Below the pieces are notes generated by a model. That model did no database searches, was not told where the DNA came from, and saw only the letters and a program-made list of their open reading frames with translations. Source: Leptonemataceae bacterium (GTDB lineage Bacteria; Spirochaetota; Leptospiria; Leptospirales; Leptonemataceae). From it: DNA of 64,000 nt. A program made the translations under genes and the position numbers. Every line of letters starts with the position of its first letter. The stretch's first letter is position 1. Below, piece by piece: positions 1 to 64,000 of the stretch. The stretch is taken from contig OZ245742.1 in NCBI GenBank assembly GCA_965227295.1, positions 2,816,001 through 2,880,000 on the forward strand. The letters run 5' to 3'.

Positions 1-14502: not shown

Positions 14503-15252
14503 ATGTATCTTCTAAAATCCGAAATCCAGAAACTCTATCGGGACGCCGGCGTGGGACCGGGCAGCCACGTGATTCTGCAATCCTCGTACAAAGGCATGGG
14601 CGTGGATGTCGAAGGCAAGGCCGCGGGAATCTTCGATGCCGTCCTCGATCTCGTAGGTTCCGAAGGTTCCGTCATCACTGCCGCCTACAATCACACCTCC
14701 TGGACGGCTCAGCACTACTTTGATATCCGGGAAACGCCGACGGACATCGGTATCGTCGCCGAGTTATTCCGTCAGGACCCGCGGGTGCGTCGTACGAAAC
14801 ATCCCATCCATTCCCTGGCCGTGGCCGGCAAACTCCAGGACGAACTCTGCGAACTGGAGTACACCGACAGCTTCGGTCCGGATTCGGTCTGGACGACTCT
14901 TCTCAAGTATGATGTGATTTGTACGACCATCGGCCTGGGAACGGAGATGGCCTTTCTGCCGTGTCACTATGCGGAGACCCAGGCCGCAGTTCCGTACCGT
15001 CGCTTCAAAAATTTCTCGGGCATCTACGTCGGCGAGGATGGAAGCCCGGCACTGCGCAGCTATGGCTTTCACGTGCGCAAAGATCTTAGCCGACCGCCGG
15101 AGCCCTACGTCGAGGCCCATGGCGTCCTCGTGGATCGCCGCATTGTGCACTTCGCAAAATATCGCAGCGTCCGTATGTACTGGTGCCCGATGCGGGAGTA
15201 TCACGAAAGTTTTCACTCGCTCATCGAAGAAATGCCGGGCCTGTTCCTGTAG
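14503..15252 (+). CDS. AAC(3)/YokD-family N-acetyltransferase
   Basis: VILQSSYKGMG, GIVAELFR, RTKHPIHSLAVAG, SFGPDS, HYAETQAAVPYR. Confidence 0.85.
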   Translation: MYLLKSEIQKLYRDAGVGPGSHVILQSSYKGMGVDVEGKAAGIFDAVLDLVGSEGSVITAAYNHTSWTAQHYFDIRETPTDIGIVAELFRQDPRVRRTKHPIHSLAVAGKLQDELCELEYTDSFGPDSVWTTLLKYDVICTTIGLGTEMAFLPCHYAETQAAVPYRRFKNFSGIYVGEDGSPALRSYGFHVRKDLSRPPEPYVEAHGVLVDRRIVHFAKYRSVRMYWCPMREYHESFHSLIEEMPGLFL

Positions 15253-15364
15253 ACCCCGGGGAACTCAGCGCCGCCCCCGGCAGACTGAAACGGCGCCCAC
15301 CGAGTGGGACTAAACATGCCGCGAAAGAACTGGACGCGAGCGGAATGTTTATTCATTCTTGCTC

Positions 15365-16840
15365 ATGTTCCTGAAAAAACTCCTCTCCGGCCTGGGCGTC
15401 GTCCTGGTCGCTCTCATCGTCATCCTCGGTGTGAACTACGCTCGCTTCACGAGCGAGCAGTATGATGTTCCGCCCCACGAATTTCCGGACTTCGCCGACA
15501 AACTTACACTGGCCGAACGTTTGGGCGCGGCCGTGCGCTACGAGACGATCTCTCGCGAGGATGCCCCCACCCGGGCCGACGTCTTCCGGGACTTCCACGG
15601 CTTTCTTGCGCGAAGCTTTCCGCGCGTGCACCGCGAAATGAAACGTGAGGTCGTCGCCGACTACAGCCTGGTCTTCGAATGGCAGGGCAGTGAATCGGAG
15701 CTCCTGCCGCTGCTCTTTATGGCGCACATGGATGTGGTGCCCGTGGGTCTGAACACGGGCTGGGAGTTCGCGCCGTTCGGCGGCGAGGTGAAAGATGGTT
15801 TTATTCTGGGGCGGGGCACGCTGGACGATAAGGGCGGCGTGATGGCCGTACTGGAAGCGGCGGAGTCCTTGCTCGCGGAGGGCTATCGTCCGCGGCGGAC
15901 GATCTACATTGCCCTGGGACACGACGAGGAGAAGGCGGGGACCCAGGGCGCCGGGAACATCGGCAAACTGTTTGCGGAACGCGGGTTGCGCTTTGCTATG
16001 ATCCAGGACGAGGGCATGCCGATCTCCGTGGGCCTGGTGCCGGGCGTGGACGAGCCGGTGGCATTGATCGGCATTGCGCAGAAGGGCGAGGGCTCGCTGG
16101 AACTTACGGTGAGCGGGGAGTCCGGTCACTCGTCCATGCCGCCACCGTCGACGACCGTCGGCCGCCTGGCCCGCGCGGTGGCGCGCATCGAAGAGCATCC
16201 CATGCCCGGCGGTCTGGCGGGACCGGTGGCGATGTTGTTCAACCAGGTGGGCCCGGAGATGAGCTTCGGTCAGCGCCTGGCCTTTGCGAATCGCTGGCTG
16301 TTCGGTCCCATCATTCAATCACAACTCGAAAGCAAACCGAGCACGAACGCCGCGCTGCGCACGACCCTCGCGCCGACGATGTTTCGCGGCTCGAATAAGG
16401 ACAACATCCTGCCCGTGCAGTCCAGCGCCGTCGTGAACATGCGCATCCATCCGCGCGACAGCATCGCATCGGTGGTGGAGCACGTGAAGGCGGTGATGGA
16501 CGATCCGGAGATTCAGGTGCGCGTTATGGACGGGGCTCAGGAACCCTCCGCTGTTTCGCCGCCGGATTCACCGGCCTACTCGGCGCTCGCGAAGTCCATC
16601 CGCGAAACGTTTCCCGAGGTGCGCTTGATCGCCCCGGCACTCTTCGTGGCCATCTCCGACACGCGTCACGTTAAGGATCTTTCGGATAACATTTACCGTT
16701 TTCATCCGCTCTGGCTCACGTCGGAAGACCTGAAACGCCTGCACGGGCCGAACGAACGCATCAGCGTGGACCACTACTTCGGTTACGTGAAGTTCATGCG
16801 CCGGCTCATTCAGAACGGGGATGCCATGGACGGTGAGTGA
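15365..16840 (+). CDS. M20 family peptidase/amidohydrolase (carboxypeptidase S / PM20D1-like)
   Basis: MAHMDVVP, GRGTLDDKG, GHDEE, QDEG, GHSSMPP, HGPNE; N-terminal membrane anchor. Confidence 0.92.
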   Translation: MFLKKLLSGLGVVLVALIVILGVNYARFTSEQYDVPPHEFPDFADKLTLAERLGAAVRYETISREDAPTRADVFRDFHGFLARSFPRVHREMKREVVADYSLVFEWQGSESELLPLLFMAHMDVVPVGLNTGWEFAPFGGEVKDGFILGRGTLDDKGGVMAVLEAAESLLAEGYRPRRTIYIALGHDEEKAGTQGAGNIGKLFAERGLRFAMIQDEGMPISVGLVPGVDEPVALIGIAQKGEGSLELTVSGESGHSSMPPPSTTVGRLARAVARIEEHPMPGGLAGPVAMLFNQVGPEMSFGQRLAFANRWLFGPIIQSQLESKPSTNAALRTTLAPTMFRGSNKDNILPVQSSAVVNMRIHPRDSIASVVEHVKAVMDDPEIQVRVMDGAQEPSAVSPPDSPAYSALAKSIRETFPEVRLIAPALFVAISDTRHVKDLSDNIYRFHPLWLTSEDLKRLHGPNERISVDHYFGYVKFMRRLIQNGDAMDGE

Positions 16841-16846
16841 CGGAGT

Positions 16847-17545
16847 CTATTGCTGACGAGAGGCGTCGTGGATCGCTTCGATGAGCTGCGAGGGTTCGCG
16901 GGCGATGTAGTCCGGAATGGGGTCCACGGGGGCCTCGGCGTTGTAGCCCCAGGCGCACCAGATGGCCGTGGCGTCGAAGAAGCGGGCGGCCTGCATGTCG
17001 CCGGCGGTGTCGCCGATCATAAAGGCGCGGTGTTCGGGATTGTCTGCGTCAAAGCCCTCGTCCGCGGCGATGGTGCGCATGGGACCCGGGGCGGGCTTGG
17101 TTTCCTGGAACGTATCGCAGCCGACGATGTACCGAAAGTAGCGCGAGACCTCGAGTTCCAGCAACAGCTTGCGCGAATGTTTTTCGGGTTTGTTGGTATA
17201 GAGGGCGAGGGTGCCCACGTCCGCGAGTTCGGCGACGGCTTCTTTGATGCCGGGATACAACACCGTATGCACGGCGACGTTTTCTAAGTAGTCGGCCTCG
17301 TAGGCCTGCTGGATGCGTTCCAGGGTTTCGAGATCGCGCTCACCGCCGACGGGACCCGCGCCTTCGAACATTTCGGCGAAGCAGTTGCGGTACAGGTACT
17401 CCATGCCGCGGTTTACGTGGCGGACCCAGTCCTCTTCTTCCCCGGCATCGAGGCCGAAGCCGTGGCGCACGGTTTGCACGGACTGCGCCATGTCCTTGCG
17501 GCTGTCTTCGAGAGTGCCGTCGAGATCACAAAAAATTAGATTCAT
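16847..17545 (-). CDS. HAD-superfamily phosphatase (phosphoglycolate phosphatase-like)
   Basis: DLDGTLEDS, YTNK, KPAP, MIGDTAGD. Confidence 0.9.
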   Translation of the reverse strand: MNLIFCDLDGTLEDSRKDMAQSVQTVRHGFGLDAGEEEDWVRHVNRGMEYLYRNCFAEMFEGAGPVGGERDLETLERIQQAYEADYLENVAVHTVLYPGIKEAVAELADVGTLALYTNKPEKHSRKLLLELEVSRYFRYIVGCDTFQETKPAPGPMRTIAADEGFDADNPEHRAFMIGDTAGDMQAARFFDATAIWCAWGYNAEAPVDPIPDYIAREPSQLIEAIHDASRQQ

Positions 17546-17637
17546 GAAGAGGGTTTGGAACTCCGGGGACCGAGGTACCGAGGGTTAAGATGGGAGGGGT
17601 GTCGGTCGGTGGGGGTTAATTTGCAATTGTGTTTTCT

Positions 17638-18024
17638 TTATCGCTGATGCCGCGCCAGGTCTTCCAGGCTGCCCTTCGCGTCTCCGTGTTCGGTGACGCT
17701 GCGCTCGCCCGTGGTGCTGCCTTTGAACGCCGAGAACTCCTCGCCGTTGTGCGAGATGACCTCGTGCGGTACACCGCCGGGAATGAGCAGGATGTCGCCG
17801 GCCTCGATGGTGACCGGTCCGTCGTCGAAGTGAAACGTCGTGACGCCTTTTACGGCGCCGCGGATTTCGTCGTAGTCGTGCGAGTGCCGGCTGCGTTCGA
17901 ACCAGCCGGGAATGGTTTGTAGATCGTAAGTTGCGTAGCCGTGGCGGTCCATCTCAGCGCGCACACTTGCTTCCGTGGGGCTTTCTTTATGGGGCCACTT
18001 GAATACTTTCACACCGGGGGGCAT
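17638..18024 (-). CDS. Cupin domain protein
   Basis: HSHDYDE and GDILLIPGGVPHEV cupin motifs. Confidence 0.85.
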   Translation of the reverse strand: MPPGVKVFKWPHKESPTEASVRAEMDRHGYATYDLQTIPGWFERSRHSHDYDEIRGAVKGVTTFHFDDGPVTIEAGDILLIPGGVPHEVISHNGEEFSAFKGSTTGERSVTEHGDAKGSLEDLARHQR

Positions 18025-18098
18025 AGGATCCCTCACTTGGAGGACACGGACGGCCGAAGCCGTCGCGGTCTGTACTGAAAATGGAAAGGGGGGCGATT

Positions 18099-18284
18099 TT
18101 AGAAATCGTGAGCGCGCAGGGTGGTGCGCTTGTTTTCCTTCGTGCGTTTTACCGCGTTCTGGATGAGTTCGTAGATTTTGTTGTTTAACTCGTCAAGGGC
18201 GTCGGCGGACACCATGCAGCCTTCGGCCTTAATGACAGCCTTGGTTTTACTGGCCACGATCAGAGTTTCGCGTTCTTCGGACAT
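18099..18284 (-). CDS. Bacterial histone-fold protein (Bd0055/Leptospira histone-like)
   Basis: 61 aa; LIVASKTKAVIK...VSADALDELN...AVKRTKENKRTTLRAHDF carries the histone-fold R-x-T...D signature. Confidence 0.88.
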   Translation of the reverse strand: MSEERETLIVASKTKAVIKAEGCMVSADALDELNNKIYELIQNAVKRTKENKRTTLRAHDF

Positions 18285-18445
18285 ATGTTCTTCCGTTTCT
18301 CTTAGCAGTAGATTGTGCCGGATATCGATTGACGGGACTTCCGTCGCCGGGCATCGGCATATATTTCAGACGCACATCCGGATTTCAAGCGGAAAATCCG
18401 GGCAAATACCGGCCTTTCGGGCCGGTTCGCGGAGGCAGCCAGAGT

Positions 18446-19441
18446 ATGCGCATCGGAGTCACCGGCGGGGCCGGCTACATCGGCAGTCACATTGTCCTCG
18501 ATCTCCTGGAGGCCGGGCACGAGGTCCTGGTTCTGGACGATATGTCCACCGCCAATCCCCGGAACATCTTCCGGGAGAGGGAGGGGTACTCGTTTCTGGA
18601 AGGGGACTCGGGCAAGACCGCCGATCTGGAGCGCTTTTTCGAATTCGGTCCCGAGGCGATCTTTCATTTCGCGGCCCGGAAAGCCGCCGGCGAATCCATG
18701 ACGAACCCGGCGAAGTACTCGGCGAACAATTTACGCGGGACGCTGCGGTTGATTGAAGCGGCGGCGCAGTTCGAGTGCCGCTACTTTATTTTCAGTTCGT
18801 CCGCCGCGGTCTACGGCGAGCCGGAGTATCTGCCGCTGGACGAAAAACATCCGCTGAATCCCATCAACTATTACGGCTTCACCAAACTCGCCGTCGAACA
18901 GAATCTACAGTGGTTCTCGCAACTCACGCCCATGCGGTACGCGGCGCTGCGTTACTTCAACGCCGCCGGCTACGATCTGCACGGGCGGGTGCGCGGCATC
19001 GAGGTGACGACGGCGAACTTATTGCCGCTGGTGATGGAAGCGGCCATCGGTCAGCGCAAAGAGATTCAGGTCTACGGTCGCGACTACGATACGCCGGACG
19101 GTACGTGTCTGCGTGATTACATTCACGTAAACGATCTCTCCCGCGCGCACATCCTGGCGATGGAAACGATTATGGCCGAAAACAAAAGCCTGGCCGTGAA
19201 CCTGGGTTCGGGAGAAGAGCTGTCGGTTCAGCAGATGCTGGATACGGCGCGGCGGGTGACCGGTCGCGAGATTCCGTCCACCGACGTGGCCCGCCGCCCG
19301 GGCGATCCGCCGCGGCTGGTGGCCTCGTCGGCGCTCGCGAAAGAGGTCCTGGGCTGGGAGGCCGAGCACTCGGACGCGGAGACGTTGTGTAAGACGATGT
19401 GGGATGTATATCGTGCCGCGGAAGTCGAAGGCGTGGTTTGA
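18446..19441 (+). CDS. galE: UDP-glucose 4-epimerase
   Basis: VTGGAGYIGSH, FSSSAAVYG, YGFTK, LRYFNAAG, DGTCLRDYIHV, RRPGDP. Confidence 0.95.
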   Translation: MRIGVTGGAGYIGSHIVLDLLEAGHEVLVLDDMSTANPRNIFREREGYSFLEGDSGKTADLERFFEFGPEAIFHFAARKAAGESMTNPAKYSANNLRGTLRLIEAAAQFECRYFIFSSSAAVYGEPEYLPLDEKHPLNPINYYGFTKLAVEQNLQWFSQLTPMRYAALRYFNAAGYDLHGRVRGIEVTTANLLPLVMEAAIGQRKEIQVYGRDYDTPDGTCLRDYIHVNDLSRAHILAMETIMAENKSLAVNLGSGEELSVQQMLDTARRVTGREIPSTDVARRPGDPPRLVASSALAKEVLGWEAEHSDAETLCKTMWDVYRAAEVEGVV

Positions 19442-19450
19442 AATCGTTTT

Positions 19451-19524
19451 GCCACAGAGGCACAGAGGGCACAGAGTTTTGTTCTGGTATTTAAGTCTTA
19501 GAGGGGGAGCGAAGCGCCCCCTCC
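19451..19524. repeat. CACAGAG x3 short repeat plus GC hairpin
   Basis: GCCACAGAGGCACAGAGGGCACAGAG at 19451-19476; GAGGGGGAGC-GAA-GCGCCCCCTC at 19501-19523. Confidence 0.6.
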
Positions 19525-19529
19525 TGAAA

Positions 19530-20414
19530 ATGTATTACGCCATTTTCTGTTTCGGGGCCTTGCTGTTTGCCGGTTGCTCCGGTCGCGATGCGCAGGTGGA
19601 CGCGGCGCGGGCGTTGCTTGACGCCGGTAAGTTTGATCAGGCCTTTGAGGCCTATCAGATGCTCTATCAACAGGCGCGGCGGCGGGATGCCGGGACCTTA
19701 GGTGGTCTTGGGTTGATCTTAACGATGCGTCCCGCGTCGCTCTTCGCGGGCGCCGATCTCATTCGGGAGTCGCTGAAGAAACGCGACGATCCGGAGTTGC
19801 GCGAGGAACTGGTGCTTGCCTACCTGGCCGTGGATCGCTTCGGTCCGGCGAAGGCGTTGATTGATCCGGAGGTGTTGTCCATTGAGGAGCTCTACAGTCC
19901 GGCGGTGATTCGGTTGCGCCTCGGCCTCGGTTGCCTCGAGAACCCGAACCGGTATCGTTTGAAAAACCTGAGCGAGTTGCCGGAACATCCGCGGCGGGAT
20001 TTTTATTTTGCGTTGTGTGCGGCGCGAGCCGCGGCCGCGGCGCCGCCGGCAACGAAAGACGAGGCGCGCGATGCGGCCTTCGCGGCGCTGGAGAAAGTGA
20101 GCGATCCGGCGTTGCGTTGTGATCTGGCGGCCTTCTGGCCGCGCGAGGTCTTTCCCGGCGACGACTCCGACTTCGGCGAGCGTGAACTGGAGCGCTGTCG
20201 CACGGCGTTCCCCGGTCGGGTGGCGGTGCATCGCGTGGTGCCGGAGAATTTGCCGGAACCGGGGGCGAACGGCGATCGCGCGTCCGTGTTGTTCGAGAAC
20301 CGGCCTTTTGATCCCGAGGATCCCGGCGCCGAGTACGACAAACCCCCGGTCTTCTGGCGCGCCGAATCGTTGCGCGAACAGTTCTTTAAAGACCAGGTCG
20401 AAGATCGAGAGTGA
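19530..20414 (+). CDS. Hypothetical TPR-like lipoprotein
   Basis: Lipobox FAGC; helical repeats (ARALLDAGKFDQAFEAY). Confidence 0.7.
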   Translation: MYYAIFCFGALLFAGCSGRDAQVDAARALLDAGKFDQAFEAYQMLYQQARRRDAGTLGGLGLILTMRPASLFAGADLIRESLKKRDDPELREELVLAYLAVDRFGPAKALIDPEVLSIEELYSPAVIRLRLGLGCLENPNRYRLKNLSELPEHPRRDFYFALCAARAAAAAPPATKDEARDAAFAALEKVSDPALRCDLAAFWPREVFPGDDSDFGERELERCRTAFPGRVAVHRVVPENLPEPGANGDRASVLFENRPFDPEDPGAEYDKPPVFWRAESLREQFFKDQVEDRE

Positions 20415-21557
20415 CTACCGGAAAGTTCGATTCGTTCGCACACGCCCCGAATCGTGGTGTAAGTGGCGGTCAGTTTGCATTAAGACTTTTTTGGGTACGG
20501 CTGGTTCCAGCAGATGAACGGAGGTCATGCCGGGGAATGTGGTGAGGCGCACCGGAACGGCGTCTTCGTCGTAAGAAACGTTCCGATCGCTGAGTCACAA
20601 ACCGACGTCCGGGTCGAGGCGGACAATCTTTGCAAAACGAATCACCACAACTCCCGCTTCGCTGTAGCCAAATCAATCCCTTCACCATTGCGCAACTTAC
20701 CTTATGTGTCTCACGGCCACCGCCGCGAACCGCAGCTCCATAGAGTTTGATTCGTTCGAGCACGCCCCGAATCGTGGTGTAAGTGGCGGTCAGTTTGCAT
20801 TAAGACTTTTTTGGGTACGGCTGGTTCCAGCAGATGAACGGAGGTTATGCCGGGGGACGTGGTAAGGCGCACCGGAACGGCGTCTTCGTCGTAAGAAACG
20901 TTCCGATCGCTGAGTCACAAACCGACGTCCGGGTCGAGGTGGACAATCTTTGCAAAACGAATCACCACAACTCCCGCTTCGCTGTAGCCAAATCAATCCC
21001 TTCACCATTGCGCAACTTACCTTATGTGTCTCACGGCCACCGCCGCGAGCCACAGCTCTTGAACTACCGGAGAGTTTGATTCGTTCGAGCACGCCCCGAA
21101 TCGTGGTGTAAGTAACGGCCAGTGTACATTAAGGCTTTTATGGGTACGGCTGGTTCCAGCTGACGAACGGAGGTTGTGCCGGGGAGCATGGTAAGGCGGA
21201 CCGGAACGGCGTCTTCGTCGTAAGAAACGTTCCGATCGCTGAGTCACAAACCGACGTCCGGGTCGAGGCGGACAATCTTTGCAAAACGAATCACCACAAC
21301 TCCGAAGAGCCGTAGCCAAATCAATCCCTTCACCATTGCGCAACTTACCTTATGTGTCTCACGGCCACCGCCGCGAGCCACAGCTCTTGAACTACCGGAG
21401 AGTTTGATTCGTTCGAGCATGCCCCGAATCGTGGTGTAAGTGGCGGTCAGTTTGCATTAAGACTTTTATGGGTACGGCTGGTTCCAGCTGACGTGCGGAG
21501 GTCATGCCGGGGGGCGTGGTAGGGCGCACCGGAACGGCGTCTTCGCCGCAAGAAACG
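20414..21557. repeat. Tandem array of ~320-329-bp units, about 3.5 copies
   Basis: GATTCGTTCG recurs at 20429, 20749, 21078 and 21406 (periods 320, 329, 328); copy 4 diverges after about 21557. Confidence 0.95.
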
Positions 21558-21672
21558 CAGTGGGACGTCGGCGCGGGTGCGCCTTCGCGCCCGGCCTTCG
21601 CCACGAAGGGCAAGCTTTCGCGATTGACAACGATTTCGCCGCGTGCTCTTTCTGGCCGGCGCGGAGGGTGTC

Positions 21673-22368
21673 ATGAAACAAAATCAAATCATCATTTTAT
21701 TTGCGATCATTGCGGTGGTCGTGGTAGTCTTGATCGTCGTGGTAGCAGGCGGGGGTGAAGACGGCGGTACGGTCGGGGAGAATGTGCCCGGCGGCGGGCC
21801 GGGAGGCAGCGGGGACGACGTCTCGTACTGGGCGGACGCGCCGGCGCCGGCCGCGGATCAGGAGACGCTGGATCGGTATCGCAATCTGTGGCCGGACATT
21901 GACGGACCGAAGCCGGACCGGGCCGAGGTGGAACGCCAGTGGCGGGAGTTCGCCGCGGTGTATCCGGAGAACGTCTACATTCCCTCGCAGTTTCTGCCGG
22001 AATTGAGCGAGGAACAAAAACAGGAACGCCTGGAAACGCTTTCAGCCGTAGGTGCGGTTGAGTCGCAGTTAGCGTCCTCCCGGGCGACGGCGCGCAAAGA
22101 GGCGGCGAACATTTCCGACGAGAACCCGCCGAAGAACCTGGAGGGACCCGACGCACCGTCGGAGCCCACGGTAAGCCCGGAGCAGCAGCGCATGTTTTTT
22201 GCGTACAAGATCCGTGAGCTGGAGTCGCGCATTCAGATTGTGGAGTACACGCTGCAAAAGGGCCGGCTCGACGCGGAGCAAACGGCCGGCGCGAAAGAAG
22301 AGATCGCGGCGTGGAAGAATAAGATCGCCGAGTACGAAAAGGTGGCGGCGACGATTCCGGAAGAGTGA
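21673..22368 (+). CDS. Hypothetical membrane-anchored protein
   Basis: GGAGG RBS, N-terminal TM helix, helical C-terminus. Confidence 0.75.
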   Translation: MKQNQIIILFAIIAVVVVVLIVVVAGGGEDGGTVGENVPGGGPGGSGDDVSYWADAPAPAADQETLDRYRNLWPDIDGPKPDRAEVERQWREFAAVYPENVYIPSQFLPELSEEQKQERLETLSAVGAVESQLASSRATARKEAANISDENPPKNLEGPDAPSEPTVSPEQQRMFFAYKIRELESRIQIVEYTLQKGRLDAEQTAGAKEEIAAWKNKIAEYEKVAATIPEE

Positions 22369-22604
22369 GGCGCATACACGTGTTCCTGTCCCGGCTCGTG
22401 GAATTGGTGCGTGCGAACGTGCCGTCCGGGTTCTGGGTGCGGCAGGAGTTGCCACTGACCCTGTCCGCGTCGGAACCGGAGCCGGACGTGTCCGTGGTTC
22501 GCGGTGCGCCGGGAGACTTTCGAACCGCCGGCGCAGCCCCGCCTGTCGGGGCTGCGCCAGTTGGTTCCCCACCAAGTAGCCCGGCGCCCGGCCGGCGGAA
22601 TTGA
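22365..22604 (+). pseudogene. Uma2/DUF820 endonuclease fragment
   Basis: FWVRQELPLTLSASEPEPDVSVVRG is the Uma2 core; the N-terminus and the downstream E-V/YW motifs are missing. Confidence 0.7.
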
Positions 22605-22732
22605 GCGACGCGCCTTGCGCGTCGTCGAGTTCACAAGTCGCTACGACCGCGACTTGTGCGCGGCCCGGCCGGGCGCAACGCCCAAAGAAATCTCACTGGT
22701 CCCCGCTTTCGAGTGACTTTTTCAGCAGCCTG

Positions 22733-23173
22733 TTAGAGGTACCGGGCGCAGGACGGTTCCGTCTTAAACGTCGGTACTGCTTTTCCGTTCGTCAGATTCG
22801 TTACGCTCACGACTTCGCAGGTGTTGCCTTCGGCCTTGTAGCTGATTTCATACTTTGTGTCGGACGCCGGTTCGAAGCTTGCAAAAGCGAGACAGGCCCC
22901 GCCGCCCTGGGCCTGGAGACCAAAGAAGAATCTCTGGCCGGCCTGAATGCGGTGAGTCGCCTCTTTGGCTTCCTGGAATCTGCCGTTCCAGATGACGGAG
23001 TGATTGGAGCATTGATTGTCGGTAAAATGAAAGAAGAAAAGTCCGGTTGCCCAGGGACTTTCCAGGTCGAGCGTAACTGTTGCCGTCGGGCTGTCCGGTG
23101 GGACGGTGTATCTGGCCAGACAGGCCGTTGTGAACATGAGTAGAGCGACGGGAAAGATGAGCCTGGTTATCAT
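22733..23173 (-). CDS. Hypothetical lipoprotein
   Basis: Signal peptide ending TTAC; AGGAG upstream; 146 aa with several Cys. Confidence 0.65.
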   Translation of the reverse strand: MITRLIFPVALLMFTTACLARYTVPPDSPTATVTLDLESPWATGLFFFHFTDNQCSNHSVIWNGRFQEAKEATHRIQAGQRFFFGLQAQGGGACLAFASFEPASDTKYEISYKAEGNTCEVVSVTNLTNGKAVPTFKTEPSCARYL

Positions 23174-23362
23174 GGGAAAGTCTCCTGAGTAGAATGCGAA
23201 AGATTAGGTGCGTGGCAGGCAAGCGTCAAGTCGATAAGCGCTCAAGATGAATCGAAGTCGCTCATCAGGTTTGCTGATTTTCTTTTCCCCGCCCGGATGA
23301 GCTGATCGGCTGACGCGGGCGCTGTTTCAGTTCGGCATCTTTATGACGATGGTGCTGACCTG

Positions 23363-24259
23363 CTATCCGTTTCCGGTCCAATCCGAACGTATCAAATCGC
23401 CGCGATCCAGCTTTGTGTTTCTTATTTTCAGCAACCATTGATGAGTCGCATGGGCAATGGGAGGAGTGTCGCCGTCGGATCGTTCGAGGATGTGAACCAA
23501 CAAATGGTTTGCTCCAATGAGCTCGATGATTCCGATAAACCGCCAGGAATCTTCTTTCTTGATCTCCAGAAGACGTTTCGAGGCCACTTCTTGTAGATTT
23601 GAGTCGATCACTCTCAGAAATCCGGAATTCTCAAAAACAAAGTCGTCGTTGCCCAGCAGGATGGGAGATGAAGCCCCGGCAGTCCTGAGTTTCATTCCTT
23701 TTTCTATTGTGCCGTCTCGATGCAGTCGTACGACGTGGGCTCTTGTGGGGCTGTTTCGGTCTTGTTCGATGACAAAAATGTCCTCTTGCGAGTTGACTAC
23801 GAAGTGGCCGCAGCTCCGCCAGTTTTGAAGCAATTCGCCTTCCCTGTCGTAGAGCCATGAGTCAAACGTATCATAACCTTCCAGGCCGACGATGAATTGC
23901 CCGTTGCTTAACGGTGTGCCGTGACTTCCCTTGATTTCTTTGATGATTTTGCCGTTATCCAGATCAATGATCAAAGCAGGTCCGAGATAGCCCCAGGCAT
24001 GATACTCTTCCGTGTTGGTTGCTACCAGAACTCGGTTCCCTGATTGCCATGCTTTTCTTGCGATGGCGGGGCACAGGATGGGTTGCTCCCAGAGCCGTTT
24101 GCCGTATGAGTCCAGGAGTTGGAGTTCTCTACCGTTTGCAGACAGATGGAGCTCATCGTGAAGGTACAATGAATCCCTGAAATATTGATCCAGCAGATGC
24201 GAATAAATATCTCCGCCTGTGAGTATTTGGTGATCGACGATTTCTAATGTATAACTCAT
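23363..24259 (-). CDS. Hypothetical beta-rich protein
   Basis: 298-aa ORF with visibly lower GC than the flanks; no motif recognised. Confidence 0.65.
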   Translation of the reverse strand: MSYTLEIVDHQILTGGDIYSHLLDQYFRDSLYLHDELHLSANGRELQLLDSYGKRLWEQPILCPAIARKAWQSGNRVLVATNTEEYHAWGYLGPALIIDLDNGKIIKEIKGSHGTPLSNGQFIVGLEGYDTFDSWLYDREGELLQNWRSCGHFVVNSQEDIFVIEQDRNSPTRAHVVRLHRDGTIEKGMKLRTAGASSPILLGNDDFVFENSGFLRVIDSNLQEVASKRLLEIKKEDSWRFIGIIELIGANHLLVHILERSDGDTPPIAHATHQWLLKIRNTKLDRGDLIRSDWTGNG

Positions 24260-24401
24260 GCCGATGCAATTGTGACCGGACCGGTCTGCGAATCAACAGC
24301 ACACGCTTCGATTCGAGAGACCGGCTGATGGATTTCGGGGAAGGTCAAGGAGTCAATGCGCCGGGGCATCTCATAGAGTTTGAAGAGAAGAAATTAGCTG
24401 C

Positions 24402-24863
24402 TCAGGGGTTCTCATATGCTTTCTCCAGGGCAGCCACGTCTAACTTGATCATCTCCATCATTGCGGCCATCACGGCCTGCACCCGCTTCGAGTCCTTGTC
24501 GGCGATGAGTTCCATGAAGCGCCTGGGAACAATTTGCCAGGAAACGCCAAACGGATCGGTGATCCATCCGCATTGCTGTGGTTTGGCCCCGGCATCGATC
24601 AGTTTGTCCCAGTAAAGATCGACCTCGGCCTGGTCTTCGCAATCGACAAAGAGCGAAAAGGCATTGGAAAACGTGAAATAGGAGCCGCCGTTGTAGCCCA
24701 TAAAGAATTGGCCGCCGACTACAAACTCCGCGGATGTGATGGGCCCATCGGCGCCGGTGCGGGCGACGTTTTTGATTTCTGAGTCCGGGAAGGTTGTGGT
24801 GTAGAATTCGATTGCGGCCTCTAATTGATCGTTGAACATGAGGAATGGGGTTACTTTGTTCAT
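24402..24863 (-). CDS. VOC family protein (PhnB / 3-dmu-9_3-mt-like)
   Basis: KVTPFLMFN, CEDQAEVDLYWDKL, CGWITDPFGVSWQIVP; GGAGG RBS. Confidence 0.92.
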   Translation of the reverse strand: MNKVTPFLMFNDQLEAAIEFYTTTFPDSEIKNVARTGADGPITSAEFVVGGQFFMGYNGGSYFTFSNAFSLFVDCEDQAEVDLYWDKLIDAGAKPQQCGWITDPFGVSWQIVPRRFMELIADKDSKRVQAVMAAMMEMIKLDVAALEKAYENP

Positions 24864-24909
24864 TGTTTGGAACCTCCGGAGATAGCTTCAATTTATTAGA
24901 AGATTTGTT

Positions 24910-25368
24910 TTGTCAACAAGGTCTTCTGTCGACGGGCAGGCCGGCGAGGTAACCGTGCGTTCGCTGAAGCTCAAGGACGGTTTCGAGTTAATGTCGATCG
25001 ACGCCGATCCGTTGGAGCGTTACGTCTTCGTGGCGCAGTTGATTCGGGTTGTGGACGGCGATACGTTGCTCGTGCTGGTGGACCTGGGTTTTTCGGTGTT
25101 CGTGCGCCAGCGCTTACGTTTGCGCCGCGTGGATGCGCCGGAGCTGGATTCGGAACGCGGCCGGAAGGCGAAGTCGTTCGTGGAAGCACGGCTGGTGCCG
25201 CACGGGTTGCTGGTGTTGCGGACGTTCGGGACGGATCAGTATGATCGTTACGTCTGCGATTTGTGGTACGGGGACGCCGGCGCGTCCGCGGACATGATTG
25301 TGCGGGAAGGGCGGTTGTTGAATGCGGAGTTGATTGAGGAAGGCCTTGCGGATGGGGTGCGGCATTAG
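24910..25368 (+). CDS. Thermonuclease (SNase) family protein, possibly N-terminally truncated
   Basis: RVVDGDTL...RLRLRRVDAPE...DQYDRYVCD...LNAELIEEGLA; start codon uncertain. Confidence 0.8.
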   Translation: MSTRSSVDGQAGEVTVRSLKLKDGFELMSIDADPLERYVFVAQLIRVVDGDTLLVLVDLGFSVFVRQRLRLRRVDAPELDSERGRKAKSFVEARLVPHGLLVLRTFGTDQYDRYVCDLWYGDAGASADMIVREGRLLNAELIEEGLADGVRH

Positions 25369-28300
25369 GGGGGAGAATTACTATCTACGGAGAGTATATC
25401 GTGGAAAACTGCGATGACTTTCAGTTCCCTCTGGGCGTCCTTTTCCAATATGATGGGTTCGTGCTTGTTGTTAATCGGACTGAGGATGATTCGCTCATGC
25501 TTCCATAATTCTTCGGGAGTTTCTATCTTCTCGCTGCGATAGACCTTTACAGTGTAACGTCCCCCGTTTTCCGGATCATTCGCTTCACGGGATTCAACCA
25601 GTACCGTAAGCCCCTGGCGCGAACCGCCGACGCCGGCCTGAAAAATACAATAGGAGCCGGCCGGGATTCTCGGCTCCATCGAGTCTCCGCGAACCTGCGC
25701 GACAAAGAAATCCTGTGTATAGCCTTTGATCCGTTCCGGAACCCGTAGCCAGCCGTCCTCATGGACTTCTTGAGCTTCGCTGAACTTTCCGGCTGCTGCT
25801 TTCAGAGAGTACACAGGCAGGTAGCGACGAAACTTGTCCTTCTCCTCGACTTCCCGCAGGATGTAGGATAGCTGCTGCTCTCGACCGAAATTACTTTCCG
25901 AGATTGCGAGCAAACCTTCGAGTTGTATGCGTTCGTAAAGGTCGTCCTTCAGAAGGGCTTTCGTATCGTTCTCGAATAAGAGAATTCCGCCGTAGTCGCC
26001 AGAGAGAGGTTGTTCATTGAGTCTATTCAACAGAAGATTTTTCTTGTTTTCCGAAAAGTCCTCTCCTTTTGTCTCTACGGCAAAGATGCGTTGACTGCAA
26101 TGTAGTAGAAAGTCGGGGTAGTAACGCTTGCCGCCATATTGAAAAAATACCTGGCGACCGTTGCGAACCCAGAATTCTCGTTTCGTGTTACCTGAGTTGC
26201 CGATAATTCTGTCCATTGTCTCCGCCGCGACGAACTCCGGAAATGAATCGAAGCGAACATACGGATAAAGAGAATTCTCGTAGCCGGAGAATTGATATCC
26301 GGCGTTGATCATCTCCTTGACCTTTTCGTAGTCATGGCGCAGGATATCTATTGGGGTCCCTTTTTTGGTCTTCCGGCTTAAGGACCTCTGGTCCTCCGGA
26401 ATCTTCAGGGTCTCTTTTACGAAAGACTTCGCGAGTCCGAATTCTTCTTCATCCGGCCCGTCGTAGTTCAGTATGAAGTAATGCTTTTCAATGTAGTTCC
26501 GGTAGAAGAAACTAAACGTGCTTACAAAGCGATGCCTCGCGGCCAGATGATCGGCGGGGTCCGAGTAAAAATACGCAATATTCCTCGCGTTCAGCTCGGT
26601 GGCATAATCTGTAAAACAATCTCGTACAGCCCGGGTATCAGGCAGGCAGTTGAGTATCTTCTGGACTGTGTTGTAGGTATCATCGATCAGCCTCTGATTA
26701 AGATTCAGTTGACGGTCCTGATCGCCTCGTTTTTGCATTTCGCGTTTCTGTTCCCGAAAATCGGCCGCGAATACGTCCGTCTCCAAAAAGAAAGAGTGCG
26801 GTAAGAACTTCAAATGAAGCTCGCCACCGTCCTGGAAGCAGTTGTGCTTACAGTATTCGTCGACTATCTTTGTAATATCTTGCACCAGCCCCATAAGGCT
26901 GACACCCTTCTTCACACGTTCCTGGGCTTTAATTCTTGGGAAGTATAACTTATCGAGAAGATTCGCCCGTGGTTCGTTCTCTACGGTCACCTCGCGATGC
27001 TCCATACCGAGATAGAGGCTGTTCAGGCCGAACTCTTTTTGAATCGAAAGAATCAGCTCTTCGAAGCTCCGGCCTGGATCACAGATGATATGCAGCATTT
27101 CCGTTTGGCGCTGCCACTCGTCTGTTGATCGATCATAAAGCCGTTTCTCCCGGGGCAAGCGCACGCCGCGTCCGATGATTTGTTTGATGTGCGTTCGAGC
27201 ATCTGTAACCGTATCGTTGATTACAGCCATGCTGTAGATGTTGGGTAAATCGATGCCCTCATCGAGGCGCTGCATATAAACAACGATTTCGACTTCGTTG
27301 GTGCGGATGTTGCGATAGCGCCGCTGGGTATCCGTGTCACTCTTCCCGTGATAAAAGATAGTTCGATGCGCAAAGCCGCGAAATGCCTTGCGGATTTTTT
27401 CCTCGTCGCCGGAAAATCGGTCCTGGATCAGCTGGCGTAGCGCATGTACGATTTCGTAGTTCTCGGTTTGGATTTTTCCCAGAATGAATTGCAAATGCTC
27501 AACTTCGTCGGCTACCTTCTCGCTCAGATACTCAAATACCAGACGTGCGTATTTCGTATCGTCTTTGACTTTCACGAAAGCCAACGGCTTGATGCGGCTG
27601 CCTTCTCGGTCCAGAGATTCCTGCTTCATCATGTGCACGAGCAAGAGGGTGATCAATTTTAGCTTTTCAACCCGCGGTAACTCGGTCTTACGTGCACGGC
27701 TTTTTTCGGTGTCGATGAGCGCCAGGGCCCGGACCAGCTTGCCGTGTCCGGCTTCCAGAAACTCCCGAATCGAATACCGATAGACGATGTTTTGTGCGCG
27801 CCGTTCCCGGCTTTTTGTGCTCTCGGAAGCTGTCGCCGTAAATTCCAGAATTATGTCAGGACGAAACGCCTTGATGATATTCAGGGAGGTGCTCTTCTGA
27901 GTATGATGCGCCTCGTCGATGATGATCACCAGCGGCTCGTTTTGCAAGTACTGCTTAATGCTGACCTGATTCTCCTCGGAATCCTTCCATGCGGCCGATT
28001 CTCCGGCTTCAGAGGTTCTAATCGCGTTCTTTCCGAATTTACTGATGTTAAAGACGAAGATGCTGAAGTCTTTGTCTTGATCGAAGAGGGACTCACTTTG
28101 CTGGTAGTTATCTCCGCTGACCAGGTTAAAGTGCACGTCATCCCCCCAAACCGTCTCGGCCGTGCCTTTTGAAAAATTGCGGATTGATTTCTCGTAAATG
28201 TCGGTGGACGCCGGCGTAATGATCAAGAAGTTCCGTATACCGCGAGTCTTGTGCAAGTGGTACATAGCGGCGCCCATCACCGCCGTTTTGCCGGACCCTG

Positions 28301-28598
28301 TGGCCATCTCGAATCCGAGGAACGGCCGTTTTTCTTTGGTCTCTCGGTCGATCGTTTCCAGCAGGTCTTTGTAGACAGGATGCGCCTCCGGAAACCGAAG
28401 CAGCGCATCCAGCGTATACAGAGCGTCCATTTGATACGGCCGCATGGGATAACGCATGATGCTGGTTTCGATCAATTCCAGCAAGGCCAGGTTACCCTCG
28501 GCAGACCTGTACAGATCTTCGGCGATCTCCTGGCGCTTGCGCCGGTATTCCTTAATATTATCTGCAAGAAACTTTGCGTGTTTTTCGTAGTACGACAT
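25365..28598 (-). CDS. Type III restriction-like SF2 helicase/endonuclease (Res) with C-terminal S24 peptidase domain
   Basis: FEMATGSGKT, DEAHH, LDEGIDLPNI, QIIGRGVR, YYPDFL...VETKG, then LPVYSLKAAAG...VRGDSMEP...YTVK. Confidence 0.9.
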   Translation of the reverse strand: MSYYEKHAKFLADNIKEYRRKRQEIAEDLYRSAEGNLALLELIETSIMRYPMRPYQMDALYTLDALLRFPEAHPVYKDLLETIDRETKEKRPFLGFEMATGSGKTAVMGAAMYHLHKTRGIRNFLIITPASTDIYEKSIRNFSKGTAETVWGDDVHFNLVSGDNYQQSESLFDQDKDFSIFVFNISKFGKNAIRTSEAGESAAWKDSEENQVSIKQYLQNEPLVIIIDEAHHTQKSTSLNIIKAFRPDIILEFTATASESTKSRERRAQNIVYRYSIREFLEAGHGKLVRALALIDTEKSRARKTELPRVEKLKLITLLLVHMMKQESLDREGSRIKPLAFVKVKDDTKYARLVFEYLSEKVADEVEHLQFILGKIQTENYEIVHALRQLIQDRFSGDEEKIRKAFRGFAHRTIFYHGKSDTDTQRRYRNIRTNEVEIVVYMQRLDEGIDLPNIYSMAVINDTVTDARTHIKQIIGRGVRLPREKRLYDRSTDEWQRQTEMLHIICDPGRSFEELILSIQKEFGLNSLYLGMEHREVTVENEPRANLLDKLYFPRIKAQERVKKGVSLMGLVQDITKIVDEYCKHNCFQDGGELHLKFLPHSFFLETDVFAADFREQKREMQKRGDQDRQLNLNQRLIDDTYNTVQKILNCLPDTRAVRDCFTDYATELNARNIAYFYSDPADHLAARHRFVSTFSFFYRNYIEKHYFILNYDGPDEEEFGLAKSFVKETLKIPEDQRSLSRKTKKGTPIDILRHDYEKVKEMINAGYQFSGYENSLYPYVRFDSFPEFVAAETMDRIIGNSGNTKREFWVRNGRQVFFQYGGKRYYPDFLLHCSQRIFAVETKGEDFSENKKNLLLNRLNEQPLSGDYGGILLFENDTKALLKDDLYERIQLEGLLAISESNFGREQQLSYILREVEEKDKFRRYLPVYSLKAAAGKFSEAQEVHEDGWLRVPERIKGYTQDFFVAQVRGDSMEPRIPAGSYCIFQAGVGGSRQGLTVLVESREANDPENGGRYTVKVYRSEKIETPEELWKHERIILSPINNKHEPIILEKDAQRELKVIAVFHDILSVDSNSPP

Positions 28599-28601
28599 GC
28601 T

Positions 28602-30482
28602 TTAGTCTCCTACGATCAACGCCTGCGGCACCTTGATGATCTCCAGGTTTTCCGGCTTCTCCGACACGGCGATCTCTATGCCGCGGTTCGTGTAGAAAAC
28701 CATGGATTTACGGGTTTGTTTCTCTTTTTCCAGATACTCCTCAACGTATCCCTGTAGCTCGATTTCGGTCATCATCTCGTCTTTCGAATTCGGCTCTGCC
28801 AGACTGGCAATGCCGACCATGTGTCCGAAATATCCGATTGTCGCCTTTTTGAGAGCCTTCAGTTCCTGGAAGTCATACGATAGCAATAGATTGCGTTCCA
28901 ATTCCTCGCGCCCGAGTTTCCAGCGAAATTCCGCGCGGCCGTCTTTTCCGTAATCCAGGATCGACGGGCCGACTACGCAGTAGCGAAATGATCCGCCGCC
29001 CCGCCATTCTACGGCTTTCGAGATGCCGCCCTGGTCCTCGCCGCTCAGGACCTTTTTCATGCGCGGGATGATGTGGGTTTCGGCATGTTTGCCGACTTCT
29101 ACGCCGATGTAGCGGCGACCCATCTTCTGCGCTACGGCGAGGGTGGTGCCGGAGCCGGCGAAGCAATCGAGGATAAGGTCGTTGGGATCAGTGCATATTT
29201 CAAAAACACGTTTGATTAACCTTTCAGGTTTCTTACTGTTCTTAAACTTTATGCCACCTTCCCGGGCAATACCAGCGTACTTAATATCGTCCCAAAAATT
29301 CGTGAGTAATTCCGTTGGAACCTCCGCCGAGTCCACTTTTTTGACCTTGTTCTTGTAAAAAGCCAGGGATCCGCCATTGTAAATGAATATCGGGTCCATA
29401 TCTGCGCGTTCAATTGGAATGACATGCCCGGGTTTCTCTTTGCTCTTTTTGATCGTTTGTTGAATGAGTGCTGACGGCTTATGTGGATCTCTAACACTTA
29501 CTACGGAGTCTTTATGCCTCAGGGCAAACTCAGCGCGGAGCTGATGCCGGATTTGCTTCCAGGCCACGCCCCACTTTTGACGGGCGTCTTTCCAATCTTC
29601 AACTCCATTTTCTCGGTAAATAAAGCTATCTATCGATTCAATTTTCCATTTCTCCGCCGGTGATTCTATATTAGTTATTATCAGTCCGTAGTTACTGTCG
29701 TATTCCACCGGAACATAGACTGGTCGAAAATCAAACTTGTTTCGATCCTTAGCATAGAATAGAATATACTCAGTAACGCTTACGGGGCCAGGGTTTATCG
29801 CTTTAAAGCCGGCAGGGGAAGCCCTCTTAATCGAAATGAACTGCACCGAATTATTCCGCCCAAAAACTTCATCCAGCAACACGGAAAGATAAACGTGCTC
29901 TTCAGTATCGATCTGAATAAAGAGACCCCCATCCTCTCTGAGCAGACTACGGAGAGCAATCAGCCGATCCCGCATCATCGTCAACCATTCCGAGTGTGCT
30001 AAATTATCATCATACTGCTCAAACGCACTTCCGGTATTGTACGGCGGATCAATATAAATACACTTCACCTTCTCCTCATCCGGCTTTCCCTCGAAGTGTT
30101 TCTGCAACGCCCGCAACGCCAACAGGTTGTCCCCGCGAATCAACAGGTTATCGCTATCGAGGACATCCTTCCTGTGCTCCTTAACCTGAAACTCCTTTTC
30201 CAGGAGAGTTCCGTCTTTCGTTTTCTCGACGGCCTCATATGCTTTCTGAAAGACCAGCGGGCGTACCTCGCGTACGCGCATATCGTTTCGATCCACCCAG
30301 TAGGGCCGGAGGCCCCGGCCTTCAGATTCGTCGATTTCGTAAAAGAGCGATTGATCCTTGTTGACCCAGTTCAACCGGGGGGCGGGTACGTCGCCGTCGC
30401 GGGCCCGCGGTTCTTCCTGGAGAATGATTGCCCGCTCTTTGTTGTACCAATCGAGAGTCAGAGAGCCTTTGTAACGTGCCAT
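28602..30482 (-). CDS. Type III-like site-specific DNA methyltransferase (Mod)
   Basis: IRGDNL, IYIDPPYNTG, KPERLIKR, LDCFAGSGTT (beta-class motif order). Confidence 0.93.
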   Translation of the reverse strand: MARYKGSLTLDWYNKERAIILQEEPRARDGDVPAPRLNWVNKDQSLFYEIDESEGRGLRPYWVDRNDMRVREVRPLVFQKAYEAVEKTKDGTLLEKEFQVKEHRKDVLDSDNLLIRGDNLLALRALQKHFEGKPDEEKVKCIYIDPPYNTGSAFEQYDDNLAHSEWLTMMRDRLIALRSLLREDGGLFIQIDTEEHVYLSVLLDEVFGRNNSVQFISIKRASPAGFKAINPGPVSVTEYILFYAKDRNKFDFRPVYVPVEYDSNYGLIITNIESPAEKWKIESIDSFIYRENGVEDWKDARQKWGVAWKQIRHQLRAEFALRHKDSVVSVRDPHKPSALIQQTIKKSKEKPGHVIPIERADMDPIFIYNGGSLAFYKNKVKKVDSAEVPTELLTNFWDDIKYAGIAREGGIKFKNSKKPERLIKRVFEICTDPNDLILDCFAGSGTTLAVAQKMGRRYIGVEVGKHAETHIIPRMKKVLSGEDQGGISKAVEWRGGGSFRYCVVGPSILDYGKDGRAEFRWKLGREELERNLLLSYDFQELKALKKATIGYFGHMVGIASLAEPNSKDEMMTEIELQGYVEEYLEKEKQTRKSMVFYTNRGIEIAVSEKPENLEIIKVPQALIVGD

Positions 30483-30504
30483 AAATGAGAAATCCGGTTA
30501 AAAA

Positions 30505-33297
30505 TCAGCTGAGGGTGGCTGGTTTAGAACAAACTCTCGAATAGTAGCAGGACTCGCATCTCGATTTTTCCGTGGCGTGCGGGAATTCGTTGCCGCGGAT
30601 TTTATCTACGGTGTTCTCAATCAGCTCCCGGGTGTCCCGTAGGCGACCGGCTTGAAGTTCTTCCCGGGTCGGCTGGTTCCGGTCCATGTCGTAGATTTCC
30701 AGAAAGTCGGCATTCCGCCCGGTAAGCTCGGCATAGCCCATGGCGTATAGAGAAAGCTGTTCCATGGTGATTTTTGGATTGTTCTCGTGCAACTTTGACT
30801 TGAAATCGATGATGGTGATTTCGGCGGAACCGTCTTGGTTTTGTCGGCGCACCAGATCGATCCGACCGTTGATCACGATGTCCTCGTTGAGATCCAGTTC
30901 GATGTCCTTCTCGACGTACTCGATTTCCTGAAAGCTTGGCTGGCGCAATTCCAGGTATTGTTCGGTAATTCGTTGTGCATTCTTTCGAGAATCCGCAAGG
31001 GCCTCCTCGAATGCATGCGGTAAATGAAAATGTTTATCGAGAAGCGGGGCCAGATCTTCGTTTGTAAATTGCTCACCATCCAGTCCGCGACGGTGCAATT
31101 CCATGAGTACGCTGTGAATCGAGCGTCCGTAGCCGACCTGTACATTCAGGGGGCTCTCGAAACCATACATGCTGATCAGCTTAAAGCGATATGGGCATTC
31201 AAAGTAGTCGCGCAGAACACTGAAGTTGAGTATGATCTTATTCGTGTTGACGCGCGGCACGGGATGAGATCGGTCTCGATCCGAGTAGTCGCGATCGGGA
31301 TTCGAGAATAGAAAATCCGAATGACTGATCTCGTTGTAAAAGGCCGACTCGCGCTGATAGAGCCGATTGTTGAGAGGCGCACGGGATAAAAACAAGAACT
31401 TTTGCGCACGCGTGAGTGCAACATAGAACAGGCGCCGTTCATCTTCTTCTGAAACCTCGTATCGCTCCTGATCTACGACCAGATTGCGATCGAGCACATG
31501 CCACACGGATTTGCCGCCGTGCTTTTTCGACGGGAGATAGTTTCGGTTCAGCCCCGGTAGAAAGACCACCGGAAATTCCAGGCCCTTCGACTGGTGGATA
31601 GACATGAGCTGTACCGCGTTGGGCGTTCGGTAGCTATTGTTCAGCCAGCCCTCTGGATAGTAGTTCTCCGCGGCGTAACGCAAAAAGCTCATGAAGAACG
31701 AGAGCTTGAGCGGCGGTTTACTCTTGAAATTGATTTGTTCGTAGTCACCGATTACATGGCTGAACTGACCGAGATTATAGAAAGCAATCTCGGCCCGGGA
31801 ATTTGTATGTTCATCCTCGTCCGTGTCGGAATCGAAGAAAACCTCTTCCGTGATCCCGGACGTCTTCAGAAAGTCCTGATACACTGCCTGCAAGACGAAA
31901 CGATCGTAACTCAGTTTTTTCTTTGGCTCTGTTGCCTCAAGGCGTCTCCGAATCTTTTTTAGCTCCTGAATCGCCGCGTGCAGGCTTGTACGTTCCGTGT
32001 CGACACCCGCTTCTCGCCAGAGGTCTTCGATGACCGATTCATCGATTTGATTGCTCAAGAACTCGAAAATCGAGCGGGCGGCTCGCACTTCCGTGGTTTC
32101 AAATAGTTCATTTACGCCTGTTACAATAAATGGAATGCCTTCACGACGAAGTGTTTCGACCACAGTGGTTGCCTTGCTCCACTTTCGAAAAAGCAGGCAG
32201 AAATCGCTGTAATCCAACCCGCGGACGAATCCTTTTTCCTTGAGAGCTGTTCCGCGCAATTTGCGGATTGTGCGGACGATGAATTCATTTTCGGCCTCTT
32301 CGTTCTCAAAGGAATTGTAAAGAATGTCTCCCTTCTCGTAGGTTTGTGCTTCCGTATCACGCATTTCTTTGGGCAAGCGTTCCTGGTTGTTGCGGATAGC
32401 TCGCATGGCGACATCGATAATGCCTGCGGAACTGCGAAAGTTTTCCTCCAGTTTAATCGAACGGACTCCATCGTACCGATTGGCAAAGTCAATGATGTTG
32501 CGGATCTGGCTTCCGCGCCACTGGTAAATTGTTTGGTCGTCGTCTCCCACCACGCAAAGGTTCAGCCCTTTCGCAGCATCATACAAAGCCCGAATCAGTC
32601 GTTCCTGAATGGGATTTACATCCTGGTATTCGTCAACGATCAGATAACGTAGATCGGAGCAAACTCGCCCGGCGAACTCGGGATCGGTTTGCAATCGGCG
32701 CACCGTTTCGGTGAGAACCATCGTGAAATCAAAGTACGCGGACTCTTGCAGTGTCTTTTCGTACTGTTCTCTGGCCTCCGTCAAGTTAGCCGGAAGCTCC
32801 ACGTCCGATCGCAGCTCTGATTCGCGCAAAATCGACATGGCTGTTATGAAGTAATCGGTATCCTTATAACGTTCTAAATTTAGTTCGCGCATCCCGATTT
32901 CTTTGTATTTCCGATCAACGAAAAGTTTGAGTTTCACATCATCCAGAATCGAATATTTTTGAAATTCATACGCATGGTCCTGCAACATGCGCAGGCACCA
33001 GGCATGGATCGTTCCAATAAAAAGCTCGGCCATTCCCTGGATGCCGTTCTGGATACGCTGACGGGTAATTCGCAGAACGCGATTTTTTAGTTCCGCGGCG
33101 GCTTTCTCTGTGAAGGTGAAAGCGAGAATCGAGGAGGGGGTGACGCCGTTCTTTTGGAGGATGCGAACAATTCGCTCGGATATGACCTGCGTTTTTCCCG
33201 AACCGGCGCATGCGATGATTTGCAAATTATGATCTGTCGTTTCGATCGCTTCTTGTTGCCGGGTCGTATAGGAAATTCGGTTCAGGTTCTCGCTCAT
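30505..33297 (-). CDS. UvrD/PcrA-family helicase fused to PD-(D/E)XK nuclease with Cys cluster
   Basis: ACAGSGKT, VDEYQD, VGDDDQTIYQWRG, SIHQSKGLEF, RRLFYVALTRA; then FECPY, GRIDLV..IIDFKS, QLSLYA, CESCYYSRVC. Confidence 0.93.
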   Translation of the reverse strand: MSENLNRISYTTRQQEAIETTDHNLQIIACAGSGKTQVISERIVRILQKNGVTPSSILAFTFTEKAAAELKNRVLRITRQRIQNGIQGMAELFIGTIHAWCLRMLQDHAYEFQKYSILDDVKLKLFVDRKYKEIGMRELNLERYKDTDYFITAMSILRESELRSDVELPANLTEAREQYEKTLQESAYFDFTMVLTETVRRLQTDPEFAGRVCSDLRYLIVDEYQDVNPIQERLIRALYDAAKGLNLCVVGDDDQTIYQWRGSQIRNIIDFANRYDGVRSIKLEENFRSSAGIIDVAMRAIRNNQERLPKEMRDTEAQTYEKGDILYNSFENEEAENEFIVRTIRKLRGTALKEKGFVRGLDYSDFCLLFRKWSKATTVVETLRREGIPFIVTGVNELFETTEVRAARSIFEFLSNQIDESVIEDLWREAGVDTERTSLHAAIQELKKIRRRLEATEPKKKLSYDRFVLQAVYQDFLKTSGITEEVFFDSDTDEDEHTNSRAEIAFYNLGQFSHVIGDYEQINFKSKPPLKLSFFMSFLRYAAENYYPEGWLNNSYRTPNAVQLMSIHQSKGLEFPVVFLPGLNRNYLPSKKHGGKSVWHVLDRNLVVDQERYEVSEEDERRLFYVALTRAQKFLFLSRAPLNNRLYQRESAFYNEISHSDFLFSNPDRDYSDRDRSHPVPRVNTNKIILNFSVLRDYFECPYRFKLISMYGFESPLNVQVGYGRSIHSVLMELHRRGLDGEQFTNEDLAPLLDKHFHLPHAFEEALADSRKNAQRITEQYLELRQPSFQEIEYVEKDIELDLNEDIVINGRIDLVRRQNQDGSAEITIIDFKSKLHENNPKITMEQLSLYAMGYAELTGRNADFLEIYDMDRNQPTREELQAGRLRDTRELIENTVDKIRGNEFPHATEKSRCESCYYSRVCSKPATLS

Positions 33298-33451
33298 ATT
33301 ACCCAATACTGAAATCCATTCAGGCTCGCAATTGTCATTCGAAACGGCGCACCTGAAAGGAGGCTAATCGAAGGGGCATGCTGGGCCGATTCAATATATT
33401 GTTGCCAGTATTGATGTGCTATGTGATACAGAGCTAATCGCCCCCCTCCCA

Positions 33452-33615
33452 AATTCCGCCACCACGGTGGCGAAATTCAGTGACATCTCTTCGCGTTAGG
33501 GACACGCAGGGTGGCGCGCAGCGCCAGTCTCGCGTCTTCGCGAGACCGCAGCGAAGCGGAGCCCGGAGTGGCCCGGCGGCCCGGCTGCTTCCGACGCAGC
33601 CGGGCCGCAACGCCC
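33452..33615. other. Multi-hairpin non-coding element
   Basis: CGCCACC/GGTGGCG, TGGCGC/GCGCCA, GTCTCGCG/CGCGAGAC (33527-33546), GCGGCCCGGCTGC/GCAGCCGGGCCGC (33576-33608). Confidence 0.6.
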
Positions 33616-33694
33616 AACTTCCCGGCACATTACGTCACCCACCATCCTAACGAAATTCTAACACGCCGCCACTGACACCATGTCAGCAAAACGC

Positions 33695-33723
33695 TTGCAA
33701 AATGAACCGGCATTCCGTAACAT
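33695..33723 (+). promoter_or_regulatory. Candidate sigma70 promoter for the SGNH hydrolase gene
   Basis: TTGCAA-N17-TAACAT about 80 nt before the ATG at 33803. Confidence 0.45.
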
Positions 33724-33802
33724 AGCCAAAATCAACTACGAACGAAGTCACCGACGCAAGCCTTCAAATATACAGAGCCGGCGGAGACTTCAGGAGAGAA
33801 TC

Positions 33803-35092
33803 ATGCGAAATCTCAAAACCGCCCGGGGCGTGCAGACGCTCCTCGCAACGGCAATCATCGCCGCGTCGACGGCGGCGCCCCTCAGCGCGCAAAGCATCGG
33901 CGAATTATTCCGGAAGCCCGGCGTCATGGGCGACTCCCTGAGCCAGGGATTCTACGGCGCCAGCGTCGAAAAGAAGACGCAAGATTGGGCGTATCCGGTC
34001 ATCGTCTCAAAACAGGCGAACGCTAACGTTACCTACAACGTACTTAAGGGCCCGTACGTCAACCTCGAGGACTTCCTCAACGGCGACTGCGGCGTCTTCT
34101 GCCTGGGATCGTCGATCCTCGGCGGCAACGAATCCACCGTGGGCACGCCCACGCACGCCGGCATCACCGGTGCCGATTACACGAACGCGCTCTACACCAG
34201 CGGCACGTGCGAAGACATCACCGCGACGAAGTGGGAGAAGGACTGGTACTGGAAGAAGTGGTACTGGTATACGTATCGCTGGGTGCAGGTGCAGGATTGC
34301 CAGGATCCGGATTCGTACCACGAGCACGGTCTGCGGAACTCCGGCACGCAGATGCAAATCATGGAAAAGGTCCAGCCGTCGTTCATCTTCGGCAGTGTCG
34401 GCGCGAACCACGTGCTCTGCACGGCCCTGGCCACGAACCTCGACTGTCTCGACATGAACCGCTGGAAGCGCGACTCGGCCGAGGCCTTCCGTCGTATGCG
34501 GAACATCTCCAGCGTGCGCGGCGGTGTGGTCTTCACCGTGCCGAACGTTACGGCCATCTACTACGTGGAGCCCTACACCGATCCCAACGGTCGTTCGAAC
34601 TACAGCGGCCTCAAGGCCTTCTACAACACCAGCGTGGGCAGCCCGTCCGAGGTGCTCGACGCGAACGAGGTCGGCCAGATCACGAGTTTCCTGACCACGA
34701 TCAACAACGATCTTAAGAGCTACGCCGCTTCCAACAACTACGCCATCGTCGATGCTAAGGTAATCTTCGACGACATTAAAGAAAACGGTCGCCGCATTGC
34801 GCACAGCAGCGGTTGGTCCCCGGGCAACGCCGGCGCCAACTGGCCGCTTCCCGGCAAGCCGGGCATCTTCGGCCTCGACGGCGTGCATCCGAACCGCTAC
34901 GGCCACGCGGTCCTCGCCAACGAGCTCATCGCCGCCATCAACGGCGAGTACGGCGTGTCGATCCCGAAAGTGGACGAGTACGCGGCCTGGTACTACGATT
35001 CGCTGAACCGCAATCCCATCGACCTGAAGGGTTACCTCAGCGACAACATCTTCGGCCAGATTATCAGCTTCATCATTAACATCTTCGTGTAA
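33803..35092 (+). CDS. Secreted SGNH/GDSL-like hydrolase
   Basis: AGGAG RBS, signal peptide (LSA-Q), GDSLSQG, GAN, DGVHP. Confidence 0.8.
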
Positions 35093-35115
35093 GATGTTAA
35101 TGTTCTTCACGAACC

Positions 35116-35154
35116 AAAGCCGCGCTCCGGGAAACCGGGCGCGGCCTTTCTTTT
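35116..35154. terminator. Probable bidirectional terminator
   Basis: AAAGCCGCGCTCCGG-GAAA-CCGGGCGCGGCCTTTCTTTT between convergent genes. Confidence 0.8.
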
Positions 35155-35169
35155 GCTGGAGTTCCGCGT

Positions 35170-37494
35170 TTATTGCAGCACGAATTCGCGCGAATAACCG
35201 GTGAACTTCTCGTAGCCCGTCCAGAAGAAGTACCAGCGCTTCGCGAGTCCGTTGTAACGAATGCGGTAGGTCCCCGGTTGCTGGTTGCGCACGAGCCAGG
35301 TGGCCGTGGCGAACGACTGATCCGACAGACTGCTGGAACCGCCGTTGCGTTCCCAGTCGAAGGCCGTGTAGGGATCGCCGTCCGTGGCGATGGTCTGCCA
35401 GTCGGAGCCGACTTTCTTCTGTACTTCAAGGAAGGTGTAGCTGTCCGGATCGTAGTACTGCGACAGCGAGCCGTCCATCTTCTTCACGAGCACCGTGCGT
35501 GGATGCGCGGCCTGGAAGCGCACGCTCACCGTGTCGTGGTCTTTCGAGTAGCTCGCCGCGGCGTCCTGCACGGCGTTGCCGAAGTTGCCGCCGTCCGTTA
35601 CGACTCCGTTGCTGGAAACCCAGGTTTCGATCAACTGCATCGTGGAAAGATCGGGCGGATTGGGTCCGGGATCGGCCGGTGTGTTTGCGGCCAGGTGGCC
35701 GGCCAGGCGATCCAGTTCCTGGGCTACGGCCGCCTCGGCGAACGGGCCGTAGATCGTAAAAGCGCCTTCGAAATGCTGCGCGGCGTACTCTTCGCGCGTC
35801 GTAAGGTACTGTCCGTAAGAGTTAGCCATGCCGGCGAGCACGAGATTCGCAACACCGGCGTTTGCAAGATTCGCGCTCACCGCGTCTTTGAGTCGGCGGC
35901 CGGTCATTGTCGTTACCTCGAACGGTGTGCCGAGAACACCGATGTCGCCGATGCGAATGATCTGCAACGGAATGACCACCGGTACGAACGGTGTGTTCGG
36001 ATTCGGAAACCAGAAATCATCCACCTCACCGACGGGCAACAGGGCGAACTTCTCTTTGTGACACTGGTCGTACTGATTCGTCTGTAACACGGCCGCGGCC
36101 AGCGGCCAGAGCGGTCCGAGGAACGCGGCAATGCCGTCGCCGTCGAGATCGTTGAAGTCGTACTTCGTTTGTACCCACTGTCCGTTTTCGTAGCTGTAGG
36201 TGTTCTTGATTTCACCCTCGGCCGCGAATTCCACGGGCGCGCCTTCTTCGTCGCCGGCCAGGAAACCCGCGCCGACCACGCCGACGCACGAGGCGGCCGT
36301 GGCGCTGTTGATCTCGTTATCCCAGGGCATGTAGTTCGTGCTGATGTAGCTGTTCGCCACGTCCACGTCGTTGAAGTTCACGTGACTGTGACGCACGTCC
36401 AGCGCGACCGGCACGCTCGTGTTCGCGGCGTTGTAGAGTTGCAGCGCCGCAACGGCCTGGCGTTCTCCGGCCACGATGGGATTTTCCTGGGCGTCGAGGC
36501 TTGCGTCGAGATCACTCGGCCGCAGGAACGGGAGCGTAATGTCCGTGGGATTCGGAATGTTCGGGCTTACATCGCCCATGGCGCCCTGAGCGAACGCGGC
36601 GACGAAGTTCCCGCCTTTCATTTTTTCGATCTTGTACGACGCGTAACCTTTGTTGTCGCCGTGAATGCGACGGTTCGCGATGTCCAGCGACGTTCCGTGT
36701 ACGGCGAACCAGTTGATGAGGCCGATCTCGGTACCGTCGAGCGCGTCGAAGCGCAGGAGCGTCATCTCCGCGTCGACGTTGTCCGAAAAACTGCCGGCGT
36801 CCGAGTTCTGGTCGTAGGCGATGGACGAACGATTGTAGGCGGCGTTGCTGACCGTGCCGGAAGCGTATTGAATGCTCGCGGCCTGGCGATTGTTGTAAGC
36901 ATCGATGATGGACTGCGTGATGCCGCGGACCACTACCTCGTAGTGCAGTTCGTCGAAGCCGGTGACGCCGTTGAACAGATTAAAGAGTGTATACCACGAG
37001 ATGTTCGACGTGGCCGCGTGGGTATGCGTGGCCGTGAGCATCACGTTTTCCGTATCGAACAATGAACCGTAGCCGAGGGTTGCCAGGCGTTTCACCACGC
37101 CGACCTTCACGCTCTGATACATGTGCAGTTGATCGGCGCTGACCAGGGCCACCATGCCCGTGCCCGGTTGTTCAATCACGAACGCGCGGCTGTACAGGCG
37201 CATGGCCAGGCCGGACATTTCGTCACCAGGGCTGTTGTAACCGGTGCTGGACTGAACGAACGGACCGGTGATGTCCGATTTTGCCGCGCCGACGTTGTAG
37301 GTAGACGGGCTTGTGGAAAGGCTGCGGCCCTGCAGGACCTGGCCTTGAATGATTTCCTGCGCAGCATCGACCGCGCCGGCATCGCCGCGCAGGGCGTTCT
37401 CTGTCGCGCCTTCACAGGCATTGAAGACGAGCAGGGCGCCGGCCGCAACGTAAACGCCGCGCCTTCGCAGGGATTGAAAAAACTGAGCTAACAT
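35170..37494 (-). CDS. Neutral/alkaline ceramidase, exported (lipoprotein-like signal)
   Basis: DITGP, RLYSRAF, ATHTHA, NWFAVHGTS, GDNKGYA, GDVSPN, FEVTTMTGRR, NSYGQYLTTREEY...EGAFTIYG; signal ending VFNAC. Confidence 0.92.
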   Translation of the reverse strand: MLAQFFQSLRRRGVYVAAGALLVFNACEGATENALRGDAGAVDAAQEIIQGQVLQGRSLSTSPSTYNVGAAKSDITGPFVQSSTGYNSPGDEMSGLAMRLYSRAFVIEQPGTGMVALVSADQLHMYQSVKVGVVKRLATLGYGSLFDTENVMLTATHTHAATSNISWYTLFNLFNGVTGFDELHYEVVVRGITQSIIDAYNNRQAASIQYASGTVSNAAYNRSSIAYDQNSDAGSFSDNVDAEMTLLRFDALDGTEIGLINWFAVHGTSLDIANRRIHGDNKGYASYKIEKMKGGNFVAAFAQGAMGDVSPNIPNPTDITLPFLRPSDLDASLDAQENPIVAGERQAVAALQLYNAANTSVPVALDVRHSHVNFNDVDVANSYISTNYMPWDNEINSATAASCVGVVGAGFLAGDEEGAPVEFAAEGEIKNTYSYENGQWVQTKYDFNDLDGDGIAAFLGPLWPLAAAVLQTNQYDQCHKEKFALLPVGEVDDFWFPNPNTPFVPVVIPLQIIRIGDIGVLGTPFEVTTMTGRRLKDAVSANLANAGVANLVLAGMANSYGQYLTTREEYAAQHFEGAFTIYGPFAEAAVAQELDRLAGHLAANTPADPGPNPPDLSTMQLIETWVSSNGVVTDGGNFGNAVQDAAASYSKDHDTVSVRFQAAHPRTVLVKKMDGSLSQYYDPDSYTFLEVQKKVGSDWQTIATDGDPYTAFDWERNGGSSSLSDQSFATATWLVRNQQPGTYRIRYNGLAKRWYFFWTGYEKFTGYSREFVLQ

Positions 37495-37551
37495 GAGCTT
37501 TCTCCTGGGATTCGTAAAATTTCTCTGAACGTAAGTTTATATATGTAAACA

Positions 37552-38244
37552 TTAGTTGCCGGAGTCTTCGAGCAGCGGCTCGCGGGGCTCCAGGTGTTCC
37601 GGCAGGTAGCTGCGCAGGTAGGCCACGGCGGCCCGCCCGGCCTCGCGAATGAGATCGTTGGTGATCTCTCCGTGCTCGCGAAAGGACAGCCGGAAGACGG
37701 AATCGATGATGGCGAAGGCGATGGCCACGGACTGTTCGCGCTGCGGCCACACGGGAACGTGGAAGCGTTCTTCCAGGCGCTCCAGAACGATGCGGGCGAT
37801 CTTCGCATCCACGGACTTGCCGACGTCCCGGGTTTCGGTGACGCCGCCGTTCATGCCGTAGATCAAACGCATGAGGGCCGGGTCTTCCCGGGTAATCTGC
37901 GCGCCCACGCTGATGAGGCAGCGCAGATAATCCTGCCAGGTGCGAAAACGTCGCGCGTCCACCTCGGCCAGGGCGTCCGCGAGGACCTCGGCATGAAAGA
38001 GCCGCAGACCCAGAAAGAGCGCCCCTATATTAGGAAAGAAATGATACGCCGAAGCCCGGGGGATACCGGCCCGCTCGCAGGCCAGGGCAAACGTCACTTC
38101 TTCCGGCGGCAATTCCCGCAGCAATTCCCGGGTGGCGCTGAGCAGCTCCGTACGGCGGCTCCGGCCCTGCTGGGAGGTGAATTTGAACTTTTTCTGGCTC
38201 AAATCCGGCGAAAGCGAGGCGTCCATGATCCGTTCGTCGTTCAT
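37552..38244 (-). CDS. TetR/AcrR family transcriptional regulator
   Basis: VTFALACERAGIPRASAYHFFPN helix-turn-helix. Confidence 0.93.
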   Translation of the reverse strand: MNDERIMDASLSPDLSQKKFKFTSQQGRSRRTELLSATRELLRELPPEEVTFALACERAGIPRASAYHFFPNIGALFLGLRLFHAEVLADALAEVDARRFRTWQDYLRCLISVGAQITREDPALMRLIYGMNGGVTETRDVGKSVDAKIARIVLERLEERFHVPVWPQREQSVAIAFAIIDSVFRLSFREHGEITNDLIREAGRAAVAYLRSYLPEHLEPREPLLEDSGN

Positions 38245-38247
38245 ATG

Positions 38248-38365
38248 ATCGACTTTTGTCGGGTTACGAGAAATATTTCAACCAGAAAACGGATAGAAGT
38301 CGGTTTTTTAATCGACAAAAGTTGATTTATGTGCAGAATCTGATCTGCGAGTCGACAAAAGTCGG
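38248..38365. promoter_or_regulatory. Three palindromic operator-like sites (TCGAC-W4-GTYG)
   Basis: ATCGACTTTTGTCGG 38248-38262, ATCGACAAAAGTTGAT 38311-38326, GTCGACAAAAGTCGG 38351-38365, all in the divergent intergenic region. Confidence 0.75.
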
Positions 38366-38387
38366 GTCTCGCGATGCGGAGAAGGAT

Positions 38388-40655
38388 ATGGGCGGCACAC
38401 AGACAGCAAAGGCCATTCTGGCCGTGGATCTCGGGACCTCGGGCTGTAAGGCGGCCCTGGTGGATCGTTCCGGCGCGGTCCTCGGCTGGGCCTACGAACC
38501 CGTGGAACTGCACATTCTGCCGGAGCACGGTGCCGAGCAGAATCCGGAGGACTGGTGGCGGGCTCTCGTAACTTCTACTCGTCGCCTGTTAGCAGAAACC
38601 GGGACGTCGCCGACGGATGTCGCCGCGGTCGCCTGTTCGACCCAGGGCGAGTGCACCGTACCGGTGGACGCCGAAGGCAACGCGCTCATGAACGCCGTCC
38701 TCTGGATGGACATGCGCGGCGAAGATGCCGTTCGTCGTCGCGCGGGCGGGGCGATTCGCGTGGCCGGCTACGGCGCCACGAAGCTGTTGCGCTGGATTCG
38801 ACTTACCGGCGGGGCACCGGCGTTGTCCGGCAAGGACCCGGCGGGCCACATGCTGTTTATTAAAGAAGCGTTCCCCGACATCTACCGGCGTACCTACAAG
38901 TTTCTCAACGCCCTCGACTACATGAACCTGCGCCTTACCGGTCGGTTCACCGCCACACCGGACTCCATCCTCACCTCCTGGGTTACCGACAACCGCAAGC
39001 CCGATCGCATTGCCTATCATCCGTCCCTGCTCAAGCAGAGCGGCATCGATCCGGACAAATTCCCGGAACTCGTCCGCTGTACGGATGTCCTGGGCCCGCT
39101 GCAACCGGCGGCGGCGCAGGAACTCGGCCTCTCCCCGCAGACCGTCGTCGTCGCCGGCGCCATCGACACCACGGCCGCGGCCGTGGGCAGCGGGGCCGTG
39201 GGGGATTACGAACCGCACCTTTACATCGGGACGTCGTCCTGGATTGCCGCCCACGTTCCGTTCAAGAAGACCGACGTCGCCTCCGGTATCGCCTCGGTAC
39301 CCTGCGCGCTCTCGGATCGGTACCTGTTGATCGCCACGCAAACTTCCGCCGGTGGTAACTTAACGTACCTTAAAGAACGCATTCTGTATCATCAGGACGA
39401 ACTTCTACAGGATGAAAACGTTCCCGATGTCTACAAAATCCTGGATCGCATTGCCGAACGTACCCCGGCGGGCAGTCGCGGTTTGCTCTACACCCCGTGG
39501 TTGTACGGTGAACGCTGTCCGGTGGATGAGGGCACGCTGCGCGCGGGCCTGTTCAATCTATCCCTGGAGCATTCCCGGGAGGATGTGATTCGCGCCTTCC
39601 TCGAAGGTGTGGCCCTGAACACGCGCTGGATGTTGAAACCCGTGGAGCGTTTCCTCGGCCGTCCGGTGCGTTCCATCAACATTGCCGGCGGCGGCGGCGT
39701 TTCCCGGGTGTGGTGCCGCATCTTCGCCGACGTCCTCGGCGTTACCATCCGCCAGCTCAAAGAGCCCGTGCAGGCCAATGCCGTGGGCGCGGCCTGGATC
39801 GCCCGGGTGGGCCTCGGAGAAATGAGCTTCGCCGACGTCGCCGGTCGCACGGACATTCGCGAAGAGTTCGTACCGGATGCGGACAACGCTCCCGTATACA
39901 ATCAGGCCTTTCAAAACTTTCAGGAGATTCACCGCCGCCTCGGCCCACTGTATCGAAAGATCAACGCGCCGGAACGCACCAAAACTATGAAACACGCAAA
40001 CAATCCTTCAATTGATATTAGCAAGTTCGACGCCGTGCGCCGCGAAGTCGTGGCGGCGTGTCTGCGCCTGGCCGACATGGGATACCTGGCCGGCATCGGC
40101 GGGAACATGGCCGTGCGCGCCGGGCAGGGCTGCTTCGCCGTGACGCCGTCCGCCGCGGACTACTACAACCTGACGCCCGAGGACATCTGCATCCTGCGCC
40201 TGGACAACCTGGAAAAAATCGCCGGGGACATGCAGCCCTCCGTGGAGAGCGGCCTGCATGCGGCGCTGCTGAACCGCCGCCCGGACCTGAATGCCAGCAT
40301 CCATACGCACCAGCCCGTGGCGAGCGGGGTGGCTTTGCTCGCGGTGCCGCTGCCGGTCGAAGACCCCGAGGCCCGCCAGGCCCTGGGCGATACGATCGTG
40401 CTCACGCCGTACGCCCCGTCCGGCACGACCTGGCTTGCGAAGTCCTTCGCGAAAGTTCTGCGCGACGACGTGAACGGCTATCTGCTTCGCAACCACGGCG
40501 TGGTCTGCGGCGGGCCGGATCTGGAGCAGGCCATCCGCAACGTGGGCTACATCGAGTCCGAGTCCGCCCGATTCTTGCGTGAAGAAATCATCCGGGCCCG
40601 GGGCGCGGACGCCGCCGATAACGCGACGCGCCGGGCCCTGGAAGCCGTTTCGTAA
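38388..40655 (+). CDS. FGGY carbohydrate kinase fused in frame to a class II aldolase (FucA-like)
   Basis: Kinase: DLGTSGCKA, WMDMR, GAIDT, IGTSSW, LYGERCP, AFLEGVA. Aldolase from ATG 39987: GGNM, TPS, PSVESGLH, HTHQP, LRNHGVV. Confidence 0.9.
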   Translation: MGGTQTAKAILAVDLGTSGCKAALVDRSGAVLGWAYEPVELHILPEHGAEQNPEDWWRALVTSTRRLLAETGTSPTDVAAVACSTQGECTVPVDAEGNALMNAVLWMDMRGEDAVRRRAGGAIRVAGYGATKLLRWIRLTGGAPALSGKDPAGHMLFIKEAFPDIYRRTYKFLNALDYMNLRLTGRFTATPDSILTSWVTDNRKPDRIAYHPSLLKQSGIDPDKFPELVRCTDVLGPLQPAAAQELGLSPQTVVVAGAIDTTAAAVGSGAVGDYEPHLYIGTSSWIAAHVPFKKTDVASGIASVPCALSDRYLLIATQTSAGGNLTYLKERILYHQDELLQDENVPDVYKILDRIAERTPAGSRGLLYTPWLYGERCPVDEGTLRAGLFNLSLEHSREDVIRAFLEGVALNTRWMLKPVERFLGRPVRSINIAGGGGVSRVWCRIFADVLGVTIRQLKEPVQANAVGAAWIARVGLGEMSFADVAGRTDIREEFVPDADNAPVYNQAFQNFQEIHRRLGPLYRKINAPERTKTMKHANNPSIDISKFDAVRREVVAACLRLADMGYLAGIGGNMAVRAGQGCFAVTPSAADYYNLTPEDICILRLDNLEKIAGDMQPSVESGLHAALLNRRPDLNASIHTHQPVASGVALLAVPLPVEDPEARQALGDTIVLTPYAPSGTTWLAKSFAKVLRDDVNGYLLRNHGVVCGGPDLEQAIRNVGYIESESARFLREEIIRARGADAADNATRRALEAVS

Positions 40656-40692
40656 TTACAACATCAAACTAACTTAGACTGAGGAAAATCTA

Positions 40693-42177
40693 ATGACCAC
40701 CGCAACCATGGAAACCACGGCGCCGTCCGCGCCGGAAAAAACGCAACAGTACGCCATTTCGGAGTGGCACAACACCGAGGAGATCCTGGCCCGACTCAAG
40801 GAACTGACGAAGGCCCCGCTGCGGCCCATTCGCCGCGACAAAATGAACGAGGTCCTCGAGTACTTCGAAAAAAACTGCCGGCGTTCGAAGGCCATCGCCG
40901 AAGAAGCGGAGCGCTACATTCCCGGCGGCGTACAACACAACCTGGCGTTTAACTATCCCTTTCCCCTGGCCATGGACCGCGCCGAGGGCGCACACCTGCG
41001 CGACGTCGACGGCAACGAGTACATCGACTTCCTGCAGGCCGGCGGGCCCACGCTGCTCGGTTCGAACTATCAACCGGTGCGCAAAAAAATCATAAAACTT
41101 CTAAATGAATGCGGGCCGGTCACCGGTCTCCTGCACGAGTACGAACACAAGCTTGCGGAAATCGTAAGCCGGCACATGCCCGGTGTGGAAATGTTTCGCA
41201 TGCTCGGTTCCGGCACCGAGTCCGTCATGGCCGCCATTCGTCTGGCCCGGGCGTACACCGGAAAGAAGCAGGTCATCAAAATCGGCGGCGGTTATCACGG
41301 CTGGTCCGATCAAATGGTCTACGGCATGCGCATTCCCGGAACCGGACGGCGCGAAGCCGCGGGCATTCCGCGCGGGGCGACGGCGCATACGCAAGAATGT
41401 TTTCCCAACGACATCGGCGCGCTCAAGCGCAAGCTCTGGTTGAATCGTTTGCGCGGCGGCACCGCGGCGGTGATCGTGGAACCGCTGGGTCCGGAGAGCG
41501 GCACGCGTCCGGTCTACTTCGACTACAACCGCCAGTTGCGCGAGGTCTGCGATCAGTTCGGCGCGTTGTTGATCTTCGACGAAGTCGTCACCGGCTTTCG
41601 CCTGGGCCTCGGCGGGGCCCAGGGTTACTTCGGAGTGAATCCTGATTTGACCGTCTTCGGCAAGTGCCTCACCGGCGGTTATCCCATGGCGGGCGGCGTC
41701 GGCGGTCGGCGCGAAGTGATGATGCTCTTCGCCGGCGGTATCAGCTCCATGGGCAAGCGCGCCTTCGTCGGCGGTACCCTTTCCGCGAACCCGCTGTCCT
41801 GCGCGGCCGGTTACTATTCGATCCAGGAAATGGAGCGCACCAACGCCGCGGTGAAAGCCGGCCGCGCCGGGGATCGCCTGTGTCGCGGACTGCAGGAAAT
41901 CGTCGAGCGCCTGAAGCTGCCCTACGTCGTTTATAACCAGGGCTCCATCGTGCACCTCGAAACTTCCGGTGTGTTGCTGTTAAGCATGCGCAATCCCATT
42001 AAGGTGCTGCGCGAAGCCAAAGAGCGCAAACACATGATGGAAGAGATGGGCGCGGCTTACTCGGCGCACGGCATGATCACCCTGGCGGGCAGTCGGATCT
42101 ATACCAGCATGGCCGACACGGACGACATCATCGACGAGGCGTTGAATCGTTTCGAAAGCGTTCTGCAAATGGTCTGA
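40693..42177 (+). CDS. Class III PLP aminotransferase (GSA-aminomutase-like fold)
   Basis: DVDGNEYIDF, SGTESV, GGYHG, LIFDEVVTGFR, FGKCLTGG, GGTLSANP; 494 aa with an N-terminal extension. Confidence 0.92.
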   Translation: MTTATMETTAPSAPEKTQQYAISEWHNTEEILARLKELTKAPLRPIRRDKMNEVLEYFEKNCRRSKAIAEEAERYIPGGVQHNLAFNYPFPLAMDRAEGAHLRDVDGNEYIDFLQAGGPTLLGSNYQPVRKKIIKLLNECGPVTGLLHEYEHKLAEIVSRHMPGVEMFRMLGSGTESVMAAIRLARAYTGKKQVIKIGGGYHGWSDQMVYGMRIPGTGRREAAGIPRGATAHTQECFPNDIGALKRKLWLNRLRGGTAAVIVEPLGPESGTRPVYFDYNRQLREVCDQFGALLIFDEVVTGFRLGLGGAQGYFGVNPDLTVFGKCLTGGYPMAGGVGGRREVMMLFAGGISSMGKRAFVGGTLSANPLSCAAGYYSIQEMERTNAAVKAGRAGDRLCRGLQEIVERLKLPYVVYNQGSIVHLETSGVLLLSMRNPIKVLREAKERKHMMEEMGAAYSAHGMITLAGSRIYTSMADTDDIIDEALNRFESVLQMV

Positions 42178-42205
42178 ACAAAGTACGCAACAAAGGGCAA
42201 ACGTT

Positions 42206-42898
42206 ATGAACTCCACCAACACACTCGCAACCGTCGGCGCCCCGGCCGGACTCTCGCATCCGGAGGTGCGCGCAGGCCTGTTGTCTTCGCTTCGCCGTCT
42301 GCACGATAAGGGGCTGTGCGGCCCCGCCGAAATGAGTCTGTCCCTGCGCATCCCCGGCACCGAGGACATGGCGCTGTTGGTTACGGCCCCGGGAGACGGG
42401 CAGGCGCAGGCCGAGGACATTCGCATCCTTTCCCGGGCGACGCAGTACGACGACGAACAGGCGGACATCCATGCGACGATCTATCGCATGCGTCCCGATG
42501 TCGGTGCCGTGGTCCGCAACCGCCCGCGTTGGGGCAGCGTGCTGCACGATGTAAAACAACCCATGCCGGCGATCTTCGACGAACAGGCCCGGCAGATGGG
42601 CGCTTCGGTGGAACGCCTCGACGGCCGGCTGCAACGTTTGCGTCGCGGCGCGAACGTCTTTCTGTACGGCGGCGACGTGTTGTGCCTGGGCATGACTCGC
42701 GACCGCAGCGTCTTCACCTGCGAGCTGCTGGAGAAGTGCGCCGAGGCTTACGTCCTGGCCACGGCCACGGGGCGCCGCTTGCGGCGCATCCCCTGGTTCG
42801 TTCGACTCATTGCCGGGCGGCGTCTCTTAAAAGACGAGCGCAAGTCCGCGGCGGCTTACGCCCGGGGCGAGGTGCCCACGGGATTTACGGCTTACTGA
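42206..42898 (+). CDS. Class II aldolase/adducin-fold protein, metal ligands degenerate
   Basis: SLSLRIPG, IHATIYRMRPDVGAVV match the family, but HxH reads RNR and NHG reads GGD. Confidence 0.75.
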   Translation: MNSTNTLATVGAPAGLSHPEVRAGLLSSLRRLHDKGLCGPAEMSLSLRIPGTEDMALLVTAPGDGQAQAEDIRILSRATQYDDEQADIHATIYRMRPDVGAVVRNRPRWGSVLHDVKQPMPAIFDEQARQMGASVERLDGRLQRLRRGANVFLYGGDVLCLGMTRDRSVFTCELLEKCAEAYVLATATGRRLRRIPWFVRLIAGRRLLKDERKSAAAYARGEVPTGFTAY

Positions 42899-42924
42899 AA
42901 ACGCGCAACGCAACGGAGACGATC

Positions 42925-44121
42925 ATGCAAACTACTAACTATCGCTGGGTGGTACTTACGGTCTTTACGCTCTCGGCCGGCATTTCACAGATGCTCTGGC
43001 TGAACTTCGCGCCCCTGCTGTCGATGATCCAGGAACGCTACGGCGTCAGTGAACTGGAGGCGTCGCTGTTGATCCTGGTCTTCCCGGCGATCTATGTCGT
43101 GTTGTCGCTCCATTCCGGAGCCATGATCGATCGGCGCGGTTATCGTTTCACCGTGGGGCTCGGCGGAATCATCATGGCGGTGTTTTCGTGCGTCCGCATT
43201 TACGATGCGAGCTTTACGGCGCTGCTGATCGGCCAGACCGGTATCGCCGTGGCCCAGCCCTACGTCGTCAACGGAATCTCCAAACTCGTGGCGGATTGGT
43301 ACGAAGAAGAACACCACGGCCTCGCCACCGGCATCGGAACCATCGGCATGTTTTTGGGCATGGCCGTGGCACTCGCGCTGACACCGGCCCTGGTATCGGC
43401 GGTGGGACTGCAACGAACCATGATCATCTTCGCCCTGATGTCCGGCTTCTCGGCCGGGGCCTTCCTGCTGCTCGCGCGCGAGAACCCCGCGCAAAACGAG
43501 TCGGCGGGTACTTTCGGCGAGGGCGCCTTCGCCCCCTTGTTTCAAAACGGCAACCTGATTCTTTTGTTCGTCCTCTCACTGCTCGCCCTGGGATTTTTTA
43601 ACGGCCTCACTACCTGGCTCGAACCGATCCTCGCCGTGCACGCGAATCTCGACGCGGAGCAGGCCGGCCTCGCCGGCGGCATGTTGATCATCGGCGGCAT
43701 CGTCGGTTCGGCGGTGCTACCGGCGCTGTCGGACGCGTTTCGCCGGCGCAAGCCGTTCCTGTTGATCTCGGCCACGGCCAGCATCATACTGACCCTGCCG
43801 CTCTGCACTACCACTAACTTTACCTGGCTGCTTGTTTACGCCGGTCTCATGGGATTCTTTTTTCTGCCCGGATACGCCCTCTTGTTCGCCATGACCGAAG
43901 AACATGCCGGTGCCGCCCATGCCGGCAGCGCCGCGGGCGTGTTGATGCTCGCCGGGAACGGCGGCGGGGTCGTGGTGGTGCTCTTAATGGAGGCGGTGCG
44001 CGGCGGTGACAGTTCCTGGATCAACGCCATTTATTTGATGATGGCATTGATGGCGGCCGCGGTGCTGCTCGCGCTCAAGCTCGGCGAGTCCCTCGGTCGC
44101 GGTCCGGCTCACGACGCCTGA
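42925..44121 (+). CDS. MFS transporter
   Basis: About 12 hydrophobic segments; GAMIDRRGYR and LSDAFRRRK loop motifs; GGAG RBS. Confidence 0.92.
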   Translation: MQTTNYRWVVLTVFTLSAGISQMLWLNFAPLLSMIQERYGVSELEASLLILVFPAIYVVLSLHSGAMIDRRGYRFTVGLGGIIMAVFSCVRIYDASFTALLIGQTGIAVAQPYVVNGISKLVADWYEEEHHGLATGIGTIGMFLGMAVALALTPALVSAVGLQRTMIIFALMSGFSAGAFLLLARENPAQNESAGTFGEGAFAPLFQNGNLILLFVLSLLALGFFNGLTTWLEPILAVHANLDAEQAGLAGGMLIIGGIVGSAVLPALSDAFRRRKPFLLISATASIILTLPLCTTTNFTWLLVYAGLMGFFFLPGYALLFAMTEEHAGAAHAGSAAGVLMLAGNGGGVVVVLLMEAVRGGDSSWINAIYLMMALMAAAVLLALKLGESLGRGPAHDA

Positions 44122-44141
44122 CCCGTCTCACGGAACGTGCG

Positions 44142-45224
44142 TCACGGTGCCCGGCGTTTTCGCCACTGACCGGGGGACATGCCGGTGCGGGACTTGAACA
44201 ACGCCTGGAACGCGGACATGGAACGAAAGCCGCAGGCCAGGGCGACGTCGAGCACACTCTCTTGCGGATGCTCGACTAACCTCTGCTCCGCGGCGATTAA
44301 GCGGTACTCGTTGACGAAGGCGTTGAAGTTCCGACCGAACTCGCCGTTGATGAATTCCGACAACTGCGCCTGGTTCAGGCCCATGTAATCGGCCAGGTCG
44401 CCCAGGTTCAGATCCTCGTTGAGATAGACCCGTTCCACGACCATGAGGCGTTCCAGTTCGGCGCGCAGCGGCGCCGGATCGCGTTCGCCCAGGCGCGAGC
44501 GGCGCTTCCGGTTCTCGCGGATGCTCGCGGCAAACCGTTCCGTGATGTGCGGCCGGCCCGCACGCAAGACGAGCAGCAAACCCTGGAAAATCGAATGCGA
44601 CCAGAGAAAAAGCCAGGGCTTCCAGTAGATGTCCAGGTTCCGAAAAATCTCGAGAACGACGGCCGTGAGAATGATCAGAGTCCCCGCCGATAAAAACAGC
44701 TTTTGCCGTGACGATAGCCGCGGGCGGCCCGGGTAAATGTACCGCACGAAGATCCACACCAGGTAGACACCGGCAACGATGACACCGAGGGTATTGAGGC
44801 CGCGCAGAATCAGCACCGCGTTCATGCTCGCATCCATTTCGACGAAGCGCAGTCGAGTCTCCGGTTCTACCACGGCCAGGTACAACCAGGTCGTCGCCGC
44901 CAGCAGCCCGGGCAACAGGTGGCGCAACTCGCGACGGAACTCGATGGTTTTCTCCGGCTGCAGGAGTTCGCGGCAATAGAGATACAGCAGCGGTCCGCTC
45001 CAGAACACGAACGGGATCGTTGCGAACTTAACGTACGGAAACATCGGCATGAGTCCGGCCTTCACGAGAGAACCTTCCAGATGCCAGCACGCCGCGCACA
45101 AGGAGTAGGCCGCGAAGTAGCGGGCCCTCGGCTCGCGCAAATTCAACAAACTTGCCGCCGCATGCATCAGGGCCAGCGGCACGCCGGAGAGCAGGACGAT
45201 CTGATGACTGTCGAGGGCGATCAT
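44142..45224 (-). CDS. AraC family regulator with N-terminal membrane domain
   Basis: Several TM helices then YLNEDLNLGDLA...NFNAFVNEYR...VALACGFRSMSAFQALFK..TGMSP. Confidence 0.9.
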   Translation of the reverse strand: MIALDSHQIVLLSGVPLALMHAAASLLNLREPRARYFAAYSLCAACWHLEGSLVKAGLMPMFPYVKFATIPFVFWSGPLLYLYCRELLQPEKTIEFRRELRHLLPGLLAATTWLYLAVVEPETRLRFVEMDASMNAVLILRGLNTLGVIVAGVYLVWIFVRYIYPGRPRLSSRQKLFLSAGTLIILTAVVLEIFRNLDIYWKPWLFLWSHSIFQGLLLVLRAGRPHITERFAASIRENRKRRSRLGERDPAPLRAELERLMVVERVYLNEDLNLGDLADYMGLNQAQLSEFINGEFGRNFNAFVNEYRLIAAEQRLVEHPQESVLDVALACGFRSMSAFQALFKSRTGMSPGQWRKRRAP

Positions 45225-45299
45225 GACGAACGCGCCAGCCTTACGGTTCCTGGATCATGATCAAGGATTTTCAGGTACTGCCTGGATCATGATCGAAGG
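45219..45299. promoter_or_regulatory. Repeated GATCATGA(TC) sites between the AraC and desaturase genes
   Basis: CCTGGATCATGATC at 45249 and 45281 (32-bp spacing); GATCATGA also at 45219. Confidence 0.6.
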
Positions 45300-45352
45300 T
45301 GCGCCGCGCCCGGAGTTCGGTTAGGATCTTCGCATCTGCACAGGAGATGACT

Positions 45353-46225
45353 ATGAAGATCTTACAATTTTTTCACAGGTACGCACAGCTCTGGTTTCTC
45401 GCAGCGATGATCGGCTACGGCCTCGCCGCGATACAGGCGGGCTGGAACCTGAAGATTGCCGCTCCGGTCGGCGCCGTGCTCGCGGTGCTCGTGCTTTCGA
45501 TGTTGGAGCGTCTGGCTCCGGCGCGGCGCGGTGAAAACGACAACGCCGGAGAAACGGCGCGGCATTTCTTTTTCTTCGGCCTCGGCGCCGTGATGGATAA
45601 CCTCGGACGCGCCTTGGCCGTATTCACCGCGGTGAGTCTCGCCGGCGGCGAACGATTTCTGGACCTTCCGTTGTGGCTGGAATTGATTGCGGCCGTCTAC
45701 ATCGCCGAGTTCTTCGCATACTGGTTCCATCGGCTGAGCCATCGCGAGGGCTGGCTCTGGTCCGTACACAGCATCCATCATTTGCCGGAGAAGGTGAATC
45801 TTACGAACAACTTTCTCATGCATCCGCTAAACATATTTTTTCTGAAAGTTATGCGGGCGACGCCGCTGCTGCTGCTCGGTTTTTCCCAGGAGGCCGTCTT
45901 CCTGCACGGCCTGTTCTCCCTGGCGGTCGCGTTTTCGGTGCACGCGAACACCGGCGGACGTCTCGGTGTCTGGAATTACGTGATCGGCACGGCGGAGCTG
46001 CATCGCATGCATCACAGCGTCGATCCGGACGAAGCCGGCAATCACGGCACTGTCGTTCCGTTGTGGGATCAGATCTTCGGTACGTTTCGCTACAATGCGC
46101 ACGGCGAGCCGGCACAGATCGGCGTGGTGCGGGAAGAGCGGGGCCGGTATCCCGTCACGATCGCCGGCATGCTTGTGTATCCGTTGCGCTGGTCTTCGTT
46201 GATTGCGGGGTGGCGCCTCCGCTGA
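45353..46225 (+). CDS. Sterol desaturase / fatty acid hydroxylase superfamily protein
   Basis: His boxes YWFHRLSH, HSIHH, HAN, HRMHH; WDQIFGT; AGGAG RBS. Confidence 0.9.
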   Translation: MKILQFFHRYAQLWFLAAMIGYGLAAIQAGWNLKIAAPVGAVLAVLVLSMLERLAPARRGENDNAGETARHFFFFGLGAVMDNLGRALAVFTAVSLAGGERFLDLPLWLELIAAVYIAEFFAYWFHRLSHREGWLWSVHSIHHLPEKVNLTNNFLMHPLNIFFLKVMRATPLLLLGFSQEAVFLHGLFSLAVAFSVHANTGGRLGVWNYVIGTAELHRMHHSVDPDEAGNHGTVVPLWDQIFGTFRYNAHGEPAQIGVVREERGRYPVTIAGMLVYPLRWSSLIAGWRLR

Positions 46226-46232
46226 CGGAACC

Positions 46233-49200
46233 TCAAAACGCCGGCCCCGGTTGCGCCGTGCTGCGATTCGTGAAACTTCCGTCGCCGAGTTGGCCGAAGT
46301 CGTTCTTGCCCCAGCAGAACAGATCACCGTCGCTCACCGCGCAAACCTGGCCGCCGCCCAGGCCGAAACCGCTGATGTTTGCGAGCGGCACGAGGGAAGC
46401 GTCGAGAACCGTAGACGGAATCTCACGAAACGTTACGGCGTTCACGCCTATCTGTCCCGATTGATTGTTGCCCCAGCAACGGCCGGTACCGTCGTTCAAA
46501 ACCGCGCAGTTGTTGCGGGCGTTCGTGTAGAGTCCGCTTACGTTCGCGCCGAGCCCCGTCGGTTGCGTTGGCGTAATGGCAAAAAACGCCACGCTCGCGT
46601 CGCCGATCTCGTAGTTGCTGTTCGAACCCCAGCAATACACGGCGTCGCCGACCAGGGCGCAACTGTGCAGCGTTCCCGCCGTCACGTTCGTGGCGCCCGT
46701 GAGTCCGGGAACGGGGCCCGTGGGTACGGTGCGCGGAGTCGTGGTGCCGTCGCCGAGTTGCGCCGCCAGGTTGTTGCCCCAGCAATAAACCTCGCCGCCG
46801 TCGACCGCGCAGACGTGGACCGTGCCCGCGCCGATGTCGCTGACGCTGTTCGAAAGGCCGACCACGGGCAACGGAGTCGTCACGGCTTCCAGCGGCGAGC
46901 CGACGCCCAGCCCGCCGGCGGAGTTGTCGCCCCAGCAATGGGCCGTGCCGCTAACAATGGCGCAGCTAAAGTTACCACCCGGAGAAACCTGGCTGACCCC
47001 GCTCGTGAGCCCGCTCACCTGCACCGGCGTGTTGCGGTCCGTCGTGGTGCCGTCGCCGAGCTGGCCGTTGTTGTTCTGGCCCCAGCAACGCAGCGAGCCG
47101 TCGTTCAGAATCGCGCAGGCGTGATTCTGTCCGGCCTCGACCCGGACGACGTTCGCCGTGAGCCCGCTGACCTGCACGGGCACGGCCGAGTTTGTATTCG
47201 TGCCGTTGCCGAGTTGACCGAAGTTGTTCTGGCCCCAGCACTTCGCGGCCCCGTCCACGACGGCACACGAAAAATTCGTGCCGAGTTTTACCGGGAGATC
47301 GGCCGGTGCGGTGGTCGGCGGGCCGGCGGGATTGCCGCACAGTTGCACGGTGCCGGTGTTCGTCACGCTGCGCGTCCAGCCGCCGGGAATGCTTTCGACG
47401 CTCGTCTGCCGTCCGTTCGCGTCGTACTCGATGATGAGCGTGTTGTTGATGGTGCGTTTCTTCGGCAGCGTCGCGCCGCCGTCGTACTCGTACACGATGG
47501 GAATCGTAATCGGTCCCGTTGTAAACGTTACCGATTCCGGAAAACCGTTCGCGTCGTAATCGCCGTAAGTGATCACGTTCGGATTGCCGTTCTGATCCAT
47601 GGCGACGAGACGATTCTGCGTATCCACGGCGAAGGTGTTGTTGATGTTCACATCGGGATTCGGCGGATTGCTGATGGTAAAACTCGCCGCGTCACCGCGG
47701 AACCAGGCGAAGCTGCCGTAGCCGGCGCACTCGCCGCTGAACGTATCGCAGACCAGGTTCGGCAACGGCCCATCGAAGAGCGAGGCCTGCGCCGCGTCGA
47801 TGTTCGGATATGCATACGTTTCGGTGATGACGCCGGACGGCGTGTTCGTAACGCACTCAATGCTGAGCGGCCCTGTGGCCGTGCACGAACTGAACGGCAC
47901 GCCGTCGAGGGCGATGTTTTGCGGAAAGTCCACGCACACCGTCGTCGCCGAAGTCGTGTTCACCGTCGCGATAAACGGCGTAAGATGACTCGTGCGCGCA
48001 ATGATCATACCGTTCTCGGTGTCCGCCGAGGTTTCTTCCACGGGCAGCCAGTTGTCGCCGGGCGCGTTGTAATAAAAGACCGTGAACTCTTCCGGCAGGC
48101 CGGCGTCGATCAGCGCGTCGCGATCGTACGGAAAACGAATTTCGGCGAGATCGCCCGGGAACGTAATCGAACCGCCGGCCACGGGATCGATGTCGTAAAC
48201 GGCGCTCACGGGAATATAGGTTTCGTTGATGCGCGCGGGCACCGGGCGCAGGGACTCGTTCACGGTAAAGTCCGCGGGATGAAAGCCGGGCGGCGGCACG
48301 AACGCGGGTTCTGCCGAGAATCGCGTCACCGCCGAGGCGACCACGGCGTTCACGTCCGGGAAGTTGTACCAGTCTTTGCGATCGGCACCGGCGGACATGT
48401 ACCAATCGTCGAAGAATTCGTAGGCGGTGTGAATGTTCGTGCGTTCGTACATCCAGCGCCAGTCCACGGGCACGAGCAACGCCCAGGGAAAACCGTCGGC
48501 GTCCAGGTAGAGGTCGTTGTCGTTGCCGTCAAAGAAACGGCCGGCGAAGTGGACGTCGCGGTTCGTGTTCTTCACGTGCAGAAACAAATCGTACGGCGCG
48601 GCCCCCAGGTCGTCCTTCGAAACCGGCGCGGCCGGGTTCACTTCCAGTTCGAACAAATCGCCCGCAACAAAGTCCTGACCGCGATGGGCGTTGGATTGTG
48701 AGATGGTCCGGTCGCTGCGTTCCGTAAGTGCAATTGCGTGGAAGTTAGCCGGGCTGCCCGCGGTCGTCGCGAGCAGGTTGCCTTCCGGGTCGAAGCGGCG
48801 CACGGAGTAGTCCGCGTTTTCCAGCGGCAGATTCAGTTTCAGCACGTGATTGTAGCCGGCGGCCTTCGCCACGTGGCGGTACGAACCGAGGATGCGCACG
48901 ACTTCCCCCGCGGCGTTCAGGTGTTCTTCCTGGTTGAATTGCAATACGTAGTCGTTGAAGTCGGCGTCGCCCTGGTTCGGATACAAATCCTCGAAGGCGA
49001 CGGTGAAGCGTCCGCCGTCCGCCGGGAAGCGCAGCAGCGTCGCGCGCGCGGGATCGTCCGGGAAATGATCGGCGTCGTCGGTTATGCCGTCGCCGTCGCG
49101 GTCCGCGAGCGTCGGCGTGGTGTTGCGCGCGCGCCGCACGGCCGTGGTGTTCATCACGATCGTGCGATCCACGGTGCTCAGATCGGCGACCTCCAGCGGC

Positions 49201-49655
49201 GCCGTGTACAGACGACCGCCGTACGTAAAGTCCAGGCGTAGACTGCGGATCGTCGTTGCGATGGTGCAGTTGCCGCTGATGCGACCGTCCGCGCCGCTCA
49301 TCGCCTGGAAGACGACCTCTCGCGCGCGGCCGTCGCGCACGGCGCGAAACTGGACCAGGCTGCCGGCCAGCGGTGCATCTTCCGAATCCGCCAGGCGCAG
49401 GCGCAGGTCCAGGACGGCGACGGTATCGAAGGCGAAGTCCGCCTCGGACGCAACGTCGCGCACGATCATGGAGTAATCCGTCGCGGTGCCGGCGGGAAGA
49501 TCCGGGCTGCCCGGGGCCGCCGTGTCGCTCAGGATCGCGGGCGGCAGCCAGGCCGTAAAGTCGTCACTGCTCTTCGGCGAGCAGGTCGTGTTTAAGATAC
49601 ATACACTAATGATTGTCGCGAGTATATTAAGTGGATAGTTAGCGCGCGTTCGCAT
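46233..49655 (-). CDS. LruC (DUF4842) domain surface lipoprotein with C-terminal RCC1 repeats
   Basis: DRDGDGITDDADHFPDDP; TVAFEDLYPNQGDADFNDYV; GFPWALLVP; seven CWG.N..GQLG-type repeats. Confidence 0.88.
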   Translation of the reverse strand: MRTRANYPLNILATIISVCILNTTCSPKSSDDFTAWLPPAILSDTAAPGSPDLPAGTATDYSMIVRDVASEADFAFDTVAVLDLRLRLADSEDAPLAGSLVQFRAVRDGRAREVVFQAMSGADGRISGNCTIATTIRSLRLDFTYGGRLYTAPLEVADLSTVDRTIVMNTTAVRRARNTTPTLADRDGDGITDDADHFPDDPARATLLRFPADGGRFTVAFEDLYPNQGDADFNDYVLQFNQEEHLNAAGEVVRILGSYRHVAKAAGYNHVLKLNLPLENADYSVRRFDPEGNLLATTAGSPANFHAIALTERSDRTISQSNAHRGQDFVAGDLFELEVNPAAPVSKDDLGAAPYDLFLHVKNTNRDVHFAGRFFDGNDNDLYLDADGFPWALLVPVDWRWMYERTNIHTAYEFFDDWYMSAGADRKDWYNFPDVNAVVASAVTRFSAEPAFVPPPGFHPADFTVNESLRPVPARINETYIPVSAVYDIDPVAGGSITFPGDLAEIRFPYDRDALIDAGLPEEFTVFYYNAPGDNWLPVEETSADTENGMIIARTSHLTPFIATVNTTSATTVCVDFPQNIALDGVPFSSCTATGPLSIECVTNTPSGVITETYAYPNIDAAQASLFDGPLPNLVCDTFSGECAGYGSFAWFRGDAASFTISNPPNPDVNINNTFAVDTQNRLVAMDQNGNPNVITYGDYDANGFPESVTFTTGPITIPIVYEYDGGATLPKKRTINNTLIIEYDANGRQTSVESIPGGWTRSVTNTGTVQLCGNPAGPPTTAPADLPVKLGTNFSCAVVDGAAKCWGQNNFGQLGNGTNTNSAVPVQVSGLTANVVRVEAGQNHACAILNDGSLRCWGQNNNGQLGDGTTTDRNTPVQVSGLTSGVSQVSPGGNFSCAIVSGTAHCWGDNSAGGLGVGSPLEAVTTPLPVVGLSNSVSDIGAGTVHVCAVDGGEVYCWGNNLAAQLGDGTTTPRTVPTGPVPGLTGATNVTAGTLHSCALVGDAVYCWGSNSNYEIGDASVAFFAITPTQPTGLGANVSGLYTNARNNCAVLNDGTGRCWGNNQSGQIGVNAVTFREIPSTVLDASLVPLANISGFGLGGGQVCAVSDGDLFCWGKNDFGQLGDGSFTNRSTAQPGPAF

Positions 49656-49738
49656 GATGCCGGCCTCCGGGGGAAGTCATACATCATGCAATGGAACGAT
49701 CTGTCAACGGATTCCCCGCATCACAACGGATGTTCGCA

Positions 49739-50312
49739 TCATTTCAATCCGATTTGCAATTCCACGATTGCGTCTTCCGGATCCTGTGCGTCCGGCCCGT
49801 ACAGTTCCAGGTCGCCGGCGTAACTTCGATGCGCCTTCAGTTCCGCGTCGTTCCACACGGACTGCCAGGCTTCGATGACGACGGTCTGCACCGGGCCGCG
49901 CCGGCTCATCAAACGTGCGTAGTTGCCGGCGGGCACCAGGCGGCCGGTCATGCCTTCGGGTATGTCGTCGAGGTTCGTTGTCAGCGCGCCGATGACGATG
50001 CGATACGGCCCGCCTGCGTCACTTTCCAGGTCCGTATAGAGGACGGCGATGCCGGACTGCGCGCGATTCGGAATGCGTTCGCCGACGCCCCGGGGTCAAA
50101 CCGAACTGTTTCTGAAAGGCTCGCGCGAACGATTCCGGCGATTCGTACTGAAATTCCAGGGCTACGTCGATCACCTTTGCATTGTCGAGCAAGAGAGCGC
50201 GGCCCGCCTCGGCCAGGCGTCGCTGCCGCAGATAAGCAGCCACGGAGCAACCGGTGATGTAGCTGAACACGCGCTGGAAGTGCCACTGCGAAGGCCCGCC
50301 GTCCACCGCCAC
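49739..50312 (-). pseudogene. Degraded AraC(Rob-like)-GyrI regulator
   Basis: HTH fragment SQWHFQRVF...YESPESFARAFQKQFGLTP. Near 50090 the GyrI-like part continues in another frame (LYTDLESDAGGPYRIVIG...DLELYG). No intact N-terminus. Confidence 0.75.
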
Positions 50313-50359
50313 GCGCTGCGCTTGCTGGACAAAACAAGTGCTCCGTTTACGGTCGCCCC

Positions 50360-51232
50360 ATGCCGAAACACGAAATCTCCGTCTCGCCGCCCCGGGCCGC
50401 CGATCTGGATACCCAGCGCCACGTCACCTCACGCACGTACGAATCCTATTGCTGGGAAGGTCGCTACGCCCTGCTTGCCGGGCAGGGCTACGGGAACGAG
50501 CGCTTAATCGAAGAAAAAATTCTGTTACGGCCCGTGGGCACGTCCATGCGCTTCTTTCGCGAGCAGATGCCCGGCGCCGCGCTGAAGGTGCGCACGGAGC
50601 TGATTCCGGGGGACGGAGCGGACCTGGCCTTCGTGCAGGAGGTCGTCGAGGCCGACAGCGGGGCGACCGCCTGCCGCATCGTCACGCACGTCCGTGGTGA
50701 GGTCGACGGCGCCGCGCAGCGTCTCGCGCTCGCGCCCACTTCGGCAACCGGGGAGGACGACGCCTGGACGGCGGATCCGTTAACCGCTCCTCCGAAGAAG
50801 TTTGCCGGTGACAATCAACGCGTCAGCGCGCCGGCGATCATGCTCTACAGTGAACGCACGCCGTTTTTCGATCATCCCCCCGCGGCGTTGTGGCGCATCG
50901 CCGAGGAAGGGCGCTGGCACTTCAGTTATGCCGTCGGCCTGGATCAAAAGAAGATCTACGAGACCGACACGGTAACGTTCTTCACGTCGGCGAACTTCGA
51001 GTTTTACCGCATACCCCGCGGCGGGGAGGAGATGATCATCCACACCTGGATCGAGAGCATCGAGAAAATTCGCTGTTTCATGCGCCAGGATATCGAGACG
51101 AAACAGGGCGAGCTGTTGTTTTCCGTGCGCGAGGAACAGTTGATCGTGAGCCTGAGCCGCCGCCGGCCGCGCAAGGCCCCGCCGGAGTTTGTGGGAATGA
51201 TCGCGGATTATATGGAAACAGCGCCGGCTTGA
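50360..51232 (+). CDS. Double hot-dog acyl-CoA/ACP thioesterase
   Basis: RAADLDTQRHV...YESYCWEGR and a second degenerate repeat (AEEGRW...IHTWIE). Confidence 0.75.
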   Translation: MPKHEISVSPPRAADLDTQRHVTSRTYESYCWEGRYALLAGQGYGNERLIEEKILLRPVGTSMRFFREQMPGAALKVRTELIPGDGADLAFVQEVVEADSGATACRIVTHVRGEVDGAAQRLALAPTSATGEDDAWTADPLTAPPKKFAGDNQRVSAPAIMLYSERTPFFDHPPAALWRIAEEGRWHFSYAVGLDQKKIYETDTVTFFTSANFEFYRIPRGGEEMIIHTWIESIEKIRCFMRQDIETKQGELLFSVREEQLIVSLSRRRPRKAPPEFVGMIADYMETAPA

Positions 51233-51284
51233 GGGCGCACGATTATGATTGCATCGCAGGACGCGTCGATCAGAATAACGACCC

Positions 51285-52904
51285 ATGATGTATCCGCGCC
51301 TTCCCGGTGAAGCGGCCTGTTTTTTGTTGCTGCTGACCGTATTCGTTTTCAGTTTCTGCGGTCCGCCGAAACCGACGGACGTGCCCGATCGCATCGGCGA
51401 GGAGGAACTCGAAGCCGTGCCGCCCTACAGTGAAGTCGAACCGCTGCTGTCCGCCGAAGAATGGCAGGTTCGCTCGAATGCCGTCCTCGACGTGAGTCGC
51501 GGCAAGTATCGAGAAGCGATCCCGCGGCTCATGGCCATGCTCGGCCCCGACGAACATCCGGCCGTGCGCAATACCGCCGCCCTGGCGCTCGCCGACTTCG
51601 AGCACGCCCCGGCCGGCCCGAAGATCGAAGCGCTGCTGTCCCGCACCGCCGTCGATGGCGGGAATCCGCAGTTTCTCATGGACGCCCTGGTGCGCCTGGG
51701 CGATCCGCGCTTCGCCGGGGCGATCGTGCCGTTCCTGGATTCGGAGCGCAGCGGCCTGCGACTCAAGGCCCAGGACAGCCTCAAACAACTGAACGCCACG
51801 GCCCAGGGCTCGCGCATCTTAAAGATGGCTCAGGAGAACTTAAGATCCGGCGGCGATCCGGAGAAAGCGAAGATCTACGCCATGGCCCTGGGAAACCTTA
51901 AGGTACGCTCCGGCGAAGCTTATCTTCTGGAACTGGCGCGGCGCTCGGAGCCGGGGCCGACCCTGGCCGCGGCCTACCTGGCCCTGGGCCGCGTCGAGAG
52001 TCGGCGCGCGGTGCCCACGCTCATCAACGCGCTGTCGGCGGATTTCGACAAGGGACGGGAGAACGCCGTGGCCGCGCTGATTCAGATCGGCGACGCGGGT
52101 GCGCTCGAACGATTGTACGATCTGCTCGGCCACGAAAACGCCGCCACGCGGTTTGCGGCGGCGGAGGTCATCGTCGGGATTCCGCACCGGCGGAGCGGGC
52201 CGGCGGTGCTCGCGATTCTCGCAGAGGGGTCGCCGCGGGCCACGGCACCGGCGGCGTACGTCCTCGGACGATTGAAGTACGAGCCGGCACGTAAAATCAT
52301 ATCAGTAAAACTTAAGGATCCGAAGCATGCGGATCGTGAGGCCCTGGCCCGGGCCTTGGGCTGGTTGGGGGCCCCGGAGGAACATCCCGAGACCACGGCC
52401 CTCTTGATCGACGTCCTGGGCGAAAACGGCGGGGAAGGCCGGTACGGGGCGGCCTGGTCCCTGGGCATTCTCGGAGTTCCCGAGGCTCTCGAACCGTTAC
52501 GTCGCGCGGCGCGGAGTGACGATCGCAAGCTGGCGTTGCTCGCCGTCGAAGCCCTGGGCGGGCTCCGCACACCGGCGGCCCTGCCGGATCTGGAACGCGC
52601 GGTCAAAGGCAACGCCGCCGTACGTTACGCGGCACTGGACAGCATCGCTTCGATCCCCGGCGACGAGGCGCGTCTCATCCTCGAAGGTTTCGCCACCGGC
52701 ACCGATCCGGACATCCAGCTCGTGGCCGTGCGTGCCCTGGGCACGCGCCGGGAGGAGCAATCGGTACCGCTGCTCGTTAACATCGTACAGGATGCATCTA
52801 CGGAAACGGCCCGGGCCGCGATGTTAAGCCTGCGCTCGATTACGGGGCAGGATTTTGAATCGCGGAGTCAGTGGGTTCATTGGTTCGAAGTTCAGAATCG
52901 CTAG
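51285..52904 (+). CDS. HEAT-repeat protein, probable lipoprotein
   Basis: Signal ending FSFC; repeated R..AA.ALG..G...A.P.L units. Confidence 0.85.
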   Translation: MMYPRLPGEAACFLLLLTVFVFSFCGPPKPTDVPDRIGEEELEAVPPYSEVEPLLSAEEWQVRSNAVLDVSRGKYREAIPRLMAMLGPDEHPAVRNTAALALADFEHAPAGPKIEALLSRTAVDGGNPQFLMDALVRLGDPRFAGAIVPFLDSERSGLRLKAQDSLKQLNATAQGSRILKMAQENLRSGGDPEKAKIYAMALGNLKVRSGEAYLLELARRSEPGPTLAAAYLALGRVESRRAVPTLINALSADFDKGRENAVAALIQIGDAGALERLYDLLGHENAATRFAAAEVIVGIPHRRSGPAVLAILAEGSPRATAPAAYVLGRLKYEPARKIISVKLKDPKHADREALARALGWLGAPEEHPETTALLIDVLGENGGEGRYGAAWSLGILGVPEALEPLRRAARSDDRKLALLAVEALGGLRTPAALPDLERAVKGNAAVRYAALDSIASIPGDEARLILEGFATGTDPDIQLVAVRALGTRREEQSVPLLVNIVQDASTETARAAMLSLRSITGQDFESRSQWVHWFEVQNR

Positions 52905-53409
52905 TTTCCGGGACGCCGGGCGACGATGTGCCTGACGCACCCGGCGCGACTGGCGCGGGTGTCGGCGTGAACTTCGGCGTCATGTTCCAGGCCAAAAAGA
53001 GCAGGATCGCCATCGTCATCGCCATGACCAGGCGATCGCTGACGTAGGCCTTCACGAAGGACTCGGGCATACGCAGTTCGTAGAGCTTGCGTTTGATGTA
53101 CTCGTAGCCGGCGGTGAACCAGGCCAACAGCAAAAAGGCCGAGGCCATGAACGGGATCGCCTCCCGGCCGACGAAGAACGGCAGGCGAAACGAAACGAGA
53201 ATCACCGGCAACAGGATGATGCCGATCACCGAGAACTGGATCATCCGGATGCGCATGAAGCCCTGGTTCAGGCGCTGCTTCGCGCCGTCGTCGAGGGCCA
53301 TAAGTTCGCTGTGAATGCGCCGGCGCACGCTGATCACACTGAAGACCAGGAGGGCCAGTACGGCGAAGCGGATGTACGGGGAGTTTGAGAGATAGATGAG
53401 ATATTCCAT
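52840..53409 (-). CDS. Hypothetical membrane protein
   Basis: Four hydrophobic segments; 12 nt downstream of the chemoreceptor gene; overlaps the HEAT gene 3' end by 65 nt. Confidence 0.7.
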   Translation of the reverse strand: MEYLIYLSNSPYIRFAVLALLVFSVISVRRRIHSELMALDDGAKQRLNQGFMRIRMIQFSVIGIILLPVILVSFRLPFFVGREAIPFMASAFLLLAWFTAGYEYIKRKLYELRMPESFVKAYVSDRLVMAMTMAILLFLAWNMTPKFTPTPAPVAPGASGTSSPGVPETSDSELRTNEPTDSAIQNPAP

Positions 53410-53421
53410 GACGTTGTTGTT

Positions 53422-55113
53422 TTAAGTTTCCTGCGTTGATGTTTCCGTATCGCCCGACACCGCGCCGCCTTCCGCGGTTTCCTCCGCGTTGCCGATGCGA
53501 GCGGTAAGGCGTTTGCTGGCATCGCTCAGGGCGTCGGCGGTGCGGCGTAGTTGTTCGGAGGACTGCACGTATTTTTCCGAGGACGCGTTGATGGAGTCGA
53601 TGGCGTTCAGGATTTCCCGGGCGCCGTTGAGTTGCTCAGTGGTGGCGTCCCGCATGTCCCGGGCCATGCTCTGAATGCGCGACGTCTGTGAGAGGACCTT
53701 CTTGCTGGCCTCGGTTTGCCGCGAGACCATGCGGTCCGAGCGGGCAATGAGTTCGGCAATGTCTTTGATGCCGGTAATGATCGATTGAATGGCCGCTAAG
53801 GTACTACTGGTAGAAGCTACGCCGTTCTCGGTGACCTCCTGGGTCTCGCGGATCATGCGTTCGATTTCCCGGGCGTTGCGGGACGAGAGCTCGGCCAGTT
53901 TGCCCACCTCGTCCGCGACCACGGAGAAACCGCGGCCTTCTTCGCCGGCCCGGGCAGCCTCGATGGCGGCATTGAGGGCGAGCAGGTTCGTTTTTTCGGC
54001 GATGTCGTTGATGATCGTGACGCTGTCGGCCACGCGATTGGAACTCTCCTGAATACTCTCGATGAGTCGGACCGCCCCGCTGAGTTCCTGTTCGCCGCGC
54101 TCCGCCAGTTCGATCGTCGAGCCCGCGCGCATGGTGGCGTCTTTGCTCACCTGCGCGATGTCCTCGACGAGACCATCCAGTTCGCGCATGGACGCCTCGT
54201 TCTGATCGCACAGCTCATCCTGAACTTTCGCCTTGTCCGCGATGCTGCGAGTCGAGGCGGACATTTGTTCCATGGTGGCCGACGTTTCTTCGATTGCCGC
54301 CATCTGGTCCCGGCCGAGATCTTCGTTCGCCACGGTGACGTCGCCGAGTTCGTCGACCATGTCGTCCAGGTCGCCGGCGATGCGTTTCGTTTCGTGCATG
54401 AGCGTGCTCAAATCTCCCAGGCGGCTTTCGGCGTCGTCCTCGGAGGATTGGGCTTTCAGCAAAAGTTCGCGAATGTAAGCCGCGGCCGCCGCGAGTACGA
54501 TGGACGTTACGATCACAAAGAAGATGGAGATGATGGAGTCGCTGATGCTGATCGTCCGCGGATCGGCATTGGCCGAGCCCGACACGAATTCCAGGGGCAG
54601 GGCGGTCATGAGGGTCGAAAAAATGATCAGTTGAACGATGACGCTCACACCGCCGGTGATCAGGCAGAAGAGCGGCTGAAATCGGAGGGTGCTTCCGGCC
54701 AGGATCAGAAAATAGATGGCGTAAAGGTTGCGGCCGCGGAGCGGGCTGACCCACTGATCTTCCGGTGCGTAGATGTAACTGATGTTCACGAGCAGGAAGC
54801 CGGAGAATTCGAGGATCAGCGCGACGTACTTCCAGTACGGATGGTAACGGCGAATGCGCAGCAGGATGGTGGAGACCACGAGAGTAATCACGAAGGCGCC
54901 GATGCCGCCGATGAAATAAACGAGATTGGTCTGATTGATGAGACCGTCGCTGTATGCGATGGCGGTGGCCGCGGCGAAAATGGCGATGAGAAAGATGCGC
55001 AGGTAATTGTAGGTTTTCTCGCCGCGTATCTCTAATTGATAGCGGGCGAGATGGATGCGGGTCATCTTTGCGGCGGCCTCGAAGGAGGCGGTCTGATAGC
55101 TCGTACCGGGCAT
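53422..55113 (-). CDS. Methyl-accepting chemotaxis protein
   Basis: [37 protein letters not shown]; multi-TM N-terminus; start 55113 or 55065. Confidence 0.95.
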
Positions 55114-55203
55114 TGCGACACGTGCGTACTTTCGCGGCAATCCGGCAAGCAGAACTGCCGGCTGCTTTCTTGACTCCGGCGGGAATCTTGATTTTCTGGT
55201 TCT

Positions 55204-56307
55204 ATGCTCCTGTCTAATCCCCCGGCACTACTCGTCCTCGAAAACGGAACGTACTTTCGCGGTTCCTCCTTCGGTTATGAAGGCAAATCCTTCGGCGAAG
55301 TCTGTTTTAACACGTCCATGACCGGCTATCAGGAGATCTTAACGGATCCGTCCTACAAACGCCAGATCGTCACCATGACCTACCCCATGCAGGGCAACTA
55401 CGGCGTAAACGAAGAGGAGAATGAGAGCCGCGGCGTTCAGGTGAGCGGCTTCGTTGTTAAGGAGTACGTCCCGGAGCCCAGCAACTGGAACGCAACGAAG
55501 AGCCTCGGCGACTTCCTGAAAGAATATGAGGTGCCGGGCATTCAGGGCCTCGACACGCGGCGCCTGGTGCTGATGCTGCGTAATGAGGGAGCCATGCGGG
55601 GCGGTATTTTTGTCGGTCAGGAGTACAGTGAGGCCCTGGTCGAAGAAGTGCGGTCACAGCCTGCAATGCTCGGGCTGGATCTGGCATCCGAGGTCACCAC
55701 GGCCGAGCCATACGACTTCGGCGATTCCGCCGGGAAGAAATACTCGGTGGCGGTGCTGGACTTCGGCGTGAAAACGAACATCCTGCGCCTCCTGGAAAAA
55801 AACGGCTTTGCCGTTAAGGTGTTCCCGGCGAAAACTAAGTACGAAGAACTTCAGAGCGGCAATTTTGACGCTTACTTTCTTTCCAATGGCCCCGGGGATC
55901 CCGAACCGTTGGAGTATGCCGTGGAAACGACGCGCGCTCTCATCGGCGAAGGCAAGCCGATCTTCGGGATTTGTCTGGGGCACCAGATCATCGGCCTTGC
56001 CACCGGACGGGAATCGTTCAAGCTAAAGTTCGGCCATCGCGGCGGCAACCAGCCCGTTAAGAATCACAAGACCGGTCGTGTGGAGATCACGTCCCAGAAC
56101 CACGGCTTCTGTATTTCGGACAGCAAGTCCGGCGAAGTCAACGTGACTCACATCAATCTGAACGATCAGACTATTGAAGGCTTCCGTGACGACAAGCGGC
56201 CGATCATGTGCGTCCAGTATCACCCCGAAGCGGCGCCCGGCCCGCACGATGCGGCGTACCTCTTTAAAGATTTCTACGAACTCGTAGAGTCACACTACGC
56301 GAAGTAG
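55204..56307 (+). CDS. carA: Carbamoyl-phosphate synthase small subunit
   Basis: [48 protein letters not shown]. Confidence 0.97.
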
Positions 56308-56365
56308 AAGCGCCAACCGGCGGCTTACCACGTCGTCGGCGGGCGGACTTAAGATTGACTGCACC

Positions 56366-56962
56366 TCAGGGTGGTCGTGTGAGGCTGCCCTGTAGTTGTT
56401 TTCGGTCCTGTATATATGCCCATCTCAGGTTGCCCGGCAATGCCTTCCATTGACATGGTTGCAATTTGAGTCTGCGTTCGTAGCGATTCTGAAATACATA
56501 TATGCGTTCTGTATATTGTATGTAAGAAGGGTAGTTCGCATCATATGCCTCCAGCGAACTTGTCGGAACTCCGACAAATCGTTCCGCACCCCCTGCGGCT
56601 TCCAATCGAAGCAACCAGGTAAAGAGAAAGCAACGAGATACACCGAGAAAGGCCGCGATCTGGCCGAGTTCGATCCAGATTTCATTTTCGATACGGAACG
56701 CAACTCGAACAGGTTGAAGGCCGGGTGACTGATAGCGGCGCTTTACGGATCCGAACTGCGGGATGCCGTAACTCAAACAAGTCGCCCTGTATTTGCGCAC
56801 CAGAACCCGGATGTATTTGGACATGCTGTAGTTCTTTTCTTCCAGAATCCGCAGCAGATCCCTGTGAAGTTCTGCCGGAACAAGGACCGTACACGGAGAG
56901 TTCGGCCTGCCTTTAGTGGCACGCGCGAAAGTAAGATTGCTCTGAAAGCGAAGTGGATTCAT
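56366..56962 (-). CDS. DUF1564-like protein (Leptospira-type family)
   Basis: CTVLVP...KRRYQSPG...FRIENEIWIELGQIAAFLGVSRCFLFTWLL..E...VGVP; start trimmed to MNPLRF. Confidence 0.75.
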   Translation of the reverse strand: MNPLRFQSNLTFARATKGRPNSPCTVLVPAELHRDLLRILEEKNYSMSKYIRVLVRKYRATCLSYGIPQFGSVKRRYQSPGLQPVRVAFRIENEIWIELGQIAAFLGVSRCFLFTWLLRLEAAGGAERFVGVPTSSLEAYDANYPSYIQYTERIYVFQNRYERRLKLQPCQWKALPGNLRWAYIQDRKQLQGSLTRPP

Positions 56963-57055
56963 GAACGGGCCTCTCTGTTGAGAGGTATTCCCGGATGCGA
57001 ATCGTGCCGCACAAAATGCTCGCGGATCCAAAAAATAGCGTGTAGGAACTCCGAC

Positions 57056-57457
57056 TCAGAGTTCCTGAGGCAACCCCTCAATCATCCTGACTAATTCGGC
57101 GTTCTTGATTTTTCGCGCCGCTTTCTCAAGAGAAAACCAGCGCCGTTTGCGTTCATCTTTTTCGAGCCAATCATCGAAAACCTCGGTGACGCGCAGCAGA
57201 AAGACGTCGACTTGCCGATCGTGGCCGTACTTCGAATAGCGGTACGAACCCACGCAGCGATCCAGCAGCTCTCCGCGCACGCCGGCTTCCTCGTCTGCTT
57301 CGCGGGCCGCACTTTCGGCCGGCGAGAGGTACGGTTCGACATGACCTTTCGGAACGATCCAGCGACCGTCGGTTCGAGAAGTAATTAACAAAATCTGAAG
57401 TCCGCCGTCTTTCTCGCGAAACGGAATAACGGCGGACTGTCGGATTGGTTCATGCAT
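57056..57457 (-). CDS. NUDIX hydrolase
   Basis: WIVPKGHVEPYLSPAESAAREADEEAGV Nudix box. Confidence 0.92.
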   Translation of the reverse strand: MHEPIRQSAVIPFREKDGGLQILLITSRTDGRWIVPKGHVEPYLSPAESAAREADEEAGVRGELLDRCVGSYRYSKYGHDRQVDVFLLRVTEVFDDWLEKDERKRRWFSLEKAARKIKNAELVRMIEGLPQEL

Positions 57458-57458
57458 G

Positions 57459-59414
57459 TTACTCTGCGAGGATCGTGAATGATACGCGCCGGTTTTGCCG
57501 CCGGCCTTCGGCAGTGTCGTTCGTGGCGACAGGTTTATCCGGACCGAAGCCGCGAACCTTCAGCCGCCCCGCTTTCACCCCGCGTTGCACCAGGTAATCA
57601 CGCACCGACGACGCCCGGTCCTCGCTCAGTTTGATGTTGCGTGCCCGATTGCCCGTACTATCAGTATGGCCCTGGATTTCAATACGGAGCCCGGGCGTTT
57701 TCTTCAGCAACTCCGCGAACTGGTTCAATTCCGCGGCGGAGTCCGCGGTCAACTCCGCACTGCCCGTACGAAAGTTGATGTTGTTGATGATGATTTCCGC
57801 CCCGCTCCGGCGGGCCTCCTCAATCGAAGTCAGCGGGATCGTTACGCTCTCTTCGGAGTAAGCCCCGTCATTGCCGGCGGTGAGTGACCGCGAGTTTGAA
57901 AGATAGCCGTCTTTGGTTGCATAATAAACGTAACTGCGTCCACGGGGCAGGGCGATGAAAAACTCGCCGGTGTCCCAGCGGCTGGACAGTCGACCAAGCA
58001 GTTCACCACTCTCACGATCCCGCCACTCAATGTTCGCGGCCAGAGGCTCGCCGCTCTGAGCATCCACGACCTTGCCGCGTACGGCGGTCACCGAACTCTC
58101 CGGCTGCGCTCGCTTCGGTAACGGCACCACACGGTAGATATCGTCGCCGCCCAGATTGTCATCGTGTTTCCCGGAGAACCAGCCGTGATCAGCGGCCGCG
58201 GTGAGTCGAAAGCCCCAGTCGGTACCGGCGCCGTTCACGACCTTGCCGACGTTTCGCGGCGGGGACCAGCGTTGCCATGAATCATCCAGCCGCACGGTCT
58301 TGTAGATATCCATGTCACCGAAGCCGGCGTCGTAGCCGTTCGAACTAAAGTACAACGTACGTCCGTCACTGTGCAGAAACGGAGCACGCTCGGAGCCCGG
58401 AGTATTCACGAACGCCCCGAGGTTCACCGGACGACTAAACCCGCCGTCCTCCTGTACGAAGCTGATATACAGATCCGTGTTCCCCCACCAATCGGCGCCG
58501 TAAAAACGGTTCTTCGGCACCACCCCGTAAGGACTACCCGGCCGATCACTGGAAAATATTAAGGCGCGCCCATCGGAAGTTAAGAACGCATCGGATTCGA
58601 AATAGGGCGTGTTGATGGGAGCCGGCAGGGGCTGCAGCCGCGACCAGCCGGACGGGGTGGAAACCGTACGGAAAATATCGCCGTTCCCCTTGCTGCCGCG
58701 AAAGTTACCGAAGACAAACAACGCCGAACCGTCCGGAGCGATGGCGTCCGGTCCTTCGTTGTCCGGCGTATTCAGATCGTCCAGAGCCGACGTACGCCAG
58801 CGCCGGCCGTCGTTCGCCTGCCCCCCGTCCGCTTTCACCGACACCCAGATATCTTCGCCGGAGTTGCGTCCGGCCCGGTTGTTCGCCGTAAAGTACAACC
58901 GATCTCCGCTGGGTTCAGGAATGGGCAGGTACTCGGCTGTGGAACTGTTTAATGAATCGCCGGGATTCAGAATTTGCACATCGCCTTCCGGCTCCTCCAG
59001 CATGGAGATGATCTCATCGATGGCCGCCCCGCGTTCGGGAAAATCCCCGCGGTTCTCCCGCCAGATCTGCGCCGCCCGGCTGTAGTCGCCGTCTTCCATG
59101 GCGAAGCCCGCGAGCCTCTGCACGATGAGCCAGCGTGCGTAGGGTTGCGCTTCTTCGCTCGCCAGGAACTCGGCCATGGAGCGGCGATTGTTCGTGCTGT
59201 TTCCCGTGGCGTAGAACGTACGGAGCCAGCCGGCATCCAGGCCCTGGCGCCAGGCAAAGGCCGCGCTGCGTCTTCGGGCCTCGGCTTCCAGGTTGCGGCT
59301 GTTTGTCGAATCTTGAGAGCGGAGCGCGTGTTCCGGCGCCACGAAGCATAAGGCGCAGGCAGACAACATTAAGAGGGCGATGAACGGGCGACGGCGACGA
59401 CTATGAATCGGCAT
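57459..59414 (-). CDS. OmpA-family protein with PD40/WD40-like repeats
   Basis: INT..FESDAFL..DGRALIFSSDR repeats; NINF..GSA, IEIQGHTD, LSEDRA.SV, NRRV. Confidence 0.92.
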   Translation of the reverse strand: MPIHSRRRRPFIALLMLSACALCFVAPEHALRSQDSTNSRNLEAEARRRSAAFAWRQGLDAGWLRTFYATGNSTNNRRSMAEFLASEEAQPYARWLIVQRLAGFAMEDGDYSRAAQIWRENRGDFPERGAAIDEIISMLEEPEGDVQILNPGDSLNSSTAEYLPIPEPSGDRLYFTANNRAGRNSGEDIWVSVKADGGQANDGRRWRTSALDDLNTPDNEGPDAIAPDGSALFVFGNFRGSKGNGDIFRTVSTPSGWSRLQPLPAPINTPYFESDAFLTSDGRALIFSSDRPGSPYGVVPKNRFYGADWWGNTDLYISFVQEDGGFSRPVNLGAFVNTPGSERAPFLHSDGRTLYFSSNGYDAGFGDMDIYKTVRLDDSWQRWSPPRNVGKVVNGAGTDWGFRLTAAADHGWFSGKHDDNLGGDDIYRVVPLPKRAQPESSVTAVRGKVVDAQSGEPLAANIEWRDRESGELLGRLSSRWDTGEFFIALPRGRSYVYYATKDGYLSNSRSLTAGNDGAYSEESVTIPLTSIEEARRSGAEIIINNINFRTGSAELTADSAAELNQFAELLKKTPGLRIEIQGHTDSTGNRARNIKLSEDRASSVRDYLVQRGVKAGRLKVRGFGPDKPVATNDTAEGRRQNRRVSFTILAE

Positions 59415-59457
59415 GAATCGAAACAATTTCACGAAACGGGATCGCGCAACTACTTCT

Positions 59458-59907
59458 CTAACATTCCAGGGCTTTGAGGAGCCGCGGCGGAGGCGCCACG
59501 GCCTGCCCGGCGGCGTAGTCGTAGAACACGATGCCCGTTTTCGCCCGGGCCACCGGTCGTTCGGAGCCGTCGGCGGACAGCGCAATGACCCGGTAGAATA
59601 GTTCACAGCCCTTGCTGAAGAGTTCGCCCGGCGCCAGCGCAAAGCGCAGCACGTCGCCGAAGTGCGCTTCGGATTCGTACACGACCGCGAGATCTGCCAT
59701 GATCATACCCACGCGGCCGTCCCCATCGAGGTTTAATTCGGCAAGACCGTGAGAGGCGAAGAAGCGGGCGCGCACTTCGTGGAGCAAAGTGACGAGGGAA
59801 TCGTGGCCGAGGTGGCCGCCGAAATTCACATCACCGATACGCACGGGGAATTCCGTGGTGTAGATGAACCGGCCGGGATCCGGCAGGTTGATTTCTACGC
59901 GCGCCAT
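59458..59907 (-). CDS. Thioesterase (4HBT/FcbC-like)
   Basis: VRIGDVNFGGHLGHD...HEVR; start at MARVEINLP. Confidence 0.88.
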   Translation of the reverse strand: MARVEINLPDPGRFIYTTEFPVRIGDVNFGGHLGHDSLVTLLHEVRARFFASHGLAELNLDGDGRVGMIMADLAVVYESEAHFGDVLRFALAPGELFSKGCELFYRVIALSADGSERPVARAKTGIVFYDYAAGQAVAPPPRLLKALEC

Positions 59908-59924
59908 CGGTTCGAACGGGCGGA

Positions 59925-60023
59925 TCAGTCCTCGGGGGAGAGGAACCGCAGAACGGCGACGATGGCGCCGAAGCCGAGGGTGAAGGCCATCAGGGCCAGA
60001 AACGAAATCATGCCTGCACTCAT
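59925..60023 (-). CDS. Candidate 32-aa single-TM small protein
   Basis: MSAGMISFLALMAFTLGFGAIVAVLRFLSPED*, GC-rich third positions, 17 nt upstream of the thioesterase; below the ORF track cut-off. Confidence 0.5.
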   Translation of the reverse strand: MSAGMISFLALMAFTLGFGAIVAVLRFLSPED

Positions 60024-60280
60024 ACCAGCAGCAGGTTCCGAAGCCCGGTGCCGCGCAAGTAGAATTTCCGGTGAAATCGCGCTGACGCGAGTGGTCCCGG
60101 TACCGCCCCGGGTCGGCGCCGGCCGCGCAGTGGAGGCCCAAAGTCGACCCGAAGCCGCGGAGGTGTGCCGTGGTAACGCAAAACAATCAACTAAATATGT
60201 AGTTTTACATACGAAAGGGTATGTCGATGATGCGCCGACATTTAACCTGTTAATTTATTTAACCAGGAGGCTAAAAAATA

Positions 60281-60550
60281 ATGGTCGGCATGCAGAATGC
60301 CGGTGTAGTTTGCAGTATTATGAAGGATGCACGCCGTTACGTGGTGTTAGCGTGGCAATCCAACAAAATCTGTCCGGTACGATTTCGGCTCGGCCTGCCG
60401 TATTTCGACGCCGAGAAGCCCACGCGCTTTCGTTCGCAAAACAAAGCCCGGAACGCCATCGCCGAAGCCCGGCGCTTGCGTCAGGAACGCGGGCTGGAGT
60501 TTGCCCCGCATCTGAAAATGCACTTCAAGATCGTCGAACGCTCCGCCTGA
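60281..60550 (+). CDS. Small basic hypothetical protein
   Basis: AGGAGG upstream and AT-rich promoter-like region; 89 aa. Confidence 0.55.
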   Translation: MVGMQNAGVVCSIMKDARRYVVLAWQSNKICPVRFRLGLPYFDAEKPTRFRSQNKARNAIAEARRLRQERGLEFAPHLKMHFKIVERSA

Positions 60551-60595
60551 TTCCGTGCCGCCTGTCACCGGTCGGTGACAAACCCGCCGCATCGT

Positions 60596-60868
60596 TTAAC
60601 CGTAGCGCAGCAACACAATCCCCAACAACAACGACAGACCGAGGGCCGGCCAGGGCGCGCCGTCGAATGCCGTGAGCCAGAACATGTGCACGAAGGCTGC
60701 CACCAGTAACGCCACAAAGAACCGGTCCCCCGGCGTACTTTCCAGCGGCAGCAGCCCGCGACGCGGGAGCGAAGGCGAACGCCACTGCCACACGGTCATC
60801 ATGGCAAGCATGAACACGATGCAACCGAAGAACAGCGCCGTGGGTACTGTAAACGCAATCCAGTTCAT
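60596..60868 (-). CDS. DUF2160-family small membrane protein
   Basis: WIAFTVPTALFF...RRGLLPLESTPGDRFFV.LL. Confidence 0.85.
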   Translation of the reverse strand: MNWIAFTVPTALFFGCIVFMLAMMTVWQWRSPSLPRRGLLPLESTPGDRFFVALLVAAFVHMFWLTAFDGAPWPALGLSLLLGIVLLRYG

Positions 60869-60892
60869 AATACCTGCGAAGCGTGCGGTTGC

Positions 60893-61693
60893 TTACACCC
60901 GCCCCAGGGCGAAGCCCTTTGCAATGTAGTTTCGCACGAACCAGATGACGATCGCGCCGGGAATGATCGTCAACACACCGGCCGCCGCGAGTACGCCCCA
61001 GTCCATGCCGGCCGCGCTGACCGTGCGCGTCATCGTCGCCACGATGGGTTTGGCCTCGACGGAGGTTAAGGTACGCGCGAGCAGGAGTTCCACCCACGAA
61101 AACATAAAACAAAAGAACATGGCCACGCCGACACCACTGCCGATCAACGGCAGGAGGATTTTCCCGAAGAAGCGGGGAAACGAGTAACCGTCGATGTACG
61201 CGGTCTCGTCGATCTCTCGCGGGATGCCGGAGATGAAACCTTCCAGGATCCACACGGCCAGCGGAACGTTGAACAACATGTGCGCCAGAGCCACGCCGAT
61301 GTGCGTGTCGAAGAGGCCGACGCTCGAATACAATTGAAAGAAGGGCAGTAGAAAAACGGCGGGCGGTGCCATGCGATTCGAAAGCAGCCAGAAGAAGAGG
61401 TGCCGGTCGCCCAGGAAACGATAGCGTGAGAAGGCGTACGCCGCCGGCAACGCCACGGCCACCGAGAGGATCGTATTCAGCAGGACGTAGGCGAGGCTGT
61501 TCAGGTAACTCCCGTACCAGGATGCGTCCGTAAAAATCAAAATGTAGTTCGCGAGCGTCGGTTCGTGGGGATACAGAGTAAAGTCGCCGGTAATCTCCGC
61601 GTTCGTTTTGAGCGACATGGTGATCAGCCAGTAGATCGGCACGATCAGCACGATGAAGTATGCCGTGAGAAGCGAGGCGCGGAGCTTCGACAT
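60893..61693 (-). CDS. Carbohydrate ABC transporter permease
   Basis: IPREIDETAYIDG EAA loop; LPAAYAFSR; FVRNYIAKGFALGRV; start 61693 or 61702. Confidence 0.92.
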   Translation of the reverse strand: MSKLRASLLTAYFIVLIVPIYWLITMSLKTNAEITGDFTLYPHEPTLANYILIFTDASWYGSYLNSLAYVLLNTILSVAVALPAAYAFSRYRFLGDRHLFFWLLSNRMAPPAVFLLPFFQLYSSVGLFDTHIGVALAHMLFNVPLAVWILEGFISGIPREIDETAYIDGYSFPRFFGKILLPLIGSGVGVAMFFCFMFSWVELLLARTLTSVEAKPIVATMTRTVSAAGMDWGVLAAAGVLTIIPGAIVIWFVRNYIAKGFALGRV

Positions 61694-61783
61694 GCCGCCC
61701 ATTCCGATCGACGGCCGCGGAATCGCAAGAACAAACGAATCCGCGGCACATCGGTCGGCTTAAATCGCGCCGCGCCGACCGCT

Positions 61784-63208
61784 TCAATCCACGGGCAAAC
61801 CGCCGGGCACGCTCGCCGGGATTTCTCCCGTAAGATCCAGCATGGCCGGGTCGGTCAGGCTCTGCAAGAAGGCCACGAGCTGCGCCTGCTCGTTCGCGTT
61901 CAAACCGAGGTTCGGCCGCACGAGGCGATCCCGCGCGTTGATGCGATCCTGAATGCGTCCGGCGTCCGTGTCCACCGTCGCGATGTAGTCATCGCGGCCG
62001 AGCTGCGCGGCGTCGTAGTTACGAATCCCGGCGTCAGTGTCGTTGTAATGCGCTACGACGGCGGCGAGGCTCGTGTAGGCGCCCGCGTGGGTATAGGGCG
62101 CCGTGAGTTCGATGTTGCGCAGCGGCGGTGTGCGAAACTCGTAGCGATCGCCGTTGTTGCCGGTCTCGTGAAAGCGACCCATGTCGTCGCCGCCGGATTT
62201 ACCCGGCCCCAATTGCGGCGCGGCGATGCCGTGAAAGTCGAAGTCGCTCAGCAGCGGACCTTCGTGGCAGTCTCCGCAACCGCCACGGCCGAAGAAGAGC
62301 AGGCCGCCGGCCTTCTGGTCGTTCGTCATGGCGAAGGTGTTGCCGGCGAGGAACTGATCAAACAACGTCGTGGTCGAAGTATAAGTATCCACCTCGAACG
62401 CGGCGATGGCCCGCGCGGCGTGACCGAAGTTGAAGTCGTCGTAATCCGTAACTTCCGGAAAGGCGGAGTGAAACAACGAGCGATACTCCGCAATGCCGCC
62501 GACGCTGCCGTTGGACGTTCCCACCAGCCGCGCCATGATCGCCGCCCACGCAGCCTCGTTGTCGGCGGCGTCGCGGATGTCGTTGCCGGGCTGACCGCGC
62601 ATCTCATCATCCGACGTAACCGGAAACATCGCCTGGGCTGCCAGCACCGATGTCAACTGCGCGGTGATGTCGCTGCGCGCAGGACTCGCCCCGTTCAACG
62701 CGGCCTCCGGTGTTGTTAACACGCCGCCGCTTAAACTTACGCGACCGTCCCAGAACGCGCGGTTGAATTCGCTGGCGCCCAGGTTGAAAAGCGCCGGTGC
62801 GTTGCGCGCGATCATTGCGGCGGAACCGCTCAGTTCCCGGGCCGCCCCGGTACCGGAACCGCCGGCCCCGATGGATGTCGGTAGATCGTCGCCGGTGGAC
62901 GCCGAGGGATGGTGGCACGTCGCGCACGAGATGTTTTGATCCCCGGACAGGATCTTATCAAAGAACAACGCCTTGCCGAGAGCGATCATCTCCGCGCTTT
63001 CGTTTTGCTGGATCGTCGGTGTCGATACGTTCGCATCGGCGGCCGCTGCCAGGAGTCGTGCGTCCAGCGGGTTCGTCACCGCACCCAGCAGCGCATTCAG
63101 AACGGCCGGGTTCAGATCATCGCCGTCGTCATTGCCGGAGCAACCTCCAGTCAGAGTTACCACAAACAGTGCGGCGACGAGAGACACAATTCTGCGTTTC
63201 GTTTGCAT
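61784..63208 (-). CDS. Di-haem cytochrome c peroxidase/MauG-family lipoprotein
   Basis: LGKALFFD, SCATCH, FWDGR, CGDCH, FRTPPLRNIELTAPY.H.G; signal ending TGGC. Confidence 0.92.
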   Translation of the reverse strand: MQTKRRIVSLVAALFVVTLTGGCSGNDDGDDLNPAVLNALLGAVTNPLDARLLAAAADANVSTPTIQQNESAEMIALGKALFFDKILSGDQNISCATCHHPSASTGDDLPTSIGAGGSGTGAARELSGSAAMIARNAPALFNLGASEFNRAFWDGRVSLSGGVLTTPEAALNGASPARSDITAQLTSVLAAQAMFPVTSDDEMRGQPGNDIRDAADNEAAWAAIMARLVGTSNGSVGGIAEYRSLFHSAFPEVTDYDDFNFGHAARAIAAFEVDTYTSTTTLFDQFLAGNTFAMTNDQKAGGLLFFGRGGCGDCHEGPLLSDFDFHGIAAPQLGPGKSGGDDMGRFHETGNNGDRYEFRTPPLRNIELTAPYTHAGAYTSLAAVVAHYNDTDAGIRNYDAAQLGRDDYIATVDTDAGRIQDRINARDRLVRPNLGLNANEQAQLVAFLQSLTDPAMLDLTGEIPASVPGGLPVD

Positions 63209-63491
63209 GGGATATACGACCGACGGGGCTGCCGTTATGTGCGCTCATCGAGGACCATGCCGCGCGGCTCGGTCTCATTTTCCAGGAAACGGAATCCTGG
63301 TTCGGAAAGAGTTTTACGGAAATCCAACCCTTCGCGCTGCAAGTTTTCGTCCCCGGCGGCCCGCGGCCTGAAGCTTTTCAGTTGCTCTAATTTCTTCGTA
63401 CGGTAAGCTATGGCGCTTTGACAATGAATGTCAGCGGAGAACATTACTGAGAGTGGAATGTTCCGCACACAAATCCAGGAGAAACAATCCC

Positions 63492-63920
63492 ATGCGTATG
63501 AAAACCAACGGATCGATCTACGTCGCCGTTCTCGCCGCGGCCCTGCTGGCCTTCGGCAGCCTTGCGGCTCAGGACGCACCGAAATCCGAGCCGGCGTGCA
63601 AGCAGTGCCGGACGGACTTCAAGTCCTGCCGTGACAAAGCAAAGGCCGATCACCCGGGCAAAGACGGAGCCGAAGCTCGCCGGGAAGCCATTAAGGCCTG
63701 CCAGGAAACGAAGATGGCGTGCATTGCGCCGTGCAAAGAATGCAAGCAAATGTGCCGCGCCGACAAAAAAGAGCGCAAAGAACAGTGCCGCACGGACTTC
63801 AATCCGAAAGAGTGCCCCCAGGGCGACAAGGACTGCAAAAACATTCTGAAGCAAGAGCGCAAGAACTGCGTCGACGGAGTGAAAGCAACGGACTGTAACA
63901 ATCAGTGTCGCGTGCAATAA
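63492..63920 (+). CDS. Secreted Cys/Lys-rich protein
   Basis: AGGAG RBS, signal peptide (LAA-Q), 14 Cys in the mature part, terminator directly after. Confidence 0.8.
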   Translation: MRMKTNGSIYVAVLAAALLAFGSLAAQDAPKSEPACKQCRTDFKSCRDKAKADHPGKDGAEARREAIKACQETKMACIAPCKECKQMCRADKKERKEQCRTDFNPKECPQGDKDCKNILKQERKNCVDGVKATDCNNQCRVQ

Positions 63921-63942
63921 GGCGCGGCCGCATCACTCACAC

Positions 63943-63975
63943 AAAACCGCCGGTGTTATGCCGGCGGTTTTTTAT
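63943..63975 (+). terminator. Rho-independent terminator
   Basis: AAAACCGCCGGT-GTTAT-GCCGGCGGTTTTTT. Confidence 0.85.
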
Positions 63976-64000
63976 TGTACCGCTTACGGCCCGGTCCGCA

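What the first reader, a model, noticed from the sequence alone, without database searches (positions are those of the whole stretch)
35170..44121. Candidate undescribed sphingolipid catabolic pathway: ceramidase, aminotransferase, kinase, aldolase
Seen: tetR and ceramidase (57-nt gap) are divergent from a tight run of FGGY kinase-aldolase, class III aminotransferase, second aldolase and MFS, with three operator-like palindromes between. Known: ceramidase frees sphingoid bases; the class III enzyme FumI converts the 2-amino group of a sphinganine analogue (hydrolysed fumonisin B1) to a ketone; FucK/FucA phosphorylate and cleave D-ribulose to DHAP + aldehyde; the textbook route instead uses sphingosine kinase and S1P lyase. 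Inference: D-ribo-phytosphingosine is imported and transaminated to a 2-oxo-1,3,4-triol, which is an alkyl-tailed D-ribulose analogue with the 3R,4R configuration FucA accepts. It is then 1-phosphorylated and cleaved to DHAP + pentadecanal. I know of no description of this route.
Basis: partly seen in the sequence, partly recalled or inferred. Interest (0 to 1): 0.9.

Follow-up and report, generated by a model that had tools for sequence, protein, structure and literature searches.

The report
Ceramidase-linked amino-polyol breakdown operon
A ceramide-splitting enzyme shares a control region with a widespread, uncharacterised trio of enzymes that could break down plant- and fungus-type sphingoid bases as if they were sugars, which would be a new route if experiments confirm it.

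Summary
A TetR-ceramidase operon diverges from a run of kinase-aldolase fusion, class III aminotransferase, aldolase-like gene and MFS transporter. Three CGAC-N4-GTYG repeats lie in the shared 143-nt control region.

One correction: the "second aldolase" has the aldolase fold but lacks all zinc and phosphate-binding residues.

The kinase, aldolase and aminotransferase form a conserved module in at least 599 species, with the aminotransferase 68-84% identical across phyla. No paper on this module was found.

A ceramidase lies beside the module in only 4 of 80 fetched loci. These fall in two unrelated lineages, and both have the same divergent layout. Other recurring neighbours are TetR, MFS, an aldehyde dehydrogenase, outer-membrane uptake proteins, and a fatty-acid-hydroxylase (fused to a lipid-binding domain in one relative).

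The aminotransferase is not HemL, and it is closer to HemL than to FumI. The aldolase keeps its catalytic residues. Its nearest named relatives are annotated as ribulose-1-phosphate, L-fuculose-phosphate and deoxyribose-phosphate aldolases; by recall these cleave the stereochemistry expected here.

The phytosphingosine to 2-oxo to 1-phosphate to DHAP + fatty aldehyde route is chemically sound and is my best reading (about 0.43). A small amino-polyol substrate remains possible. No step has been shown experimentally.

The parts
35170..37494 (-). Neutral/alkaline ceramidase, probably an exported lipoprotein (N-terminus ends ...LLVFNAC). It is the second gene of the tetR-ceramidase operon.
   Evidence: Pfam PF04734 E 1.9e-114 and PF17048 E 6.2e-27. 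NCBIfam neutral ceramidase scores 283 bits, below the equivalog cut-off of 1200. A GDVSPN stretch is visible in the translation; its role as a family motif is recalled. Orthologues occupy the same position in L001 (69% identity) and L003 (61%).
37552..38244 (-). TetR-family repressor, 57 nt upstream of the ceramidase and divergent from the kinase operon.
   Evidence: TetR_N E 7.4e-06 and TetR_C_22 E 9.7e-08. TetR genes lie next to the module in 58 of 80 loci.
38250..38364 (.). Three operator-like inverted repeats CGAC-N4-GTYG (38250-38261, 38313-38324, 38353-38364) in the 143-nt tetR/kinase intergenic region.
   Evidence: These are the only 3 matches in the window (sequence). Three CGAC-WTTT-GTCG copies occur in the equivalent intergenic region of L001, at 7370-7488. 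They are not clear in L003.
38388..40655 (+). FGGY-family kinase (about 38388-39990) fused to a class II (zinc) aldolase domain (about 39990-40655).
   Evidence: FGGY_N E 6.2e-37, FGGY_C E 1.1e-22, Aldolase_II E 3.9e-38. XylB scores 247 bits (cut-off 380), ribulose-1-P aldolase 101 bits (cut-off 300), FucA 91 bits (cut-off 264). The Glu, HTH and His metal ligands align with FucA and are invariant in 29 of 29 clade-A sequences. The start at ATG 38388 is preceded by GGAGAAGGA.
40693..42177 (+). Class III (HemL-like) PLP aminotransferase. It is the most conserved gene of the module.
   Evidence: Aminotran_3 E 2.8e-51. HemL models are below cut-off: 275.9 against 527.3 and 297.5 against 398. Identity is 72-84% to the best 119 database proteins from several phyla. 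At least 599 species carry a relative. The HemL motif SPVRAF reads HNL-AF here.
42206..42898 (+). Aldolase-fold pseudo-enzyme ('AldoLike'). It has no metal or phosphate site and carries its own invariant FDEQxR motif.
   Evidence: Aldolase_II E 1.7e-05. RNR replaces HTH. hhalign against the true aldolases gives probability 98.2% at 17% identity, with all ligand columns lost. The AlphaFold model has pLDDT 91.6, and Foldseek gives TM about 0.7 to FucA. It sits directly after the aminotransferase in 28 of 80 loci.
42925..44121 (+). MFS transporter with about 10 hydrophobic segments.
   Evidence: MFS_1 E 6.6e-47. The nearest solved relatives are the FLVCR1/2 choline/ethanolamine transporters, E 2.4e-15. 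An MFS gene accompanies the module in 54 of 80 loci.
44142..45224 (-). AraC-type regulator with a hydrophobic N-terminal half. It is divergent from the hydroxylase gene. Membership of the system is inferred.
   Evidence: HTH_18 E 1.5e-20. Three 19-residue windows have hydropathy of at least 1.86 within residues 9-194. The AraC/hydroxylase pair is also next to the cluster in L001, but on the other side.
45299..46225 (+). Fatty-acid-hydroxylase superfamily membrane di-iron enzyme. It is a possible sphingoid C4-hydroxylase (speculative).
   Evidence: FA_hydroxylase E 5.2e-27. OlsE scores 86 bits against a cut-off of 475. The L001 orthologue (69% identity) is fused to a Polyketide_cyc2/START-like lipid-binding domain. 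Family members lie near the module in L001, L004 and L077.
33680..35092 (+). Secreted GDSL-like hydrolase candidate, convergent with the ceramidase. Membership is doubtful.
   Evidence: Lipase_GDSL E 7.6e-4, 20.1 bits, below the cut-off of 23.6. No counterpart was found in any of the 80 loci.

Best explanation
This is a TetR-controlled divergon for using ceramides that contain 4-hydroxy sphingoid bases.

Proposed steps:
1. The exported ceramidase splits (phyto)ceramide into a fatty acid and a 2-amino-1,3,4-triol long-chain base.
2. The MFS takes up the base.
3. The HemL-like aminotransferase converts C2-NH2 to a ketone. The product is a 5-alkyl analogue of D-ribulose (3R,4R).
4. The FGGY kinase phosphorylates C1. 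The order of steps 3 and 4 is open.
5. The zinc aldolase cleaves C3-C4 to DHAP plus a long-chain aldehyde (pentadecanal from t18:0). The aldehyde is then oxidised and enters beta-oxidation.

The aldolase-fold pseudo-enzyme is an accessory subunit or binding protein of unknown role. The neighbouring AraC/fatty-acid-hydroxylase pair may add the 4-OH to sphinganine.

Shown: the gene identities, the layout, the conservation of the three-enzyme module, the intact catalytic residues, and the loss of those residues in the pseudo-enzyme.

Inferred: the substrate, the order of steps, the products, and the ligand of TetR.
For: 1. Ceramidase and tetR form one operon. It shares a 143-nt region with three repeats with the kinase operon. 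The layout and repeats are kept in L001, and the layout in L003.

2. There is an independent second case. In Aquipseudomonas alcaligenes (L053, L063) an operon DUF1302-DUF1329-ceramidase (ceramidase 31% identical) is divergent from the same kinase-aldolase-aminotransferase-AldoLike operon. On the aminotransferase tree the two ceramidase-linked groups are separate starred clades. Four ceramidase genes among about 1,150 ORFs called in the flanks is far above one per genome of about 4,000 genes (rough estimate).

3. The three enzymes are one unit. They are adjacent in nearly all loci. They are fused kinase-aldolase here, and aldolase-aminotransferase in P0024/P0030 and in 5 loci.

4. The neighbours point to a hydrophobic substrate and an aldehyde product. 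Counts out of 80 loci: TetR 58, MdlD-like aldehyde dehydrogenase 15, TorF/Gcw porin 8, DUF1302 5, TonB receptor 4. A fatty-acid hydroxylase is fused to a START-like lipid-binding domain in L001. The B. ambifaria plasmid operon ends in SDR + aldehyde dehydrogenase.

5. The aldolase keeps Glu/His/His/His. Its best named matches are ribulose-1-P aldolase and PDB 6btd. The 6btd substrate, 5-deoxy-D-ribulose-1-P, is recalled.

6. The aminotransferase is not HemL.

7. Bacterial sphingoid-base breakdown is unresolved. The P. aeruginosa product was 'unknown' in 2025 (PMC11893366, abstract and passages).
Against: - 76 of 80 loci show no ceramidase within the fetched flanks. Only 50 of the 80 have at least 5 kb on both sides.
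- The larger aminotransferase clade (50 of 79 rows; Chloroflexota, Actinomycetota, Verrucomicrobiota) has neither ceramidase nor AldoLike.
- The 80 loci are the best-scoring of at least 599, so the census is biased towards close relatives.
- The aminotransferase is nearer to glutamate-1-semialdehyde aminomutases (E 3.8e-68) than to the only sphingoid-analogue transaminase with a structure, FumI 6hbs (E 7.1e-27).
- The kinase's best model is xylulokinase, which phosphorylates the end far from the keto group (that point is recalled), and even this is below cut-off.
- The MFS is nearest to transporters of small amino alcohols.
- The enzymes have no hydrophobic segments (neutral).
- The route cannot cleave sphingosine or sphinganine unless a 4-OH is added.
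- No experiment bears on any step.
Confidence: 0.43

Rival explanations
1. The module degrades a small, water-soluble amino-polyol or amino-alditol (a 2-amino-2-deoxy tetritol, pentitol or hexitol, or a similar amino alcohol). The steps would be transamination to a ketose, phosphorylation, then aldol cleavage to DHAP plus a short aldehyde. The ceramidase is an unrelated neighbour, or acts as an amidase on an N-acylated form.
For: - The module is widespread without a ceramidase (76 of 80 loci).
- The kinase's best model is xylulokinase.
- The MFS is nearest to the FLVCR choline/ethanolamine carriers.
- The enzymes are soluble.
- One Acidobacterium locus has a GH35-like glycosidase nearby.
Against: - I know of no abundant natural 2-amino-1,3,4-triol other than 4-hydroxy sphingoid bases (recalled).
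- The regulators are TetR or AraC, not the LacI/DeoR/GntR types usual for sugar operons. Only one LacI cluster was seen, in 4 loci.
- The aldehyde dehydrogenases resemble the benzaldehyde type rather than the lactaldehyde or glycolaldehyde type.
- Ceramidase divergons arose twice.
Confidence: 0.27
2. The module acts on another amine-bearing lipid with vicinal hydroxyls, for example amino-bacteriohopanepolyols, sphinganine-analogue mycotoxin backbones, or N-acylated forms of these that the ceramidase homologue deacylates. The mechanism is the same but the substrate class differs.
For: The lipid-type context is the same as for the main reading. The module is abundant in Chloroflexota and Acidobacteriota genomes from metagenomes (titles mentioning fen, bog and groundwater).
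Against: Terminal amines would give aldoses and need an isomerase, which the core module lacks. 1-deoxy bases (fumonisin type) have no C1-OH to phosphorylate. Neutral ceramidases are specific for ceramide (recalled).
Confidence: 0.1
3. The module runs in the biosynthetic direction: DHAP plus an aldehyde gives a ketose-1-phosphate, which is aminated to an amino-polyol (phosphate). This would be a serine-palmitoyltransferase-independent way to make a sphingoid-like base, and the ceramidase would act in reverse as an N-acylase.
For: Aldolase and transaminase reactions are reversible. Aldolase-aminotransferase fusions exist.
Against: An ATP-dependent kinase, a repressor-controlled divergon with an uptake-type MFS, aldehyde dehydrogenases and outer-membrane uptake genes are catabolic hallmarks. 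The ceramidase carries an export signal.
Confidence: 0.05
4. The aminotransferase is simply a second HemL (haem synthesis), and the neighbouring sugar kinase and aldolase are an ordinary pentulose or fuculose operon.
For: Sources name many family members 'glutamate-1-semialdehyde 2,1-aminomutase'. HemL structures are the best PDB matches.
Against: It scores below both HemL cut-offs. The Arg of the HemL SPVRAF motif is absent and the replacement GGVQHNLAFNYPFP is family-invariant. It is fused to the aldolase in some genomes. It has strict synteny with the kinase and aldolase in about 80 loci.
Confidence: 0.03

Closest known systems
Ketose-1-phosphate routes: L-fucose/D-arabinose (FucK, FucA), haloarchaeal ribulose-1-phosphate aldolase, and 5-deoxyribose salvage (DrdK/DrdI/DrdA; PDB 6btd)
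   Same: An FGGY-type or sugar kinase is followed by a class II zinc aldolase that releases DHAP plus an aldehyde. The aldolase domain here aligns with FucA with all metal ligands. Its best matches are ribulose-1-P aldolase and 6btd (E 2.7e-24). The expected substrate has the same 3R,4R configuration (derivation and enzyme specificities recalled).
   Different: There is an aminotransferase in place of an isomerase at the front of the pathway. The regulator is TetR. A pseudo-aldolase partner is present. FucA Tyr113 is not conserved. All equivalog cut-offs are missed. The presumed substrate carries a long alkyl tail.
FumI, aminotransferase of the Sphingopyxis fumonisin cluster (PDB 6hbs)
   Same: It is a class III PLP enzyme that removes the 2-amino group of a sphinganine-like polyol (PMC3136697, abstract and passages).
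   Different: It is only distantly related: E 7.1e-27, matched over residues 61-340, against 3.8e-68 for HemL structures. The FumI substrate is a 1-deoxy base, so no kinase/aldolase continuation is possible. The cluster content is different.
Eukaryotic sphingoid-base degradation (sphingosine kinase, then S1P lyase)
   Same: It begins from ceramidase-released base, uses phosphorylation at C1, and ends in a fatty aldehyde.
   Different: It cleaves C2-C3 by a PLP lyase to phosphoethanolamine plus a C16 aldehyde (recalled). Here no DAGK-type kinase or PLP-lyase domain is present among the ten proteins scanned. Cleavage would be at C3-C4 to DHAP plus a C15 aldehyde, and the nitrogen leaves by transamination.
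Pseudomonas aeruginosa SphR regulon (cerN, sphA, sphBCD)
   Same: A bacterial neutral ceramidase is co-regulated with genes that remove sphingoid bases, and an AraC-type regulator lies nearby (PMC3900636, passages; PMC11893366, abstract and passages).
   Different: The SphBCD proteins are a periplasmic cytochrome c, a flavin oxidoreductase and a threonine-aldolase-like PLP enzyme. None of these families occurs here. Their product is still unknown (PMC11893366).
HemL, glutamate-1-semialdehyde 2,1-aminomutase
   Same: It is the best sequence match: 233 bits to PDB 4e77. The PLP lysine context GK..GG is kept.
   Different: It is below the family cut-offs. It has lost the SPVRAF arginine. It has a roughly 60-residue conserved N-terminal extension. 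It is embedded in a catabolic operon.

Membership tests
Neutral/alkaline ceramidase | N-terminal catalytic domain plus C-terminal domain (PF04734 + PF17048) | tested here: met
   E 1.9e-114 and 6.2e-27, both domains nearly full length.
Neutral/alkaline ceramidase | Score above the NCBIfam equivalog cut-off for neutral ceramidase (CerN type) | tested here: not met
   283.3 bits against a cut-off of 1200. The A. alcaligenes neighbour also falls short at 508.5 bits. It is a family member but not a CerN equivalog.
Neutral/alkaline ceramidase | Hydrolysis of ceramide | not testable with these tools
   Needs an enzyme assay.
HemL (glutamate-1-semialdehyde aminomutase) | Score above TIGR00713 / NF000818 cut-offs | tested here: not met
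   275.9 against 527.3, and 297.5 against 398.
HemL (glutamate-1-semialdehyde aminomutase) | Arg of the GGVxSPVRAF motif that binds the substrate carboxylate (role recalled) | tested here: not met
   It aligns as GGVQHNL-AF. The replacement is invariant in the 12-sequence family alignment.
Class III aminotransferase fold | Aminotran_3 domain with the PLP lysine | tested here: met
   PF00202 E 2.8e-51. K324 is invariant and aligns with the GK of HemL.
FumI-type aminopentol aminotransferase | Closest characterised relative is FumI | tested here: not met
   6hbs scores E 7.1e-27 and ranks below 34 other PDB sequences.
FGGY carbohydrate kinase | FGGY_N and FGGY_C domains | tested here: met
   E 6.2e-37 and 1.1e-22.
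FGGY carbohydrate kinase | Assignment to a characterised specificity (XylB, FucK, RhaB, GlpK and others) | tested here: not met
   The best is XylB at 247 bits against a cut-off of 380. All others are lower.
Class II (zinc) aldolase, FucA-like: fused domain | Glu + three His metal ligands and the GGN / TPS phosphate site | tested here: met
   Aligned with FucA. Invariant in 29 of 29 sequences.
Class II (zinc) aldolase, FucA-like: fused domain | FucA or ribulose-1-P aldolase equivalog score; FucA Tyr113 | tested here: not met
   91.4 against 264, and 101 against 300. Tyr113 aligns with Pro.
Class II (zinc) aldolase: second ORF 42206-42898 | Metal ligands and phosphate site | tested here: not met
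   RNR replaces HTH. No ligand column is conserved in 29 sequences. The fold itself is kept: pLDDT 91.6, TM about 0.7 to FucA.
S1P-lyase pathway | Sphingosine kinase (DAGK_cat) and PLP-dependent S1P lyase genes | tested here: not met
   Neither domain is present among the ten proteins of 33.7-49.7 kb. The rest of the genome was not examined.
SphR/SphBCD system of Pseudomonas | Cytochrome c, FMN oxidoreductase, threonine-aldolase-like enzyme, SphA porin | tested here: not met
   None of these families was found. Relatedness of the AraC regulators to SphR could not be tested because no SphR sequence was in hand.

The most novel reading that the evidence does not exclude
A widespread bacterial pathway, present in at least 599 species across Spirochaetota, Pseudomonadota, Acidobacteriota, Myxococcota, Chloroflexota, Actinomycetota and Bacillota, degrades 4-hydroxy sphingoid bases of plants, fungi and animal epithelia by treating them as sugars.

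The steps would be transamination to a 5-alkyl-D-ribulose analogue, 1-phosphorylation, and class II aldol cleavage to DHAP plus an odd-chain fatty aldehyde. The route is independent of S1P lyase and of SphBCD.

In some lineages a fatty-acid-hydroxylase family enzyme would feed sphinganine in by C4-hydroxylation, and an aldolase-fold pseudo-enzyme would serve as a lipid-handling subunit.
Probability: 0.35. Interest if true: 0.85.

Novelty: new variant of a known kind. Interest (0 to 1): 0.7.

Why it matters
How bacteria dispose of sphingoid bases is still open. These bases are abundant in plant and fungal litter and act as antimicrobials on animal epithelia. The only studied system (P. aeruginosa SphBCD) has an unknown product.

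If the reading holds, it has four consequences:
- It gives a function to a highly conserved, mis-annotated 'HemL' family and its kinase and aldolase partners in hundreds of species.
- It defines a third chemical logic for sphingoid cleavage, at C3-C4.
- It explains how fatty-acid-dependent Leptospirales could gain both carbon (DHAP, C15 acid) and nitrogen from ceramides.
- It supplies enzymes for making or analysing sphingoid bases.

If the substrate is instead a small amino-polyol, the module is still an undescribed catabolic route.

Tried and rejected
- Complex prediction (aldolase domain + AldoLike) was not available, so whether the pseudo-aldolase binds the aldolase or the aminotransferase stays untested.
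- ESM Atlas searches of AldoLike and the hydroxylase gave only family-level names.
- A PDB sequence search of the hydroxylase found nothing.
- NCBIfam placed the AraC regulators of proteobacterial loci nearest QhpR/GliR/CypR, all below cut-off. I could not compare them with SphR.
- The class I/II aminotransferase upstream of the L003 ceramidase is valine-pyruvate transaminase (506 bits, above the cut-off of 467), not a serine-palmitoyltransferase-like enzyme.
- A plasmid search with the ceramidase gave 6 records. Their contexts were not followed up.
- Nine literature searches found no description of the module or of a transaminase/kinase/aldolase route for sphingoid bases. Subscription journals outside the library were not searched.
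- The HemL-paralogue reading was rejected.
- The idea that the second aldolase is catalytic was rejected.

Full report
OBSERVATION

The window comes from a Leptospirales-like genome. It carries a DUF1564 protein and an LruC-domain protein, and the nearest relatives of its genes are Leptospirales and Leptospira records.

- ceramidase, 35170-37494 (-);
- TetR, 37552-38244 (-), 57 nt upstream of the ceramidase;
- diverging from these, one ORF encoding an FGGY kinase fused to a class II aldolase, 38388-40655 (+);
- a class III aminotransferase, 40693-42177 (+);
- a weak Aldolase_II match, 42206-42898 (+);
- an MFS transporter, about 42925-44121 (+).

The gaps between the + strand genes are 37, 28 and 26 nt.

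The 143-nt tetR/kinase spacer holds all three matches to CGACAAAAGTYG found in the 64-kb window. The closest relative, L001, has three CGAC-WTTT-GTCG copies in the same spacer. In L003 they are not clear.

WHAT THE PARTS ARE

Aldolase domain. It aligns with E. coli FucA and keeps the GGN and TPS phosphate site, the catalytic and metal-binding Glu, and the three His. These are invariant in 29 of 29 clade-A sequences. Its best named models are ribulose-1-phosphate aldolase (101 bits) and FucA (91 bits), both below cut-off. Its best structure is 6btd (E 2.7e-24). That entry is described as the aldolase of 5-deoxyribose disposal; its substrate is recalled. FucA Tyr113 is not kept.

Kinase. Its best match is xylulokinase, below cut-off.

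Aminotransferase. It is HemL-like but not HemL:
- it falls below both HemL cut-offs;
- the SPVRAF arginine is absent;
- it has a conserved N-terminal extension of about 60 residues.
FumI (6hbs) is a far weaker match (E 7.1e-27) than HemL structures (E 3.8e-68).

'Second aldolase' (AldoLike). It is a pseudo-enzyme:
- RNR replaces HTH;
- profile-profile comparison with the true aldolases shows homology (98.2%, 17% identity) with every ligand and phosphate column lost;
- it has its own invariant FDEQxR motif;
- its model (pLDDT 91.6) matches FucA and epimerase structures at TM about 0.7.

Transporter. The nearest solved relatives of the MFS are the FLVCR choline/ethanolamine carriers.

Downstream pair. 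An AraC regulator with a hydrophobic N-terminal half is divergent from a fatty-acid-hydroxylase family gene.

COMPARATIVE GENOMICS

The aminotransferase family is 72-84% identical among the best 119 database hits from several phyla.

tblastn of the window's proteins against these loci shows kinase, aldolase and aminotransferase together almost everywhere that enough flank exists.

Counts of neighbours, at E of 1e-8 or better and at least 50% query cover, are given out of all 80 loci. Only 50 of the 80 have at least 5 kb on both sides.

| Neighbour | Loci of 80 |
|---|---|
| TetR | 58 |
| MFS | 54 |
| MdlD-like aldehyde dehydrogenase | 15 |
| TorF/Gcw porin | 8 |
| AraC with Arabinose_bd domain | 7 |
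| 2-hydroxyacid dehydrogenase | 7 |
| DUF1302 | 5 |
| DUF1329 | 4 |
| TonB receptor | 4 |
| Ceramidase (L001, L003, L053, L063) | 4 |
| OMP_b-brl_4 | 3 |
| Fatty-acid hydroxylase (L001, L004, L077) | 3 |

AldoLike follows the aminotransferase in 28 of 80 loci.

A quick maximum-likelihood tree was built from the window plus 78 loci. L008 and L032 were left out because their aminotransferase fragments are shorter than 430 aa. The tree splits the family into two clades:
- Clade A, 29 rows, all with AldoLike: Pseudomonadota, Acidobacteriota, Myxococcota, Spirochaetota.
- Clade B, 50 rows: Chloroflexota, Actinomycetota, Verrucomicrobiota. None has AldoLike or a ceramidase.

The ceramidase-linked rows form two separate starred clades within clade A.

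In A. alcaligenes the ceramidase closes an operon DUF1302-DUF1329-ceramidase that is divergent from the kinase operon. This is the same architecture as in the window, built with a ceramidase only 31% identical.

Fusions tie the enzymes together:
- kinase-aldolase is fused only here (0 of 21 adjacent pairs elsewhere);
- aldolase-aminotransferase is fused in P0024 and P0030 and is read in one frame in 5 loci.

In L001 the AraC/hydroxylase pair lies on the other side of the cluster, and the hydroxylase carries a START-like lipid-binding domain.

Two plasmids carry the module: Burkholderia ambifaria (with TetR, MFS, porin, SDR and aldehyde dehydrogenase) and Butyrivibrio fibrisolvens.

MECHANISM

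D-ribo-phytosphingosine, once its C2 amine becomes a ketone, is a (3R,4R)-1,3,4-trihydroxy-2-ketone, that is a 5-alkyl D-ribulose (own derivation). This is the configuration cleaved by FucA-type enzymes (recalled). C1 phosphorylation followed by C3-C4 retro-aldol gives DHAP plus pentadecanal.

Three points fit this reading:
- the co-regulated, exported ceramidase provides the base;
- TetR and AraC regulators, MdlD-like aldehyde dehydrogenases and outer-membrane uptake proteins fit an amphiphilic substrate and a hydrophobic aldehyde;
- the hydroxylase could supply the 4-OH that sphinganine lacks.

Without a 4-OH the aldolase step is impossible, so the route is specific for 4-hydroxy bases. The order of the kinase and aminotransferase steps is open.

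AGAINST

- Ceramidase linkage is rare.
- The large Chloroflexota clade gives no lipid clue.
- The kinase and MFS resemble proteins that handle small polar molecules.
- The aminotransferase is not FumI-like.
- Nothing is experimental.

A small amino-polyol substrate is therefore the main rival (0.27). Other amino-lipids (0.10), a biosynthetic direction (0.05) and a plain HemL paralogue (0.03) are less likely.

COMPARISON AND NOVELTY

The system works like the fucose, D-arabinose and 5-deoxyribose ketose-1-phosphate routes, with a transaminase at the front. It is not a member of any characterised equivalog family.

It differs from the eukaryotic kinase/S1P-lyase route, which cleaves C2-C3. It also differs from P. 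aeruginosa SphR-CerN-SphBCD, whose proteins are of other families and whose product was still unknown in 2025 (PMC3900636, passages; PMC11893366, abstract and passages).

FumI shares only the fold and the idea of deaminating a sphinganine analogue (PMC3136697, abstract and passages).

Nine full-text searches found no description of the module.

VERDICT

- It is an undescribed, widespread catabolic module whose link to sphingolipids is plausible but rests on two independent gene-neighbourhood cases and on chemistry.

Noticed in passing
window 5770-10614: The 16S (5770-7276) and 23S (7700-10614) rRNA genes are linked by a spacer of about 420 nt with no tRNA. No 5S gene and no tRNA were found anywhere in the window.
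   Followed up: no
window 24000-33400: A low-GC island (0.49-0.52 against about 0.60) lies right next to the cluster. It holds three defence-type genes: a Type III restriction helicase fused to an S24 peptidase domain (25365-28598), a Type III methyltransferase (28602-30482; PADLOC MTase_III E 3.4e-107), and a UvrD-helicase/PD-(D/E)XK nuclease (30505-33306; GajB- or DRT-helicase-like).
   Followed up: partly
window 10801-13068: A 755-aa protein has an N-terminal eCIS_core domain (PF13699, E 1.8e-22) and no other recognised domain. It had no PADLOC hit.
   Followed up: no
window 46233-49655: A 1140-aa protein combines an LruC domain/DUF4842 with RCC1 repeats. It lies immediately after the hydroxylase gene on the opposite strand.
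   Followed up: no
L082 13509-13760 (Burkholderia ambifaria plasmid): An 83-aa DUF962 fragment, cut by an IS5 element, lies just after the module's aldehyde dehydrogenase. By recall, yeast Mpo1 of the DUF962 family acts in phytosphingosine degradation. This may be coincidence.
   Followed up: no
L001 1744-3162: The orthologue of the window's fatty-acid hydroxylase is fused to a Polyketide_cyc2 (START-like) lipid-binding domain. It is followed by an alpha/beta hydrolase before the ceramidase.
   Followed up: partly
L053 3737-7290 (also L063, L029, L047, L004): DUF1302 genes (all five loci) and DUF1329 genes (four of them, not L004) for outer-membrane proteins sit beside the module in Pseudomonadaceae and Duganella. 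In A. alcaligenes they are in one operon with the ceramidase.
   Followed up: partly
window 38388-40655: The kinase-aldolase fusion occurs only in this genome among the 21 loci where the two genes are adjacent. An in-frame Met (MKHANN...) lies at the junction, so the fusion may have arisen by loss of the kinase stop codon, or it may be an assembly error.
   Followed up: partly
L081 8551-8973 (Butyrivibrio fibrisolvens plasmid pNP243): In this Gram-positive rumen bacterium a small GtrA-family membrane protein is inserted between the aldolase and the aminotransferase of the module.
   Followed up: no
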